64,000 bases of DNA, taken from contig OZ244999.1 of assembly GCA_965223265.1 (NCBI GenBank), positions 3,808,001-3,872,000 on the forward strand, in the 5' to 3' direction. Source of the DNA: Planctomycetota bacterium (GTDB taxonomy: Bacteria; Planctomycetota; UBA8108; SXIK01). Below the pieces are notes generated by a model. That model was not told where the DNA came from. It did not search any database and saw nothing but the letters and a program-made list of their open reading frames with translations. Position numbers and translations under genes: made by a program. Within the stretch, counting starts at the first letter, position 1. Every line of letters starts with the position of its first letter. This document shows positions 1-64,000 of this stretch, piece after piece.

Positions 1-206
1 ATGCGGTCCATCGCCTCCTCAAGGCGTTTCAGCTTTTCCTTCACCTCTTGTTCTTTGACGTTCGCCAGATTCGCCGCGCGCTCCTGCGAACGAAGGCTAA
101 GAGACGGCCATGCGACCGCGAGGCAGAGGCACATGAGAGCAGCGGACCGAACAACGTCCGCCCGAGGTGACGTCCCGGAAAGCGCGCCGCATGGTTTCGT
201 GCGCAT
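1..206 (-). CDS. 5' part of an exported coiled-coil protein (runs off the window; next gene of the MoxR-vWA operon)
   Basis: Not in the ORF track. Minus-strand ATG at 206 with AAGGAG RBS (213-218). Reads MRTKPCGALSGTSPRADVVRSAALMCLCLAVAWPSLSLRSQERAANLANVKEQEVKEKLKRLEEAMDR (signal-like hydrophobic stretch, then heptad-like helix). Confidence 0.75.
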   Translation of the reverse strand, partial: MRTKPCGALSGTSPRADVVRSAALMCLCLAVAWPSLSLRSQERAANLANVKEQEVKEKLKRLEEAMDR

Positions 207-238
207 GGGGATCTCCTTACTGATCTCGACGATTGGTC

Positions 239-2659
239 TCATTCGCCACCGGATGCTCCGGGCGGGACCAAACCCGCGTCACCCCGCGCCCCGCCGGTCG
301 GGCCGTCGGGCCGGTCATCACTTCCTCTGGAACCGGCGCCTGATTCGCCTGAGCCTGCTGGCTCATCCTCGAAGATACTGTCGACCATAGCATCGTAGAG
401 GCTGGTCGTCTCACGCGTCGCTTCACCATGCACCCTCAGAATAATCCGCAGCCTCTGGACAATCTCTGCAAATCCTTCCATTTGACGCATGTTCTCAAGC
501 ACGCGCTCGAGCTCTTCGATGATCGATTCGACATCCTCCGATAGCCGCCAGCCTTTCTCAAGACGCACCGCGACGGTAGTTGCATTGCGCACAACTGCCA
601 GTGATTTGACGCTATTCGGCAATTCGGTCGCAGCAAGATCGCCGAGCGGTTCGATCACGTTCTCTGCCAGCCGCTCAGTATCGTTTGCCTCGTCAACGCG
701 GTTGTTCTGCATCTCCTCGACGATCTGCTTGAGGGCGCCGCTGACGCCCTCAAGCTGGCGCGCGAGCTGGCGCTGCGACGTCGCCAGCGCGACCATCTGC
801 TGCAGCACCTCCGCTTCGAGATCGCCCTCCTTGGTCCATGCTTCGCCGAGCAAGCGGTAGATCTCATCACGCACAAGTCGCTCGCTTTCGACCGCACGCT
901 CGAGAGCACGTCGCTGCTCGACCTCGCGCCGCAGCAGCTCAGCGCCGAGTCGATCGAGCGTCACGACGAGGAAAGACTGCAGCGCGCTACGTCCCACCTT
1001 CGAACCACCGAGTGCATCGTTGTCACGCGCCACGATGCGCACGTCGAGTCGAGTTCCGGGAGGCAACTCAAGCTCTTGAGTGTCCCACACCGGCTCGCTC
1101 TGGATCGCACGGTCGGGGTTCGGTGGGGGAGGAAACTCGAAGCTGGTCACGAGATCGGAGTCATCGGACCCGGCAACATCGGTGGCAGCGCCAGACGTGG
1201 AGGTGTCGTCATGAGGGTCGACCTCGACGGAGTCGTCATCAGACGCGACAACGCCTTCGCCTCCCGTGTCGGCGGCATCCGCTGCGTCCAGAGACCGCGC
1301 GATATACTCGACGCCAGTGCCCACCACGCCGTAGTCGTCGTCGGCACGAATCCGCCACGGAATACGTGCGCGGTTAGAGATCATCGTACTCACACCCGAG
1401 GCACGCGCACGCACGGTGGGGGCGCGGTCAGGCACTACGACAACCCGAAAACTGAAGAACCGGTCCTGCGGTACCCCCTCTTGATCTTCCAGCAAGATGC
1501 GCACCAGGCGGCTGTCCTTTGGGGCGAATGATCCCGAAAACGACGCGGGATCAACGCCCGGCGTCGCTAGCGCCAGTGCTTCGCCGTCGATGTCGAGCGC
1601 AGCGCTGCGAAGCGGTTTCGATGCTCGACCCTGCAGCCCGATCGTCGATCCAGCCGGAACCTCGATCTCGCCGATATCGGCGTCGTAGACCTGCGGCTCT
1701 CGCCTCGTGTACTCGGGTGCGTTCACTTCAAGCGCTAGCGACTGCACGACAGGGCGCTCCTGGACGACAATGTGATGGCGAGGCGAACGAAAATCGCCGC
1801 CGTCAACGATGAAGTCGAAGGGCTCCGTCACCTGCGCCTCCTCGTAGACGAACGTGTTGTCCGACTCCTTCGTGAGGACGAACCGTCGCTCATCCTGACG
1901 CTCGCCGTCACCATAGTAGAGCCACACTCTGACGCGTGCGGGCATTTCGCCGTCAGCGGTGACTCGCAGGACGAAAGGATCGTCGCGTGGCACGCCTCGC
2001 GTGTAGTCCGGCGCCGAAAACCCCTCGACGTAGAGGCGTGTCTTGTACGGCCACTCCGTGTCGGCCAGTAAGATTTGTCGCTCGAACCAGATCGTGATCG
2101 TGTCGTGCAGCGGCACCCAGAGCGCGATCGCGACGGCGATCACCGCGAGGCAGCCTGTGAGCGCCGCAACGACTCCCGGCACGTTGATGACCCTCGTGAC
2201 GTCCAACTTCGAGAGCTCGGCGACGGTCTCGTCCGCCACGCGCTCCTTCATTGCAGACGAAAGCCTTTGATCCTGCAGCGAGACGCGTGGATTCTCTGCG
2301 TCCTTCTCCTTCAAAAACTGCAGGCTGCTGCGGAAACGATCTTGAAAATCCGGGAACCTGCTCTCGACTAGATCGGCGAGCGTGCTGGCATTCAAACGCA
2401 CCGTCAGCGGACGCACAAGCCAGCGCCAAGCACACCAGGCAAACGCCGAGCCATAGACGGCCAGCGTGACTACACGCGCTCCTACGGAGAGTCGAAACGT
2501 CCGATCGAGGCAGAACGACACAAGGCAAAGAGCGACGAGTGCGGGAATCAGCAGCGACACGGCTCGCAGCAGCGAGTTCATCCGAATCGAGCGACGCAGG
2601 CTTTTCAGCGCTCGGTCGAGCGTCATGAGGGAGCTTTGTGAATCGTTGTGGCGTCGCAT
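239..2659 (-). CDS. DUF4175-like membrane protein (N-terminal TMs, Ig-like repeats, C-terminal coiled coil)
   Basis: 806 aa ORF with 3 hydrophobic helices, D-x-x-P-x-V and DDYGV motifs and a helical C-terminus. Operon context. Confidence 0.7.
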   Translation of the reverse strand: MRRHNDSQSSLMTLDRALKSLRRSIRMNSLLRAVSLLIPALVALCLVSFCLDRTFRLSVGARVVTLAVYGSAFAWCAWRWLVRPLTVRLNASTLADLVESRFPDFQDRFRSSLQFLKEKDAENPRVSLQDQRLSSAMKERVADETVAELSKLDVTRVINVPGVVAALTGCLAVIAVAIALWVPLHDTITIWFERQILLADTEWPYKTRLYVEGFSAPDYTRGVPRDDPFVLRVTADGEMPARVRVWLYYGDGERQDERRFVLTKESDNTFVYEEAQVTEPFDFIVDGGDFRSPRHHIVVQERPVVQSLALEVNAPEYTRREPQVYDADIGEIEVPAGSTIGLQGRASKPLRSAALDIDGEALALATPGVDPASFSGSFAPKDSRLVRILLEDQEGVPQDRFFSFRVVVVPDRAPTVRARASGVSTMISNRARIPWRIRADDDYGVVGTGVEYIARSLDAADAADTGGEGVVASDDDSVEVDPHDDTSTSGAATDVAGSDDSDLVTSFEFPPPPNPDRAIQSEPVWDTQELELPPGTRLDVRIVARDNDALGGSKVGRSALQSFLVVTLDRLGAELLRREVEQRRALERAVESERLVRDEIYRLLGEAWTKEGDLEAEVLQQMVALATSQRQLARQLEGVSGALKQIVEEMQNNRVDEANDTERLAENVIEPLGDLAATELPNSVKSLAVVRNATTVAVRLEKGWRLSEDVESIIEELERVLENMRQMEGFAEIVQRLRIILRVHGEATRETTSLYDAMVDSIFEDEPAGSGESGAGSRGSDDRPDGPTGGARGDAGLVPPGASGGE

Positions 2660-2677
2660 CGCTTCGTTAGAGTAGGT

Positions 2678-5239
2678 CTAAAGGAGTCTGTTCCACTTAC
2701 GGAGAATCCATTCGAGTGTCAGGATGCCGACGAGCAGGCTCAAGCAAAACCAGTTGTCCCAGAGAGGGATCGGTTCGTCTGTCGTCACCACCGTCTGCAC
2801 GCGATCAGGAACGTCCTCGGGTAGCGTCGACAACTCGGAAATCGGTCGATATGAGCCGCGAGTGCGGGTTGCCAGCTCGCGCAGCGCCGATTCGTTCAGC
2901 TGCGGCTCTTGAAACTCGATGCGCGGTGGGTCGACCGCCACTCGGTGCTCGCTGCCCTCACCGCGCAGCAGGAAGTTCCCCAGCTTGCGCGGGGTGTAGA
3001 GGCCACGAAACCAACCCGGCGCACTGCCATCGGCGGGCAGGGCGAGTTCGCGCTCGGCGCCTTCGGGATCAATGACGCTCAAGCGGACCTCTCCAGTCGC
3101 AACGGGCTTGTAGTTCTCGTCAAGCGCATGAACGCTGACACGGACGGTTTCGCCGAAGTCATAGGCGTCACGGTCGGTTTGGATCAAAAAGCGTTCCTTG
3201 CGCAGGAGTCGCCCCTCGGTGAGGTAGCGAACAGATTGAATCCAAAATCGGTCATAGACCTCCTCAGCAAGCGCGCGCCAACGCCAAGTCGAGTCAATTC
3301 CACACCACATGACTCGACCGCCGCCGTAGTACTGCGTCACGAGAAGCGGTCGTCGCCGGCCGTCGCGAACGAGTGCTGGATTGGAATGCTCCAGTAAGAC
3401 TGTCGCACCTGGTTTGACGCGCGCTACTGGAAACGACCAATAGAACCCAGCGATCTCAGCCCAGCGGTCGCGGTTGCGATCTGGCTGCGACGACAGGCGC
3501 GTCGAGGCGTGTACGCTCGCCTCAGGTGTCGGAAGCGGCGCCCACTCGCGTTCATAGTAAAGCCCTTGCTCCAGCTCGCCGCGAAGATCGGCAGTCTCAA
3601 CGCTTACGGGCAAGAGATTGCGCAGCGATGCCGCCACCGTCGACTCGAAGACAGTCAAAGAGAACTTGTCGCCCGCCACGTAGGCAAGCCCTCCGTGGTG
3701 CTGCGAGACGAAATCGTCCAAGAGGCCGAGAAACGCGGCAGGAAGTCCTGACACGTCGATGTCGAGCAGCACGACGACGTCATACTCAAAGAGGTCCTGT
3801 GCCGTCGCCGGTAAGCGCTTCAGGCTCACGTCGCCCTCTTGAGGAAAGTCCGGGTCGGCGCTCATGAGCCAGCCCGCCACCGTGATGCGCGAGTCGCGTC
3901 GCAAGAGATTCTTCAGGTAATGGTACTCGTACGAAGGACCGCCTGAGATCATCAGGACGTTCGACGCTTCTTCGACGACTTCGAAGGCGCGCGATCTCTC
4001 GTTGTCATCGGCAAACGCTTCATCGGGACGCACCTCAATGCGAGCGAAAAGGCGATGCACACCAAGCCCTTCGGGCTCAATCTTGAAGCTCGCGGAGAGC
4101 TCGGTCGTCGAGTCGTCGAATTCAACATCCCGCGCTTGCAGGAGTCGCTCGACGCTCTCAACACCGCCGCCCGGCTGGTGTTGGTCGTAGAGCTCCAAGC
4201 GCACGGTCTCGCCACCGTAGCCCTTATGCTCCAAACGAACGTCGACTGCGATCGGATCGCCGACGAAGACGCGCTCGCCTGTGAGAACGTTGCTGATGCG
4301 GACATTGCGAGTCGGTGTCGGATCACCGACACCGACGGCAAACACGGGAATGTTCTGTTGTCTCAAATAAGTAGCGACACCGCCCAGATCTTCGCCACCG
4401 GTGACGCGACCGTCGGTGAGAACGACGATTCCAGCAATCCGCGTCCCCGCCTCACTCTCCACCGCCGTCCGCAAGGCGCCTGCTAAGTCTGTCACGTCTC
4501 CGGTTGGGTTCAGACGGACTGATAAACGCGAATTCGAGTCACCCGCGACTTCTCGTCCAGTCGCGGCAACGGTGGCAGATGAAGACGCGGCCGAACCGTT
4601 CGTGCGGTCGTCGGTCTCGCTGGCGCCGCCGTCCGCGTCTGCTCGAACGGCCTCGACCGATGCCTTTGCGTCGAGTTGAGGACGTGCGAAACCGTACACT
4701 TTGAGGCGCTGCTCCCGCGCCAACCGTTCCAGCACGCGCCACTCCGGATGCTGGAGTGCGTGTTCGACAATTTCAGCACGCGACATCGTGGCGACCTTTT
4801 CCGACTCGACGGAAAGAGCCGCCGCAATTGCATCTCGCAGCGGAGAGCTGCTCAGGTACCTGTCCTTGATCGACTGACTGAGCGACTCGTCGACGAGAAC
4901 GATCGTCGTCGCGCGAATCTGCTGAACTCGATCGACCTCGAGCACGGGGTACGCCAAAGCGAGCGCAACCAGAAGAACGAGGAGCACTCTCGTCGCAGTC
5001 ATCACGAGCTTACGAGTGCGAGAGACGCTGCCTTCACGCCGGTAGGTCCAAACCACTCCGCCCACTGCCAGCAGAAGGACACAGAGCGCCAGGAGGCCCC
5101 AACCACCCTCTGGAAAATGAGCCAACCGCAGCTGCCCTTTGGCTCCCTCCAGCCGCGCCGCATCGACGGATAGGAGGCTGAGAAGCCAGTCCGGTAGCGG
5201 CAGCTGGGCGAAGAACGGAGTCGAAGATAGGGGCTGCAT
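2678..5239 (-). CDS. Membrane vWA-domain protein with glutamine-amidotransferase-like domain and C-terminal TM
   Basis: MIDAS-like DESLSQ, TDLAGAL, VVLTDG, VFAVGVG; TWRWR..YDRFW; ends LEWILRK. Confidence 0.85.
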   Translation of the reverse strand: MQPLSSTPFFAQLPLPDWLLSLLSVDAARLEGAKGQLRLAHFPEGGWGLLALCVLLLAVGGVVWTYRREGSVSRTRKLVMTATRVLLVLLVALALAYPVLEVDRVQQIRATTIVLVDESLSQSIKDRYLSSSPLRDAIAAALSVESEKVATMSRAEIVEHALQHPEWRVLERLAREQRLKVYGFARPQLDAKASVEAVRADADGGASETDDRTNGSAASSSATVAATGREVAGDSNSRLSVRLNPTGDVTDLAGALRTAVESEAGTRIAGIVVLTDGRVTGGEDLGGVATYLRQQNIPVFAVGVGDPTPTRNVRISNVLTGERVFVGDPIAVDVRLEHKGYGGETVRLELYDQHQPGGGVESVERLLQARDVEFDDSTTELSASFKIEPEGLGVHRLFARIEVRPDEAFADDNERSRAFEVVEEASNVLMISGGPSYEYHYLKNLLRRDSRITVAGWLMSADPDFPQEGDVSLKRLPATAQDLFEYDVVVLLDIDVSGLPAAFLGLLDDFVSQHHGGLAYVAGDKFSLTVFESTVAASLRNLLPVSVETADLRGELEQGLYYEREWAPLPTPEASVHASTRLSSQPDRNRDRWAEIAGFYWSFPVARVKPGATVLLEHSNPALVRDGRRRPLLVTQYYGGGRVMWCGIDSTWRWRALAEEVYDRFWIQSVRYLTEGRLLRKERFLIQTDRDAYDFGETVRVSVHALDENYKPVATGEVRLSVIDPEGAERELALPADGSAPGWFRGLYTPRKLGNFLLRGEGSEHRVAVDPPRIEFQEPQLNESALRELATRTRGSYRPISELSTLPEDVPDRVQTVVTTDEPIPLWDNWFCLSLLVGILTLEWILRKWNRLL

Positions 5240-7626
5240 CAGTTACGCCTCGATCCAGTGGCGGCGACTCCCGGCGCCGCGCTAGCATTCGCGTGATGGG
5301 CGAAGCGCCAGGCGCAGAAGCCCTCAACGAGTAGCAGGGCGCCGAACAAGAGGAGGAGCACGTCGGCAATCTCAAAACGGCCGCGCCCGACATCAGCGAA
5401 CGCAGTCGTGCGGGCGACGACGGTGAGCTCCGCGTCAGGATAAAGCTCCTCGAGCTTCGCCGGTTGCACGCGCCTCAGGTCCGACTCTTCCCGCGGTCGA
5501 CGGATGGCAAAGACTCGCCACGCTTCTTCGCCTTCTTTGGTCTTCATAGAGAGTCCGTAGTGGCCGAATCGATGCGTGTCGGGAGTGGAGAACTGAAAGT
5601 CAGCGCCGGTCGCCGCTCCGTTGCCCGCCCCCGGAGACGCGAGCAGCACCGGAGCCGCGACCAACGTGCGTTCGGGGACGCTCGGGAAACCTGGCGAGCG
5701 TAGAGTCGCTTCCTGCGCATAGCGCGCAATGTCGACTGGGACCGTCAACGGATGCCCCGCCAGATACGAAGGTCGGACTTGGCGTGCGCCGGCCACCGAG
5801 CTGACGATATCCTGCAGAAGAACAAGGAAACTTGGGTTGCGCTGCCAACTGTTCCACTCGGCGTCGGCACTGCTCGTGAAAAGAAGAACGCGGCCGTCAC
5901 CAACCGCGGCTTCCAGAATCGCCGGACTCTCGTCTGCATCGGAGTAGTGTGCGATCACCTGCGCGTGAGCTGTCGGTGTGACATGAAAGAACTGTTGAAA
6001 ATCGACATCGCTCATGGCATCCGTGACGTCACGCAGCGAGCGAAAGTAGCGATGGTCGAGGTCGGGAATCAACCGAAACGCCTCTCCAGCTTGGGCGCGT
6101 CGAATTTCGCCCAGCCGCCCCGGGAGTAACCCCTTCACGGGAGTCGCCGCCTCGGAATCATTCGAGCTCGTTTCACCACTAGCACCTCGCTCGACAGCAG
6201 AGCTCGCGGCGAAGACCTGGTTGTAAAGCGAGGCGTCGACCTGATCGCCGAGAAACACGATGGCGGTGCCGCCCGCCGTGACGTGGCGGCGGACGCGCTC
6301 GAGAAAACCTTCCGGGACGGTGAACACGTTGCAAAGGAAAACCATCGCGTAGCGGTCGAGCAGTTCACCCTCGAGTCCCTCCTCGACAACGACGGAAGGG
6401 CGCAAGCCGGAGAGACTGTCGCTGCTCGGCGACAACGCGGCCTCGAGGAAGTCCGTCTCGCCGTCGAACGGCTCCGACGATGGTTCTCCGCTCACCAGGA
6501 GAAGATCGATGGCATCGACAACATCGACTGCAACTGGATAAACGTCGTCGCCTTCGAGAAGGTCGTGGTGTCCGGCAGCGCGTATCTCCACAGCATGTGG
6601 TCCAGTCGAGCGAAAAGTGCATGGAATCGAGTAGCGCACCACCTCCCCGCTAGCTATCGGCGCCGCCGCTGGCCCCATGAGGTCAACCCAGGCCAGTTCA
6701 CTACCTTGGGCCGTCGTGATCGGAGCGTAGCGCAGCGACAGGCGAATGTCGTGAACTGCCGCAGGACCGAAATTCTCCAGTTCGACGGTGAACTCGGTCG
6801 GCACGCCTGCGATCGCCCGCCCCGAGCTGAGGAAAGCGCTTGTGATCGCGACGTTCGTCGTCTCCTCTTCTCCGACGTCGACGACCACGATGCGAGTCGG
6901 CGCGGACTCGCTGTCGCGAAGTCGGGCGAGCGCCGTTTCGATCGCCTTGTTCGGTCCGCCACTTCCGTCGGTCCAGTCGCTCCGCCTCAAATCGCTCAAG
7001 ATCGAAATCGCGAGTGGCCGTGGAGTCGCCTCGTCCGAGCTCGAGATGTGATCTGTTGCCAGATAGTCCAGGACACCCGCCAAGGGAAGACTCGTGTCGC
7101 TGGGCTTCAGGTTGTTCAACTTGCGAGTCAGAAGGTCGACTTGCTCGCGATCGAGCACGCCGCGCCGGACGAGGGGCGTCTGAAAACGCGAGCCGCGCAC
7201 AATCGTTACTCGATCGCCGCCGCGCCTCTCCACGAGGTGGTCAAGCGCGCTCGCAACGGCTTCGATTTCGTACTCGAAGACTGAACGGTTTGCGTGGCGC
7301 ACGCTCGCAGAGAACGAATCGTCGACAACGAACACCTTCTCTTCCGAGCGTAGAGCACTCCCAAGCCAACCAAGTCCACCTGAGACCATCGGACGGGCAA
7401 TCGCGAGTCCGAGCAGAGCCATGAGCGCGACCCGCAGCAGGAGCAGAATCAGTTGTTCGATCTTGACGCGACGACGGTTCTTTTTCAGCGCTAGCAGCAA
7501 AAACTCCATCGCCGCCCAATCGACACGTCTGAAACGACGCCGGTTGATTAGATGGATGATGATGGGAATCGCGATGAGGCCAATCGTTGCCGCAGCGATG
7601 GATCCGTGAACGAACAGCGAGCCCAT
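5239..7626 (-). CDS. BatA-like (aerotolerance N-terminal domain) vWA membrane protein
   Basis: N-terminal IPIIIHLINRRRFRRVDWAAMEFL..LLLLLR..IARP signature, VVDDSFS MIDAS, ILSD, C-terminal EESDL plus TM. Confidence 0.9.
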   Translation of the reverse strand: MGSLFVHGSIAAATIGLIAIPIIIHLINRRRFRRVDWAAMEFLLLALKKNRRRVKIEQLILLLLRVALMALLGLAIARPMVSGGLGWLGSALRSEEKVFVVDDSFSASVRHANRSVFEYEIEAVASALDHLVERRGGDRVTIVRGSRFQTPLVRRGVLDREQVDLLTRKLNNLKPSDTSLPLAGVLDYLATDHISSSDEATPRPLAISILSDLRRSDWTDGSGGPNKAIETALARLRDSESAPTRIVVVDVGEEETTNVAITSAFLSSGRAIAGVPTEFTVELENFGPAAVHDIRLSLRYAPITTAQGSELAWVDLMGPAAAPIASGEVVRYSIPCTFRSTGPHAVEIRAAGHHDLLEGDDVYPVAVDVVDAIDLLLVSGEPSSEPFDGETDFLEAALSPSSDSLSGLRPSVVVEEGLEGELLDRYAMVFLCNVFTVPEGFLERVRRHVTAGGTAIVFLGDQVDASLYNQVFAASSAVERGASGETSSNDSEAATPVKGLLPGRLGEIRRAQAGEAFRLIPDLDHRYFRSLRDVTDAMSDVDFQQFFHVTPTAHAQVIAHYSDADESPAILEAAVGDGRVLLFTSSADAEWNSWQRNPSFLVLLQDIVSSVAGARQVRPSYLAGHPLTVPVDIARYAQEATLRSPGFPSVPERTLVAAPVLLASPGAGNGAATGADFQFSTPDTHRFGHYGLSMKTKEGEEAWRVFAIRRPREESDLRRVQPAKLEELYPDAELTVVARTTAFADVGRGRFEIADVLLLLFGALLLVEGFCAWRFAHHANASAAPGVAATGSRRN

Positions 7627-8534
7627 TAAGTTTGACTCCGGCGGATTCTCACGCGTTCGGACGCCACCGCAATGATCCCGGCGTCGAGTGGCTCACCGGT
7701 GTGCGTGCGGAAGTAATTCAGCCCAAGCGTCGCGCAGCACTTCTCGACGTCGGCATAGAACTCGTCGAGCGCTTCGAGGTAGGCTTGACGCAGACTGCGC
7801 GGATCGGCGACAACGTCAGGATAACCCTCAAGCCCGTGAAAAAGAGTGTTGCCTTCGAAAGGAAACGTCGTCTCCGTTTCGTCGAGGACATGGAACACGA
7901 TGCAGTCGTGTTGCCGCAGCGCGAACGCCTGGAGTCCGCGCGTCAGCTCCTCGCGAGGTGCAAAGAGATCTGAGATCAGGATGACAAGTCCGCGCCGGGG
8001 AATCGACTCAGCGATCGACTCGAGCGTCGCGGCAAGGCCCGTCTTCCCCGCCGCCGGAGTCGACTCCATAACCTCCGCGAGACGGAGCAGAACCGACGGG
8101 TGAGTACTGAGTGGGATCTGAGCTCGCACGCCGTCATCGAAGAGATGCATTCCCACGGAGTCGTGTTGTCTCTGAAGCAGATATGCGATCGACGCCGCAA
8201 GAGTCCCGGCGTACTCGTACTTGTTCATCGCACTCGACGACCCGTAGCGCATCGACTCTGAGCAATCGAGCAGGAGGTGGCCCCGCAGGTTCGTCTCCTC
8301 CTCAAAACGCTTGATCACGAAGCGATCAGCGCGCCCAAACACCTTCCAGTCAAGATGGCGGAGATCATCTCCCGGCACGTACTGGCGATGGTCGACGAAC
8401 TCGACCGACTGGCCGTGGTACGGGCTCTTGTGCATGCCCGAAATCGTCCCCTCGACGACCATTTTAGCGCGCAGCTCGAGCCTGGCGATCCGGGCGAGGA
8501 CTTTAGGACTGTAGTACTTTTCGTAGCTGTCCAT
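7626..8534 (-). CDS. DUF58 domain protein
   Basis: [45 protein letters not shown]. Start moved to the ATG at 8534 (MDSYEK). Confidence 0.92.
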
Positions 8535-9567
8535 CAGGTAGGATTGCGCCTTCCTCACTCGGCGTGGCTTCAAGGAGATGGTCGATGACGCGGTCGGAGT
8601 TGATGCCTCGCGCTTCAGCGTGAAAGTTCGTCAAGATGCGATGGCGAAGCACCGGATGCGCAACACTTTGAATATCCTCGACTGCGACGTGATAGCGACC
8701 GGCGAGTAGCGCTCGCGCCTTGGCACCGACGATGAGGAATTGACACGCGCGCGGCCCTGCACCCCAGGCCACGTAGTCCTTCACGAAGTCGGGAACAACC
8801 TCGTTGTCGTCGCCCTCGAGCCGCGTCTGGCGAACAAGCTTCATGGCGTAGTGCACGACCGGGTCAGCGACCGGTACCCGGCGAATGACGCGCTGGAGCT
8901 CGCGGATCTCGTCAGCGCCGAACACGACGCTCGCGTTGAGCTCGAACTCTTCCGTCGTGCGGCGTATCACCTCGAACTCTTCCTTCCAGTTCGGATACTT
9001 CACGAAGATCTTGAACATGAAGCGGTCCTGCTGCGCTTCCGGCAGCGGATACGTCCCTTCCTGCTCGATAGGATTCTGAGTCGCCAAGACGAAGAAAGGA
9101 TCGGGCAGCACATGCTGCTCGCCGCCGACGGTCACCTGTCGTTCCTGCATGGCCTCGAGGAGAGCGGCCTGCGTCTTCGGTGGCGTTCGATTGATTTCGT
9201 CGGCGAGCACGACATTGGCGAAGATCGGTCCGCGCAAAAACCTGAACGCACGCGAACCACTGGTGCGGTCCTCATGGATCACCTCTGTGCCGGTGATGTC
9301 CGCCGGCATGAGATCGGGCGTGAACTGAATGCGGTTGAATTCGAGTCGCAGACTATTGGCGAGCGTGCGCACAAGTAACGTCTTAGCAAGACCAGGAACG
9401 CCCTCGAGGATGCAGTGTCCTTGAGTGAAAATCGCGATCAGGAGTTGCTCGACGACCTCGTCCTGGCCGACGATCGTTTTTGCGATTTCCTGCTTTAACG
9501 TTGAAAACTTCTTCACCATCGCATCGACGGACTCGAGCTCCGGCTGGTCGTCACGTGGCATGTTCAA
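8503..9567 (-). CDS. moxR: MoxR-family AAA+ ATPase
   Basis: Walker [24 protein letters not shown], Walker [41 protein letters not shown]. Confidence 0.97.
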
Positions 9568-9692
9568 CCTCTTGGTGGGACCTCATTGGATTCACTGTGA
9601 CTGTTTTCATTTTCATTTCGATTGTTTTGGTAAAGACTCCCTGTGCCGCCAGGGCAACGGAACGATCATAGCCCACCATACGGGGACCTCTG

Positions 9693-10805
9693 TCATCTCT
9701 GATAGATCGGGACGAGTTGATACGGCAAGGCGAGAATCACAAGTGCGATCGACGTGCCATAAACCGTGCCAACTCCGTCTCCCATCCAGCTACCGTCACC
9801 CGACTGCGACGAAGCAAGCCGCTGAGTGATGGCCCTGTAGTACCGCTGCCACTCCTTCCCGCCTCGTTGCCACTTCGCCTGAGCAAAGTAGAGATGGGAG
9901 TAGTAGTAGTGCCCCCACCCCCGACCGCCCGAATGCACACTGATCGTCCGGTCGCAAAACCGAAGCGCCTTCAGCGCCAAGGGACTGTCGTACTCTCCGG
10001 CGTTGTAGAGTGTGGCTACAGCCGCAGCAGTGATGGGTGGACGCGACCCTCCGCCTCCCGACATTTGATAGCGAATGCCACCATCCGGGTTGGCCGAACG
10101 TTCGATGTACCGCACTGCGTTGCGAATGACCTTTGGCTCAACCTGAATGCCAGCGTTACGGCAGGCGCGCAGTCCTTGAATCTGCGTCACCGTGACGGAG
10201 CCTTCGTCGCCGTCTGAGTCCGGAGAATAGAGCCAGCCGCCCGCTCGGCTTTGGCTGCGCTCCGTGATCCGCACGCCCCGCAAAAGGACATCCCGAACGC
10301 GCGCCTGCTTGGCGCGATCTTCCTCCATGCCGTAAACCTGAGCCAGGAACAGCAACGAAAATCCATGGCCGTGGAGTGACCGCCCTTGTTCAGCCCGAGT
10401 CGCGATCAATCCATTGGGCTGTGAGACTCGCAGCAAGAAGTCGACTGCCTTGCGTACCGTCCGCGAGTGTTCGCCACGCGTCGGTGTATTGCCACGCATG
10501 AGGAGTGCCGTGCCCGCCAGTGCAGTCATGGCCGTCGGATACGAGCCCCAGCCTCCCATATTGTTCCACGACCCGTCTCGATTCTGAGTGCGGACGAGGT
10601 ACTGACTGCCACGGTCGATCATGCGCTCGATCTGCGCCGTGACGAGGTCGGGGCGCCGGGGGGCCGCGCTCAGTCGTAGGTGGCACGTAGGTCCAAATGC
10701 ACCGGCGCTCCAAGCGATGGCCAGCGCGCAGATGCTCAACCGCAGTGACCCAGCCTTCACAGAGCGGCCACGCGCGGCGGCCGACGTCGGAAAGTCCGCT
10801 GTCAT
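9693..10805 (-). CDS. Exported prenyltransferase/squalene-oxidase-repeat (alpha/alpha barrel) protein
   Basis: Repeated QW-type motifs (QNRDGSW, QSRAGGW, NPDGGIRY, QSGDGSW). Ends LPYQLVPIYQR. Hydrophobic signal-like N-terminus. Confidence 0.88.
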   Translation of the reverse strand: MTADFPTSAAARGRSVKAGSLRLSICALAIAWSAGAFGPTCHLRLSAAPRRPDLVTAQIERMIDRGSQYLVRTQNRDGSWNNMGGWGSYPTAMTALAGTALLMRGNTPTRGEHSRTVRKAVDFLLRVSQPNGLIATRAEQGRSLHGHGFSLLFLAQVYGMEEDRAKQARVRDVLLRGVRITERSQSRAGGWLYSPDSDGDEGSVTVTQIQGLRACRNAGIQVEPKVIRNAVRYIERSANPDGGIRYQMSGGGGSRPPITAAAVATLYNAGEYDSPLALKALRFCDRTISVHSGGRGWGHYYYSHLYFAQAKWQRGGKEWQRYYRAITQRLASSQSGDGSWMGDGVGTVYGTSIALVILALPYQLVPIYQR

Positions 10806-12424
10806 TTGGAACCCTCTTCGGACTCAGCGGCGCCTTCGTCCTGCTCACGCTCGAGGATCACCGTAACCTCGAATTCGTTTCTCACGTTGCCGTTCTGCAG
10901 CGACAACCCCAGAAACAGGACTCCGGTGCCTTGCGCAACACCGTCGAACTCGGAACCGACGAGAAACGGCTTTCCGTCCTTGCCGATCTTCGCAACCAAG
11001 GCGCCGACAGGAAAGTCGTCGAGCTGATTCCCAGAGACGTTGCTCGTGCCTTCTGGCCCGGTACTGACGTTGTAGTTCTGCAGCTGAATTGAGCCAGTCG
11101 CGGAGATCTTGAGCGGCACGCCCTGCGTCAACTGGATCTCCGTCTTGATCCACTTCTTGTTACCCGCAAACGCCTGCTGCCCACCGACCTTGATCACGGT
11201 GACGTCGTGCGGGGAGTCCTGCATAACGACGCTCAGAATTTTTTCGCGCTGTAGGGTCAACTCGCCATAGGCTGTCTTGACGAGAAAGCTGTCCTTCTGA
11301 ATCGTCCCAAACGCAGTGAAGCGCCTGGTCACAACCTCATCCTCCGTGCCCTTCAAGACGACCAAGTGAGGCTCCTTCTCGTCGTCTTCATCGTCGAGCT
11401 CTTCCTCGAGCTCATTGACAATTTTCTCGGCACGCTTTTTCACCTCGAGGTCTTCGGACTTGGTTGCCTCTTTGGCTGCGTCGAGTGCCGGAGCGCCGAT
11501 CGCAACGAGCGCCTCGCTCGCCTCCTCCCGCAGGTCGAATTCGTCGCTGCCGAGATTCGCGACCAGCCGCGCCACGCGCTCCTCAAGTTCAGGGTTCGGA
11601 GGCGGCGCGAAGCGTAGGCGGACGATTTCAGACGCCGGCACGTCGAGCTCACCGTATGCCGTCTTCACCGTCAGTCGCTCAAAATCGATCTTTCCTGCGA
11701 TGCGTGATCCATCGAACATGCGGAACATGGGCGGAGGTTTCGGACGCTGTCGCTTTCGCCGCGGTCGCTCCTCTTCTTCTTCCGCCTCATCGTCTTCGCC
11801 ATTCTCGGAGCTCTCGGCCACTTGTGACTCCACAACGACTTCGGCTGCCGCAGCCTGAGCCGTTGCGGCGACGCGAGCCCGCACCGCTGCCTCCTTCTTT
11901 GCGGCCTTCTTCTTTGCCTTGGCCTTGGCCTCTTCCTTGGCCTTGGCCTCTTCGTTTGCCTTGGCCTTGTCGTCCTCCTTAGCAGTGTTGGCGGATTTCG
12001 TCGCCTTTGTTTTCGCTTCCTTCTTCGTGTCAGAGTCGGAATCGGAGTCAGAGTCGGAGTCGGCATCAGAGTCAGAGTCAGAGTCCGAGTCGGAGTCGGA
12101 GTCGGAGTCAGAGTCAGAGTCGGAGTCAGAGTCGGAGTCAGAGTCGGAGTCAGAGTCGGAGTCAGAGTCGGAGTCAGAGTCGGAGTCAGAATCCTCTTCC
12201 TCCTCGAGTTCTTCGTCCTCGAGCTCCTCGTCGTCGTCCTCGAGCTCCTCGTCGTCATCCTCGAGCTCTTCGTCGTCGTCCTCGAGCTCCTCGTCGTCGA
12301 CCGCCGCTGCGGGAACAGGCTCCACCGCCCTCAGCGTCACCATCCACACTCCCGGACTCCAAAAGGCGAGCAGGAGCGCAGTGAGGAGACCCAACACCGT
12401 TTTGGACACGCGATTCATCGTCAT
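10802..12424 (-). CDS. Exported low-complexity protein: acidic repeats, (DS)n tract, Lys/Ala block, HEAT-like insert, C-terminal LecA/PA-IL-like domain
   Basis: Signal peptide; 4-nt overlaps with both neighbours; duplicated VKTAYGEL module; LGSDEFDLREEASEALVAIGAPAL HEAT-like repeat. Confidence 0.8.
   Translation of the reverse strand: MTMNRVSKTVLGLLTALLLAFWSPGVWMVTLRAVEPVPAAAVDDEELEDDDEELEDDDEELEDDDEELEDEELEEEEDSDSDSDSDSDSDSDSDSDSDSDSDSDSDSDSDSDSDSDSDSDADSDSDSDSDSDTKKEAKTKATKSANTAKEDDKAKANEEAKAKEEAKAKAKKKAAKKEAAVRARVAATAQAAAAEVVVESQVAESSENGEDDEAEEEEERPRRKRQRPKPPPMFRMFDGSRIAGKIDFERLTVKTAYGELDVPASEIVRLRFAPPPNPELEERVARLVANLGSDEFDLREEASEALVAIGAPALDAAKEATKSEDLEVKKRAEKIVNELEEELDDEDDEKEPHLVVLKGTEDEVVTRRFTAFGTIQKDSFLVKTAYGELTLQREKILSVVMQDSPHDVTVIKVGGQQAFAGNKKWIKTEIQLTQGVPLKISATGSIQLQNYNVSTGPEGTSNVSGNQLDDFPVGALVAKIGKDGKPFLVGSEFDGVAQGTGVLFLGLSLQNGNVRNEFEVTVILEREQDEGAAESEEGSK
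12029..12193 (-). repeat. Hexanucleotide tandem repeat encoding 55 aa of alternating Asp-Ser (one Ala)
   Basis: (GAGTCA/GAGTCG)n on the + strand, 165 bp. Confidence 0.97.
12194..12299 (-). repeat. 21-bp tandem repeat encoding EELEDDD
   Basis: Repeated CTCGAGCTCCTCGTCGTCGTC-like units, about 4-5 copies. Confidence 0.9.
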
Positions 12425-15400
12425 TCCTCCTGACCGTTGATCTCAGGCTCAACCTGCGGCGAGTCGCCATCGGCGGCGTCTGCATCCACTTCGTTTGAGT
12501 CGTCTTCTATCGCCGCGCCTTGCGCCTCAAACCATCCGAATCCATCGGTGTTACCGAGACCGACGCCGCTGGTCAGAAGACTCAGCCGTGGCGGCAGTTC
12601 GCGCCCCTTGCCCCGAATCTCCCGTCGTACGATCTCCGCAACGTTCGGCGCGGCGTCGCCGGAGTCGCCGGCGGCCACGCGCACACACACGCTCGACCAC
12701 TTGTCGCCGCCTTCTTGGCGGTTGTAGGCCAATAGAAACGCCCCGTCGATTCCCTGCAGCGGCGGACCCGCGTAGATCACTCTGCCCGTGGCGATCTGCT
12801 TCTCCCACACCTTGCTCCAATCGGCGCCGACCCGCACCAGCCAAAGGTCATTTCCTCGGATAGCACCAGCCAAACCGTCGGGGCGATTCAGATCAGCGTC
12901 GCCGATGGCGATCAACGTTCGCCCGCGACGAGCACCGGCCGATTCGGTCGAGGGATCGAGAATCGCGTCGACAACGATGGTTCTCTCCGGCATCTCGACT
13001 TCTTGAACGACGCGACCGCTGCGCACGCTCCGGGCGCGGAGCGCCGACCGCTCGCTCGCCCAGAGAACGCCAGATTCGGTCGTGAGGATCTTCGCGGTGG
13101 TGCGCTGAGCACGCCAAAGCGGCCGTCCGGAAATCGTTTCGTAAACAGCCAGCCCACGGCGCCCAAACGCGGTCAACAGTCCGCCAGCAAACACATGCGC
13201 TTCAGGGTGGTAGCTACGAAAGCCGGGGACGAAAAACTCGCGTCTTCCTTGGAGCCAAGGTCGCCGGGGAACAAGCGTCACCCCACACGGCGAGCGCGAG
13301 CAAATTCGAATCCAATGCGGGCGCGCGCCAATCCCAGAGCACGTCGTGCCGCGGATCTGCGTCTCGAGCATGAGCTTGCCACTGTTGCGCTCGATTTGTC
13401 GCAATCCACCCGTGGGAAGAGCGACGATCGGGTTGCCGTGAAGTTCGGCGCACTCAGGAAATGAATTGCGGTCGGTCTGCAGCCGGATGCCGCCCCAATG
13501 ACGACGGCCCATATTCTTCTGAGCCAGTGGATGCTCGTAGGAGTGATGCCACTTGAGAAACAGGCGTTTGAAACGCGCGTCGCTCCTCTCGCGAGCCACT
13601 TCCTCCGCAGTGCCCGCCTGCCGCTGAACATCGTCACGCGCGCTACTGTCCCCCGGTCGAAACTCATAACAGTACAGACCCGCCGGAGTGAACAGTACGA
13701 GACGCTGATCGTCCAGGTGATACAAGGCCGGCTCTTCATGCTCGGAGCGTAGTTGCAGTTTCACCTTGGCGACGTCTGGATAGTCCAGCAGTTCAGATTC
13801 GAAAAGAACCTCACCGGCAAGATCTCGGATGCGAAGAAGGTTGTTGGAGATGACGATCAGAGCGGCACTCGGTTGCGACCCCGGTGCGGACGCAACGAGA
13901 AAGCCATCCTCAAAATCGCTCCAAAACGCTTCACGCAGCATCGCCGTCTCGAGGAGAACCTGCGGCAGCGCACTCGCCGGTCGCCCCTCCGGTTTCGTCT
14001 GGGCCACAAGCTCTGCGCGGCGCTCCTCAACGCTCGGCTCGTCCACGAGCTCAGGCACGTCACTAACAAGAAGGTCCAACAATTCGAGGCCACCCTCCGC
14101 GTCTCCTGCCGCAGTTGCTTTTTGCACCAGGTGCGCACCGGCCTCGGCCGCCATGCCGAGGTGAGTCAGGCGCAAGAAAGCATGCGAGAGCGTCGCGTCG
14201 TTGCGAACAGACACCGCGCGCGCGTGCAGCTTCTCCTCCGCCTCCACGTCGAATGCCAGACTCCACTGCTCGTCCTCACGGCAAAGGTCGCGCAGACGCT
14301 CGCTGGCGTACGCTGCGATGTCCACGTCGAGCCCCTCCGGCGACTTACCGATGACACCGTCGAGCCGCGACAAACTCGCCAAGCCGTCAACCACACGCCG
14401 ACGCGACGCTTCGTCCGAAGCATCGCCTTCCAGTAGGTTCGCCTCAAGAAGCTGTAGCGAGTACAAAGTCTCTGGCTCGTCGACAAGAGCGCGGTGCTTC
14501 GCCAAGAAATTCGACAGCAGTTTTGTTTCGCCTGCTTCGGCAGCCTCACGTACAACGCTCAGCACCTCTTTCTTCACCCGCTCGCGCACGCTCTCGGACT
14601 CGGTGCGAGCCAGCAGCTCGTAGTAGATGTCGAGTGCCGCCGAATAGTTTTGCTCAGCGCGATACAGAAGCGCTTTGCGCAGTGGCGCCTGTCGTCGGCT
14701 CTCGGCGAGATTCGTCCACGCTGCCGATTGAGGCTCGAGACTCACCACGGTTTCCGGCAGAGCGAGAATCCAACGGCCACGATGCGGAATCACGCGGCGA
14801 ATTCGACGTCGTTTGATGCGCTCGTCGAGGAGGGTGATCGAGCTGGTGACTTTCGCCGTGGAGGAGTCGACGACGACGAGCTTACCACCGTCAAGCGGTA
14901 GAATGACGCGGTCATCAGTGACGACGCCCCAGCGCTGGGGAACCTGCAGCTCTTCCTCGTAAGGCAGCCGCGAATCCTCGCCGCTCGTCAGATCGACCAC
15001 CTTGAGTTCGCTCGCGGCAGCCATCAGCAATCGCGTCCCCTGGGCGCCTAGCACGCGCACGCTTCGATCGTCGAATTCCTTCTCCCACAGGACCGCGCCA
15101 GTGCTCACATCGAACGCCGTAAGGTAGTCGCTATCCTGCGGTGCGACGACCACCAAAGGTCGATCGTTGACCTCCGCGATGATCGGGGCGGTTCGCCGCC
15201 AGCCACGGCCTCGCCGCCGGCCGCGCACGCTTGAGCGATAGTGGGACGCCCAGAGGATTTCTCCGGTGCTCGCCTCGAGAGCGGCCACGACGCCGTGGCT
15301 GGCCTCAACGATCATCACCCCGTCGCGGGACGCCATCGGCATGTCGACGAACGACGTGCCTCGCCGCGCGAGATCCATACTGTAGAGTCGACGAAACCAG

Positions 15401-16998
15401 AGGAGCTCCCCGGCCGTAGAAATACCGACCGCGGCAATCTGCTTGGCGACCACGACAACCGCGCCGAGACCCGCGCTCGTGACGACTGGCGCGCCGAGAA
15501 AAGTGAATTCGGGCAGGCCGCGGTGCGCGCCTTCTTCGCCGCTGACGTCCCACAGCCTTTTCCCGCTGTCGACGCGCAAAGCGACGAGACGATTGGGAGT
15601 AAGCTTCACCCTCCCATTGTTGTCGCGCTGCGATGAACTGAAATGGTCCACGGTGACGACAACTGGAACCGAGTCGCTGCCATCGCCGTCATCCTTGTGA
15701 CCCGAAACGCTCGGCGTGACAAGCGTCATCGAACCGTCGACTGCGCGGCGGCCACCGCTCGACGAGGCGACCTGGGCTTCCCAAACCCGCGCGCCACTTG
15801 CGGCATCCACCGCGACCACGGGTGGGGAGGAACCTTCTCGACTACGGATCACGACCAATCCCTTCCACGCCAGCACCGAAGGCGCGCGGGCGCCGCGATT
15901 CGGGTCCGCCAAGCCGCCGAAAATCCACTCAGCCCGACTGCCCAGTTCCGGCACTTCGCTTGCAGGGAGACGAAATGGTCGCCGGTCGAACGTCGCCAGC
16001 GCGGTGGGCCAAACATCAAGACTCGCCTCGCAGCTCACCGCCGCGGCCTGCAGGCGATCACGCTGCGCGAGAAAGAGAGGATGTTCGGCTAGCGCATGTC
16101 CACTCGTTGCCTTGCCGCCGACGATGACAACGTCATCGGCGTGACGACCTGCGATCTCGTCGAGCAAAAACGCCGTGCGGCGCTCGTTTCCAGCGAGCGC
16201 GTGAGCCATGGCGGCCTGCGCCAAGACCTCGGCGCGCTCGGGATCGCCGGTCTCGAAGGGCAAAAGAAGCCGCAGTTGAAAGGCTTCAGCTGCGTCCGCG
16301 GCGCGGCCACGGTCGAGCTCTCGAAGCCCCAATTGATGCCATGCGCGCGCCCCCTCGCGCGTCAGCGGGAACTGAGTCCCGATGAGTTTCAACCGCTGCC
16401 TCGCCTGACGTCCGCTGAGTCGCGGCACCGACTGGAGGAGCTCACTCGCGGCGGCTTCGTGCGTGCGACGATAAAGCGCCCGCGCTGCTTCGGGAAGCTG
16501 CGCCAGCTCGCGGACGAACGCTACCAGTAGCGGTTGGAAATAACGTCCGTCGAGGGAGGTCACGATCTCGGCAAGAACGACGTCCGCGAGAGACTCGTCG
16601 TCTACCGCGGCGGCGTCATCGTCGGGTGTAGCTTCTTCTCCCTCGCCGTCCGCTTCGGAGGGCTCACGCCGGACGCGGACACCGCCGCGCGCCAATTCGC
16701 CGCCAAGCTCGGCGTACAGATCGAGAGCTGCGCTCCAGTCCTCGCTGCCGACCAACTCTCGTGCGCGACGGAGGAGCCCTTCAGCCGTTTCATCGATGAA
16801 CAGGCGACCGTCGCCGTCCAACTCGGAAGTGGGCTCCACTGGCCTCGGTGCCGCGGCAACCACGACTTGAGCGTCCAGCGCCACCGGGCGGGAACATAAG
16901 AAACATAAGAGTGTCAGCGCAACGGCACGCACGCCGAACGGCGGCGACACGCGCGCTCGAAGACGGAAGCGACAACGACGCAATCTAAGAACTCCCAC
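12421..16998 (-). CDS. Large exported PQQ-like (BamB-type) beta-propeller protein with TPR-like helical segments
   Basis: 1525 aa, signal peptide, many A-x-D-x-x-[ST]G-x-x-x-W repeats (AVDAASGARVW, ALEASTGEILW, AFDVSTGAVLW). Confidence 0.85.
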   Translation of the reverse strand: MGVLRLRRCRFRLRARVSPPFGVRAVALTLLCFLCSRPVALDAQVVVAAAPRPVEPTSELDGDGRLFIDETAEGLLRRARELVGSEDWSAALDLYAELGGELARGGVRVRREPSEADGEGEEATPDDDAAAVDDESLADVVLAEIVTSLDGRYFQPLLVAFVRELAQLPEAARALYRRTHEAAASELLQSVPRLSGRQARQRLKLIGTQFPLTREGARAWHQLGLRELDRGRAADAAEAFQLRLLLPFETGDPERAEVLAQAAMAHALAGNERRTAFLLDEIAGRHADDVVIVGGKATSGHALAEHPLFLAQRDRLQAAAVSCEASLDVWPTALATFDRRPFRLPASEVPELGSRAEWIFGGLADPNRGARAPSVLAWKGLVVIRSREGSSPPVVAVDAASGARVWEAQVASSSGGRRAVDGSMTLVTPSVSGHKDDGDGSDSVPVVVTVDHFSSSQRDNNGRVKLTPNRLVALRVDSGKRLWDVSGEEGAHRGLPEFTFLGAPVVTSAGLGAVVVVAKQIAAVGISTAGELLWFRRLYSMDLARRGTSFVDMPMASRDGVMIVEASHGVVAALEASTGEILWASHYRSSVRGRRRGRGWRRTAPIIAEVNDRPLVVVAPQDSDYLTAFDVSTGAVLWEKEFDDRSVRVLGAQGTRLLMAAASELKVVDLTSGEDSRLPYEEELQVPQRWGVVTDDRVILPLDGGKLVVVDSSTAKVTSSITLLDERIKRRRIRRVIPHRGRWILALPETVVSLEPQSAAWTNLAESRRQAPLRKALLYRAEQNYSAALDIYYELLARTESESVRERVKKEVLSVVREAAEAGETKLLSNFLAKHRALVDEPETLYSLQLLEANLLEGDASDEASRRRVVDGLASLSRLDGVIGKSPEGLDVDIAAYASERLRDLCREDEQWSLAFDVEAEEKLHARAVSVRNDATLSHAFLRLTHLGMAAEAGAHLVQKATAAGDAEGGLELLDLLVSDVPELVDEPSVEERRAELVAQTKPEGRPASALPQVLLETAMLREAFWSDFEDGFLVASAPGSQPSAALIVISNNLLRIRDLAGEVLFESELLDYPDVAKVKLQLRSEHEEPALYHLDDQRLVLFTPAGLYCYEFRPGDSSARDDVQRQAGTAEEVARERSDARFKRLFLKWHHSYEHPLAQKNMGRRHWGGIRLQTDRNSFPECAELHGNPIVALPTGGLRQIERNSGKLMLETQIRGTTCSGIGARPHWIRICSRSPCGVTLVPRRPWLQGRREFFVPGFRSYHPEAHVFAGGLLTAFGRRGLAVYETISGRPLWRAQRTTAKILTTESGVLWASERSALRARSVRSGRVVQEVEMPERTIVVDAILDPSTESAGARRGRTLIAIGDADLNRPDGLAGAIRGNDLWLVRVGADWSKVWEKQIATGRVIYAGPPLQGIDGAFLLAYNRQEGGDKWSSVCVRVAAGDSGDAAPNVAEIVRREIRGKGRELPPRLSLLTSGVGLGNTDGFGWFEAQGAAIEDDSNEVDADAADGDSPQVEPEINGQEE

Positions 16999-17142
16999 GC
17001 AAGACCTCGCCCACCAAGGGTCTTTTGTCTGACTCGGCGCGGCGGACGTTCGGGCGTCGAAGGCAACTGCTCTTGAAGTCGCCTGAGCCGACTCACAGCG
17101 TCGATCCGCTCCTTATCGTCTTATCGGTCCCGTTGACTCTGT

Positions 17143-17172
17143 ATCTTAGGGGGAGTCGGTAGCGATCCGCAA
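17143..17172 (-). promoter_or_regulatory. Putative sigma70-type promoter for the MoxR-vWA operon
   Basis: Minus strand TTGCGG-N18-TAAGAT with a T-tract upstream, about 145 bp before the first gene. Confidence 0.35.
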
Positions 17173-17270
17173 AAAAAGTTGACATTTTCGGTGCATCCGT
17201 GGCGCAGGCATGCTGCGGCCGCCGCGCGGCATGCCTCAGTCAAGGGGTAACAGATGGTAGAAACGACTGG

Positions 17271-17355
17271 CAGCCCGTCGAAAACGTCGTTCGGTCGAGA
17301 AACGAGCCGCGTCACGCCCGGCTCGGCCGCGTCAAGACGCAAAGATCTCAGAGAT
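17271..17355 (+). mobile_element. Degenerate left half of palindromic MITE
   Basis: CAGCCCGTCGAAAACGTCGTTCGGTCGAGAAAC... aligns by eye with the copy at 26107. Confidence 0.7.
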
Positions 17356-17474
17356 CTCTGAGAATACGCACTCGAGCTACGCGGCGCGGAATGTTGGGTA
17401 TCGCGCCAGTCCTGTCGCCCGCGGTTGCAGATCATTCACGCTGCTGGTGTCGCCGTCCGCTCGCGAAGCCGCCG

Positions 17475-18215
17475 TCACGGTCCCCAGGGCCGAAAATAAC
17501 TCCACAGCGCAGCCACCAGCGAGACAGCGACAAGGCCTGCACAAGCATGACCTGGCCAACGCCAGAGCTGCGCCTGCTGGCTGGAGGTGTAGTCGCCACT
17601 TCGCCACCCAAACAGCACCCCGACGATGAACCCGCCGAGATGCGCGAAGTGGTCAATCCGAGGCATCAGAACGCTGATCATGACGAGCCAGATCACCATC
17701 CGCTGAGCGGCGGCGCGGTCGGTTGGATCCTGCGTGCGAAGCCGGCGGATGAACAGAAAACCAACCAAGCCACAGAGGGCGCCGGAGGCGCCGACACTGA
17801 TGCTGAATGGACGCCACAAACCGGCCATACGCACCGACAACGAGAGCAGGCTGCCGCCCAATGCGGAGCAGACGTACAGGGTCACAAAGCGCCACACGGA
17901 ATACTTGGTCTCAAACTGCCGCCCGGCATCCAGGAGGAACATGCCATTGAAGAAGATGTGAAGAAGGTTCCCGTGCAGAAAAGCAGCGGAAAGGAGACGC
18001 CACAGCTCGCCGTCTCGGACGGCCGGAACATAGAGTGCCCCAAGCCGTCGGAGTAAGTCGCCCCGAACGTCGAGCAGCGGACCGAGGCTGCCGTCGATCT
18101 CCTGCCGCGCCAACTTGATGGCACCTATGACCGACAACGCGAAGAACGCCAGGTTGACGAGGAGAAGAAGGGACGTCGCCGGGTAGAGCTCGTGAAAACT
18201 GCGGTCGCGGCTCAT
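17475..18215 (-). CDS. Rhomboid-family intramembrane serine protease
   Basis: WRLLSAAFLHGNLLHIFFNG, catalytic VGASGA, IDHFAHLGG. Start set at MSRDRS. Confidence 0.93.
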   Translation of the reverse strand: MSRDRSFHELYPATSLLLLVNLAFFALSVIGAIKLARQEIDGSLGPLLDVRGDLLRRLGALYVPAVRDGELWRLLSAAFLHGNLLHIFFNGMFLLDAGRQFETKYSVWRFVTLYVCSALGGSLLSLSVRMAGLWRPFSISVGASGALCGLVGFLFIRRLRTQDPTDRAAAQRMVIWLVMISVLMPRIDHFAHLGGFIVGVLFGWRSGDYTSSQQAQLWRWPGHACAGLVAVSLVAALWSYFRPWGP

Positions 18216-18443
18216 GTGGGAATCAATTCGAGGGTGACTTCGCTTTGGTCGAAGCTCTTGCAGAGCCTCGCAGTCAAACGCCTTCGTTGTCGGTCGTGAA
18301 GTCGCGACGAACGATCGGGACACCGACCACCAACGCCAAACGAACGGCGTGATCATAAAAGACTTTCGTGATCAAGAGCAACCCAATGAGACAGGGAACA
18401 GAATTACGTTGACGCCCCTTCTCGCGGTCGCGATGGTGAGTCC

Positions 18444-19592
18444 ATGCTCGGTGCAGTGACTGCAACTGATCTTGACCCCGTGCTCCGCGGCGTCAGTAGG
18501 AGTATTTACCTCACGCTCCAAGTGGCGCCGCGTCGCATGCGCCCGGTTCTCGGCGTCGCCTATCTCTTCTGCCGTGCGGCAGACACGATTGCCGACACAC
18601 AGCTGTTACCCGCACCCGAGCGTCTGACGCGCCTCGAGGATTTTCGCCGTCAGTTCGTCGCACCGGATCCCGACTTCGACGCGATTGCCGCCATCTCCGA
18701 GCAAATCGCGGGACCGCAGCAGATCCCAGCGGAACGAGATCTTCTGCTGCGGCTCGGCGACTGCTTTTGTGAGTACCTCCGTTTCGATCGGCGCGACCGC
18801 GGCCTCATCCGCGACCTCGTCACGACGCTGACGCGCGGCATGGAGCTCGACCTCCGCTACTTCCCCGGAGAAGAGAGTGGCGAGCTCAGGGCGCTTGCCA
18901 CCGACGGGGATCTTGATCTCTACACCTTTTACGTTGCCGGTTGCGTCGGAGAGTTTTGGACGCATCTCCAGGTGCTCCACGTCGGAGCTCTGCGGCACTG
19001 GAACGTCTCCGATCGGGCGGAGCAAGGGATCAGATTCGGCAAAGGGCTGCAGCTCACGAATATCTTGCGCGACTTTGACCAAGACATAGGACGTGGCCGC
19101 TGCTACCTGCCGCAGACCGCGTTGGTTCAGGCGGGCGTCGAGTTGGAGGAGCTGCGCGCCGCGGCGCCGAGGCAAAAGCTGCTGCCCATCCTGCGTTTTT
19201 ACCTTGAGCGCACGCTGGCTCACTACGCCAGCGGCTGGCTCTATGTTCGCGCCATTCCGCGTCGTTGCGCGCGGCTGCGCTTGGCGTGCGCATGGCCGCT
19301 TCTCATCGGGCTGCGGACGCTCGAAGAACTCGCCGTCAGCCACGAACCGTTTGCGCCCGGACGAGTCCACAAGATTGATCGTGACGAAGTCAAACGTCTC
19401 ATTGTCGGATCGAGCTGCCGCGTCGCATCAGATCGCGCCCTGGATCGCGTCTATCGCCGCCTCGAAGCAAGAGCGCGTGGCGCGGTCGATCGACTCCCGG
19501 CGGCACCACGCTTCGCCATGGCACCAGTATGGGAAGACACGGGCCGGACACCAGATATCGCGCGAACACCGACTCACACAGCGACGTCTTGA
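18444..19592 (+). CDS. Squalene/phytoene synthase family (head-to-head prenyl synthase)
   Basis: YLFCRAADTIAD, YTFYVAGCVG, GLQLTNILRD..D..GRCYLP. Confidence 0.92.
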   Translation: MLGAVTATDLDPVLRGVSRSIYLTLQVAPRRMRPVLGVAYLFCRAADTIADTQLLPAPERLTRLEDFRRQFVAPDPDFDAIAAISEQIAGPQQIPAERDLLLRLGDCFCEYLRFDRRDRGLIRDLVTTLTRGMELDLRYFPGEESGELRALATDGDLDLYTFYVAGCVGEFWTHLQVLHVGALRHWNVSDRAEQGIRFGKGLQLTNILRDFDQDIGRGRCYLPQTALVQAGVELEELRAAAPRQKLLPILRFYLERTLAHYASGWLYVRAIPRRCARLRLACAWPLLIGLRTLEELAVSHEPFAPGRVHKIDRDEVKRLIVGSSCRVASDRALDRVYRRLEARARGAVDRLPAAPRFAMAPVWEDTGRTPDIARTPTHTATS

Positions 19593-19855
19593 CGCGTGGG
19601 TCGAAACGGCACGCCGAGGTCCCTGAAGCCAAGTTGAAATCAATCGGGAAGTACTTCCACGTTTCTCGGCGTCTCGATAAGATAGATCTTTCGAGTTGAC
19701 GCCTCACGCGACGATGCCTGCATCGGCTCGCCGCCCGAGAAGACTCCTGTGGTTTCGACACCGCTGACGCTGAATCCTTGCACAGCGGCGCAGGAGCGTC
19801 GAGAAAATCACACCGGTCGAAAAAACTCAACTGCCAGCCAATTGGAGCGATCAGT

Positions 19856-20323
19856 ATGGTCTCGCGAGTGGAGCGATTTTGGCTCAGCTTCTTGTTGCGG
19901 TTCGCCTTCGGCTTTCTCTTCCTCATCGCATCGATCAATATTTTCAACTACGGCTATGAGAAATTCGCGGCCGACATGATCACCCCGTTTCAAAGCACAT
20001 GGGTCTGGGGGCTGCAAGGCGATACGACCATTGTGGAACAAGGGTTGACGGGATTCCTCAAGGCGATGCCGTTCGTCATGGCTGCGTTGTCGGTGCCGAT
20101 TCTCACAGGCATCTTCTACAAACCCGCTCTCCGTTTCGGCGCGTTGTTTCTCATTTGCTTAGGTCTCGGCAAGTACCTGCAAAATGACATCGCAACCACC
20201 GCGCAAGACTTCTTGCTGGCGTTCTTGATCCTTATCGGCCTCTTCCTCGTCGGCCGCAAGGACGACGCCGCGGTCGAATACGGTGAGTCACCGACTGGCC
20301 TGAGCTCCTCTGTTGAGTCGTGA
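19856..20323 (+). CDS. DoxX-like four-helix membrane protein
   Basis: GGAG RBS before ATG 19856; LLRFAFGFLFL motif; four hydrophobic segments; GTGA overlap with apbE. Confidence 0.7.
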   Translation: MVSRVERFWLSFLLRFAFGFLFLIASINIFNYGYEKFAADMITPFQSTWVWGLQGDTTIVEQGLTGFLKAMPFVMAALSVPILTGIFYKPALRFGALFLICLGLGKYLQNDIATTAQDFLLAFLILIGLFLVGRKDDAAVEYGESPTGLSSSVES

Positions 20324-21393
20324 ATCAAGATCCGGCCGCGGAACTTGGCCCGCTGCTCGACACCTTCGGCAGCGATTCTGAGTTTCACCGCTTCGAGGCG
20401 GATGGCATGGGGACGCGGCTCGTTTTTCTACTGCGGGGCGCTCTCGACGATGACTTGCGCGCCGCTGTGGACGAGGGCCGGCTGCTCTTCACGCAGCTCG
20501 AGGATCGGCTATCAAAATTCCTGCCCGACAGCGAGCTCGCCCTGGTCAACCAGTTCGCGGCTCAGCGCGACGTGCCGGTCGGGCGCGACCTAATAGAGCT
20601 CACCTCCAAAGCAAAGGAGGCGTGGTCCATCACCGGCGGTGCATTCGACCCAACGGTCGGCCCTCTCCTCGAAGCGTGGGGGTTCGTCGACATGGAGGCA
20701 GGTAGGAGGCCGTCAGCATCAGTGGCGGCATCCTTGCGGGAGGTCTGTGGCATGCATCACGTCGGCGTGGATGTTGAGGCGCAGACGCTGCGTTTCGATC
20801 AACCGGGCGTTTCTTTAGATCTCGGCGGCATCGGCAAAGGTTACGCGGCCGATCTTTTAGCGAGGCACTTTCAGACGCGCGGAGTCGCGCAAGGTGTGAT
20901 CATCTGCGGTCGCTCCAGCGTCATTCTGTGGGGACCACCGTCGGCACCGGCGGGCAGTCCAGCGAATGAATGGCACTTCGCGGTAGTGCATCCGCTCGAG
21001 CCGCGGGAATTCATCGCCGAGCTGGCCTGCGGTTCAGGTGCGGTCTCATCGTCGGGGGCCTATGAGAGAGCGCTGAAGATCGGAGAGCACACGCTCGGTC
21101 ATGTGTTCGATCCTCGTTCGGGTGAGCCGGCAGTGAGCAGCGTCTTGAGCGCGACCGTTTGGAGCGAAGATGCCTTGCTCGGCGACGTCCTGTCGACGTC
21201 ACTCTTCGTCCTCGGTCCGGCCGCGCTGGAGCCCGGCGGCGTCGTGGAAAGTCTGGCGCGGGCTTGGTCGAACGACGGCAACGCCGCTGTGGGAGCGTTT
21301 CTGGTCCTCGCTGACACCAGCCGCTGGGGCGGCATTCGGTGCGAAGCGTACGACGTGGGGACCGCGCCGTTTCGCGTCGTGAAGGCGCCGTGA
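20320..21393 (+). CDS. apbE: FAD:protein FMN transferase ApbE
   Basis: MGT, SELALVN, GAFDPTVGPL..AWGF, LDLGGIGKGYAAD, SSSGAYER, HVFDPRSG, DVLSTSLFVLG. Confidence 0.95.
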   Translation: MNQDPAAELGPLLDTFGSDSEFHRFEADGMGTRLVFLLRGALDDDLRAAVDEGRLLFTQLEDRLSKFLPDSELALVNQFAAQRDVPVGRDLIELTSKAKEAWSITGGAFDPTVGPLLEAWGFVDMEAGRRPSASVAASLREVCGMHHVGVDVEAQTLRFDQPGVSLDLGGIGKGYAADLLARHFQTRGVAQGVIICGRSSVILWGPPSAPAGSPANEWHFAVVHPLEPREFIAELACGSGAVSSSGAYERALKIGEHTLGHVFDPRSGEPAVSSVLSATVWSEDALLGDVLSTSLFVLGPAALEPGGVVESLARAWSNDGNAAVGAFLVLADTSRWGGIRCEAYDVGTAPFRVVKAP

Positions 21394-21656
21394 CGGCGTC
21401 AGGGCGCATTGAAGAAGGCGGCGACTTGGCCCCACGCGACCTAGCGGTGTCGTTGCCTCGCACCCGGCGGCAGGTTATGATCGTGACTCGGGCGAGATGA
21501 ACGGTTGAGAACGTACTCGTTCCCAGAAATCATTCGGAGCTCGTGGGCACAGCGGACATCGCGGCCCGACGGCGCCCGGCAGCAGCGGTTGCCGAGACAC
21601 GACTGCCGAGAACACAAGCTGAGGACACAAGCAGCCCCCTGGCATCGGAAAGAACT

Positions 21657-23234
21657 ATGGCATACACAGAGTCGACGGGTCTCGATCGTCGTGATTTCAT
21701 TGGTGGCGCGTTCTTGACGACCGCCGGCGCGGTAACCGCCGGAATCTCCCGGTACCAGTGGGGAAAACGGGAGCCAGAGGCTGTTCAGGACGTTTCCCAG
21801 CGCGAGAACAATCCTGTTCGACTCGGATTCATCGGGGTCGGGAGACGAGGCGGCGCCCTCCTTCGCAGCGGCGTCTTGGTCCCCGGGAATGAAGTCGTCG
21901 CGGTGTGTGACATTCAACGTGCCGCACAAAACGCTGCCGAGAAAAACGTCCAGGGCGAATACTCCAAGAAGAACCGGACCGCTAAGATCCAGCGTTACGA
22001 CGACTACCGGCGACTTCTCGACGATAAGTCGGTCGAAGCGGTTTTTATTGCGACACCGCAGTACCTCCATGGGCCGATGGCGCTCGACGCCCTTGAGGCT
22101 GGAAAGCACGTCTACTGTGAGAAGGCGATGGCGCTGACGATCGGCGAGAACCGCGATATCGTGCGTATGGTCAACGCGCGTGAGGATCAAGTGTTTCAGG
22201 TGGGGCACCAGCGCCACTACTCGCCTCTCTACCGCAAGATCGTCGAAATGGTGCACAGCGATCAGATCGGCAATGTCGCCGGCTTCCGTGCGCAGTGGAA
22301 CCGCAACGACATGGTGCGCCGCCCGGCAGAAAAGCCAGAGCTGGAAAAAGTCATCAACTGGCGTCTCTACAAAGAGCTTTCCGGCGGACTCACCACCGAG
22401 TTTGCCAGCCACCAGATCGACGTCTGCAACTGGACGCTTGGCACGCATCCAGACTCGGTCTGCGGCTTTGGCGGGATCGATTGGTATCAAGACGGTCGCG
22501 ACACAGAGGACAACATCCACCTCATCTTCAATTACCGCGTACCGGTCGTCAAACGCGACCCATACGGCCGACCGATGACGGTCAATGGAAAGGCACAGAA
22601 GGACGATCCGAAGGCGTCACTGGCCTATGAGACGAAGGATGGCGAGGTCGTTCGCCGAGATGTGCGCTTTACCTACAACTCGATTATGCAAAACGCACAC
22701 CTCGGACCATCGGAGATGATCTTTGGCCAGTACGGCACCCTGGAGGTCTCGCTCCAAGGCGCCGAGTTCTTCAAGGAGAAGAAGGCACGAGTCGACCCCA
22801 ACCGCGTCGCTGAGGGAACCAATCCGCGCCGCTCGCTTCAAAAGCGAATTCTCACGACGGGCACATCGGTCGATCCAACAACGGCCGGACTGACGCGAAA
22901 GAAGGGCAAGCCGGTGGTGGGGGAGACCCGCGAGGATGAACGCTGGGTGGAGAACGCCGGCGATGTCGCCGGCGCCTACGACAAGCACGAGACCATGCTG
23001 GCAATCGACGGCTTCCTCCAGCGCATCAGGGAAGTGCGATCCGGCGACACCTCGAAACGCAACGACGTGCAAAACAACGCTAACGTCGTTTGGGGACTGT
23101 GGGGCGCGGTCCCAGCACTGATGGCCAACATCGCCATGCGTGACCAACGCATCGTGCGCTGGGATGAGTTCTTCCCAGAAGAGCGCGACGCGCCGCAGTT
23201 CATCGACAACACCGGCGTGTTGCGGACGACGTAG
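21657..23234 (+). CDS. Tat-signal Gfo/Idh/MocA NAD(P)-dependent oxidoreductase
   Basis: LDRRDFIG twin-arginine motif; GFIGVGRRG; IATP..LH; HVYCEKAM; QVGHQR; NWRLY..SGGL.TE..SHQID. Confidence 0.92.
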   Translation: MAYTESTGLDRRDFIGGAFLTTAGAVTAGISRYQWGKREPEAVQDVSQRENNPVRLGFIGVGRRGGALLRSGVLVPGNEVVAVCDIQRAAQNAAEKNVQGEYSKKNRTAKIQRYDDYRRLLDDKSVEAVFIATPQYLHGPMALDALEAGKHVYCEKAMALTIGENRDIVRMVNAREDQVFQVGHQRHYSPLYRKIVEMVHSDQIGNVAGFRAQWNRNDMVRRPAEKPELEKVINWRLYKELSGGLTTEFASHQIDVCNWTLGTHPDSVCGFGGIDWYQDGRDTEDNIHLIFNYRVPVVKRDPYGRPMTVNGKAQKDDPKASLAYETKDGEVVRRDVRFTYNSIMQNAHLGPSEMIFGQYGTLEVSLQGAEFFKEKKARVDPNRVAEGTNPRRSLQKRILTTGTSVDPTTAGLTRKKGKPVVGETREDERWVENAGDVAGAYDKHETMLAIDGFLQRIREVRSGDTSKRNDVQNNANVVWGLWGAVPALMANIAMRDQRIVRWDEFFPEERDAPQFIDNTGVLRTT

Positions 23235-23469
23235 GCGCGCGTTGCACGACGGAAGACACGCCCCTGCGCGCGGACTCATTTCATGACCCGCACCGGTTGA
23301 AAGATCACTGGCTGATTTACCGCGCACGATCCAATGCCCGGGCCGCCATAGTGATTGCCCGATGAAAACCCGAGACAAAGCGTCCAGATGCGTGTGATCG
23401 CGGGAAAGTGTCCCTGTGGCGCGTCAGTGAAGACCACCCAAGAAAGTGCCAGCACACTGAAAGCGCGGA

Positions 23470-24072
23470 CTAGCGGGCAAGCAACTCGAAGAACCCCGCG
23501 TTGCGCGTGACGCGCTGTGGATCGACCTCAAGCTGCGCTGCGACGATCTGCCGGACGCACTGCCAGCATTCGCCCTCACGCCATTGTCGCTGCAGTCGTT
23601 CGTGGTTCAGGGCGGCCGTTTTCTCGGCGAGCTGACCGAAGGTGTCGCTGGCGCGAAAAGCTGGAAGGGCGAACGGCAAAACCCTCGCAAGTTGGCGCCA
23701 CGCCCGCCGGCGCCCAGTCGCAGGCAACAGACGGTCGATGGGAGTCGACGGCATGATCCGCGCTCCCAGAGCGCTCAAATTACGCTCGAACTCCTCGCGC
23801 AGACGGTAGAAACAGTGGCGCGTCATGCACACGGCGGCCATCCGGCGAGAGAGCTGCTTCCAAACGTGGTCGTACAGTTCGCCCACTGTGCGAAGGCGTT
23901 CAGCGTCATCGTCGCGAACAGTGACACCAAACGTCTCTTCGATTTCCATCGCAAGCTCGACAAGTGAAAGGTCGTCAATGCACGCCGGGGGCAGACGAAC
24001 GACGAGGCGCGCCACCACGAGCGTCATCGCGACGAGTGCCAAAGCCAGCAGCAGGAACTCTGGTGTCGTCAT
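23470..24072 (-). CDS. Membrane-anchored ACP-like protein (circularly permuted)
   Basis: N-terminal TM, then LVELAMEIEETFGV...DDDAERLRTVGEL (ACP helices II-IV). C-terminal VRQIVAAQLEVDPQRVTRNAGF (ACP helix I). Confidence 0.75.
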   Translation of the reverse strand: MTTPEFLLLALALVAMTLVVARLVVRLPPACIDDLSLVELAMEIEETFGVTVRDDDAERLRTVGELYDHVWKQLSRRMAAVCMTRHCFYRLREEFERNLSALGARIMPSTPIDRLLPATGRRRAWRQLARVLPFALPAFRASDTFGQLAEKTAALNHERLQRQWREGECWQCVRQIVAAQLEVDPQRVTRNAGFFELLAR

Positions 24073-24280
24073 GGTGGGGGCGTCAGCTCGAGGGGTCGAA
24101 TTCGCACGGTCAGCGCGTGCCCAATCAGCTCATGCAACGAAAAACCGAGGGAGTGCCCGATCTCCGCTCCGCCCGCCGACGAAGACGATTCACACAAGTC
24201 CAACATCTCTCGCTGCATTTTCTATGCAACCTACACAGAGCGAGCGAGGAAGAATCCGGCCACTCCGGCGAGCACAACGT

Positions 24281-25408
24281 CTACTTGCCGTCAACCTCTT
24301 CGTCGTCGTCGGTCGGCGGCGGAGTCTCCAAAGCACGCTGCGCAGCCTCTTCCAAACGCGTCGCCGGATCAGCGGCGATGACCTGCTCAAACACGTGGCT
24401 GAGCTGCCACTCCTCGAGGTGCCCCGAACGCCAAAAGAGCGGCATGCCGCTCGAATCAACGATGATCGTACAGGGAAAGTAGAGCTGGAAAACGCCTGGG
24501 TTCTTCGCGCCCTCTTGCTCCGCCGTATGAATCGCCATGAGCTGACGCTCCACGGCTAAGTAAGCAGAACGATCGAGGAGGGCGAAACCGTCCGCGGGGA
24601 TGCCGATTCCCGCCGCATAATCCGTCGTCACACGTACGACGTCTGACTCGTCCGCAGCTCCCTCATAAAAGAGAACTGCAGGCTCGATGCGGCCCGAGAC
24701 CTGCGGCCGCGCCAAGACGGCCGCGATCGACTGCCACTGTTTGGGACAGCCATCGTGCAGCGTACGAGTCAACACCACGACACTGAGCGTCGATTGGGGG
24801 ACGACTTGAGCGCCACCACCCGGCGCAGAAAATGGACCGATCGCTCCAACGTCGGCTGCACGACACGCGGCCAGTCGCTGCGCCGCTTCAGCGCTAAAGC
24901 TCTTCTCGAGACGTGCGGCAAGCTTCGCCTCAAGCGCAGAGACCATCTCCTCGTATTTGACGCGATATTCGGCATCGGCTTTGATGCGCGCCAATTGATC
25001 CGCGTTGCGAATGCCCTGAAGATTCTCGTAGCCGTAGTCGATCGCCTTCTTCAGGCTGTCGAAGACTTCCTGAGCCTTCGCGCCGTCCTGGCCGAGCGAC
25101 AGCGTCTTGTACCACTGTCCATAGCGCTTGAGTCTCGCCTGGTTGTTCGCCTCGCCTGCCTTCAGCGTGGCATTCGCCAAACCGCGCACGCGCTCCCATT
25201 GATTCGTTTGCTGAAAGCGCCCTAAAAACCGCAGCGCCCGCCCGGGCGCCCAGGTCTCGTCTTCGAATTCTATAGCAACCGGCTGCTGCGCCGTCGCGGC
25301 TTGCGGCAAACCGAACCAGAGGGCGCTCAAAAACACCGGCAGGGACAGGAGTCTTCGTGGGTCAAACATCGCGGGCAACCTCGTCAGACCTTGCAGCGGA
25401 AAAGACAT
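24281..25408 (-). CDS. Exported hypothetical protein, TPR-like plus degenerate thioredoxin-like domain
   Basis: Signal peptide ending ATA-QQ; LKKAIDYGY TPR-end-like motif; HDGCP; FPCTIIVDSSG. Confidence 0.6.
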   Translation of the reverse strand: MSFPLQGLTRLPAMFDPRRLLSLPVFLSALWFGLPQAATAQQPVAIEFEDETWAPGRALRFLGRFQQTNQWERVRGLANATLKAGEANNQARLKRYGQWYKTLSLGQDGAKAQEVFDSLKKAIDYGYENLQGIRNADQLARIKADAEYRVKYEEMVSALEAKLAARLEKSFSAEAAQRLAACRAADVGAIGPFSAPGGGAQVVPQSTLSVVVLTRTLHDGCPKQWQSIAAVLARPQVSGRIEPAVLFYEGAADESDVVRVTTDYAAGIGIPADGFALLDRSAYLAVERQLMAIHTAEQEGAKNPGVFQLYFPCTIIVDSSGMPLFWRSGHLEEWQLSHVFEQVIAADPATRLEEAAQRALETPPPTDDDEEVDGK

Positions 25409-25507
25409 CGCGAGGGAAACGAGTATAGACGACCCTCCGGCTCGGACAACCCTTAGAAAACAGCTGCGAAAGGCAACCCATGGAACCGTGCACAGAAAAT
25501 CATCTGC

Positions 25508-25559
25508 TGACTAAAATATATGCAACCGCTGCATATCTTAAGTGCATCCATAGAGTGCA
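25508..25559. promoter_or_regulatory. NtrC-like enhancer boxes
   Basis: TGCAT-N7-GTGCA at 25530-25546 and 25543-25559, weaker TGACT-N7-ATGCA at 25508-25524. NtrC consensus is TGCAC-N7-GTGCA. Upstream of glnK-amtB. Confidence 0.7.
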
Positions 25560-25644
25560 CAGCCGGCGCACACCAAATTCATACAGCCTTAAGATATTTA
25601 CAATAGACATCTTAGGAGATCGCGAGAACGCTCTTGCTCAACTG

Positions 25645-25660
25645 TGGCAGGCTGTTTGTT
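25645..25660 (+). promoter_or_regulatory. sigma54 (-24/-12) promoter candidate
   Basis: TGGCAGGCTGTTTGTT: GG-N10-GT spacing, about 90-100 bp downstream of the NtrC boxes, with an AT-rich IHF-like tract between. Confidence 0.6.
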
Positions 25661-25758
25661 AAGTCACGAATGGAGCGCCCGCAGGCGCGGGTGAGTTCGA
25701 ATCGGCGCATTGAAGAAGCGCTACCAACCCAAGCAGGAGAGACGCAAGGCACGCCCCC

Positions 25759-26106
25759 ATGAAGCTAATCACCGCCATTGTACGCCCCACCCGACTCGAG
25801 GCGATCAAAGAGAGCCTCGCCGAATCAGGATTTCACGGCCTCACTGTCTCCGACGTCATGGGTGCGGGACGGCAACGCGGCCACACCGAAATCTATCGCG
25901 GACACGAATACCACGTCGACCTGCAGCAGAAAGTGAAGCTCGAGATCGCCGTCCCGGACGATCGAGTCGACTTGGTGACCTCGCTCGTCGCGGAGCACGC
26001 CCGCTCACACCCCGACGGCAAAATCGGCGACGGCAAAGTATTCGTCGTGCCACTAGAAAACGTCGTCCGCGTCCGAACCGGCGAGAAAGGGGAAGTTGCC
26101 GTTTAA
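25759..26106 (+). CDS. glnK: P-II nitrogen regulatory protein
   Basis: MKLITAIVRP, G.GRQRGHTEIYRGHEY T-loop, GKIGDGKVFV..RVRTGE; directly upstream of amtB. Confidence 0.96.
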   Translation: MKLITAIVRPTRLEAIKESLAESGFHGLTVSDVMGAGRQRGHTEIYRGHEYHVDLQQKVKLEIAVPDDRVDLVTSLVAEHARSHPDGKIGDGKVFVVPLENVVRVRTGEKGEVAV

Positions 26107-26264
26107 CAGCCCGTTGAAAAAGTCATTCGGTCGAGAAACCGGCCTCTTCACGCCCAGCTCGACCGCGTCAATACTCGAAAATCTCGGAGATTACCTGCGT
26201 TTGCCGCGGCCGATCTGGACGCGAAGAGACCAGTTTTCGGCTCGAAGCACTTTTTAAACAGGCT
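26107..26264 (+). mobile_element. Palindromic MITE, full-length copy inserted right after the glnK stop codon
   Basis: Ends CAGCCCGTTGAAAAAG...CTTTTTAAACAGGCT; closely similar to 53025-53183. Confidence 0.9.
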
Positions 26265-26340
26265 TAAACCTTCTGAGCTTGCGACGTCTCGACTGTAGCT
26301 CGCCCCACAACAACCAGCCCATTTTGAAAGGAATGACTCC

Positions 26341-27756
26341 ATGATGTCCTGCCGTTGGACCTTCCCGGCCATCGCCCTCTCACTCGCCCCCTCCACGCTC
26401 TTGGCACAGGAAGAGACCTCAGTCGCGGCGCTCGACGATGTGAACGCACTGTGGACTTGCCTCGCTGCGTTCCTGGTCTTCTTCATGCAAGCGGGATTCG
26501 CACTCGTCGAAGCCGGCCTGACCCGCGCCAAGAACGTCTGCAACATCATCATGAAGAACCTCATGGACTTCTCGGTGGGGTCGCTTCTCTTTTGGGCTGT
26601 CGGCTTCGGACTTATGTTCGGAGCGTCCGGCGGATTGTTCGGCACCAACGGTTTCTTCTTCGACCCAAGCGTCGACAACCTCGGCAGCGAGCAAAGCGTC
26701 GGCTTCAGCTGGGCGTTCCTGATCTTCCAGACAGTGTTCTGCGCTACAGCAGCGACGATCGTTAGCGGCGCCATGGCAGAACGCACGAAGTTCACGGCCT
26801 ATTTGGTCTACTCTGCCCTCATCACCGTCATCGTCTACCCGATCTTTGGCAGCTGGGCGTGGGGTGGACTCTACGCTGGCGGTGGCTGGCTCGAAAGCAT
26901 GAGCTGGCTCGGCGAAGGTGTCGGGTTCTACGACTTCGCCGGCTCGACGGTCGTCCACTCGGTCGGTGCGTGGGCGGCGCTGGCCGGTGCGCTCGTCCTC
27001 GGGCCACGCCTTGGCAAGTTTCGCAGCGGCAAATCTCAGCCAGTTCCGGGTCACAGCATTCCAATGGCCGCGCTCGGTGTCTTCATTCTCTGGCTGGGCT
27101 GGTTCGGGTTCAACCCTGGCAGCACCACAGCCGTCGGCGGAGGCAGCTTCGCATTCATCGCGGTGACGACAAACATCGCCGCAGCCGCCGGGGCCGTTGG
27201 CGCCATGCTCGCTTCGTGGATCCTGTTCAAAAAGCCGGACGTTTCCTTCACATTGAACGGCGCCCTCGCAGGACTCGTCTCCATCACGGCGGGATGCGAT
27301 GCTATGAGTGTGCCATTCGCCGCGACGACCGGCCTGCTTGCGGGCGTCATTGTCGTCTTGGCTGTCCTTTTCTTTGAGCGCATCAAGATCGACGATCCCA
27401 TTGGTGCAGTGTCCGTGCACGGCGTGTGCGGCGCCTGGGGCACGCTCGCGGTGGGGCTCTTCAAGGCCGAGGGAGGTCTTTTCACCGGTGGCGGTACGAC
27501 GCAGCTGGTGGCGCAATCGATTGGTGTCGCGGCAGCGTTCGCCTGGGCTTTCCCCGTCAGTCTGGGAATCTTCTACGCCATCAAGGTGACGATCGGTCTT
27601 CGCGTCTCAGCAGAAGAAGAAGCGCGTGGACTGGACGTCACCGAACACGGCATGGAGGCGTACCCGCGCGACACGCTCACTTCACCGCTCGGGGGCACAT
27701 CGGCGCCGAGACCGAGCGTGGTGGTCAATCCAAATCCCGCGACAAGCCAGGGATAA
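26341..27756 (+). CDS. amtB: Ammonium transporter
   Basis: FFMQAGFALVEAG, ATIVSGAMAER, DFAGSTVVH, WLGWFGFNPGS, NGALAGLV, DDPIGAVSVHG. Confidence 0.98.
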   Translation: MMSCRWTFPAIALSLAPSTLLAQEETSVAALDDVNALWTCLAAFLVFFMQAGFALVEAGLTRAKNVCNIIMKNLMDFSVGSLLFWAVGFGLMFGASGGLFGTNGFFFDPSVDNLGSEQSVGFSWAFLIFQTVFCATAATIVSGAMAERTKFTAYLVYSALITVIVYPIFGSWAWGGLYAGGGWLESMSWLGEGVGFYDFAGSTVVHSVGAWAALAGALVLGPRLGKFRSGKSQPVPGHSIPMAALGVFILWLGWFGFNPGSTTAVGGGSFAFIAVTTNIAAAAGAVGAMLASWILFKKPDVSFTLNGALAGLVSITAGCDAMSVPFAATTGLLAGVIVVLAVLFFERIKIDDPIGAVSVHGVCGAWGTLAVGLFKAEGGLFTGGGTTQLVAQSIGVAAAFAWAFPVSLGIFYAIKVTIGLRVSAEEEARGLDVTEHGMEAYPRDTLTSPLGGTSAPRPSVVVNPNPATSQG

Positions 27757-27825
27757 CAGCCTGTTGAACGAGGTGCTTCGCGTCGAAAACTGGTCTCTCG
27801 TCCGAATGACCTTTTCAACAGACTG
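27757..27825 (-). mobile_element. Internally deleted MITE copy (69 bp) right after the amtB stop codon
   Basis: CAGCCTGTTGAAC...CTTTTCAACAGACTG, flanked by ATAA/ATAG. Confidence 0.85.
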
Positions 27826-27879
27826 ATAGACGACGTTTCGAGGTATTCGTTACCCTCTCATGAAGTCCTTCACAGGGCT

Positions 27880-27923
27880 GAGGTCAGCTTGCCCTCTCGG
27901 ACGCGAGCTGACCTCTTTCTTTC
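27880..27923 (+). terminator. Intrinsic terminator after amtB
   Basis: GAGGTCAGCT...AGCTGACCTC stem followed by TTTCTTTC. Confidence 0.7.
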
Positions 27924-28034
27924 ATTCATCGCCGCTGCGCAACGTTTCGAGGATCGCAAAAAACGAAACGACTGACCGGTCCGCCGCCGGCTTCACCCAT
28001 GCAGAGTTATCGGAAGCTGCTCGACGAAAACCAC

Positions 28035-28064
28035 TTGCCCCTCACTACGCCTGCTCGCTATAGT
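28035..28064 (+). promoter_or_regulatory. Putative sigma70 promoter for the porin gene
   Basis: TTGCCC-N18-TATAGT. Confidence 0.4.
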
Positions 28065-28531
28065 GTCGCTCTCTTCCATCGCGGGTGGAATTGCGGTGGA
28101 AGAAGAAGAGAAGAAGCGCAAGCCGAAGAGAACATGCGACGCCGCGCGGTGCGCGATGGTCGCGACACGCGTATCGACCAGTAGTGGAACGAGACGAGAT
28201 GAGGGGACGGCAAAGCGCTCACAGCGTAAGTCTATTCGCTCGGTCTGGAAGAGACAGCGGCGGGGGGAACTCTCCCGACTTCGGGGAGACACTCGAGGCG
28301 TGAATCACCAACGCGGGACGCGAGCCAGGTGTTTCACATGCGATTTAGCTCATGGGAGGTGTGATCACAGTAGAAGCATTCGTTCCTGGCACCGTGACGG
28401 AGGCGCAGACCGGCCAAGGACTGCGTCGAGGCTTCGGCTCACAGAGTGCACAAGGGAAAGACTAAGCGTGGGACCGACTCTTTCGGTCAAACGGTGGGAC
28501 AAGATTCACACTTCGATAGGAGACCTCGTAC

Positions 28532-29797
28532 ATGAGATCTTTTTTCGGTAGTTCGATCATTGCGATCTTCGCTGTTTCGTTCGCCCCGTTCGGGGAAGTC
28601 GACGCTCAAGGGACCTCGACGTCCCCGTCGTATGATCAGCTTTCGCCGGTGCTTCTTGGCTACCAGGACGCCAGCGCCGACGCGGGCACGTCGCAGCAAC
28701 TCCCCAACGTCCTTGGTTTCTTGAGTGAAGTGAAGGCTAACGGCTACATCAACGTCGCCTACGCCTACAACTTCAACGACAGCGAACGTACTGGCACGAA
28801 CTTTATTGGCGTCGAGACGCCGGGGCGCATCTTCGACATCTATCACAACGAGTTCACGGTCCACAACGTCTCGCTCAACCTCGAGAAGCCGGTGGATAAC
28901 GAAAACCTCATCGGTTTTCAGTTCAACCCAACGGTGGGTAAGGACAGCGCCATCACGCAGGACGCCAACATTGCGCTCGGCGGCAACGACATCGACGTCC
29001 AGGCGGCGAACATTCAGATCTACGCCCCTGACGACGTGGCGATCGTCGGCGGCACTACGTTTAAGGTCGGAAAGTTCTTGACCACCGCCGGCGCCGAACT
29101 CATCGACGCGCCTTACAACACGATGTTCTCCCGGACGCTCCTCTTCGGTCTCGCCATCCCGTTCGTGCATACGGGCATCCTCGGACAAAAGACCGTCCTC
29201 ACCCGCGACGATGGCACGAGCTCGCTGCTCGACGTGTCGCTCGGCATCGCCAACGGTTGGGGAAACCACAACGTCGGCTCGACCGGCGGCGGTAATTTCC
29301 CGACGTACCTGACCAACGCGACGTTGTCGCCGAGCGACAACTTCAGCACCACGGTCAACTACTTCGTCGGCGAGGTGACGGCTTCCGGCAAGTATCGAAA
29401 CCTGATCGATGTCGTCGTTGGCATTGACCCAGACGGCAACGAAGCAGAAGGGCTCAATTTGAGCTTCAACTTCGATTGGGCTTCGGATGCAGCCGGTAAC
29501 GCAACGACCGGCGGGCACGGAATCTGGTGGGGTTTCGCAGGAATCGCGCGCTGGGATTTCAACGAACGCTGGTACGCGGCGCTACGCGGCGAGTACTACG
29601 ACGATCACGATGGCAACACCATCGGGATCCCGAACCTTCAGGTGTTCGACATCACCTGGACCATCGGCTACAGACCGTTCCAGAGCCTGTTGCTGCGCTC
29701 AGAACTCCGGTATGACAAAGCCGACCAGAGTGTCTTCCAGAACGCCAATCACTCGCACCAGACGACTCTGTCGTTCGACGCGTCGTTCATCTTCTGA
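28532..29797 (+). CDS. Outer-membrane beta-barrel porin (BBP2/OmpL-like family)
   Basis: AGGAG RBS, signal peptide, GYINVAYAYNFN, GKFLT..GAELIDA..N..FSR..LF...PF.HTG, ALRGEYYDD, LRSELRYD, terminal Phe. Confidence 0.88.
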   Translation: MRSFFGSSIIAIFAVSFAPFGEVDAQGTSTSPSYDQLSPVLLGYQDASADAGTSQQLPNVLGFLSEVKANGYINVAYAYNFNDSERTGTNFIGVETPGRIFDIYHNEFTVHNVSLNLEKPVDNENLIGFQFNPTVGKDSAITQDANIALGGNDIDVQAANIQIYAPDDVAIVGGTTFKVGKFLTTAGAELIDAPYNTMFSRTLLFGLAIPFVHTGILGQKTVLTRDDGTSSLLDVSLGIANGWGNHNVGSTGGGNFPTYLTNATLSPSDNFSTTVNYFVGEVTASGKYRNLIDVVVGIDPDGNEAEGLNLSFNFDWASDAAGNATTGGHGIWWGFAGIARWDFNERWYAALRGEYYDDHDGNTIGIPNLQVFDITWTIGYRPFQSLLLRSELRYDKADQSVFQNANHSHQTTLSFDASFIF

Positions 29798-29820
29798 TTT
29801 AGAAGGCATCGGCGCTGAAC

Positions 29821-29886
29821 CCAGAGACGACGCTTGGCTCAAGAGTACGCGTGAGGCTGACTCTTGAGCCAAGCTCGCTTCTCTGG
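29821..29886. terminator. Long hairpin between convergent genes (likely bidirectional terminator)
   Basis: 15-bp perfect stem GCTTGGCTCAAGAGT/ACTCTTGAGCCAAGC, extended by CCAGAGA/TCTCTGG. Confidence 0.65.
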
Positions 29887-29922
29887 CCCTACGTAAAGAG
29901 AGCGCGCCCCAATTCAATCAGC

Positions 29923-30663
29923 TCACTTCGCCAACGCCGCGCGCACCGCGGCAGGAATCTCTTGAAACATGGCTTGGCACCGATCTTGTGCGGCGGCGAG
30001 TCCCGCGACCTTCGGGTCCGCTGTATTGCGAACGTAGCCAATCACCTCGTTCTCCGCCTCGACGAGCTTCTCGCAGCCAAGGGCGATTTCGGCGACGAGG
30101 TCGTTCGGAATTGTGGTGACACCGTTACAGTCGGCGTGCAGAACGTCGCCCGGTCGAACCTCGACACCTCCGATCTGGACTGGCACGTCCACATCGATCA
30201 CGCGGCAATAAGCGTGCGACGGGGAGACACAGGACGCGAAGCAGGGGAAGCCGATGGCTTCGACCTGATCTAGGTCACGCGCCCCTCCTGACGTGATCAG
30301 GCCGGCACAACCGAATGCCTGATACATCGAACACATCACTTCGCCAAACGTGGCGCCGAGAATCGGATCGTCTAGGTCCTGGAAGACGACGATGCGAGGC
30401 GTCGACACTTTCGCCTCGAATGATTCCACATGCTTGGAGAGCGACGAGTACACGTCCTTCTCGGACGCCGGCTCAGCGCTACGAAACGTAGCCGTCGTGG
30501 CGTAGCCGACGATCGGCGGCATCTTCGGAAACATCGCCTTGATGCGTGCATCCATGAAACCCTTGTTCCGCGGCCGGACGTCGAAGAGCTCAATCACATT
30601 GCACACTGTCGGAGTGTCGTACCGACGCAGAATCTCAAAATACTTCGGGTCGACGTTGTTCAT
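29923..30663 (-). CDS. RraA/HMG-aldolase family protein
   Basis: DTPTVCN, VGYATT, ATFGEVM, TSGGARD, VRPGDVLHADCNGV. Confidence 0.9.
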   Translation of the reverse strand: MNNVDPKYFEILRRYDTPTVCNVIELFDVRPRNKGFMDARIKAMFPKMPPIVGYATTATFRSAEPASEKDVYSSLSKHVESFEAKVSTPRIVVFQDLDDPILGATFGEVMCSMYQAFGCAGLITSGGARDLDQVEAIGFPCFASCVSPSHAYCRVIDVDVPVQIGGVEVRPGDVLHADCNGVTTIPNDLVAEIALGCEKLVEAENEVIGYVRNTADPKVAGLAAAQDRCQAMFQEIPAAVRAALAK

Positions 30664-30746
30664 GACACCTCTGGTTTTACCTCGTGCGCGAGAGAGACGG
30701 CAAAGCGATCCTCGCGGCGTTGACGCCACCCTCGCCGAGCAATGGC

Positions 30747-31571
30747 TTACTTGAGCGGTAGGATTTTTTCTAGAAGCGTTTTCGAACGCCGCACTCCTTC
30801 CGCCTCATCCAGTCTTTTTCCTTCGTACTCGATACCGATATACCCCTCGTAGCCGGACGCTTCGATCATCTTCACCATGCGCGGGTAGTCGATCGTCGTC
30901 TCGAGGCCCTCATCGTCAAAGTCAAACGTCTTCGCGCTGACGCCAAGAGCAAACGGCAGCAGCCTCTCAATGCTGTCGTATTTATCCGCAGCGGCGCTGA
31001 AGTTGCCGAAATCGGGCAACGTTCCAAGGTTGCCCCGCTGGGCACGTTGAATGAGGTCGACAACAGCTGGGATATTCGACGACAAGCCGCCGTGGTTCTC
31101 GAGGAGTATACTCACACCAGCCGGTCGAGCAAAGTCGGCCAAGGCGGTGCAGCTGTCGAGACAGCGCCGCAGTGTCGATTGAACGACGCCATTTTCGAGC
31201 GGCGTGTTCCACGCCAGGGGATGATCCCCACCGGTGTTGACGCGCACTGCGGTACATCCGAGATCGGCCGCAACCTCGATCCAATGCTGGTGACGGTGTA
31301 CGGCCTTGCGGCGCACTCGCGGTCGTCGGTGACTAAGATCTCCCTCGTCATCCACCATGATCATGAAGAACTTGACACCAACGTCACACGCCTGACGTTT
31401 CATTTCGGCAAGGACTTGCCGCGACCCGCCGTCGAGCAAATGGTTCACAAGCTCGATGACACCGATGTCGAACATCTCGCGGGCGACACGTGGAAAGTCG
31501 CGCCCTCGGATTTCCCCAGAGCGAATGCTTCGGTGGAGAGACCATTGAGCCAAGCTCAGCTCGTATGACAT
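30747..31571 (-). CDS. Sugar phosphate isomerase/epimerase (xylose-isomerase-like TIM barrel)
   Basis: LSLAQWSLHR, IMVDDEG, LENHGGLSS, TLPDFGNF, GVSAK, GIEYEG. Confidence 0.92.
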   Translation of the reverse strand: MSYELSLAQWSLHRSIRSGEIRGRDFPRVAREMFDIGVIELVNHLLDGGSRQVLAEMKRQACDVGVKFFMIMVDDEGDLSHRRPRVRRKAVHRHQHWIEVAADLGCTAVRVNTGGDHPLAWNTPLENGVVQSTLRRCLDSCTALADFARPAGVSILLENHGGLSSNIPAVVDLIQRAQRGNLGTLPDFGNFSAAADKYDSIERLLPFALGVSAKTFDFDDEGLETTIDYPRMVKMIEASGYEGYIGIEYEGKRLDEAEGVRRSKTLLEKILPLK

Positions 31572-31605
31572 ACCGTGTTCAACTCCGTCCTCAAGCCCAA
31601 ATCCA

Positions 31606-32595
31606 TCAGCACGTCCAGCCTCCGTCCTCCTGCTGGGAATAACCAACAGCGGTGAGTGCGGAGCGGATGCGATCGAACGATCCCTTGTGCGCTTCGATTG
31701 CATCCTTCTCGCCAAGCGAACGGCCACGCTTACCCGGCACTTCCAGGTTGAGCTGCACGGCCGGTACGGTCAGCGTGTCGCGGACCTTGGCGAAGACGGC
31801 TTCCAAATCAACTTGGCCGCGCCTCGGACCCGTGCGAGGGAAATGCCAAGTCTCGAGAAAACCTTCGTCGGTATCTTTCAGATGGATTTCGTACGTCGAC
31901 GCCGAAAACGCCGTCAACCACGTCGCATAGTCACGGTCGCGGTCGTCGGCACTCTCATCGAACCCGATACCGTGTCCAGTATCATAACAGACGCCAACTT
32001 CTGCCGTCTCTTCGGATCGATCGTGATGGTACTCACCTAGGACACGCAGAACTTCTTGTGTCTGATCGATCGTCGCGCAGTCTTCTCTCAGCGTCGCCGC
32101 CATCTCGACGAGCAGTCGCTTCACCCCGGCGCGACCCGCGTCGACCATCCAGCGCTTCCAGACCTCCAGCGCGCGCTTGCGCGCGGCCTCGAATTCATGC
32201 GCGTTCACCGCCGACTCCGCGTTCAACGTAAAAAACGATGCGCCGACGTGTGGCGCTCCGCAGCACGCCGCTTGTTCGATCAAGGATCGGCCAACAACAT
32301 AGGCACTCTCTCGAATGGCGGAGTTCGCAGCGCCGATGGCACCACAGTCTCGATACACGGTGAACACACACGTGATGTTCATGCCGAGATCTGCAGCATC
32401 CGCCGCAACCTGCCGATGGTGGGCACGGAACGCCTCCAGGTCGCTGCAAAAGAGGGCTGGGCCGAAGTCATTGTCGGCAACGAGTTCAACGTGGCGCAGT
32501 CCGAACTCGTCGCGCGCGATCTCCATCGCACGCCGCGGACCATAGACGTATTTGGCGAAATTGCAGTTAACTCCGAGAAGAATTCTGGGAGGCAT
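31606..32595 (-). CDS. Xylose-isomerase-like TIM barrel protein
   Basis: LLVE, CYDTGH, EIHLKDTD, LEVP metal-ligand pattern. Confidence 0.8.
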   Translation of the reverse strand: MPPRILLGVNCNFAKYVYGPRRAMEIARDEFGLRHVELVADNDFGPALFCSDLEAFRAHHRQVAADAADLGMNITCVFTVYRDCGAIGAANSAIRESAYVVGRSLIEQAACCGAPHVGASFFTLNAESAVNAHEFEAARKRALEVWKRWMVDAGRAGVKRLLVEMAATLREDCATIDQTQEVLRVLGEYHHDRSEETAEVGVCYDTGHGIGFDESADDRDRDYATWLTAFSASTYEIHLKDTDEGFLETWHFPRTGPRRGQVDLEAVFAKVRDTLTVPAVQLNLEVPGKRGRSLGEKDAIEAHKGSFDRIRSALTAVGYSQQEDGGWTC

Positions 32596-32682
32596 GGAGA
32601 AACAAACCTTGCTATGAACTGGGCGAAGCCGCCGTCGCAGCACAAACTGGGCACGGGCTCCGAGCCTCGATGGCTGCGCGCG

Positions 32683-33918
32683 CTACGACAATCGACTCTT
32701 GATCCGCGCCACCGCCTCCTCAACGTTGTCGCGACTGCCAAAGGCGCTCAGGCGAAAGTACCCCTCGCCGCTGGCGCCGAATCCCGAACCGGGCGTGCCG
32801 ACGACATGCACCTCGGAAAGGAGCTGATCGAAGAAATCCCAGGAGCTCTTCCCGTTCGGTGTCTTCAGCCAAATATATGGCGCGTTCTCGCCGCCGAAAA
32901 CCTCGAGTCCGGCGCCGCGCAGGCCGTCCCTGATCATGCGTGCGTTTTCCATGTAGTAGGAAATCAACTCTCGAACCTGAGCCTTGCCTGCCTCGGAGTA
33001 TACGGCCGCGGCGCCGCGCTGAATTGGGTACGAAACGCCGTTGAACTTCGTGCAGTGACGCCGATTCCAGAGTGCGTGGAGGGGCACGCGCTCTCCGCGT
33101 TCGTCCGTTCCCATGAGCTCCTTCGGCACGACCGTGTACGCACATCGAATCCCAGTAAAACCGGCAGTCTTCGAATAACTGCGAAACTCGATCGCAACCT
33201 CTCGAGCCCCGTCGATCTCGTAGATCGAGTGGGGGATCGATGGGTCAGAGATGAAGGCTTCGTAGGCGGCATCAAAAAGAATGACGGCCTCATTCTCTTT
33301 CGCGTAGGCAACCCAGTCTGCCAACACTTCGCGGCTGGCAACCGCGCCAGTTGGATTGTTGGGGTAGCACAGATAAATCAGGTCGACGGGTTCGCGTGGC
33401 AACTTCGGAAGGAAAGCATTCTCGTCGACGCATGGCATGTAGACCAAACCAGCGTATCGCCCGTCCTTGTCGGCGGCGCCGGCCCTACCGGCCATGACGT
33501 TGGTGTCGACGTAGACCGGATAGACTGGGTCGGCCACGGCAACACGACAAGTCGCTGAAAAAACTTCCTGTATGTTCGAGCTATCGCACTTGGCCCCGTC
33601 TGAAACGAAGACTTCGTCTGGACTCAGTTTGACGCCGCGCGCAGCGAAATCGTGCTCGACGATCAAATCACGCAGGAATCCGTACCCCTGCTCGGGGCCG
33701 TAGCCGCGAAAGGTGGCTGGGTCACCCATTTCGTCCGTGGCACGGTGTATGGCTTCGATCACCGCCGCGGGCAGCGGTAAAACGACGTCACCGATGCCGA
33801 GACGAATCACGGGAGCGTCGGGGTTGGCGTCGGCAAACGCTTGCACCCGGCGGGCAATCTCAGGAAAAAGGTACCCGGCGGTTAGCTTTCGATAGTTGGA
33901 GTTGATGCGAACCATCAC
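32683..33918 (-). CDS. dapL: LL-diaminopimelate aminotransferase
   Basis: [69 protein letters not shown]. Confidence 0.97.
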
Positions 33919-33968
33919 ACCTCAGTTGACGCGAGTGGTCAATTCAAGCCACGGCTGCTGCGGCTTGA

Positions 33969-34144
33969 CAGCCTGTTGAAAAAGTGCTTCGAGCTGAAAC
34001 TGGTCGCTTCGCGTCCAGATCAACCGCGGCGAACGCAGGTAATCTCCGAGCCCTCTTCTATGAAAGATCACGGAGAGGTTCGCCGTGGCTGATCTGGACG
34101 CGAAGAGGCCGGTTTCTCAGCCGAATGACTTTTTCAACGGGCTG
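33969..34144 (-). mobile_element. Palindromic MITE, long variant (176 bp), 4-bp TTGA direct repeat
   Basis: TTGA|CAGCCTGTTGAAAAAG...CTTTTTCAACGGGCTG|TTGA. Confidence 0.9.
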
Positions 34145-34278
34145 TTGAACGTAGTGAACTCGGTACGGCCCGAAGACAAGGGCTCTACAGAGTAACGAAA
34201 ACGCGTGGCAAAACGAAGGGCGTTTTGCCTCCGCCTTGCTCCAGGAGCGACGACTGGAGCGGACCAATTGGTCGCGGT

Positions 34279-37044
34279 CTACTCGGCTTCGGCCAAGCTG
34301 CTCGCCGCTTTCTTCGTGCTCTTCTTGGCGGATTTCTTCTTCGCCTTCGCCGTCTTTTTCGCGGCGGTCTTCTTAGAAGCCTTCTTGGCGGTCGTCTTCT
34401 TCGAAGTCGTCTTCTTTGTCGTCTTCTTTGTCGTCTTCTTCTTCGCGCTCTTCTTCTTTGCAGTCTTCTTAGCTGCCTTCTTGGCGCCGCGTCGTGGCTT
34501 CGCAGGCCCTGCGGACTCACGCGCGCGAATGAGGTCAATCGCGGCGTCGAGTGTCACCTTCTCCGGATCTTCGCCACGCGGAATCGAAGCATTCGTGGTG
34601 CCGTTCGTGACGTAGGGGCCATAGCGCCCGGAGAGAAGACGGAGCGGCTCCTTGGTGAGAGGATCCTCACCCAGCTCTTTAAGCACGCGCGGCGCGCGGC
34701 GTCCACGCGGCTTCTCCTCGGCGAGCTTTTTCAAAGCCTCTTCGAGCGTAATCGAGAAGACCTGGTCCGGCTGCTCAAGAGTTCGTGTGTCGGTGCCGCG
34801 CTTGATATAAGGGCCGAAGCGCCCGTAGTCAGCCATGACGTCGGTTGAAGTTTGCGGACACGTGCCGAGCTTGAGCGGCAACGATAACAACTTCAGAGCC
34901 TGCTCGAGTGTGGTCGTCTCGAGCGTCATACCAGGGAACAGCGATTTCATCTTCGGCTTCTCGTCGCCGTCGTTCTCGCCGAGCTGAACGTACGGGCCGA
35001 ATCGACCAGTCTTGGCGTAAACCTTCTTGCCGCTGTCGGAGTCAACGCCCAGTTCATTCGGCTGGGACCCTTGCGCCAGCAGTTCGAGCGCTCGCTCAAG
35101 TGATAGCTCGTCCGGTGCGGTACCGTCCGGGATGGTCGCGCGTTCGTCGCCGCGCTCGATGTAAGGACCATAGCGCCCGATTCGAATATTGACCACCTGC
35201 CCGTCTTCGTCTTCTCCAAGTGGAAGCGTGCACGAAGCACGCGCATCGATCTCCTGTTGAGTGAGCTTTTTGAGGCCTTCCTTGGATTCGTGGCCAAAGT
35301 AGAAACTGCGGAGGTAAGGCACGGACTCCTTCTCACCGAGGGAGATCGCGTCGAGATGATCCTCCATGCGAGCTGTGAACTCGACATCAACAAGGTCGGC
35401 AAAGTGCCGTTCGAGAAGCTGGACGACGGCGAACCCCGTAAAACTCGGCACCAGGGCGTTGCCCTGTTTGAAGACGTACTCCCGGCGCAACACCGTTTCG
35501 ATGATGCTCGCATAGGTGCTCGGCCTGCCAACGCCGCGCGCTTCGAGTTCCTTGACCAAAGAAGCTTCAGTGTATCTGGCCGGGGGTTGGGTGGTGTGCC
35601 CCTTCGGCTCGATCTCACTCGCGGTGAGTGGTTGCTCCGCGCTCACGTCGGGCAACAAGACTTCCTTATCGGCAAGCACTGCGTTTGGGTCGTCGGCGCC
35701 CTCGACGTATGCCCGCAAGAAACCTGGAAAGTCGATCGTCTTGCCGCTCGCCTGAAAGACGCTCTCGTTTCCAACGACTTGGACTGAGATCCGGTGCCCA
35801 CGGGCGTCGGCCATTTGCGTCGCCATCGTTCGCTTCCAGATCAGCTCATACAGTCGGGCCTCACGGCCACCGACCTGTCGATCGACTTCCTCGGGATGCT
35901 TGAACTCTCCCGACGGCCGAATCGCCTCGTGCGCTTCCTGGGCGTTCTTGACGTTCGTCTTGAACTGACGCGCCTCGCGTGACAGGTAGTCCGCGCCATA
36001 GAGTTCACCGATCAAACCGCGCACGCTCTCGACGGCACTCTCGGCGAGCGTCGTTGAGTCGGTTCGCATGTACGTGATGTACCCGTTTTCGTAGAGGCGC
36101 TGCGCTGCTTGCATCGTGTCACGTGCCGAAAAGCGCAATTTCCGGTTCGCCTCTTGCTGCAGCGTACTGGTCGTGAACGGCGCCGAAGGTCGCTCGGTGT
36201 ACGGTTTCTTCTCGACCTTCAAAACACGCCAATCGGCCGTCTCGAGGTCGCTCGCAAGTTGACTCGCTTCCTCTTCGCTCAGGAGGACCGGGGCTTCGCC
36301 TGACTTCCCCGCTTTGAGCTCGCCAGTTGAACTGTCGAAGTCCTTCCCAGTGGCAAGTCGCCGCCCGCCGACAGAAACCAGACCGGCGGCAAACTCCTCG
36401 CCGCCCTCAGTACGAAATCGCGCGATCAGGTCCCAGTACGAACTCCGAACGAACTTCAAGCGTTCCCGTTCCCGCTCGACGACAAAGCGTAAAGCGACCG
36501 ATTGAACGCGCCCGGCAGAAAGTCCCTTCTTAATCTTTCGCCAGAGAATCGGGGAGACCTCATAGCCATAAAGGCGATCAAGAATGCGCCGAGCCTCTTG
36601 GGCGCGCACGAGTCCATGGTCAAGGTCGCGCGGATTCTCCACGGCGCGGCCGATCGCTTCCCGGGTGATCTCATGAAAAACGAGGCGCCGGTGGGGGACC
36701 TTCGGCTTCAAGACCTGAACGAGGTGCCAACTGATGGACTCTCCCTCCCGATCCTCGTCCGTCGCCAGGAGGAGCTCGTCCACGCCTTTGAGAAGACTCT
36801 TCAGTCGAGCGATCTGTTTCTTCTTCTCGCTGGGAACGACGTAGAGCGGCTCAAAGTCGTTCTCGATGTCGATTCCAAGGGTGGCCCAGGACTCACCCTT
36901 CAACTTCGCGGGAACCTCTTTCGCAGACTGCGGCAAGTCGCGGACGTGTCCGATGCTGGCCTCGACGACGAAACTCTTCGGTAAAAACTCCGAGATGGTT
37001 CTCGCCTTGGCCGGGGATTCGACGATGACTAAGCTCTTGCCCAC
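34279..37044 (-). CDS. topA: DNA topoisomerase I with C-terminal repeats and Lys-rich tail
   Basis: LVIVESPAKA, ATDEDREGE, SAGRVQS, GYITYMRTDS, AQEAHEAIRP, repeated GRY/FGPY modules. Confidence 0.98.
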   Translation of the reverse strand: MGKSLVIVESPAKARTISEFLPKSFVVEASIGHVRDLPQSAKEVPAKLKGESWATLGIDIENDFEPLYVVPSEKKKQIARLKSLLKGVDELLLATDEDREGESISWHLVQVLKPKVPHRRLVFHEITREAIGRAVENPRDLDHGLVRAQEARRILDRLYGYEVSPILWRKIKKGLSAGRVQSVALRFVVERERERLKFVRSSYWDLIARFRTEGGEEFAAGLVSVGGRRLATGKDFDSSTGELKAGKSGEAPVLLSEEEASQLASDLETADWRVLKVEKKPYTERPSAPFTTSTLQQEANRKLRFSARDTMQAAQRLYENGYITYMRTDSTTLAESAVESVRGLIGELYGADYLSREARQFKTNVKNAQEAHEAIRPSGEFKHPEEVDRQVGGREARLYELIWKRTMATQMADARGHRISVQVVGNESVFQASGKTIDFPGFLRAYVEGADDPNAVLADKEVLLPDVSAEQPLTASEIEPKGHTTQPPARYTEASLVKELEARGVGRPSTYASIIETVLRREYVFKQGNALVPSFTGFAVVQLLERHFADLVDVEFTARMEDHLDAISLGEKESVPYLRSFYFGHESKEGLKKLTQQEIDARASCTLPLGEDEDGQVVNIRIGRYGPYIERGDERATIPDGTAPDELSLERALELLAQGSQPNELGVDSDSGKKVYAKTGRFGPYVQLGENDGDEKPKMKSLFPGMTLETTTLEQALKLLSLPLKLGTCPQTSTDVMADYGRFGPYIKRGTDTRTLEQPDQVFSITLEEALKKLAEEKPRGRRAPRVLKELGEDPLTKEPLRLLSGRYGPYVTNGTTNASIPRGEDPEKVTLDAAIDLIRARESAGPAKPRRGAKKAAKKTAKKKSAKKKTTKKTTKKTTSKKTTAKKASKKTAAKKTAKAKKKSAKKSTKKAASSLAEAE

Positions 37045-37580
37045 CGCTTTAGGTCTCTTTCACATTCACTGCGGCTGCGACGGATCCGTCAACGCCTCGG
37101 GGGCGCTCGCCGTTGAGCGCCTGAACCTCGTGGGCGGGTTCAAGTAGAGGCGGTAACACTGAACTTTTTTTCGCCAGCACTCCGCCAAAGCTTTAGGGGA
37201 ACCCTCTGGCGTTCACCAATCGCTCTGCGGAGCGCACGCATCAGGCCGCTTTCAGCCTGCTTGAAAGTGCGCTTCGATCCAAAGACTAGGCTGGGGTCAG
37301 ACCGACCGCCGCCGACGTCGAACCACCGAGCCTTCGGATATCGCCGCGGTCGAATGTGCCGGGCAACCCTGGTTTCTCGGCCGGACTTCTCTCTGGCAGG
37401 CGAAAGCCCCGTGCTTTCTTGCCACACAAACAGGTGGATAGCAAGTCTGCGTTCGGGCCGTCGCGGCACCCGACGTCGCGGCGGCGGAGCACCTCTGCGC
37501 GCCACGCCAGGCACCGTTGGACGACCGCCTCGCCATCACCCAAGAAGGAGGTAACCACCACAATAAAAACGACTTACAAC

Positions 37581-40500
37581 TCATTCCTGTGCCGTCTCTG
37601 ACGTTGGCGTCGCCTGCCAGTAGAGCGGCAGATAGCGGTAGTACACCTCGAGCGAAAGCGTCGCGAAACAGGTCGCCAGCACCTGCCCTCCCGCTTCCGA
37701 CCACGGTCCCGTCGGGTCCCAACTGCCGCGCCGAGCGCCGGAACGGTTCTGTGATTTGACGAGGTAATCGCGCACTTCCGTGTTCCAGCGCTCCCAAATC
37801 CAGCCTTGGTACTGATAAAGAGCCAAGGTCCCGTAATAGACGAGGTACAAGTTGTCGAGGTAACCACGGCGACGCGTCTCCGTATGTATGTAGCGAGCCG
37901 CCTCCTCGATGTTGTCGTCGCCGCGGCGAGCACCAAGCAGCTGCCGCGCGAACATGCCTTCGGCAACCATCGCAACACGCGGCTCCTCTGGTTTGGAGTA
38001 ACCGTAAATCCCACGGTGCTGCCCGCTCGACACCTCGACATCAAACCAGTGGCGAGCACGGTCGAAGACGCCACCGGGAAGCTTGAGCGCGCTCCCATGG
38101 ATGCTCGTCAAGGCCATCACCTGCCAGCCGCTCACGGACGTGTCGCCGCGCAGCGGGACGACAGGCAAGTACCGCCACCCCCCAGTGTTCGGGTTCTGCG
38201 CCTCAACGATGATCCGGGCGGCCTTCTCGATCGCCGGCAGCAGACGTTCGTCGCGACTCAGGATATAAGCCTCACTGAGCGCCAACGTCGCAATGCCGTG
38301 ATTGTACATGATGTACTTCTGGTCTGACCCGCTGAGCAGACCGGACTCAGTCTGAATGCTCAAAAGCCAACGTAAAGCCCTCAAGACCGTCATACGGTAT
38401 GGACTGTCGGGCTTCACGTGGGTGTGATTCTGCCCCAGGAAAGAGAGCACCGCGAGCCCGGTGACAGCGGCGTCGCACTGGGTGTGAAACCCCGGGGCGC
38501 CGCTATCGGGAAGCCGCTGCAGAAAACCATCAACGTCCCAACGACCGTCCTCGGACTGGCACGCCGCAAGCCACTCGAGCGCCAAACGGACGGCCAGCTC
38601 AGACTCGGCGGTACCGCCCATCCGCGGCACGAGAACCTTACGGCTCTCTTCACTCCTTGCGTCGCTCAAGCTCATTCGCTTCTGCGGACGACGTTCCGGC
38701 AATCGCTTTCGCGCCGGCGCGTCGATTCCAGGAACCGGCTCGAGGGGTCGGAGGAATTCTGCGGTCGCCACCTCGGTCGGCGATGGCGTGGAGGCGTCGG
38801 CGGTGAGTGGAGCAGAGTCACCCGCGACTGGCTCCCGGCGCGCGTCCACGGCCGGCGGCGCCGGCGGAGCCCCTGATTGGCGAGACACCTCGAGTTTCGT
38901 TCTTGCCGCCGGCGACAACTCTGCTCCAATCAGATCGGCTGCGTTGTCGCTCCCTTCACCAGGCTTCTGGCTCCGCTCACCGTCGGGTAAATCGGTTTGT
39001 GGCGCGCGAAGCGGCCCGCTCGACGCGACGGCAGAGTCGACCAACGAGCCTGGCGCAGGCGACGTACTCAAAGTCGCGGGAGAAGCCTCTTGGACCGCGT
39101 TCAAACCGTCAGCCGGGGCAATCGCTGGTCGCGCCTGCGACACGTCACGCTGGCTGAGTAGCTCGGCGCGCGCGACCTCATCGCCTGCCGCGGGTTCCCA
39201 CCGACGCACCGCGTCAAGCTCGGCCGGCTCGACACGCAGGTTCTCATCGACGGCCTCTTGCCGCCGCTCGGCCAGCGCCGCAGTCTCGGGCATCTGGGGC
39301 TGAGTCGCAGCCTCAGATGGCTGCGCCCGTGGCGGCGGCAGCGGACTCCTCTGAAAACGCGCCTCGGGAGACGTCACCGCTTCGGTGCCCACCGCAGGGG
39401 CGTGCCAACGTCGCTGCGGTTGCACAGCCGCGATCAGCGGCGGCGCCGACGTTTCGAGCTGCGGTGGAGTCGGCCGCGCCGAGGCTTCACTCCTCGTCGC
39501 TTCAGCACGCGGCGCCAAACTCAGTTCCGCCTCTCGATCAGCCGACTGCGCCGGCACCGGAATGCTGCTCACGAGCTCCTCGGTTGGCGTCGTCGCCGCG
39601 TGGGTCAGCGGCGGTAGAACTTTCGGAGGTAGCGCCGGCGCCTGCACCTGTGTCCGCGCCTGCTGGACCTGCTCAGCCCGCACTTCGGTAGCGAGCGACG
39701 GAACGGTCTCGACGACAGTTCCTACCGGTCCTGGACGGGGAGTCTCCGCTGCAACTTTCAGACTCAGTCCGACGCCCACCGGCGTCGTGGCGTCGACCTC
39801 ATCGCTTGCGGGAGAAGATTCGGGCGCCGGCAGCGTGTCTGCTTCTGCGGCGACTGTGGCGAGCGCATCAGGACGCAACTGTTCGACGATCGGATCTTGG
39901 CGCCGCTCGAACGGTACCGGTGGAAGTGATGTATCGACGCGCGCGGTCGTCGCGTTCGAGAACGGTTGAACTTTCTCGAATTGAGGTACGGCGACCCTCT
40001 CCACGGCGACGTCCAGTGCAGATGGATCGGCGAGCATTGGGCTGTCGCGGAGTGTCGGTTGGGGCTCAACCGTCGCATCGAGAGGGTCCTGATCCGGCAG
40101 CTCGATTTTGATGCGTTGAGTCTCCTGTGTCAGCCGAGCCTGAAGAGTTTTCTCGATGGTCACTTCGGCGAGCACAGTCTTTGCGCGCACCTGCGCCAAT
40201 TGAGAACCGATCTGCCAGAAATAGAAGACGTAGAGGAGCCCGACATGGAGCAGCACTGCGACGACGGCACAGCGAGCGTAGAGGTTCATCGCCCAAAGCC
40301 GACGATACCGCATCAGAACCAACGTCAGGATAAACAAGACCACGGCGCCGAGGGCTAAGCCGCCGACTTGCAACAGATACTGCGTCACCGCGTCGATCGG
40401 GACGGCAGCGACGGAAAGCTCCGGCGCGACCTCGTGTGAGCGACTCTCGAAATGAAAGGACGCACCCGTCTTCGGGTCACGAACCTCATACGCCAAACCG

Positions 40501-41573
40501 AAGCCTTCGAGTAAGAGTTGCGGGGCCGAATCATCGAGCCGTGTGTTCACTGGCGGCCCGATATTCTCTGGAGAATCAACCTGGAGGGTGGTCACTTCGT
40601 TAGGATCAAGGCCGAGGAGGCGGCAGCGGCTTCGGTAGAGATCACGACTCCCAAAGCCGCCATCGCGACTCGAAGAAAAGTAGAGGAACGTGCCACTCGG
40701 ACTGAACGCGGGGCGTTCCTCATCCCTCTCGGTCACGAGGGAGGCGAGCGGCTGCGGCTCAGACCAACCGCGAAGCGATCCATCGGGTGGAGCGATGGCA
40801 TAGGCCAGCTCGAAGTCAGCTGCTTGCCAATTCTCAAGCGGCACGTCGTCCCATGAAGTGGGCGGGGCAAACAGAAACCCACGTGGCCGATTCGTCGCGA
40901 AGACAATCAGTCGCCTCGAGGGGTGTAACGTCGCGCCCACGTCATCAAACGGAGAATTGATCTGCGATCCAAGCGCGCGGGGGGGCGACCAAGCGCCGTC
41001 CGCGAAGCGGCTGGCATAGAGGTCGAAACCGCCAAAGCCTCCGGGGCGATTGCTCGCGAACAATAGAAGCGTGCCGTCGTGACTCAGCGTCGGCGCGATC
41101 TCATCGTGCGGCGAATGGAACGCGGCCTCCTCACCTCCGAGAAGAGTCGGGCCAGTCCATCCCTGCGGTGTCAAGTGACGTACAAAGATGTCACGCGTCC
41201 CGGCAGCGGTCTTCAGCGCGACGAGGAGGCGCGGGGCGCTCGACGGAATGGTTCCAACGACGGTTTCGTCCTGCCGTGCGCCTGGGCGATCGTGAATCTC
41301 TTCGGGCGGGGACCAGAGCACACTGCGCACGTTCAAGCGGTCCCGAGAATCCCAAATTGCATCGCCGTCTCGGTAGATCCACCTCACGTATCCAAACTTG
41401 AGGCCAACCCAGATGAGGACACCGAGCAGCAGACAGAGAAAGGCGACACTCCAGCCAGCAATCGTCCAGTACTGAAACCGACCCCACCTGCCTGCTGCGG
41501 CGACGGTGTGCTCCTCGTCACGTTTCTTTCTAGACCGCCCACGGTCTGGTCGGTGTCGTGCGCGCCGCCTCAT
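37581..41573 (-). CDS. Multidomain membrane protein: PD40/TolB-like propeller, TMs, Pro/Ala-rich stalk, C-terminal prenyltransferase-repeat barrel
   Basis: ATGA-coupled to exbD (start 41573). PD40 repeats (PTLSHDGTLLLFASNRPGGFGGFDLY). TM with AVLLH. Barrel motifs QSEDGRW, QNPNTGGWRY, LEVYYRYLP. Confidence 0.85.
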   Translation of the reverse strand: MRRRARHRPDRGRSRKKRDEEHTVAAAGRWGRFQYWTIAGWSVAFLCLLLGVLIWVGLKFGYVRWIYRDGDAIWDSRDRLNVRSVLWSPPEEIHDRPGARQDETVVGTIPSSAPRLLVALKTAAGTRDIFVRHLTPQGWTGPTLLGGEEAAFHSPHDEIAPTLSHDGTLLLFASNRPGGFGGFDLYASRFADGAWSPPRALGSQINSPFDDVGATLHPSRRLIVFATNRPRGFLFAPPTSWDDVPLENWQAADFELAYAIAPPDGSLRGWSEPQPLASLVTERDEERPAFSPSGTFLYFSSSRDGGFGSRDLYRSRCRLLGLDPNEVTTLQVDSPENIGPPVNTRLDDSAPQLLLEGFGLAYEVRDPKTGASFHFESRSHEVAPELSVAAVPIDAVTQYLLQVGGLALGAVVLFILTLVLMRYRRLWAMNLYARCAVVAVLLHVGLLYVFYFWQIGSQLAQVRAKTVLAEVTIEKTLQARLTQETQRIKIELPDQDPLDATVEPQPTLRDSPMLADPSALDVAVERVAVPQFEKVQPFSNATTARVDTSLPPVPFERRQDPIVEQLRPDALATVAAEADTLPAPESSPASDEVDATTPVGVGLSLKVAAETPRPGPVGTVVETVPSLATEVRAEQVQQARTQVQAPALPPKVLPPLTHAATTPTEELVSSIPVPAQSADREAELSLAPRAEATRSEASARPTPPQLETSAPPLIAAVQPQRRWHAPAVGTEAVTSPEARFQRSPLPPPRAQPSEAATQPQMPETAALAERRQEAVDENLRVEPAELDAVRRWEPAAGDEVARAELLSQRDVSQARPAIAPADGLNAVQEASPATLSTSPAPGSLVDSAVASSGPLRAPQTDLPDGERSQKPGEGSDNAADLIGAELSPAARTKLEVSRQSGAPPAPPAVDARREPVAGDSAPLTADASTPSPTEVATAEFLRPLEPVPGIDAPARKRLPERRPQKRMSLSDARSEESRKVLVPRMGGTAESELAVRLALEWLAACQSEDGRWDVDGFLQRLPDSGAPGFHTQCDAAVTGLAVLSFLGQNHTHVKPDSPYRMTVLRALRWLLSIQTESGLLSGSDQKYIMYNHGIATLALSEAYILSRDERLLPAIEKAARIIVEAQNPNTGGWRYLPVVPLRGDTSVSGWQVMALTSIHGSALKLPGGVFDRARHWFDVEVSSGQHRGIYGYSKPEEPRVAMVAEGMFARQLLGARRGDDNIEEAARYIHTETRRRGYLDNLYLVYYGTLALYQYQGWIWERWNTEVRDYLVKSQNRSGARRGSWDPTGPWSEAGGQVLATCFATLSLEVYYRYLPLYWQATPTSETAQE

Positions 41574-41986
41574 TCCGCCCCTTGAACGTAGGCAATGTTG
41601 GGATACTTGAACCCTACGCGCACGCAAATCTCGATCGTCTCGACGAGCGGACCGACGAGCCCTCTGACGTCCGGCCGCACGACGACATCACCGTCTGGTT
41701 TGGCGGCATGCCTCTCGCGTACGATCTGCTCAAGCTCATCGAGTGCACGCACACGACCGTCGACAATCTTTTGTCCGTCCTTGTCGATGTTGATCACCAG
41801 CAGCTCCGATACGGTACCGATGGGCATGTCGGAGCGGCTCTTCGCGAGTCGCACAGACTCATCGCGTTCCGCCTCGTGGAAACGACTCGTGGCGATAAAG
41901 AACACGACAAGGATGAACATCATGTCAATGAACGGCGTCATGTTTGGCATGACGCCGTTGGAACTTCTATCCCGTCGGACTCTCAT
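41570..41986 (-). CDS. exbD: ExbD/TolR family biopolymer transport protein
   Basis: NMTPFIDMMFILVVFF with the conserved TM Asp; VVVRPD. Confidence 0.93.
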   Translation of the reverse strand: MRVRRDRSSNGVMPNMTPFIDMMFILVVFFIATSRFHEAERDESVRLAKSRSDMPIGTVSELLVINIDKDGQKIVDGRVRALDELEQIVRERHAAKPDGDVVVRPDVRGLVGPLVETIEICVRVGFKYPNIAYVQGAE

Positions 41987-42783
41987 GCTCTGATCTGTTT
42001 CTCGTCGCGTTTCTTGCGGCGGTGAGCGGACTGACCTTCCGGCTCGGGCACCGCATCGTCGCCGTAGTAAAACTCGAGAAACCGTGACGAAGCCTCCTCG
42101 ACGCTATCGATGACGCGATCGCCGCGCCCCTTGAAATAGTAGTTCAGAACCATCGCAGGAATTGCCACGCTCAAGCCGGCCGCGGTCGTCACCAGGGCGC
42201 GGTAGATTCCGTCGGAGAGTTTCTGCGCTCTTTCGGTCGACTCTGCAGCACTCGCCTCGCCAAAGCAGAGGATCATCCCGAGAACCGTGCCCAGCAGTCC
42301 AAGCAGCGGCGCCAAGTTGGCGACGATCGAAAACGGCCTTAGACGCCGATCGAGGAGATGCATCTCTTTGGTCACGATCTCCTCGAGTGCGGCTTCCGCA
42401 TGCTCTTCGTTTCGATGAAGCCTTCCGACCCCGGCCTGCAGCACGCGACCGATGAGTGTATCGCCGACGTCGACCTCCTCACTAGTGGTCGCAGCGGCAG
42501 CGCGCGACGGCAAAGCCTGTTCGACATCGTCGACCAGATCCGGCGTACCAATACGGGAACGGCGCAGACTGATAAGGCGCTCAATTGCTGCCGTGGCAAT
42601 CACGAACGAGCAAAGAAAGATGGGATACATGAGCGGCCCGCCCTTCATCATCAGCGTGAATACCGTCTCCTGTGAGGCTGACTGAGGTGCTTCTGCCGCC
42701 GCGGCGTCCTGAGCGCACGCAAGTGACGTTGCAGCGAGCGCCCCGAGCGCGGTGACAACGTTTCTAAGACCCGTTCGGTCCAT
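41983..42783 (-). CDS. exbB: MotA/TolQ/ExbB proton channel
   Basis: GGPLMYPI, APLLGLLGTVLGMI, ALVTTAAGLSVAIP. Confidence 0.95.
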   Translation of the reverse strand: MDRTGLRNVVTALGALAATSLACAQDAAAAEAPQSASQETVFTLMMKGGPLMYPIFLCSFVIATAAIERLISLRRSRIGTPDLVDDVEQALPSRAAAATTSEEVDVGDTLIGRVLQAGVGRLHRNEEHAEAALEEIVTKEMHLLDRRLRPFSIVANLAPLLGLLGTVLGMILCFGEASAAESTERAQKLSDGIYRALVTTAAGLSVAIPAMVLNYYFKGRGDRVIDSVEEASSRFLEFYYGDDAVPEPEGQSAHRRKKRDEKQIRA

Positions 42784-42785
42784 AC

Positions 42786-45700
42786 TCAGTCGATCTCCAA
42801 TCTGCGCAAGCGTTCTCGGGCCAGTTTCGCCTCGTCACTCTTCGGGTACGACTTCACGACGTTGCGATAGTACTTTCCGGCATTTTCCGGATCTTTCAGC
42901 TCTTCGAAGCAGCCCGCCACTTGGAGCACGGCCTTCGACGTCCACTCTTCGTAAGCGAAGCTCGCCTCGACTTTGAGAAACTCAAGAATCGCTTTGCGGA
43001 ACTGTTTGCGGGCGACAAGGCACTGACCAACCTGAAACTGCGCCCGCGCCGCCGTTGGTGTCGAGTTTCCAGCGGCGGCCAGCGAGTATGCATCGATCGC
43101 CTTGTCCAAAGCCCCAAGGTTCTCGTGGGCCCAGCCCTCTCCGAAGTGAGCCCGGTACGTTGCGTCATGATCGGGATAACGCTCACGAAAAGCCGTGAAC
43201 ACCTTCAATGCCACATCGAAATGGCGATCTTCCAATTCGCTTTCACCGTGACCGAGCATGGCAAGTGGAGCCTCCCGGCTCTCCGGGAACGATTCGCTGA
43301 TGCGTTGAAACAGTTTTCCGGCCGACGTCACCTTGTCCTGATCAAGAAGGGTTTTGGCGGCGAGATAGGCCAGTTCCGGGAAGTGGTCGCTCTTGGCGTA
43401 GCGGGCGTGAAATCGCTTGAATGTAGCCAGGAGCTCCTCGTGTTCCTGAAGCTTGTAGTGAGCCCAGCAAAGCCGATACAAAGCACCTTCTTGGTGTTGA
43501 CTGCTTTCAAACCGCGGCGTCTCCATCAACTTCAACAGAAGCGCTCTCGCGTTCTCATAGTTCTTCTGTTCGAACTGCATCTCTGCAAGCTCGAGCTGAA
43601 CGACGAAACTGAACTCCGCGTGCCGTTTGTCGTCGGCAGACGCTTCCAAGATCGCCAACTGGTCTGCGAGTTCCTGATACGTCTCGACGGCCCTCTCAGG
43701 TCGGTCCATGCCGCGGTAGCACCATGCAATCTCGTACAAAATGCGACTCATTTCGCTCGGCGAATTCGGCGCTTCCTTTAGTTTCCAAAGCATCGCCAGA
43801 GCCTCTTCGTGCTGCCCTGTCTTGGAAAGCTGGCTCGCTTCCTCAAGCAGCACTAGGCTGAGGCGGGAGTCGTCGGGGTTCCGTTCGCGAAACTGAGCCA
43901 GCACCTCCTGTGCTTCGTCACCCCTGCCACTGGCTCGAAGACTCAACGCCAGTCGGTACTGAGCATCGGCGGCAACAGCGCTGTCCGGATAGCGATCAAC
44001 GATGCGACGAAAGTATTTTACGGCACGTTCATGCTCTTCCTGCTCGGAGCGATAGACGCCCACAAAAAAGAGCGCTCGCGGTAAGAACTTTGACTTGGGG
44101 TGGTTCTTGATCAGCCGGCGGAATCCTTTCTCGGCGAGGCTCTTCTTCCCCTCCTCGTGAGCGGTCTGACCAATTTCCAAGAGCACCTGATCACTGTATG
44201 GGTGGTCCGGATCAGTCTTCAGAATCTCCAGGTAAACGCTGCGCGCCGCCGACCAATTTTGCGCCAACTGGTGACTGTGTGCGATCTTGAAATGCGCGTC
44301 CCGTTTCTGCGCCAGAAGCTCACTTCGAACAGACTCTGGCGCGTTTTCGACGGCCTCGAGGAACGCGGACAACCGCTCGATAGCGACGTCATATTGTCCC
44401 AATTGGTAAGCCGCGTCGCCGCGATAATACGCGACCGAGAGCAGCTGAGGATCTGCACTGTTCACCGGCACTTCGACGCTGGTGAGATAGTCGGTCGCCT
44501 CCTGATACTTTTCCTGGAGGTGCAGGGCCTGCCCGACTCTCACTCGTGCGCGCGCGATCGCCGCGGCGTCGACGCTCGCAGTGGCGCTCGACACGAATCC
44601 CTCATAGGCCTGGATCGCGCCAGCCAAGTCACCGGCGGCGAATCGATTCTCTCCCGCCAACTGCTGAACGTCCGGCAAGTATGCGCTCTCTCCGTAGCGT
44701 GCAAGAAACTGAGAGCAGGCCTCGCCCGCCGCGGTGTAGTCTCCAGCGCGGTGCAGACAGAACGCCAGCAGATAGAGCGCATGATCGGCTTTCGACGTCG
44801 AGCCGAAATCCTGCAGAAAAGATCGAAAGGAACTCGCTGCGCCAGAGTAATCTTCAGCTGCAACAGCATTCAGACCGAATTGAAGCTCGAGATCGGCGCG
44901 CAGCGCGCTGCGGGGAAACTTCTGAACAGCAGCTTCAACAACCGCCGTCGCGGCCTCGATCTTGCCGTTCGACTTGAGCAGTCGTGAGAGGACGAGCGAG
45001 GCGTGATCACCGACACTCTCCGAGTCAACGAGCTCGCCCAAAAGATCCTCTGCCGCATCGCCTTTGCCGAGCTCGATGCGGGCTCGCGCGAGCAGAAGAA
45101 GCGCCTGATGTTGGTGCTCGCCGTTGCCCTTCGACCCTATGGTCTTCGCCAGAACCTGCTCGGCCTGTTCGAACTTCCCGGCCCGAAAAAGAGCGCTGCC
45201 AAGCCCGAAGCTTCCCAGCTCACGGAAGACACTATTTTCGGAGTCGGCCAGGCTCTCGAAGAGCTTGCTGGCACCAGCCTCATCACCCTGCTCGGCAAGC
45301 ATGAGGGCGACCATGTACCGGGCGTCTTCTGCATGGTGGCCGCTGGACTGTGCGACGTGGCGAAAGATCTTCAACGCGTCGGCAGCACCCTCTTCACCCT
45401 TCTGTGCAAGGTGGTAGAGACTCATGCCGAGATAAAACGTGGCGCGATCGTATTCGTCGCCCTGCGGCTTTGACGTCAAGAACTCCTTGTAGCGGTCGAC
45501 CGCGTCGTGGAACTCCTTCAGGTGATAGCGGCACTCCGCTAGGCCGAGCGTAGCGATCGCCACGTGTTTTTGTTTGGCACCGCTTCTCACGACCCATTCG
45601 AAGGCCTTCTCCGCGCCGCGGTAGTCTTGCAACCTGAGCAGAGCTTGCCCCAGAACCCGTGTCGCCTCGGCCTTCACTTTGAAGCGCTTCGATGAAAGAG

Positions 45701-46205
45701 CGCGACGCAGCGAGGCGACGGACGCCTCGAGATGCTTTCGCGGTGAGAACTCTTCGCCGTCTTGCGTCACAGACGGAGGCTTCGTGGCGACGTGGTAGTG
45801 ACTCAGCCCCAACGCATAGTGGACCAATCCCAAGTCACGGAATTCTGGGTGCTGAACGACGAACTCTTCATACTCAGGAATCGCGACGTGATAGAGTTGA
45901 CGATTGAAAGCGTAGTTAATCTTGAGGAATTTTTCTCTCACTGGATCTGCCTTACGCCGCTTCGAGCGCGACTCAGACTGCGCAAAAGAAGACGCAGTCA
46001 TGCAGACGCAGAACGCAGCCAGTGTGACGAGGGACAGCGACGAAAGCCCAGCTCGGAAGCAACGCACGCTGATACCGAACGAGCGCACATCCCGATCGCT
46101 GCAAATCGATGGCGACGAAATCACGCCCCGCGCAAAACGTAGCGCGCCGCTTTGGCTCGCTATTTCGCGGTCGTTGGGTCTGACGGCCATTCTGTGCTCC
46201 AACAT
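42786..46205 (-). CDS. Very large exported TPR-repeat protein (CpoB/BamD-like repeats); start uncertain
   Basis: Many TPR-like units with YP.S..A..A.Y.L motifs; signal-like LSLVTLAAFCVCMTASSFAQ. Confidence 0.88.
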   Translation of the reverse strand: MLEHRMAVRPNDREIASQSGALRFARGVISSPSICSDRDVRSFGISVRCFRAGLSSLSLVTLAAFCVCMTASSFAQSESRSKRRKADPVREKFLKINYAFNRQLYHVAIPEYEEFVVQHPEFRDLGLVHYALGLSHYHVATKPPSVTQDGEEFSPRKHLEASVASLRRALSSKRFKVKAEATRVLGQALLRLQDYRGAEKAFEWVVRSGAKQKHVAIATLGLAECRYHLKEFHDAVDRYKEFLTSKPQGDEYDRATFYLGMSLYHLAQKGEEGAADALKIFRHVAQSSGHHAEDARYMVALMLAEQGDEAGASKLFESLADSENSVFRELGSFGLGSALFRAGKFEQAEQVLAKTIGSKGNGEHQHQALLLLARARIELGKGDAAEDLLGELVDSESVGDHASLVLSRLLKSNGKIEAATAVVEAAVQKFPRSALRADLELQFGLNAVAAEDYSGAASSFRSFLQDFGSTSKADHALYLLAFCLHRAGDYTAAGEACSQFLARYGESAYLPDVQQLAGENRFAAGDLAGAIQAYEGFVSSATASVDAAAIARARVRVGQALHLQEKYQEATDYLTSVEVPVNSADPQLLSVAYYRGDAAYQLGQYDVAIERLSAFLEAVENAPESVRSELLAQKRDAHFKIAHSHQLAQNWSAARSVYLEILKTDPDHPYSDQVLLEIGQTAHEEGKKSLAEKGFRRLIKNHPKSKFLPRALFFVGVYRSEQEEHERAVKYFRRIVDRYPDSAVAADAQYRLALSLRASGRGDEAQEVLAQFRERNPDDSRLSLVLLEEASQLSKTGQHEEALAMLWKLKEAPNSPSEMSRILYEIAWCYRGMDRPERAVETYQELADQLAILEASADDKRHAEFSFVVQLELAEMQFEQKNYENARALLLKLMETPRFESSQHQEGALYRLCWAHYKLQEHEELLATFKRFHARYAKSDHFPELAYLAAKTLLDQDKVTSAGKLFQRISESFPESREAPLAMLGHGESELEDRHFDVALKVFTAFRERYPDHDATYRAHFGEGWAHENLGALDKAIDAYSLAAAGNSTPTAARAQFQVGQCLVARKQFRKAILEFLKVEASFAYEEWTSKAVLQVAGCFEELKDPENAGKYYRNVVKSYPKSDEAKLARERLRRLEID

Positions 46206-46569
46206 CGATTGATCTATTTGCGCAGTGCCGCTCGAGAGCTCGAGCGGCAGACTCCACCGAAACCGGAGTCGAGACGGGTCGCGCGAACTCCTGCGATGCA
46301 GTCATGAAGGCAGGGGATGAGACGAGCCCGCACGTCTCGAATCAAGGCGAACTGCTGAAGCGGGAGCGTCCGAAGCCGCAGTTCTCGATGAGATATTGTC
46401 TTCCGGCAATTTCCGTCAGTATACGCGCCGGTGGGGTCGATGGTAGCCAATTCCCTTTGCGGCTTCGGACGGAAAAAGCAACCAGTTCGCGAACGCCGCG
46501 CAATGTCGTGTGGCGTCGTTCGGTGTTGTGCAGCAGATAGCGTCGCGGTCACTACGCTCGGAGATCGCT

Positions 46570-49386
46570 TCAACGGCAAAGACGAAACTCGCACATCGTG
46601 AACGGGTCATCTGCGGTCGGATCCGCACCACACGTCGCCGGAGGAGCCAGCGGCGTGTTGCCGCGAAATAGGTGATTGAGAACATTCACCATATCGGCGA
46701 GATCGAACACGGCGTCATCGTTGGTGTCGCATGCGTCACGACACGTGGGTTGATCGCCGCCCGCGAAGAGCGAGGTCAAACCGAAGATACCGTCTGATAT
46801 GTCGATGACGCCGTCGACATTGCAATCGCCACGTCGAAACGGATCGCTCCCGGTAGCGATCGCCGTGGCGCCGACGATCGCCCTCACGGTCGCTGGAGTT
46901 CCTCGCGAATTCCTCAGCGAGAATTCCACGCTCGTCTCCGATCGGCCGGGCAGCCCCATGCGAAAGTGCCGACCTGGCGCGAGCACCACGTCGCGATCGA
47001 AAATGGCGACGCTCGCTCCGTCTAGGCGAGCCCTAATCTCCAGCGGCAAAGCGCCGACGGTGTCGAGATTGACCAGCGTCAGATAGTAGTCGATGCTTCC
47101 GGCACCAAACGTTCGTCCAGCGACCACTCTTGGCACGGCCGTCGTGGCGTTGCCAGCCAGGGAAAGCTCTGTCTCCAGAAGCTGCTCCGTCAGCAAATTC
47201 GGGTGAGCGACGACGCTCTCTTGCACGATGAGTCCGTCTCCAAGAATCGACAAGCTCGCGCCCGTCGGGTGAGAGATCACGGGCAGCTCCGAAATCGGAT
47301 GGAATGTGGCGCCGATGCCGACGTCAGCGAAAAATGCCGTCGCAAGACCGAGAACCGACGCGCTGTCAGGGGACGGGCCAAGACCGACAAACTCGCTTCC
47401 TCGAAGAAGACTTTGAGAAAACCCCACGAACTTCGCCGCCGTCGCCGAGTCGCGACCAAACGGGGTCGACAGATAAGCATCCGTGAACACCGGCTTGAAC
47501 GTGTCCGACCCGCCCACCAAGAGGCTGCCACCAGGCAGCACGCACACCGCCCGTCCTGTCACCTGGAGAGCTTCGAACCCCGACAGAGCGCGATGCGGAA
47601 CCGGCACACGCGCCACGGCGGTCAGATCCTGTCCGCTAAGATCGAACCTCACCAAGACGTGCCGGTCCGCACCACCGACCCGCTCGCGCCCGTACGCAAC
47701 GAAGTACGTCTCGCCGTTTCCTTCGTGAACGTCCCAACTGTCGAAGACAACGCCAGAAGCGACGGCACCAGTGTCGACTGCATCGACGCGCATCAGCGCC
47801 GTTCCCTTCTGCTCACCGTCGACGGCAAAGAACGCAGCGCTCGGCTGTCCGCCATTGTCGAAACCATTTGAATCTAGAACCGCGAGTGCCCCGGCATCGT
47901 CCAAAGTCATGAAGGCGATGCCCACGCCGCCTCCCGCGATCGACGGCTCTCTCAACGTCAGTACATCCGTCGATTCCAAGGCGTGGTCAAAGACGCTGAC
48001 GAAGGCACTGGGAATCGCCGGAATGTATTGATAGAGCCGAAAGTCATCTACGCTGGCTGGCGTCTTGGTCGCAGCCAAGTCCCGATAGTCACCGTTAGGG
48101 AGCGGAATGCCGTCGAATTCGATCTCGGGCAACCCGACCGTCTGCGTGTTGCTGAATTCGCACGCTGGCGTCACGGCACCCCGGAGACCACCCCGCGACG
48201 TCGCTACGCTGACGAAGAGCTTTCCGACCAGGGGGCCCTCGGAGACATAGCTGGTGGCATTCGGCGGCAGAGTCGCGATCTCCACTCCGTTTTCGATCAC
48301 CACGACTTCATCGATCCCAGCCTGGGTGGGAGGCGACCAACTGAGCTCGTAGCGTCTGAGCTCGTCGTCAAAGTCGCACGTCAGTGCCACCGGCTCTAGG
48401 ACAGACTCAAACTCCAGATCATACGAGATCGCCGCTTCTGCCGGGAGATTCACTGAGAAGAGGGTCGGCTGCTCATTGACTGCACCGACCGCCAAATGAG
48501 CGAAAGTGAGTTCGTTGACTCCGGTCGCGACTGCACCTGAAAGATCGATCATGCGACCGGAATAGCCAGCGTCAGAGGCGCGATACTCCGCGACACGCGG
48601 TGTCCGCCATGCGTCGACGATCCCTGCAGTCGCCAAAAACGTGTCGTCGCTGTTGAAGGCAAGGCCGACTCCTGAGCCGCGAGGCTGGTTGCCAAGCAAC
48701 CACGGACCAATCGTGAAGTGAGGCACGCCAAGCAGCGGAAAGGGGCCATCCGTGACCGAGAAAAAGAAGTCGAGAAAATATACAGCATGCGTGTCTGAGT
48801 CGTAGACGACGATCTGCTCAGCGCTGGGATGAAACGCCATCGACGTCAATCGAGCGCCTTGGGTCCCTTCGACGAGAACGAATTCCGCGATCATGCTTCC
48901 GTCGTTATCAAAGACTCCGACGTGCGGATCAGGGCTCTGCTGCAGGAACGCGTTATCGATCAAAAGCGCGTTGTTGCCGCTGGCGCCGCCGATTGGAATC
49001 TCGGCGAGACCAAGCGCAACGCCGTTGGCAAACTCTTCCGGCAAACTGAATTCGACACGTCGCGGCGTCGCAAGATCGGCAGCGGGAAATGCCAAAACGA
49101 ACGGCGCCGCCGCGCTGTGAGCGTCAAGGACCCAAAACTCTTCGAGCTGAGTCTTGTACGTAGCGTCCACCGCGCTGAGATCCCACGCGAACTGTGTACC
49201 GGCCGCCGAGTTGGTCGCACTGCGACTTCGCACCTCGGCCGGCGCTGCCGCAGCCGGATTCGCGACAGCGAGCGAGCACGAGATCACCAGTAGAGCAACC
49301 ATCCCGGATCGACGCCGCGGCGTGGACACCCACGCCGGCGACGAATCGTGGCCGCACGAAACTGCGCTGCTTGCCCGACACCCCAT
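46570..49386 (-). CDS. Exported beta-rich protein with C-terminal dockerin-like domain
   Basis: GGAGG RBS; signal ..LAVANPAAA; tail FRRGDCNVDGVIDISD...CRDACDTNDDAVFDLAD (two EF-hand-like Ca loops). Confidence 0.82.
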   Translation of the reverse strand: MGCRASSAVSCGHDSSPAWVSTPRRRSGMVALLVISCSLAVANPAAAAPAEVRSRSATNSAAGTQFAWDLSAVDATYKTQLEEFWVLDAHSAAAPFVLAFPAADLATPRRVEFSLPEEFANGVALGLAEIPIGGASGNNALLIDNAFLQQSPDPHVGVFDNDGSMIAEFVLVEGTQGARLTSMAFHPSAEQIVVYDSDTHAVYFLDFFFSVTDGPFPLLGVPHFTIGPWLLGNQPRGSGVGLAFNSDDTFLATAGIVDAWRTPRVAEYRASDAGYSGRMIDLSGAVATGVNELTFAHLAVGAVNEQPTLFSVNLPAEAAISYDLEFESVLEPVALTCDFDDELRRYELSWSPPTQAGIDEVVVIENGVEIATLPPNATSYVSEGPLVGKLFVSVATSRGGLRGAVTPACEFSNTQTVGLPEIEFDGIPLPNGDYRDLAATKTPASVDDFRLYQYIPAIPSAFVSVFDHALESTDVLTLREPSIAGGGVGIAFMTLDDAGALAVLDSNGFDNGGQPSAAFFAVDGEQKGTALMRVDAVDTGAVASGVVFDSWDVHEGNGETYFVAYGRERVGGADRHVLVRFDLSGQDLTAVARVPVPHRALSGFEALQVTGRAVCVLPGGSLLVGGSDTFKPVFTDAYLSTPFGRDSATAAKFVGFSQSLLRGSEFVGLGPSPDSASVLGLATAFFADVGIGATFHPISELPVISHPTGASLSILGDGLIVQESVVAHPNLLTEQLLETELSLAGNATTAVPRVVAGRTFGAGSIDYYLTLVNLDTVGALPLEIRARLDGASVAIFDRDVVLAPGRHFRMGLPGRSETSVEFSLRNSRGTPATVRAIVGATAIATGSDPFRRGDCNVDGVIDISDGIFGLTSLFAGGDQPTCRDACDTNDDAVFDLADMVNVLNHLFRGNTPLAPPATCGADPTADDPFTMCEFRLCR

Positions 49387-49798
49387 ACTTCTCGCCTCCC
49401 TTTTGACGCCGCTTCCGCCCCGGCTGCGTGGATTGGTCCTCGTGTGTCAGTCCCCACCTGCAGAGAATGTGACGGGACACTACCGCTCGCGCCAATGGTG
49501 CAGGCACTGTCCGACAGGCGGAGCAGAGCGATCCCAACGGGCGAGTGAAAGCGATCAACTGAACGATTCGTCCACGCGAACTCTTCGTGCTCCTGAGTGG
49601 ACATTCGTCGCCAGTCCTTGCGTCGGGCCACAGCGCCGACAGGCCTCAGGCAATCAATTTGGAGAACGTTTAGAGGGACTTCCGCGCGGAACAGTTGCGA
49701 TTGTACCACCCGCTGGACTGCCGTCAAAAGTTTCACAAACTTCGACGGTGATCAAGGTGCAGGCCGTCCGTCCGAGCGCGGGCGCGAGCGCCGCGATG

Positions 49799-49920
49799 CC
49801 GCGGCGAGCCTCGCCGTTTATATCCTATCGAAGAGGGCTCGGAGATTACGACGTTCGCCGCGGCCGATCTGGACGCAGAGCGATCAATTCTCGACTCGAA
49901 GCACTTTTTCAGGCAGGCTG
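49799..49920 (+). mobile_element. 5'-truncated MITE copy (long variant)
   Basis: ...GGCTCGGAGATTAC...GATCTGGACGC...GCACTTTTTCAGGCAGGCTG|CTAA. Confidence 0.85.
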
Positions 49921-50019
49921 CTAACGCGAGCCGCCTCGTCCAGTTAGCGGTGGAATCGAAGAACGATCGCGGCGCTGTCCACATAAGGGAGGTACGGCGG
50001 GCGCTCGTCGGCAGAGGGG

Positions 50020-50061
50020 GTCACTGCACGGTCGTCACTGCACGGTCGTCACTGCACGGTC
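50020..50061. repeat. 3 x 14-bp perfect tandem repeat spanning the lipoprotein stop codon
   Basis: GTCACTGCACGGTC x3. Confidence 0.92.
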
Positions 50062-50771
50062 ACCGCGCCGGGGTCGGTGTCACCGGCGCCGTCGAAACGC
50101 AGCGAGGTCTTGCTCCGATTCTTCTCTTTCAATCGCACCAGTCGGGATCGGACGATCGGAGCGTAACGCGAGTCGGCGTGCCGATCGAGGAAGTCCTCGT
50201 AGGCGGCAATGTTGTCATGGCCGGCAGCGTCGAGGTATTCGAGGCGAACGATCGCCAAACGCGCATCATCGGCATGCTCTCCGTCAGGGAACTGAACCAG
50301 ATAGCTCTCGAAGGCGAGAGCAGTGTTTTGTCTGGCTGCAGAACGAAAGGTCAGCTCCTCGAGGCGCGTTCGAGCATCGCGGGCAAGGCTGCCATCGGGA
50401 ACTTCCCGGAGGAACTTGCGGTATGCAGCTGTCGTGTCGTCATCGGCGGCGCGTTGGTAAAGAAACCGCGTACGAGCTTTGCGAGCCTTGTCTGCGAAGC
50501 GGCCGTTGGGATACTCCCTGAGATAGTCGTCCATCTCGTCCGGGTCGCCTGACTTCAACTTCTTTTCGAAGTAGAGCTCCTCGACCTTGTCGTAGGCTTC
50601 GTCGGCATACTTTCCGTCTGGGTACTGCTGCAAGTATTCCCTGAAACCGTGAATCGTGTTGTCAGCTAGAGCGTCGTGGTAGAGCTCCCGTTCGATGCAT
50701 GAGGTCAGCGTCATCAAGAGAAGTGACGCGACACCGACAGTCCGAAGCGGCGAATCAAAGCGCGAAGCCAT
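50049..50771 (-). CDS. Lipoprotein with ~31-aa helical repeats
   Basis: AGGAGG RBS, lipobox LTSC, about five Y/FL..YP.G.Y/FA..A repeats. Confidence 0.85.
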   Translation of the reverse strand: MASRFDSPLRTVGVASLLLMTLTSCIERELYHDALADNTIHGFREYLQQYPDGKYADEAYDKVEELYFEKKLKSGDPDEMDDYLREYPNGRFADKARKARTRFLYQRAADDDTTAAYRKFLREVPDGSLARDARTRLEELTFRSAARQNTALAFESYLVQFPDGEHADDARLAIVRLEYLDAAGHDNIAAYEDFLDRHADSRYAPIVRSRLVRLKEKNRSKTSLRFDGAGDTDPGAVTVQ

Positions 50772-51389
50772 AAGAACCTCCTAACAGAGGAAGTGATTCC
50801 GTTGGTGTAGCTCCCAAGTGCGGCGCAAAACCGTGACGAGTCGCTCCGACGAGTGGTTCTGACGAGTCACCGCCTCGGCCGACGGCGCGTAGCGCCGAGC
50901 TGCACGTACAGGCGCTCAGACGTCGCTCCCGGTACGCGAGAGACTCGAAAGTGTCTGTGGGCGTAGTCCGCACCTTCTGACTCGCCATGTTCGCAGGCAA
51001 TTGGGTGAGTTACGCACGCGCTCATTCCAAGCGATCCGTGCCTTCTGTCCGCGGGCGGCCCCTCAGCCGGTGGGAGGCCGGTGCGACGCGAATCAACGTC
51101 GGCCGCACACCGCACCGATGATTTCGGCACTTCAGCACCGGAAGTTGAGGTTTTTCGGGCTCTGGGTCTTCAATCTTTCCTCGAAGCGATGACGAGCCTT
51201 GGAAAGCGCGTGTTGCGCAAAATCGCGAGCTGGGCGGCGGCGCAGGCACACGGTGCTCATCGGCCGCGCCCGTGCCAAAGAGCCGCCGGCATGGTGACTC
51301 GGCGGCGGCCGACATTCCGAGAATGCCCAAACGAACCCACGCGGCACTTAGAAGGTCGGGAGGGCGCGTCACGGATCACGAGACCAGTC

Positions 51390-53006
51390 GGGTGACCGTC
51401 TCGTATTTCGAATTTGCGGCACATCTCACGCTGCTTGCGGTCGGTGTTGACGCTGGCCATCGACTCGGATCTCGGCTTTGTAGGAACGAGCGAGAACGTC
51501 CCAGGCATTGTCCCACCGAGTGCTTTGGAGAAGACTTCGAAGCGTCAGAATCGCCTGTCCGCCGCGTAGCGTCCAACGCATGCCGGACTGCTTGAGCCGC
51601 TCGCTCACGAGGGTCTTGCACGCGGCCTCTACCACGCCGCTTCCGATCGGCAAGCACGCTTCCTTGTAGGCGTGGTATTCCATTCCATTTCGCATCGAAC
51701 GGAAATATTTCAGTGCGGCTGTCAACGTCTTACGAGCTTTGCCGTCAGCCTTGTCCCGTCGATACCGCACAGCACGGATGATTTTGTCGGCCCCCTGGGG
51801 ATCCTCCTTCAGTGTGGTTCTCCACGACTGGAAGAATGCCCGGGCTTCCGGAGTTTCAGTCCCGTAGACCGCATCGGCGGCTTCCTTCAGATGCGCTGCA
51901 GCGTGATAGAAGTCGAGGATTTCGACTCCGCAACCGTCTCCAAGTTCCTGCAAGAACTCCCAATTGTCCGGAGCACCGTCGGCGATCTTCACCACGGTAA
52001 GGTCGGGACGTTGCTCCATCGCCCAGGTGAACTCCGCCTCCAACTGCGCCTTCAGAGTTCGCTTCTTGCTCTCTGGCATCCTCGCGAAGCGAACCGTCGA
52101 GATTCGCTTGCCGTCCTTGTCCAGGTACGTCACCGTCCCGCAGCTTGCCTCGCGATAACCGTTCTTGTTGTTCGGATCATGCTGCACCTCCTCCTTCTTC
52201 AGTGGCACGTGTACGCCGTCGAGGGAAACGGCGATGACGGAAGCTTCGGTCGGCACGCGGTCCTGGCTGCGAAGGGTTTCCTCCCAATCCAATCGGTGCG
52301 CCTCCCAATCCTCCGAGAGAAGTTTTGGTAGTCGATCCAAACTGCTGCTCGACGGAGCCATGCCACCAAATTCAGCAATGATGCTCGCGGCGTCACTCGG
52401 AGGAATTTCGGCCACCATGGTCGCCATGATCCGTGCCGCTCGCGGGGTCCACGCCCCCTCGACAATGCCGCTTCGCAATTCCAGGGGGCAGACCGAAGGG
52501 CCTCCGCCGATGGGTTGGTAGACGTTCCTTTCGACCTTCATCGATCCAGACTGCCCAACGTACGTCTGCTCGGCGCGAAACGCTTTGCGGTGGCGGACGC
52601 CGTCCACCCGGATGTACTTGGCCTCCACGTCGTGTCGAACGAGATCCTCGGCGAGCAACTCCGTCTCACACACGGACATCAGACGGTGAACTTCCCGCTC
52701 GTGCTCCTCGAAGTCCCCACACTCGCCGATCGGTTGCGACCGGTGCTCGCGAAGATAGTTCCGCAATGCTTCGAAGGCAGGGGTATCGAGCGCGTCGTCA
52801 TCGATGTAATCTCTCTTCATCTTGGGCATCCTTTCGTAGTCGAACACTTTTTTGCGAGCGTCCTTCTACCAAAGGCTCTGCCCATTTCATCGAAAATTCA
52901 TCGACACGCCCTGCTTCCGCGTTTCGCACTGCGACCAATTTGTCACGAAGCAGGGCGTTCGTCATCGTAAGTCCTTATGCGATCATCAAATGCGAGATGG
53001 CCACCC
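51390..53006 (-). mobile_element. Insertion sequence, ISKra4/Mutator-like (1617 bp) with 8-bp target duplication
   Basis: Imperfect TIRs GGGTGACCGTCTCGTATTT / GGGTGGCCATCTCGCATTT. Direct repeat GACCAGTC at 51382-51389 and 53007-53014. Confidence 0.93.
51426..52820 (-). CDS. ISKra4-like (UPF0236) DDE transposase
   Basis: SLDG, IADGA, LDFYHA (Mutator C/D(2)H motif), PIGSGVVEAACK, RLKQSGMRW. Confidence 0.93.
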   Translation of the reverse strand: MKRDYIDDDALDTPAFEALRNYLREHRSQPIGECGDFEEHEREVHRLMSVCETELLAEDLVRHDVEAKYIRVDGVRHRKAFRAEQTYVGQSGSMKVERNVYQPIGGGPSVCPLELRSGIVEGAWTPRAARIMATMVAEIPPSDAASIIAEFGGMAPSSSSLDRLPKLLSEDWEAHRLDWEETLRSQDRVPTEASVIAVSLDGVHVPLKKEEVQHDPNNKNGYREASCGTVTYLDKDGKRISTVRFARMPESKKRTLKAQLEAEFTWAMEQRPDLTVVKIADGAPDNWEFLQELGDGCGVEILDFYHAAAHLKEAADAVYGTETPEARAFFQSWRTTLKEDPQGADKIIRAVRYRRDKADGKARKTLTAALKYFRSMRNGMEYHAYKEACLPIGSGVVEAACKTLVSERLKQSGMRWTLRGGQAILTLRSLLQSTRWDNAWDVLARSYKAEIRVDGQRQHRPQAA

Positions 53007-53024
53007 GACCAGTCGGCCTCCTAA

Positions 53025-53183
53025 CAGCCCGTTGAAAAAGTCATTCGGCCGAGAAACTGGCCTCTTCACGCCCAGATCGACCGCGGCGAGCCTCGAAAAT
53101 CTCGGAGATTACCTACGTTCGCCGCGGCCGATCTGGACGCGAAGCGACCAGTTTTCGACTCGAAGCACTTTTTCAACAGGCTG
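53025..53183 (+). mobile_element. Palindromic MITE, reference copy (159 bp), 4-bp CTAA direct repeat
   Basis: CTAA|CAGCCCGTTGAAAAAG...CTTTTTCAACAGGCTG|CTAA. Confidence 0.92.
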
Positions 53184-53211
53184 CTAACCCAAACGCTAGG
53201 TTGAAGATTGA

Positions 53212-53376
53212 CAGGGCCGTTCGACAGCGAGCCCACCGCCGTTTCACGCCATATCGGCCGAGACGAACTTCCCCAGCTGATCTCTCAAAAACGGGATCGG
53301 AGATCGCTTCCGCTCGACGCGGCCGATCTGGACGCGACGCAACCATTCCAGCTCGGAGCACTTTTTCAGCGGGCCG
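53212..53376 (+). mobile_element. Diverged MITE copy in tandem
   Basis: Retains CGCGGCCGATCTGGACGCGA and GCACTTTTTCAGCGGGCCG right end. Confidence 0.7.
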
Positions 53377-53601
53377 CCGGGACATGACAAGGCGACGCGC
53401 GATTTTCGCCGTCATTTCGCCCGCGGTGCGGTAAAGTATCGGATCGAGACGAAGACTTTCTCGACAGGGCGAATCCGCCAGGCGGGACAGCCGATGACTC
53501 GGGTGACCGCACACAGGTTTGGATGGCCCCGGCCTTCGAATCGGCCCCCATCCCGCACGCTGCGTGTCGTGGCTCATTCCCTCATCAACGGTCATCCTCT
53601 C

Positions 53602-55017
53602 ATGCCCCAGAATCTGCTCGAAAAAGTTTGGCAATCACACACCGTGCGTCGACTGGACAATGGTCAGACGCAGTTGTTCATCGGCCTTCATCTGATCCAC
53701 GAGGTCACGAGCCCACAAGCATTTCAGGATCTCCGGCAGCGCGGCCTGCGCGTCTTGAGGCCGGAACTCACGTTCGCCACCGTCGATCATATCGTGCCGA
53801 CCCATGACCAAGCTCGCCCCTTCGCCGACTCGCTCGCCGAAGAAATGATGGTGGCGATCGAGCAGAACTGTCGCGACTTCGACGTTTCCCTGTTCGGCCT
53901 CGACGATCAACGCCAAGGAATTGTCCATGTGGTCGGCCCGGAGCTCGGGCTGACTCAGCCGGGGATGACGATCGCCTGCGGCGACAGTCACACGTCGACG
54001 CACGGCGCCTTTGGGTCGATCGCGTTCGGCATCGGTACAAGCCAAGTGCGTGACGTTCTCGCTTCGCAGTGCCTGGCCATGGATCCACTGAAAGTGCGGC
54101 GCATCAACGTCAACGGATCGCTCGCTCCGGGCGTTTACGCTAAAGACGTCATCCTTTCGATCATTCACCGCCTCGGAGTTCAGGGAGGCGTCGGATACGC
54201 CTATGAATACGCCGGCGACGTGATTTCCGCCATGTCGATGGAAGAACGCATGTCCGTTTGCAACATGTCGATCGAAGGCGGCGCCCGGGTTGGTTACGTC
54301 AACCCAGACGAGACAACGTTCGAGTACCTCAAGGGACGCCCATTCGCGCCTCAGGGCGAGGCATGGCCACGCGCGCTTGAGTGGTGGAAAACCATCGCCT
54401 CCGATCCTGATGCCGCATTCGACGACGAGGTACACATCGACGGTAGCGCGCTGAGCCCCGTCGTCACATGGGGGATTCATCCGGGCCACTCCGTACCGGT
54501 GAACGCCGATCTGCCGAGCCCCGGCGACGCTGGAGACGGCGACCGTGCGTCACTCGCTGAAGCGTTCGAATTCATGCGCATGGAAGCGGGGCGTCCGATC
54601 GCTGGCACAAAGATCGATGTCGCCTTCATCGGCTCGTGCACTAACGGCCGCATCAGCGATCTCCGCGAAGCGGCCCGCGTTCTCCGAGGTCGTCGGGCGG
54701 CCTCGCACGTACGGGCGCTTGCGGTCCCGGGCTCTCAACAAGTTCGATCTCAGGCGGAGGCAGAGGGACTCGACGAGATCTTCCGCGACGCCGGGTTCGA
54801 GTGGCGTGAAGCGGGATGCTCGATGTGCCTAGCCATGAACCCGGACAAGTTACGCGGCAGCGAACTCTGCGCCAGCAGCTCCAACCGCAATTTCAAAGGA
54901 CGTCAAGGGAGCCCAACCGGACGAACGCTGTTGATGAGCCCAGCTATGGTGGCGGCTGCGGCGGTTGCCGGCGAAGTCACGGACGTGCGCGACCTCTTGG
55001 CTGTTGAAGTGAACTAA
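53602..55017 (+). CDS. leuC: 3-isopropylmalate dehydratase large subunit
   Basis: [53 protein letters not shown]. Confidence 0.98.
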
Positions 55018-55037
55018 GATTGAATCGACTGAAGACC

Positions 55038-55700
55038 ATGAAAAACGGTGCAGCGAATTCCTCAACCCCTACGGACGACGCCCTCAAAGATAGCGCCCCA
55101 AAAGGCAGCGCCAGCATCGAAAAAATCGTCGGCAGCGCCATCCCGGTGCGCGGCGACGACATCGACACCGACCGCATCATCCCGGCGCGATTTCTGCGCT
55201 GCGTCACGTTTGAAGGGCTCGGAGAACACGCCTTCGAAGACGATCGTCTGCAAGCTGCTGGTGAACATCCGTTTGACCAAAAGCGTTTCGGCGCGGCTCA
55301 GATTCTCGTCGTGAACCGCAATTTCGGCTGCGGCTCGTCACGCGAACACGCCCCCCAAAGCCTCATGCGGTGGGGGATTCAGGCCGTTATCGGCGAGTCG
55401 TTTGCCGAGATTTTTTTTGGCAACTGCGTTGCTCTCGGCATTCCGTGTGCGCGATTAGACCCGCAAGATGTGGCAGCCCTTCAGAATGAAGTCGAGAAGG
55501 ATGCAAACCTCGTCGTGGAACTGAATCTTCGAGACGCGTCTGTTCGCGCTGCGGAAAAGACGTTCGCTGCGACACTGCCGGAGGGAGTCCGTGACAGCTT
55601 TCTTCGGGGGACGTGGGACGCAACGCGTCTCCTGCTCGCTGACCCCGGCGACATTGCCGCCGTCGCAGAACGTTTGCCGTACGTCACGGGTTTTCGCTGA
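55038..55700 (+). CDS. leuD: 3-isopropylmalate dehydratase small subunit
   Basis: DIDTDRIIPARFL, NFGCGSSREHAP, SFAEIFFGN. Confidence 0.97.
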   Translation: MKNGAANSSTPTDDALKDSAPKGSASIEKIVGSAIPVRGDDIDTDRIIPARFLRCVTFEGLGEHAFEDDRLQAAGEHPFDQKRFGAAQILVVNRNFGCGSSREHAPQSLMRWGIQAVIGESFAEIFFGNCVALGIPCARLDPQDVAALQNEVEKDANLVVELNLRDASVRAAEKTFAATLPEGVRDSFLRGTWDATRLLLADPGDIAAVAERLPYVTGFR

Positions 55701-55714
55701 GGCTCGGCGTGGGG

Positions 55715-57598
55715 ATGAGCGCCAATCACCGGCGGGTGTTCGTCGTCTCTTCGCTGACGGCCGCTGCGATCTTCATCGGCATGACCCTGCTCCTTTTCTT
55801 GCCTCGCGACCCAGGCAGAATTGATGGGCTTGAGCCAGACCGTCCGTACACGTCAACGGGACAGGGATCGACGCCACCGAATGACACGATTTCGGAGTCG
55901 CCACCAACACCCGGAGTCACTCCCGAAAACGGCTCGACCGGCACCCCGATGCCGCCGACCGCCGACCCCAATCTGCAGCACCTCCCGCACGGCTCGTGCT
56001 ACGTTACTGTGCAATTGACCGACTCGGCCGGGGCACCTGTGGGCGACGCCCTGGTCTCGCTGCTGGCGGGACGGCGCCTCGGCGAATCACGAACCGACGC
56101 GCGTGGCGAAGCTCACTTTCCAGAAATCGCGGCCGGTACGTACACGATTCAGGTTGCATGGGCAAACACTCCCGATCTTGAGCTGTCGCAGGCACTCATT
56201 CTCGAGGAAGCGGAAGAGAGAGTCGTGCAACTGTCGCTGCCACGAGCTGATCTCTCCATCGCTGGGCGAGTTCTTGATCTGAGCGGCGGACCGCTGGAGG
56301 GCGTGGAGCTGAGAGCCGCCGCGTCTCGGCCGCCCTTGGCCGAGAGAACGGAGCTCCGCTTCGTCTCGCGCTCGCTGTCAACAGCCGTTTCGGGCGGCGA
56401 CGGATCCTACCGAATTGAGAACCTCGCCCCCGGCGATTATGTGGTTTCCACCGTGAAGACTTCTCAATTCCCTTCGGTACGACGCACTGTGCGGGCGGGG
56501 GTGCAGTCAGCTGACTTTCGCCTGGGTGGGGAGCACACCTACCGCCTGTTCGGCCGCGTGCTGAGCGCCGACGGTACTGCGGTACCGGGCGCGGTGGTCA
56601 CCGCACTCGGTTTGCGCGCCTCGGATGTCGCAGCCGACAGCGGCGAGTACGAGATCGAGGTCGCGGTGACCGAGCTGAGACGCACGCTGGTCATCAAGGT
56701 CACACGCGAGGAGTTTCACACTCTACAAATGCACGTGCAGCTGGACTCTTTCGACGACCTCGGCGAGCGCGAACTGGACCTGGTCGTCGACCCACTGGGG
56801 GCCACCGTTGTCGTCGAAGGGGTTGTGCTGGACGATGCTGACGTGCCAATTAGTGGAGAGACCGTGACGCTCTACTCACGGCGCGTCAATGCCCGCCTGT
56901 TCGCACGCACCGACCCCAGCGGGCACTTCGCCATCGAGAACGTGCCGCTGGCGGACGACTACAAGGTGTGGATCTATCCACGGTCCGAATACGGGGACTA
57001 CACCCGCCAGCCGGTGCGCATAGACGAAGCTTTCGAGCCGCTCGAAATCCGCCTCGAACGCCTGCGATCTGGGACCATCGAAGGCGTGATGCTGACCCCA
57101 AACGGAACTCCCGTTGAGGACTTCGAAGTGCTCCTACGCAGCACCAAAGCGCAAGGTAACTCGATCACCCTGCGCGGCGACGCCCACGGTGTGTTCGTCG
57201 CCACGGGGGTGCCGGCGGGTGTCCTCTTGTTTGAGACACGTTCGACGCCGCGCTTGAGCGTCCGCGGCTACACGCTCGAGCCCGATCAAACGCTTCCCGT
57301 GCGGTTGATTCTCGACTGGGGTGAAGACGAACTGAGCGGCGAGGTCCGCGGCCCGGATGGCCAGCCGGTGCGCGGCGCCAAAGTCAATCTGCTGTGGAAT
57401 CTCCGCCAGGAGGGAGTCGACTACGCGTCGTTTCGCAGCACCGTCACGGACGCACGCGGCATGTACGTCTTCACGGAGCTCGCTCCCGGCGACCACCGCA
57501 TCCACGTACTCAACGGAGAATTTCGAGGTAAACAGATTGCCGTGCAGGTGGGGGACGGACGTCCGGCGCCGGTGATCCAGCTTGAGGAATATCGGTAG
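55715..57598 (+). CDS. Membrane-anchored protein with tandem carboxypeptidase-regulatory-like beta-sandwich domains
   Basis: N-terminal TM, Pro/Thr linker, about six G.V.D..G.P..GA.V...TD..G.F/Y repeats. Confidence 0.85.
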   Translation: MSANHRRVFVVSSLTAAAIFIGMTLLLFLPRDPGRIDGLEPDRPYTSTGQGSTPPNDTISESPPTPGVTPENGSTGTPMPPTADPNLQHLPHGSCYVTVQLTDSAGAPVGDALVSLLAGRRLGESRTDARGEAHFPEIAAGTYTIQVAWANTPDLELSQALILEEAEERVVQLSLPRADLSIAGRVLDLSGGPLEGVELRAAASRPPLAERTELRFVSRSLSTAVSGGDGSYRIENLAPGDYVVSTVKTSQFPSVRRTVRAGVQSADFRLGGEHTYRLFGRVLSADGTAVPGAVVTALGLRASDVAADSGEYEIEVAVTELRRTLVIKVTREEFHTLQMHVQLDSFDDLGERELDLVVDPLGATVVVEGVVLDDADVPISGETVTLYSRRVNARLFARTDPSGHFAIENVPLADDYKVWIYPRSEYGDYTRQPVRIDEAFEPLEIRLERLRSGTIEGVMLTPNGTPVEDFEVLLRSTKAQGNSITLRGDAHGVFVATGVPAGVLLFETRSTPRLSVRGYTLEPDQTLPVRLILDWGEDELSGEVRGPDGQPVRGAKVNLLWNLRQEGVDYASFRSTVTDARGMYVFTELAPGDHRIHVLNGEFRGKQIAVQVGDGRPAPVIQLEEYR

Positions 57599-57660
57599 CC
57601 GCTCTCCGAGATTCGGGAGGCGGCGGTTGGGCGTGGGCACCGAGAACACCTCGCCCTACG

Positions 57661-57684
57661 TACGCAGGTACGCAGGTACGCAGG
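57661..57684. repeat. 3 x 8-bp tandem repeat
   Basis: TACGCAGG x3 between convergent genes. Confidence 0.85.
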
Positions 57685-57801
57685 TCCCGATTCCGAGCCG
57701 CATTGTCCGCGCGGGGAGATTCGCTGCGGCCCGGGTTCGGCGCGGCCATGCTGCCTCGAAGAAGTCGCCCTCTAAACAGCAGCTCACGCGCAGGCTCGCC
57801 A

Positions 57802-58503
57802 CTACCGATCGTGCTTCCGGTTGTGCCGCCGATATCGCTGCGCCTTGCGCTCGACGCGCCGCAGAAGGCGTCGCCGATTCCAGCGCCGCCGCGTCGCCTG
57901 GAGATAGGACCTGAAAAACGCACGCCAACTGACCATCGGAATGCTCTCGAAGCGCGCAGTGTCGAGGAGACTCGCGAGGTCCTTGACGATCCACCGGCGG
58001 CGCCGAAAGCGCGCGACGCGGCCGACATCGATCAGACGCGGCTGCTCGGAGTCGACGAAGACGTGATAGACATTGAGATCGCGGTGACAGAGGCGCGCGT
58101 CGTGGAGGCGAGCAACCAACCGGCCGGCACGGATCGCAACCCTCGTCAGGACGTCGACGCTCAAACCTCGCGCGCGCCACTCTGCCACTGGGAATCCAGG
58201 CGCGTCGAGCAGCACCACAAACGTCCCAGAGGGGTGGCGTCCCCAACCGAGCGGGGTCACCGCAGCGATTCCGTGCGTCGCGAGCAAATGGGCCCCACGC
58301 CACTCGGCACGGGCCGGGTTCGTCGGGAGACCGTGAAAGAACCACTTGAGGTGATACACAACGCCGCCTTCACGACGTCGCGCATTCCAGCGCGCCGGAC
58401 GCTTGCGGTCGATCTGCCAGCCAGCGAGATCTACCTGAAGAGTGGGGCGCGGCAGTCCCGCCGCAGCTTCCTCCCAGTTGACGTCTGTTGCGAAAGGCTT
58501 CAA
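57802..58503 (-). CDS. Kdo/WaaP-family (protein-kinase-fold) lipopolysaccharide kinase-like protein
   Basis: YHLK, ARAEW, LHDARLCHRDLNVYHVF, LIDVG, RWIVKDLASL. Confidence 0.85.
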   Translation of the reverse strand: MKPFATDVNWEEAAAGLPRPTLQVDLAGWQIDRKRPARWNARRREGGVVYHLKWFFHGLPTNPARAEWRGAHLLATHGIAAVTPLGWGRHPSGTFVVLLDAPGFPVAEWRARGLSVDVLTRVAIRAGRLVARLHDARLCHRDLNVYHVFVDSEQPRLIDVGRVARFRRRRWIVKDLASLLDTARFESIPMVSWRAFFRSYLQATRRRWNRRRLLRRVERKAQRYRRHNRKHDR

Positions 58504-58530
58504 ACCAGCGCCTTCAATCGATCCCTTTTC

Positions 58531-59391
58531 TCACCCGCCCGCGCGCGTTGCTGCGGCGAGGCGAAAGACGATGAACGTGAGATCGTCTGGCTTTCCGGCC
58601 AACTCGTCGGAAGCGCCAGTCATGCGTGCCGTGCACTCGTCAACCAAGTCGGATGCGGCTTTCTGCATCGGCCCCTTGCGTACGCGATCGACAATCTCAC
58701 TGACGTGTAGATTATCAAACAGTCCGTCACTGCCGAGAACCAAAGTATCGAACGTCGCCAGGGGTAGTGGTGGACCAACCTCGATGCGCATCTGCGGATC
58801 ACCGACAAGGTTAGAGACCAGGTGGCGATCCTCGTGGTGAATCGCCTCCGACTCATCGAGAACGCCGGCTTCCACAGCGTAGCCGACTGGAGAGTGCGAC
58901 ACCGTCTGAAACTTGACCTTCCCTCTCTGCCCCGTGAGCACGATTTGCGAGTCGCCGACGTGATACGTTTGCACCACCGCATCGCAGATCTCAGCGACCG
59001 CGAGGGTCGTCCCGGCGCCGATCCCCAGATCTGCGACCGCTTCGTTGGCGCGGTCAAAGCCGACAAGGATTGACGCGCGCACGTCCTCTGCAGACGCGTG
59101 TCGTAGCGCGTCACCAACCGCGGTCAACGCCAACTGAGAGGCTCGAGCCCCCGCGCGCTGACCGCCGGCGCCGTCGGCGACCACGAGCACCCCGTGGCCT
59201 GGTCCGAGGCGGAAGAGCCCCGCGACGTCCTCGTTCACCGCGCCGTCGCCGGGGCGAGGAGCCGAAAAGATCACGGCTGTGCCGCCGGCAACCTCGTGGG
59301 ACACCCCGTGCTGCATTTGCTGTTCGACGACGAGGACGTTTTGAGCGCGTGCTTCGTCCACAGGCGACCTCGGTGACGACCTGACACTCAC
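58531..59391 (-). CDS. PP2C/PPM-family Ser/Thr phosphatase
   Basis: NED, VADGAGG, GTT, HVGDS, LGSDGL, KPDDLT. Confidence 0.93.
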   Translation of the reverse strand: MSVRSSPRSPVDEARAQNVLVVEQQMQHGVSHEVAGGTAVIFSAPRPGDGAVNEDVAGLFRLGPGHGVLVVADGAGGQRAGARASQLALTAVGDALRHASAEDVRASILVGFDRANEAVADLGIGAGTTLAVAEICDAVVQTYHVGDSQIVLTGQRGKVKFQTVSHSPVGYAVEAGVLDESEAIHHEDRHLVSNLVGDPQMRIEVGPPLPLATFDTLVLGSDGLFDNLHVSEIVDRVRKGPMQKAASDLVDECTARMTGASDELAGKPDDLTFIVFRLAAATRAGG

Positions 59392-59435
59392 TTGGCGCCG
59401 GCAACAAGGCGGTGGGACACTGTCTCCACACTCAA

Positions 59436-59522
59436 CAGCCTGTTGAAACTTCGAGTCGAAAACTGGTCGATCTGGGCGTGAAGAGGCCAGTTTCTCGACC
59501 GAATGACTTTTTCAACAGGCTG
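59436..59522 (-). mobile_element. Internally deleted MITE copy (87 bp), 4-bp TCAA direct repeat
   Basis: TCAA|CAGCCTGTTGAAA...CTTTTTCAACAGGCTG|TCAA. Confidence 0.9.
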
Positions 59523-59684
59523 TCAAACCCGCGACGCCTGGCGCAAGAAAAAAGGCGCCGATCTCGTGCATGACGATACCGGCGCCTTCGAGGCTGATAT
59601 TAGGCTGCGCGTCGCACCTTCGAAGAGACGCGTCCATCTTGGCGACGGAGCGAGCGAAGTACTCTCAGCCCGGATTCGCGTCTC

Positions 59685-60017
59685 TTAGCGACGACGCGCC
59701 TTCTTTCTGGCTTTCTTCTTGGCGGTCTTCTTCTTGGCCGTTTTCCTTTTAGCCTTCTTCGCTGTTCGCTTCTTGGCTGTTTTCTTCTTAGCCTTCTTCT
59801 TGGCTGTTTTCTTCTTAGCGGCTTTCTTCTTAGCCTTCTTCTTAGCTGTTTTCTTGCGAGCCGTTTTCTTCTTAGCTTTCTTGGCCGTCCGCTTCTTCGC
59901 GGTTCGTTTCTTGGCCGTTTTCTTCTTCGCGGCTTTCTTCTTAGCCTTCTTCGCGGTTTTCCTGCGAGCGGTCTTCTTCTTAGCCGCTTTCTTTTTGGCT
60001 CTCTTCTTCTTCGCCAT
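59685..60017 (-). CDS. Histone-H1-like Lys/Ala/Arg/Thr protein
   Basis: AAAGGAG RBS; 110 aa made only of M, A, K, R, T; repeated KKTAKK with synonymous codon variation. Confidence 0.9.
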   Translation of the reverse strand: MAKKKRAKKKAAKKKTARRKTAKKAKKKAAKKKTAKKRTAKKRTAKKAKKKTARKKTAKKKAKKKAAKKKTAKKKAKKKTAKKRTAKKAKRKTAKKKTAKKKARKKARRR

Positions 60018-61213
60018 GATCCGTTCTCCTTTAAAAGGAACAACAAACTGAACCCACCTCCTACGCCCGGGAGATCCACACCCGGAAAATGCGTATTTGG
60101 TTAGGTCAACACGTTCGCAGCAGACTCAAAGGCATGGAGGAAGTCGTTGCCTCCTTCAGCCAATGCTTCCGACTGCTGCGCCTACAACGCGGAGCGCACG
60201 TTACGACTCGAACTCACCAGGACGTCTCATGCCAGACGTTACTGGCGGCCGCGAATCAAGCGAACACTGCACAGGACGCGTCAGTGCAGCGTCACGCGTG
60301 TTTCTGCGACACACTCACCGTATCGTGTCTCCTCACTGCGATTCTCTTTCATGTAGCTGTTATGGCCGGAGGCAAACCGCCGACCGCCAACAACGCCCGC
60401 CCCATCCCTTCGATTTCGAGGCCTCGCTCGGGGCTCTCCAAGGACCGCAAAAGTCGCTCAGACGCACCACTCCAAGACCGCTTCCCACCAAACGGCATCT
60501 CACCGAGCGGCGCAGCGACATCCCGGGGACACCAGGACGCTGAAACCTCACTTCGTGACACGGTTGCTAAAGCGACGCCCACTGGAGGCGCGATAAGGCC
60601 CCGTCGTGTCCATGCGTCGCTGACGTGCTTGCTGGTTTCCGTTGGGTCTTCGATCAGAGTTGCTCTCCTCCAGCGTGTCGGATCACGGCGTGCTTGAGTC
60701 GTTTCGATCTGCCGTGCGCCAACCGCGTTCTCTTCATCAAACGCGAGTGAAAGCTCGCGTTGACACCGATCGATGCGGTTTTATTTGTACAAGGTCGTCA
60801 AAAAAGTAAAGAACATTTTGCTAAAATTGCCACAAAAAAAACAAACGCGCCGTCACTCTGCGCGTGTCTTCACGCGCCACGAAAGAGTGCATGTGTCCAA
60901 CGTAGCAAAGCGTCACCGTTTCACGTGCAACACGAAACCGCTGCAATAGCAGTGCAGAATCGCATCGCATCAACGGCAGGCGCGGCGGAGGCTCAACGCG
61001 AATAGGTGAAGTCTCCTCGCGTTAAGAAGATCTTCGCGCCGATTTGATCAAGTTTTTTTCTGTTCCGAGAAGTGCGTGATGGCAACTGCGAGCGGAACAA
61101 TATCAGGCGCGCAGTTCGATCGTCAACTCGGTGCTTGTTCGGGTTCCAGACGAACGTTTCCCCGACACGTGACAAGGTGTGAACGGCGCCGCAACACGCG
61201 ACGAGGATTCCGA

Positions 61214-61242
61214 TTGCAAAGCCTCAAAACGACCCCTACAAT
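61214..61242 (+). promoter_or_regulatory. sigma70-type promoter
   Basis: TTGCAA-N17-TACAAT, about 315 bp upstream of the 61558 ORF. Confidence 0.65.
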
Positions 61243-61557
61243 GGCTCGCGACTCTCGAGTCTGCCAGGTCAAGAGCGGGTGTTGGGCTCCATTCTGTCGC
61301 CGAAATGCGGCAGGCGGGGCGTCAGCTCGTTCGTAGCGGGCATCTCGACGTTGAACGAGGAATTAACATCTGACCAAGAGACGTCTGGCTTTGCCGGACG
61401 CTGAGCCCGCTCTAACGAGGTGAATCTTGCCGGGCTCAAATCGCATCGTCGCTGTGGCTGGATCATCCACTCCGTAGAGGTTCGCACCCTCGGTTCAGCA
61501 CCTCGACAGGCTTTTGGACCATACTTGAGATTTTAGGTTGTTTTTGCAGGGAAAGCT

Positions 61558-62964
61558 GTGATGAACATGCTCCGACGTGAATCGATCTTCGCCTGGCTTG
61601 CTGTCGCTTGCCTCGGCTTCTTGCCGCTCGCCCACGGCAACACTCTCACCATTGGAAGCGGCAGTGCGAATCAAGGCCAAACGGTCGATATACCGCTGCA
61701 CGCCAGCGGCAACGAAGATGTCCAAGGTCTCGTGATGACGTTCGAGTGGGCTGCTGGCAGCGGCACGGGTGTCGAGCTTGTCGCACGCGACGGCGCGGGC
61801 GAACCGCTCGAAGGTGCCGACCTCATCGTCGGCCGGGTCGAGGACAGCTACATGGTCTTCTCGGTCGTTCTAGATACCGACGGCCAGGACAACGAAACGA
61901 TTCCCGCAGGCCCCGAAGTTCAAGTGGCAACGGCACGGATCCAGTGCCCCGCAAGCGTTGCTGGCACGGTCGTCACGCCGATTCGATTCGTCGAGAACAA
62001 ATACGCCACGGTTGACGGCGGTCCAACGCTCGAGAACCTGATCGTGAGCAACCGCCGCTCGATCCTGGCCCCGCAACTTGCGCTCACGGACGGCTCGTTC
62101 ACTTGCATTGGTGACGGCGGCCCCGGCGGACCGACGGCTTTCGCATGCGGCGCCAGCCTCGGCGGCGACGGCAACCCAGTAGACGCTTCAGGTAAGCACG
62201 AGGAAAGCCCGGTCGTGACGTTCTACTACAGCTCTGCAGAACTGATTCAGGGTCTTTCGATGGCCGTCACCTACGACTGCGCCCTGACCGCCCTGGCTGA
62301 CTCGCTCGACACGAGCGGCGGCGCGCTCGAAGAAGCCAACGCCGAGTTTCACAACATTGACATCGACAACGAGAGCCGAGGCGTCAACGGCGACGGCTGC
62401 GAGTTCACCTTTGGTATGCTGGTCGACTCGAGCGAACCGTTTGACGGCCGCACCCTACCGGCGACCGGCGGTGCGTTCCGTAAACTCTTCTCCCTGGCCT
62501 TCATGATTGAAGATGACGCCATGTGCGATCATTGCTTGTGGCTCAAGTTCGAGGACGGACTGGACGGCAACGGAACTCCTCCTGTCAAGAACCTCGCGTC
62601 GGTCGACTTCCAGTCGAGGAACGTCGAGACGAACGATTGCCGCGTCTGCGTTGACGGCGAAGCCCAGTTCATTCGCGGCGACTGTAACTTCTCCGGCGAG
62701 ATCATGATGGGAGTCAACATCGCAGACGCTGCGGCAGCCGTTGGCTTCATCTTCCTCGACGGCGCCCAGAAGTTTAACGCTCCGTGCGAAGACGCTTGCG
62801 ACGCCAACGACGACGGCCGTCTCGATGCCGCCGACGTGGTGTTCATTCTCGAGTACCTCTTTGTTCCGAACATGCCTGAGCCGCCCGCCCCGGGAGCGAT
62901 CTTTCCGGGATCGGACGAGACCGCCGACGACCTCGGCTGTGAAGGCGCCCCAACGCGCTGCTGA
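61558..62964 (+). CDS. Exported protein with two cohesin-like modules and a C-terminal dockerin-like domain
   Basis: Signal peptide ..LPLAHG; GQTVDIPL...VQGLVMTFEW and IQGLSMAVTYD beta-sandwich starts; FIRGDCN...CEDACDANDDGRLDAAD tail. Confidence 0.8.
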   Translation: MMNMLRRESIFAWLAVACLGFLPLAHGNTLTIGSGSANQGQTVDIPLHASGNEDVQGLVMTFEWAAGSGTGVELVARDGAGEPLEGADLIVGRVEDSYMVFSVVLDTDGQDNETIPAGPEVQVATARIQCPASVAGTVVTPIRFVENKYATVDGGPTLENLIVSNRRSILAPQLALTDGSFTCIGDGGPGGPTAFACGASLGGDGNPVDASGKHEESPVVTFYYSSAELIQGLSMAVTYDCALTALADSLDTSGGALEEANAEFHNIDIDNESRGVNGDGCEFTFGMLVDSSEPFDGRTLPATGGAFRKLFSLAFMIEDDAMCDHCLWLKFEDGLDGNGTPPVKNLASVDFQSRNVETNDCRVCVDGEAQFIRGDCNFSGEIMMGVNIADAAAAVGFIFLDGAQKFNAPCEDACDANDDGRLDAADVVFILEYLFVPNMPEPPAPGAIFPGSDETADDLGCEGAPTRC

Positions 62965-62981
62965 GATTCCGCGGCCGCGAG

Positions 62982-63019
62982 AAAAGCCCTGCTACGACTC
63001 CCGTGGCAGGGCTTTTTTT
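62982..63019. terminator. Bidirectional intrinsic terminator
   Basis: AAAAGCCCTGCTACG...CGTGGCAGGGCTTTTTTT between convergent genes. Confidence 0.9.
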
Positions 63020-63086
63020 CTGCGCAGTCGGAGAGCGGCGCTCGTTGGCCGTGCGACCAAGACGGAATCGCTCCCGTTTGGCAATC

Positions 63087-64000
63087 TCAGTTGCACTCGG
63101 GATCGAGCGCCTCGGAGAGCTCTTCAAGATAGAAGAGCCGTCCCGGAATCGTCGGCATGAAGCTCGACGTCACCCACGGATCGGGACCGTACTGCAGCGT
63201 CACCTTGAGCGACAGCCCCTGCCAACACATGCCGCGCCCGAGAACGCCGTCCGCGCCGCCGATAGCGTAGTCAGCATTGAGAAACAAACCCGGCCCGACG
63301 GTGTTCGCGTACGCCGAGACGAGCGTGGTGCGGCTTTTGAAGCTGGTGATCGCGTTCTGTTCGATTGTCAGAGGATGGAGCTTCGCCGCTATGCGATGAG
63401 TCTCCGCACGCCATGCGTCGGTGGTCTCATACTCGGCGGCAAAATTCGGTTCCCAAAACGCTATGTGCATCGCACGGCCAATCCCGTACACGACAACGAA
63501 CATGGCCCCCGCTCGCCGCAGCGCCTCGATCCGCGCGGCGTACTCCGGCAAGACATCCAAACTGGCGTAATACCTCTGCGCCACAGGGACCGTCAGGTCT
63601 CCGAGCGGTTCGTAAAACGCCGCCTCCATGGCACCTTGAAATGATCCAGGCGCACTTCCGGGAAGCGTGTTTCCGTCGGCGTCGGACCACTCGTCCATGG
63701 TGAATGCGTGGACATGGTCGCAACGAGTGCCTGAAATCTGCAGTGCCCGAATTGCCCAGCGATACATGCCCATTGGGCCGACGGGAACGATCATGGCAAT
63801 CTGCCGCCCGCTGGACTTCGCGTCGTGGATGACGCGGGCGATTTCGAGCCCCATCTCGACCTCGAAATCGTTCAAGCTCGCCGTCGCAATCGGCGAAAAC
63901 CCTGGATGCCAGTGCGGCGCACGTCGCGTCGCCTGCTCGCGCGGCAGACCCGCGATGTCATCCATCCGCTTCAGATCCCATCCTGCCGGAAAGAATCCCT
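63087..64000 (-). CDS. Glucosamine-6-phosphate isomerase/deaminase-like (NagB fold) protein, 5' end outside the window
   Basis: [28 protein letters not shown]. Frame stays open to the window edge ([13 protein letters not shown]). Confidence 0.8.

Follow-up and report, generated by a model that had tools for sequence, protein, structure and literature searches.

The window analysed here, a 64,000-nucleotide stretch of a Planctomycetota genome (contig OZ244999.1, positions 3,808,001 to 3,872,000), contains four consecutive genes on the minus strand that are best read as encoding a single Ton/Tol-type envelope machine. In window coordinates, the genes and the parts of the last encoded protein, a putative force transducer, are as follows.

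42786-46205, minus strand: TPR gene (1139 aa; ORF and TPR matches)
41983-42783, minus strand: ExbB/TolQ-family proton-channel subunit gene (266 aa; PF01618)
41570-41986, minus strand: ExbD/TolR-family subunit gene (138 aa; PF02472)
37581-41573, minus strand: putative transducer gene, entire (1330 aa from the ATG overlapping the ExbD stop)
41397-41573, minus strand: basic, predicted cytoplasmic N-terminus and TM1 (13 K+R in 34 residues)
40413-41384, minus strand: predicted periplasmic PD40 beta-propeller, residues 64-387 (TolB-like by fold)
40308-40397, minus strand: TM2, predicted out-to-in, first helix of a conserved hairpin
40209-40283, minus strand: TM3, predicted in-to-out, LYARCAVVAVLLHVGLLYVFYFWQI (RCAVVAVLLHVGLL), TonB/TolA-type [S/A]xxxH anchor
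40152-40172, minus strand: LAEVTIE, motor-box-like beta-strand, 25-31 residues past the His
38709-40151, minus strand: Pro/Ala/Glu-rich acidic linker, 481 aa (by composition)
37584-38708, minus strand: (alpha/alpha)6 toroid with QW-type repeats, ending in an invariant LEVYYRYLP (AF2 model and structure/profile matches)

The ORFs bear out the tight four-gene coupling described in the initial annotation. A 2-bp gap, reading TGAGTATG, separates the TPR gene from the ExbB gene, and the ExbB/ExbD and ExbD/transducer junctions are both ATGA overlaps, with the ExbD start lying on the ExbB stop. ExbB, which has a signal-peptide-like N-terminal extension, matches MotA_ExbB (PF01618) at 96.6 bits, and ExbD matches PF02472 at 70.1 bits (both Pfam). 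The channel motifs, which had been noted as retained in both subunits, are indeed conserved: the ExbB signatures 'PLxGLLGT' and 'TTAxGL..AIP' in TM2 and TM3 are kept in 49-54 of 54 cases, with T166 and T200 among the 54/54 positions, and the transmembrane aspartate D21 is invariant among the operon ExbDs (44/44). For both subunits, the TolQ and TolR models of NCBIfam outscore the ExbB and ExbD models; ExbB reaches 64.9 bits against TolQ TIGR02796 (cut-off 221) and 44.5 bits against ExbB TIGR02797, and ExbD reaches 31.9 bits against TolR TIGR02801 (cut-off 127.3), but all of these equivalog scores are far under their cut-offs, and the label 'Tol-like' thus rests on weak preferences. The TPR protein starts with a signal-peptide-like N-terminus (…LSSLSLVTLAAFCVCMTASSFAQ), which is followed by about 10 CpoB/YbgF-type TPR modules, and it matches 22 TPR-type families in Pfam and NCBIfam. 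Its score against the YbgF/CpoB model TIGR02795 is 281.6 bits (cut-off 90.1), spread over 10 repeated stretches of the 1139 aa, and the full-length CpoB model NF008068 gives 93.6 bits (cut-off 383).

The 1330-aa protein is laid out as a basic N-terminus with TM1, a PD40 propeller, a TM2-TM3 hairpin, a linker and an (alpha/alpha)6 barrel; this order of parts agrees with the initial annotation, although the linker, put there at ~550 aa, measures 481 aa. Hydrophobicity peaks at residues ~35-60, ~398-422 and ~430-455, an AF2 model of the protein has a helix at residues 13-59, and the loop between TM2 and TM3 reads MRYRRLWAMN. Because both the N-terminus and this loop are basic, the positive-inside rule places the propeller, the linker and the barrel in the periplasm, as had been proposed, rather than leaving the barrel in the cytoplasm. 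The propeller scores 62.1 bits as PD40 (Pfam), is modelled by AF2 with pLDDT mostly 80-92, and retrieves TolB in all of the top 20 rows of a Foldseek search against the PDB (best 7.9e-10). A short form lacking PD40 is found in 27 of 61 related loci; the idea of a machine that carries its own tethered propeller thus holds for this lineage but not for the core machine, which is the TPR protein, ExbB, ExbD and the hairpin/linker/barrel protein.

The motif in TM3 is A439-x3-H443, with the His443 codon at 40245-40247, which confirms the A-x3-H assignment made earlier. Conservation of this His, on which that assignment depended, is complete (108/108 homologues), and in A1 no other position outside the barrel is invariant except the start Met. 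Position 439, four residues before the His, is Ser in 84 and Ala in 24 of the 108 homologues; elsewhere in TM3, C435 (101/108) and W453 (103/108) are also widely kept. All 67 of the N-terminally complete relatives have [SA]xxxH within a hydrophobic helix (60 ORFs identified via the scan and 7 others via a stricter pattern), and the base rate of SxxxH in this genome is 62 of 6037 hydrophobic segments (1%). Past the helix, an alternating-hydrophobic, strand-like motif 24-31 residues after the His is conserved in the family. In the AF2 model, a strand at residues 470-472, short and of low pLDDT (~40-55), falls within the LAEVTIE segment, and a similar His-to-strand spacing is seen in the canonical TonB of this genome and in two orphan barrel paralogues. 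The linker contains 14.3% P, 16.8% A and 8.7% E, has a net charge of -26 and is not conserved in sequence. Searches of the transducer with Pfam and NCBIfam gave no match to TonB_C or TolA, and those with Pfam gave no match to VWA. It is probable, in our judgement, that the 1330-aa protein is a motor-coupled TonB/TolA-like transducer; the Ala in place of Ser at -4 and a head without a recognisable TonB-box-binding fold count against this assignment.

Relatives are encoded in at least 589 species genomes, and the fusion, for which misassembly had been named as a possible explanation, recurs in many independent assemblies and is real. Synteny was sampled at the 61 related loci for which 1.6 kb or more of upstream sequence was available. 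ExbD lies directly upstream in 56 of these loci (57 if L037 is counted, where a second ExbD is the adjacent ORF) and ExbB is present upstream in 52; five loci have ExbD without ExbB directly upstream, three have neither, and, of the 54 loci where this could be tested, 44 have a homologous TPR gene upstream of ExbB. The predicted neighbourhood link to exbBD is therefore strongly conserved, and the adjacency of ExbD to the transducer spans several phyla. Of the 151 genomes sampled from the phylum, 137 encode the barrel family, and the operon is single-copy and conserved in the relatives sampled. Because five genomes without the barrel family still hold 1-5 ExbB genes, co-occurrence at the genome level is non-discriminating. 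Among the related loci, neither topA nor the 938-aa ORF, which flank the operon here, is a conserved neighbour, and 16 loci have a BlaI/BlaR1-like pair upstream. The other ExbB-ExbD-ExbD locus of this genome sits between two secretin genes.

These neighbourhoods bear on the idea that the motor works on the cell surface or on an appendage, for instance by moving adhesins in a gliding-type manner or by driving the dynamics of pili or crateriform structures, with the barrel acting as an adaptor. 5:2 motors power gliding in other phyla, the secretin-flanked locus indicates that motors in this genome associate with envelope conduits, and gliding is speculated, in the main text of PMC12204202, for a class of vWA-headed transducers. 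However, the secretin link belongs to that other locus, and the operon has no adhesin, pilus, secretin or T9SS-like gene among its conserved neighbours; we consider an appendage function highly improbable.

The QW-repeat alpha/alpha barrel recognised in the initial annotation is supported by the AF2 model, in which it forms a toroid (single barrel, 375 aa, pLDDT 88.9), and by squalene-hopene cyclase (SHC) as the best structural and profile match. In VIA-align, the top match was SHC 1gsz_A (Z 27.1, rmsd 3.0, 20% identity over 287 residues); the barrel family profile found SHC in the PDB at 3e-16, via repeats of the type 'aLxWLxxhQsxDGxW', and SQHop_cyclase_C scored 17.7 bits on the transducer, under its cut-off of 26.1 (Pfam). 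Many unrelated toroid enzymes are nearly as similar to the barrel (Z 23-26), and the similarity to SHC is confined to the QW-type repeats, SHC residues 397-591; the acid motif of SHC, which we take to lie near residue 376, is outside these scoring stretches. Because the barrel fold is common to many enzymes (GH76, epimerases, cyclases), an enzymatic role may be considered. The protein could then be an inner-membrane-anchored periplasmic enzyme or binding protein, for example a glycan- or isoprenoid-acting toroid, that travels with exbBD and uses its transmembrane His for folding or oligomerisation. Its barrel is closest to enzymes (SHC at Z 27.1, GH76, epimerases), this genome has seven further barrel genes, five of which encode plain secreted proteins with signal peptides, and the long tether may merely give reach. 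These observations have to be set against an invariant TonB-type motif with a base rate of 1%, a conserved strand at the TonB/TolA motor-box distance, adjacency to ExbD in 56-57 of 61 loci from several phyla together with ATGA translational coupling, and a likeness to SHC restricted to the QW-type repeats (397-591), with the acid-motif part unscored, and they leave an enzyme that simply accompanies the motor very unlikely.

We return to the transducer reading and the question of what such a protein might engage. The initial annotation had remarked on the absence of a TonB C-terminal domain, a TonB-dependent receptor (TBDT) and Pal at the locus, and no TonB_C, TBDT or OmpA match of the genome indeed falls inside the window (3.808-3.872 Mb). 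The genome has two TBDTs, one TonB_C gene, which lies beside a TBDT outside the window, and four OmpA-domain matches at 3.67, 5.35, 5.84 and 9.01 Mb; TolB_N (PF04052) has no match in this 91.65%-complete genome. The conserved neighbours in the related loci include no outer membrane protein, Pal or TBDT. Many genomes contain orphan single-TM SxxxH-barrel paralogues, of which this genome has two; in a sample of 20 loci, 32 of the 36 barrel ORFs are of this kind. These paralogues resemble, by analogy, extra TonBs.

Energy-dependent uptake of dextran or protein has been reported for planctomycetes, and the machine might be a TonB-like import energiser whose barrel engages either a gate in the outer membrane or a macromolecule captured at the surface, and drives uptake to the enlarged periplasm. 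The anchor and the motor box are TonB-like, the several orphan paralogues per genome would correspond to multiple TonBs that differ in cargo and share one motor, this genome has only two TBDTs and one TonB_C, and barrel folds of this kind are often glycan-binding (GH76, epimerases); in addition, a 2025 review, as far as its accessible text goes, leaves the players in macromolecule uptake unidentified. Import is nevertheless unlikely in our view, since no conserved outer membrane gate gene adjoins the operon among the related loci, the CpoB-like TPR protein and the TolB-like propeller favour Tol over Ton, and the operon copy is single, near-universal and housekeeping-like. A wider proposal is that barrel-headed SxxxH proteins are the main proton-motor transducers of Planctomycetota and their relatives, with one operon copy, which here has its own TolB-like propeller, and orphan paralogues, frequently in pairs and numbering up to a dozen or more, sharing the motor and replacing Tol-Pal and most TonB-TBDT functions, the head gripping glycan cargo or outer membrane isoprenoid lipids of the hopanoid/sterol type. 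We regard this as distinctly unlikely; if true, these bacteria would have a motor-driven means of capturing macromolecules or of remodelling lipids and envelope across a wide periplasm.

The best explanation overall, which we favour with moderate confidence, is a Ton/Tol-type machine with a barrel-headed transducer that performs Tol-Pal-like envelope work. ExbB and ExbD would form a proton-driven inner-membrane motor, and the 1330-aa protein would be its dedicated force transducer. TM3, with its [S/A]xxxH signature, would dock outside the ExbB ring, and the 'motor box' strand just past the membrane would pair with the periplasmic ExbD dimer. The 481-residue acidic Pro/Ala-rich tether is then expected to cross the periplasm, where the (alpha/alpha)6 barrel would stand in for the C-terminal domain of TonB or TolA and grip a target located on or close to the outer membrane or the wall. 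In this lineage, TM1 would additionally tether the TolB-like PD40 propeller to the inner membrane on its periplasmic side, and the secreted giant CpoB-like TPR protein may serve as a periplasmic scaffold. The cellular role could be stabilisation or constriction of the outer membrane, or remodelling of the wall; the Tol-like envelope role, taken by itself, is put forward tentatively.

Planctomycetes and their relatives largely lack a recognisable Tol-Pal system, have few TonB-dependent receptors, divide in an unusual manner and take up macromolecules by unexplained means. The operon is a concrete, genetically testable candidate for powering work at the outer envelope in these bacteria, and, judged from its sequence, it would link a proton motor to a candidate new kind of periplasm-spanning arm; the many orphan paralogues with barrel heads point to an entire repertoire of arms of this kind. 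It also widens the idea, published in 2025, of the TonB/TolA anchor as a portable 'plug' by which unrelated heads are connected to 5:2 motors, as set out in the main text of PMC12204202.

Compared with Tol-Pal, the present machine has the same motor family, a TolA-like anchor and spacer, a TolB-like PD40 propeller and CpoB-type TPR modules, all in one operon. Unlike the soluble TolB of Tol-Pal, the propeller is fused to the transducer and tethered to the membrane, and no TolB_N is found in the genome; the locus has no Pal/OmpA gene, the transducer has no TolA C-terminal domain, and the TPR protein, at 1139 aa, is more than four times the length of the 263-position CpoB model. With TonB, the barrel protein shares a transmembrane helix, predicted N-in/C-out, that carries [S/A]xxxH with its invariant His, a strand-like motif ~25 residues past this His, a Pro-rich periplasmic spacer and genetic coupling to exbB-exbD, but it has no TonB_C, no TBDT nearby and three transmembrane helices, and is ~4x longer; the canonical TonB of this genome is encoded separately, beside a TBDT. 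The head has the (alpha/alpha)6 fold and QW-type repeats of squalene-hopene cyclase (1gsz/3sqc), a class II terpene cyclase of the prenyltransferase superfamily and a two-barrel protein, whereas the head is a single barrel of 375 aa with a Pfam score under the cut-off. The PD40 repeats also match the models of PorE and CHU_0125, Bacteroidota lipoproteins with TPR, PD40 and OmpA-like parts, at 82.5 and 58.6 bits (cut-offs 620 and 600). The shared idea is that modules of the Tol-Pal type are merged in one envelope protein; unlike PorE and CHU_0125, the transducer has no OmpA domain, is anchored by inner-membrane helices rather than as an outer membrane lipoprotein, and is coupled to a motor operon.

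As its main text describes them, the closest published system is that of the vWA-headed SHLS transducers encoded downstream of TPR-tolQ-tolR-tolR in PVC bacteria (Williams-Jones 2025, Mol Biol Evol, PMC12204202). This main text does not contain the words cyclase, prenyl, toroid, terpen or PD40. By its account, the two systems share an SHLS-type Ser/His transmembrane helix, a tether, a non-TonB globular head, and TPR and tolQ/tolR-like genes upstream. The machine had been presented as new in the initial annotation; this does not hold for non-TonB-headed SHLS transducers near TPR-tolQ-tolR, which that paper describes with a vWA head. What differs is the head itself, an (alpha/alpha)6 toroid in place of vWA. 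Against the same description, one exbD takes the place of a heterologous tolR pair, a transmembrane hairpin supplies the anchor as its second helix, the tether is ~480 aa rather than ~100, and TM1 and the TolB-like propeller have been added in this lineage.

The putative transducer cluster is a real feature, made up of four co-directional genes on the minus strand of the window and directly preceded by a further ORF (window coordinates):

46570-49386, minus strand, 938-aa ORF immediately preceding the TPR gene
42786-46205, minus strand, TPR protein, 1139 aa
41983-42783, minus strand, ExbB, 266 aa
41570-41986, minus strand, ExbD, 138 aa
37581-41627, minus strand, long ORF encoding the putative transducer, 1330 aa from the ATG at 41573

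The tight junctions claimed in the initial annotation were recovered here: TGAGTATG (2-bp gap), then ATGA and ATGA. As start of the long ORF, the ATG within the ATGA overlap was preferred to an upstream TTG (1348 aa). In Pfam, the ExbB gene matched MotA_ExbB at 96.6 bits, the ExbD gene matched the ExbD family at 70.1 bits and the first gene of the cluster matched 22 TPR-type families; in NCBIfam, the TPR protein contains ten CpoB/YbgF-type modules (TIGR02795, 281.6 bits), and the TolQ/TolR models scored somewhat higher than the ExbB/ExbD models for the two motor proteins, all far under their equivalog cut-offs. The downstream flank is topA, and the upstream 938-aa ORF has no match in Pfam or NCBIfam; among the related loci compared, each of the two recurs solely in the closest one, L011. 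Outside the four genes, no conserved neighbours were found in the related loci, except for a BlaI/BlaR1-like pair in one subgroup. The pair at L013:2316-5434, immediately before the TPR gene, consists of a BlaI-type repressor (Penicillinase_R, 105 bits) and an M56 membrane protease of the BlaR1 type (114.6 bits); among the loci sampled, the M56 protease cluster comprises 16 loci and the BlaI-type repressor cluster 14, L013, L020 and L023 included.

Linkage to the motor is widespread. Of the 61 loci whose sequence reaches 1.6 kb or further upstream from the barrel gene, 56 have an ExbD homologue immediately 5' of it and 52 an ExbB homologue, and a large TPR homologue was found in 44 of the 54 loci with sufficient upstream sequence. 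Five Planctomycetaceae-type loci have ExbD but lack an ExbB right upstream, three lack both, a second ExbD adjoins the barrel gene at L037, and at L087 the order is ExbB-ExbD-ExbD, a 367-aa ORF and the barrel gene. The transducer itself takes a long form with PD40 (34/61) or a short form without it (27/61), and no separate PD40 gene was found in the short-form loci. These counts thus define the conserved module as TPR-ExbB-ExbD-[hairpin-linker-barrel]; the TM1-propeller part is an addition specific to some lineages. The TM aspartate of ExbD is invariant (44/44), and the TM2/TM3 signatures of ExbB, including two threonines, are kept in 54/54, at positions that we take to be the pore residues of the ExbB/TolQ literature. 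Judged from their sequences, the motor proteins look functional.

By hydropathy, the transducer has three membrane segments, near residues 35-60, 398-422 and 430-455, with 13 Lys+Arg within residues 1-34 and the loop MRYRRLWAMN between TM2 and TM3; the positive-inside rule would place the propeller, which lies between TM1 and TM2, and all parts after TM3 in the periplasm. Pfam matched PD40 at 62.1 bits, and an AlphaFold2 model of residues 1-500 (24-row alignment, pLDDT 74.9) has a long helix for TM1, a beta-propeller spanning 64-387, two further helices (393-422, 431-466) and a short strand at 470-472. Compared with the PDB, the propeller retrieved TolB at all listed ranks 1-20 (best E 7.9e-10). 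The linker that follows (residues 475-955, 481 aa) is acidic, with 14.3% P, 16.8% A, 8.7% E and a net charge of -26, and its sequence is not conserved among relatives.

The last 375 residues were modelled by AlphaFold2 as a confident all-helical toroid (pLDDT 88.9, pTM 0.87). Squalene-hopene cyclase 1gsz_A topped the VIA-align comparison (Z 27.1, rmsd 3.0, 287 residues), in a near-tie with other (alpha/alpha)6 toroids at Z 23-26 (cyclases, epimerases, GH76), and Foldseek returned generic toroids only (TM 0.5-0.6); neither search allows a specific function to be read from the fold. SQHop_cyclase_C reached 17.7 bits, below the Pfam cut-off of 26.1, and the barrel family profile also hit squalene-hopene cyclase (3e-16), by way of QW-type repeats within residues 397-591 of that enzyme. 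The model, the 1gsz_A match and these repeats bear out the QW-repeat alpha/alpha barrel proposed initially; fold and profile comparison gave no sign of catalysis.

The putative anchor lies in TM3. Across the hairpin, an alignment of 108 homologues has His at position 443 in all 108 and, at position 439, Ser in 84 and Ala in 24, the latter including the window's protein; Cys occupies position 435 in 101, Arg or Lys position 434 in 102 and Trp position 453 in 103. Across 30 aligned full-length sequences, the only invariant residues outside the barrel are the start Met and His443. The [SA]xxxH motif lies within a hydrophobic helix in 67/67 N-terminally complete ORFs from the best 80 loci (60 from one motif scan and 7 from a stricter pattern), with the short form reading ...RTRWGQSKPLRKCxxLSxxxHxLL...; the background of SxxxH in the window's genome is 62/6037 hydrophobic segments (1%). 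At 24-31 residues past the His stands an alternating strand-like motif, LAEVTIE in the window's protein and GxIQVAL, PMEIAID, ITVTLIS or similar in relatives. The genome's canonical TonB (SSALH ... SSVRVTW) and two orphan barrel proteins (SAVLH ... AITVRPP; SGLLH ... GMIVSLRR) have a similar His-to-strand spacing. That the protein is an anchored enzyme uncoupled from the motor is hard to reconcile with this invariant TonB motif, and we regard it as improbable. A predicted complex of two ExbD periplasmic domains (40-138, alignment A3) with transducer residues 452-502 (alignment A4) scored 0.02 against a mark of 0.32, a value that bears on binding neither way.

The gene order and its conservation, the motifs, the folds and the rule-based topology established here are best read as a Ton/Tol-type machine; its docking, force transmission, target and role are inferred. 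The ExbB-ExbD proton motor would pull its dedicated transducer by way of TM3 (His443) and the strand of the motor box, the periplasm would be bridged by the long acidic tether rich in Pro/Ala, and the conserved barrel would hold a target close to the outer membrane or the wall, with the TolB-like propeller and the CpoB-like TPR protein as periplasmic partners. As to its role, we tentatively favour a Tol-Pal-like one in the envelope, because TolB-like and CpoB-like modules accompany the motor, the window's genome is without a canonical tol-pal locus, the operon is single-copy and conserved in the relatives sampled, and in one subgroup a pair of cell-wall-stress regulators of the BlaI/BlaR1 type immediately precedes the operon.

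Of 8000 candidates scored in a search with the barrel part, 734 proteins reached E <= 0.001. The pattern of TM1, large domain, TM hairpin, linker and barrel runs throughout the 120 listed proteins, most of which also have PD40 and which also include propeller-less forms of 760-840 aa as well as longer ones that have an additional hairpin; public records label relatives 'hypothetical' or 'PD40 domain-containing'. With one genome per species (GTDB), at least 589 stretches encode a relative, and the best 80 loci span Planctomycetia, Phycisphaerae, Kiritimatiellia, Verrucomicrobiales, Opitutales and Candidatus Sumerlaeia. The fusion recurs widely across species genomes (more than 100 proteins from independent assemblies and 34 loci), and misassembly is therefore ruled out. 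Longer relatives of about 1400-1900 aa (L028, L035, L037, L043, L049, L082, P0059-P0071) have a second barrel-like domain N-terminal to the hairpin, which in them falls near residues 775-800; some, with five hydrophobic segments, contain two hairpins.

Within the phylum, the barrel profile at 1e-40 had matches, mostly several apiece, in 137 of the 151 genomes sampled. No match at that threshold came from the other 14 (G006, G026, G031, G049, G068, G071, G085, G101, G103, G116, G130, G132, G144, G146), including all 8 of family f30; these are mostly 3-4 Mb, with completeness of 90-100%. Genome-level co-occurrence of barrel and ExbB is uninformative because the five barrel-less genomes checked keep 1-5 ExbB genes each. 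At 20 loci from 20 phylum genomes (L091-L110), 32/36 barrel ORFs are roughly 500-570 aa, with one TM helix at the N-terminus ('PWWxISxxxH') followed by an acidic linker and then the barrel, often arranged in tandem pairs or triplets; ExbB/ExbD had no match there, and by their motifs these proteins look like orphan TonB-like arms. The window's genome has seven barrel genes besides the transducer, two orphan TonB-like and five with signal-peptide-like N-termini only, among them:

G000:C1:907032-908642, minus strand, orphan SxxxH-anchored barrel paralogue, motor-box-like strand about 25 residues past His
G000:C1:4514494-4516272, plus strand, orphan SxxxH-anchored barrel paralogue, motor-box-like strand about 25 residues past His
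window 9693-10805, minus strand, signal-peptide-only barrel paralogue, SQHop_cyclase_C 42.1 bits

Multiple orphan paralogues, as with TonB, would suit a role in uptake, the main rival to the Tol-Pal-like role; the means of planctomycete macromolecule uptake is also still open, its players being unknown according to a 2025 review (PMC12673574). We consider uptake rather unlikely.

The third paralogue, preceded by a match-less 540-aa ORF and a 1525-aa PQQ/BamB-type propeller protein, stands directly upstream of a MoxR/DUF58/BatA/vWA-MG2 cluster (window 239-16998, minus strand):

8503-9567, minus strand, MoxR
7626-8573, minus strand, DUF58
5239-7626, minus strand, BatA
2678-5239, minus strand, vWA/MG2

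The same genome contains two ExbB and three ExbD genes, two TBDTs, one TonB_C gene (adjoining a TBDT at 1.76 Mb) and four OmpA-domain genes, all of the last outside the window; TolB_N had no match in it. Its only other motor locus, ExbB-ExbD-ExbD, sits between two secretin genes (L009, G000:C1:2160000-2174000), in the order secretin, 958-aa ORF, 385-aa ORF, ExbB, ExbD, ExbD and a TPR+STN+secretin protein, the 958-aa and 385-aa ORFs having no Pfam match. Secretins on both sides of a proton motor are unusual.

In the literature on ExbB/TonB/TolQ-type motors, planctomycetes, and cyclase-like or PD40 transducers, we found no description of barrel-headed transducers, and one paper alone was relevant (Williams-Jones et al., 2025, PMC12204202). 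Its main text describes the Ser/His anchor motif (SHLS) and 'motor box' for TonB, TolA and a new vWA-headed class, and puts forward the SHLS anchor as a portable module carrying a foreign head, encoded next to TPR-tolQ-tolR in PVC bacteria; the barrel head, TM hairpin, tethered propeller and large orphan family are absent from that text. The present transducer is not a member of TonB/TolA, because their defining C-terminal domain is absent; lacking a vWA domain, it falls outside the vWA-headed class too. Its [S/A]xxxH motif and strand-like motif agree with the SHLS motif and motor box as the main text of PMC12204202 gives them for TonB, TolA and the vWA-headed class, and its anchor and neighbourhood are like theirs in every feature tested.
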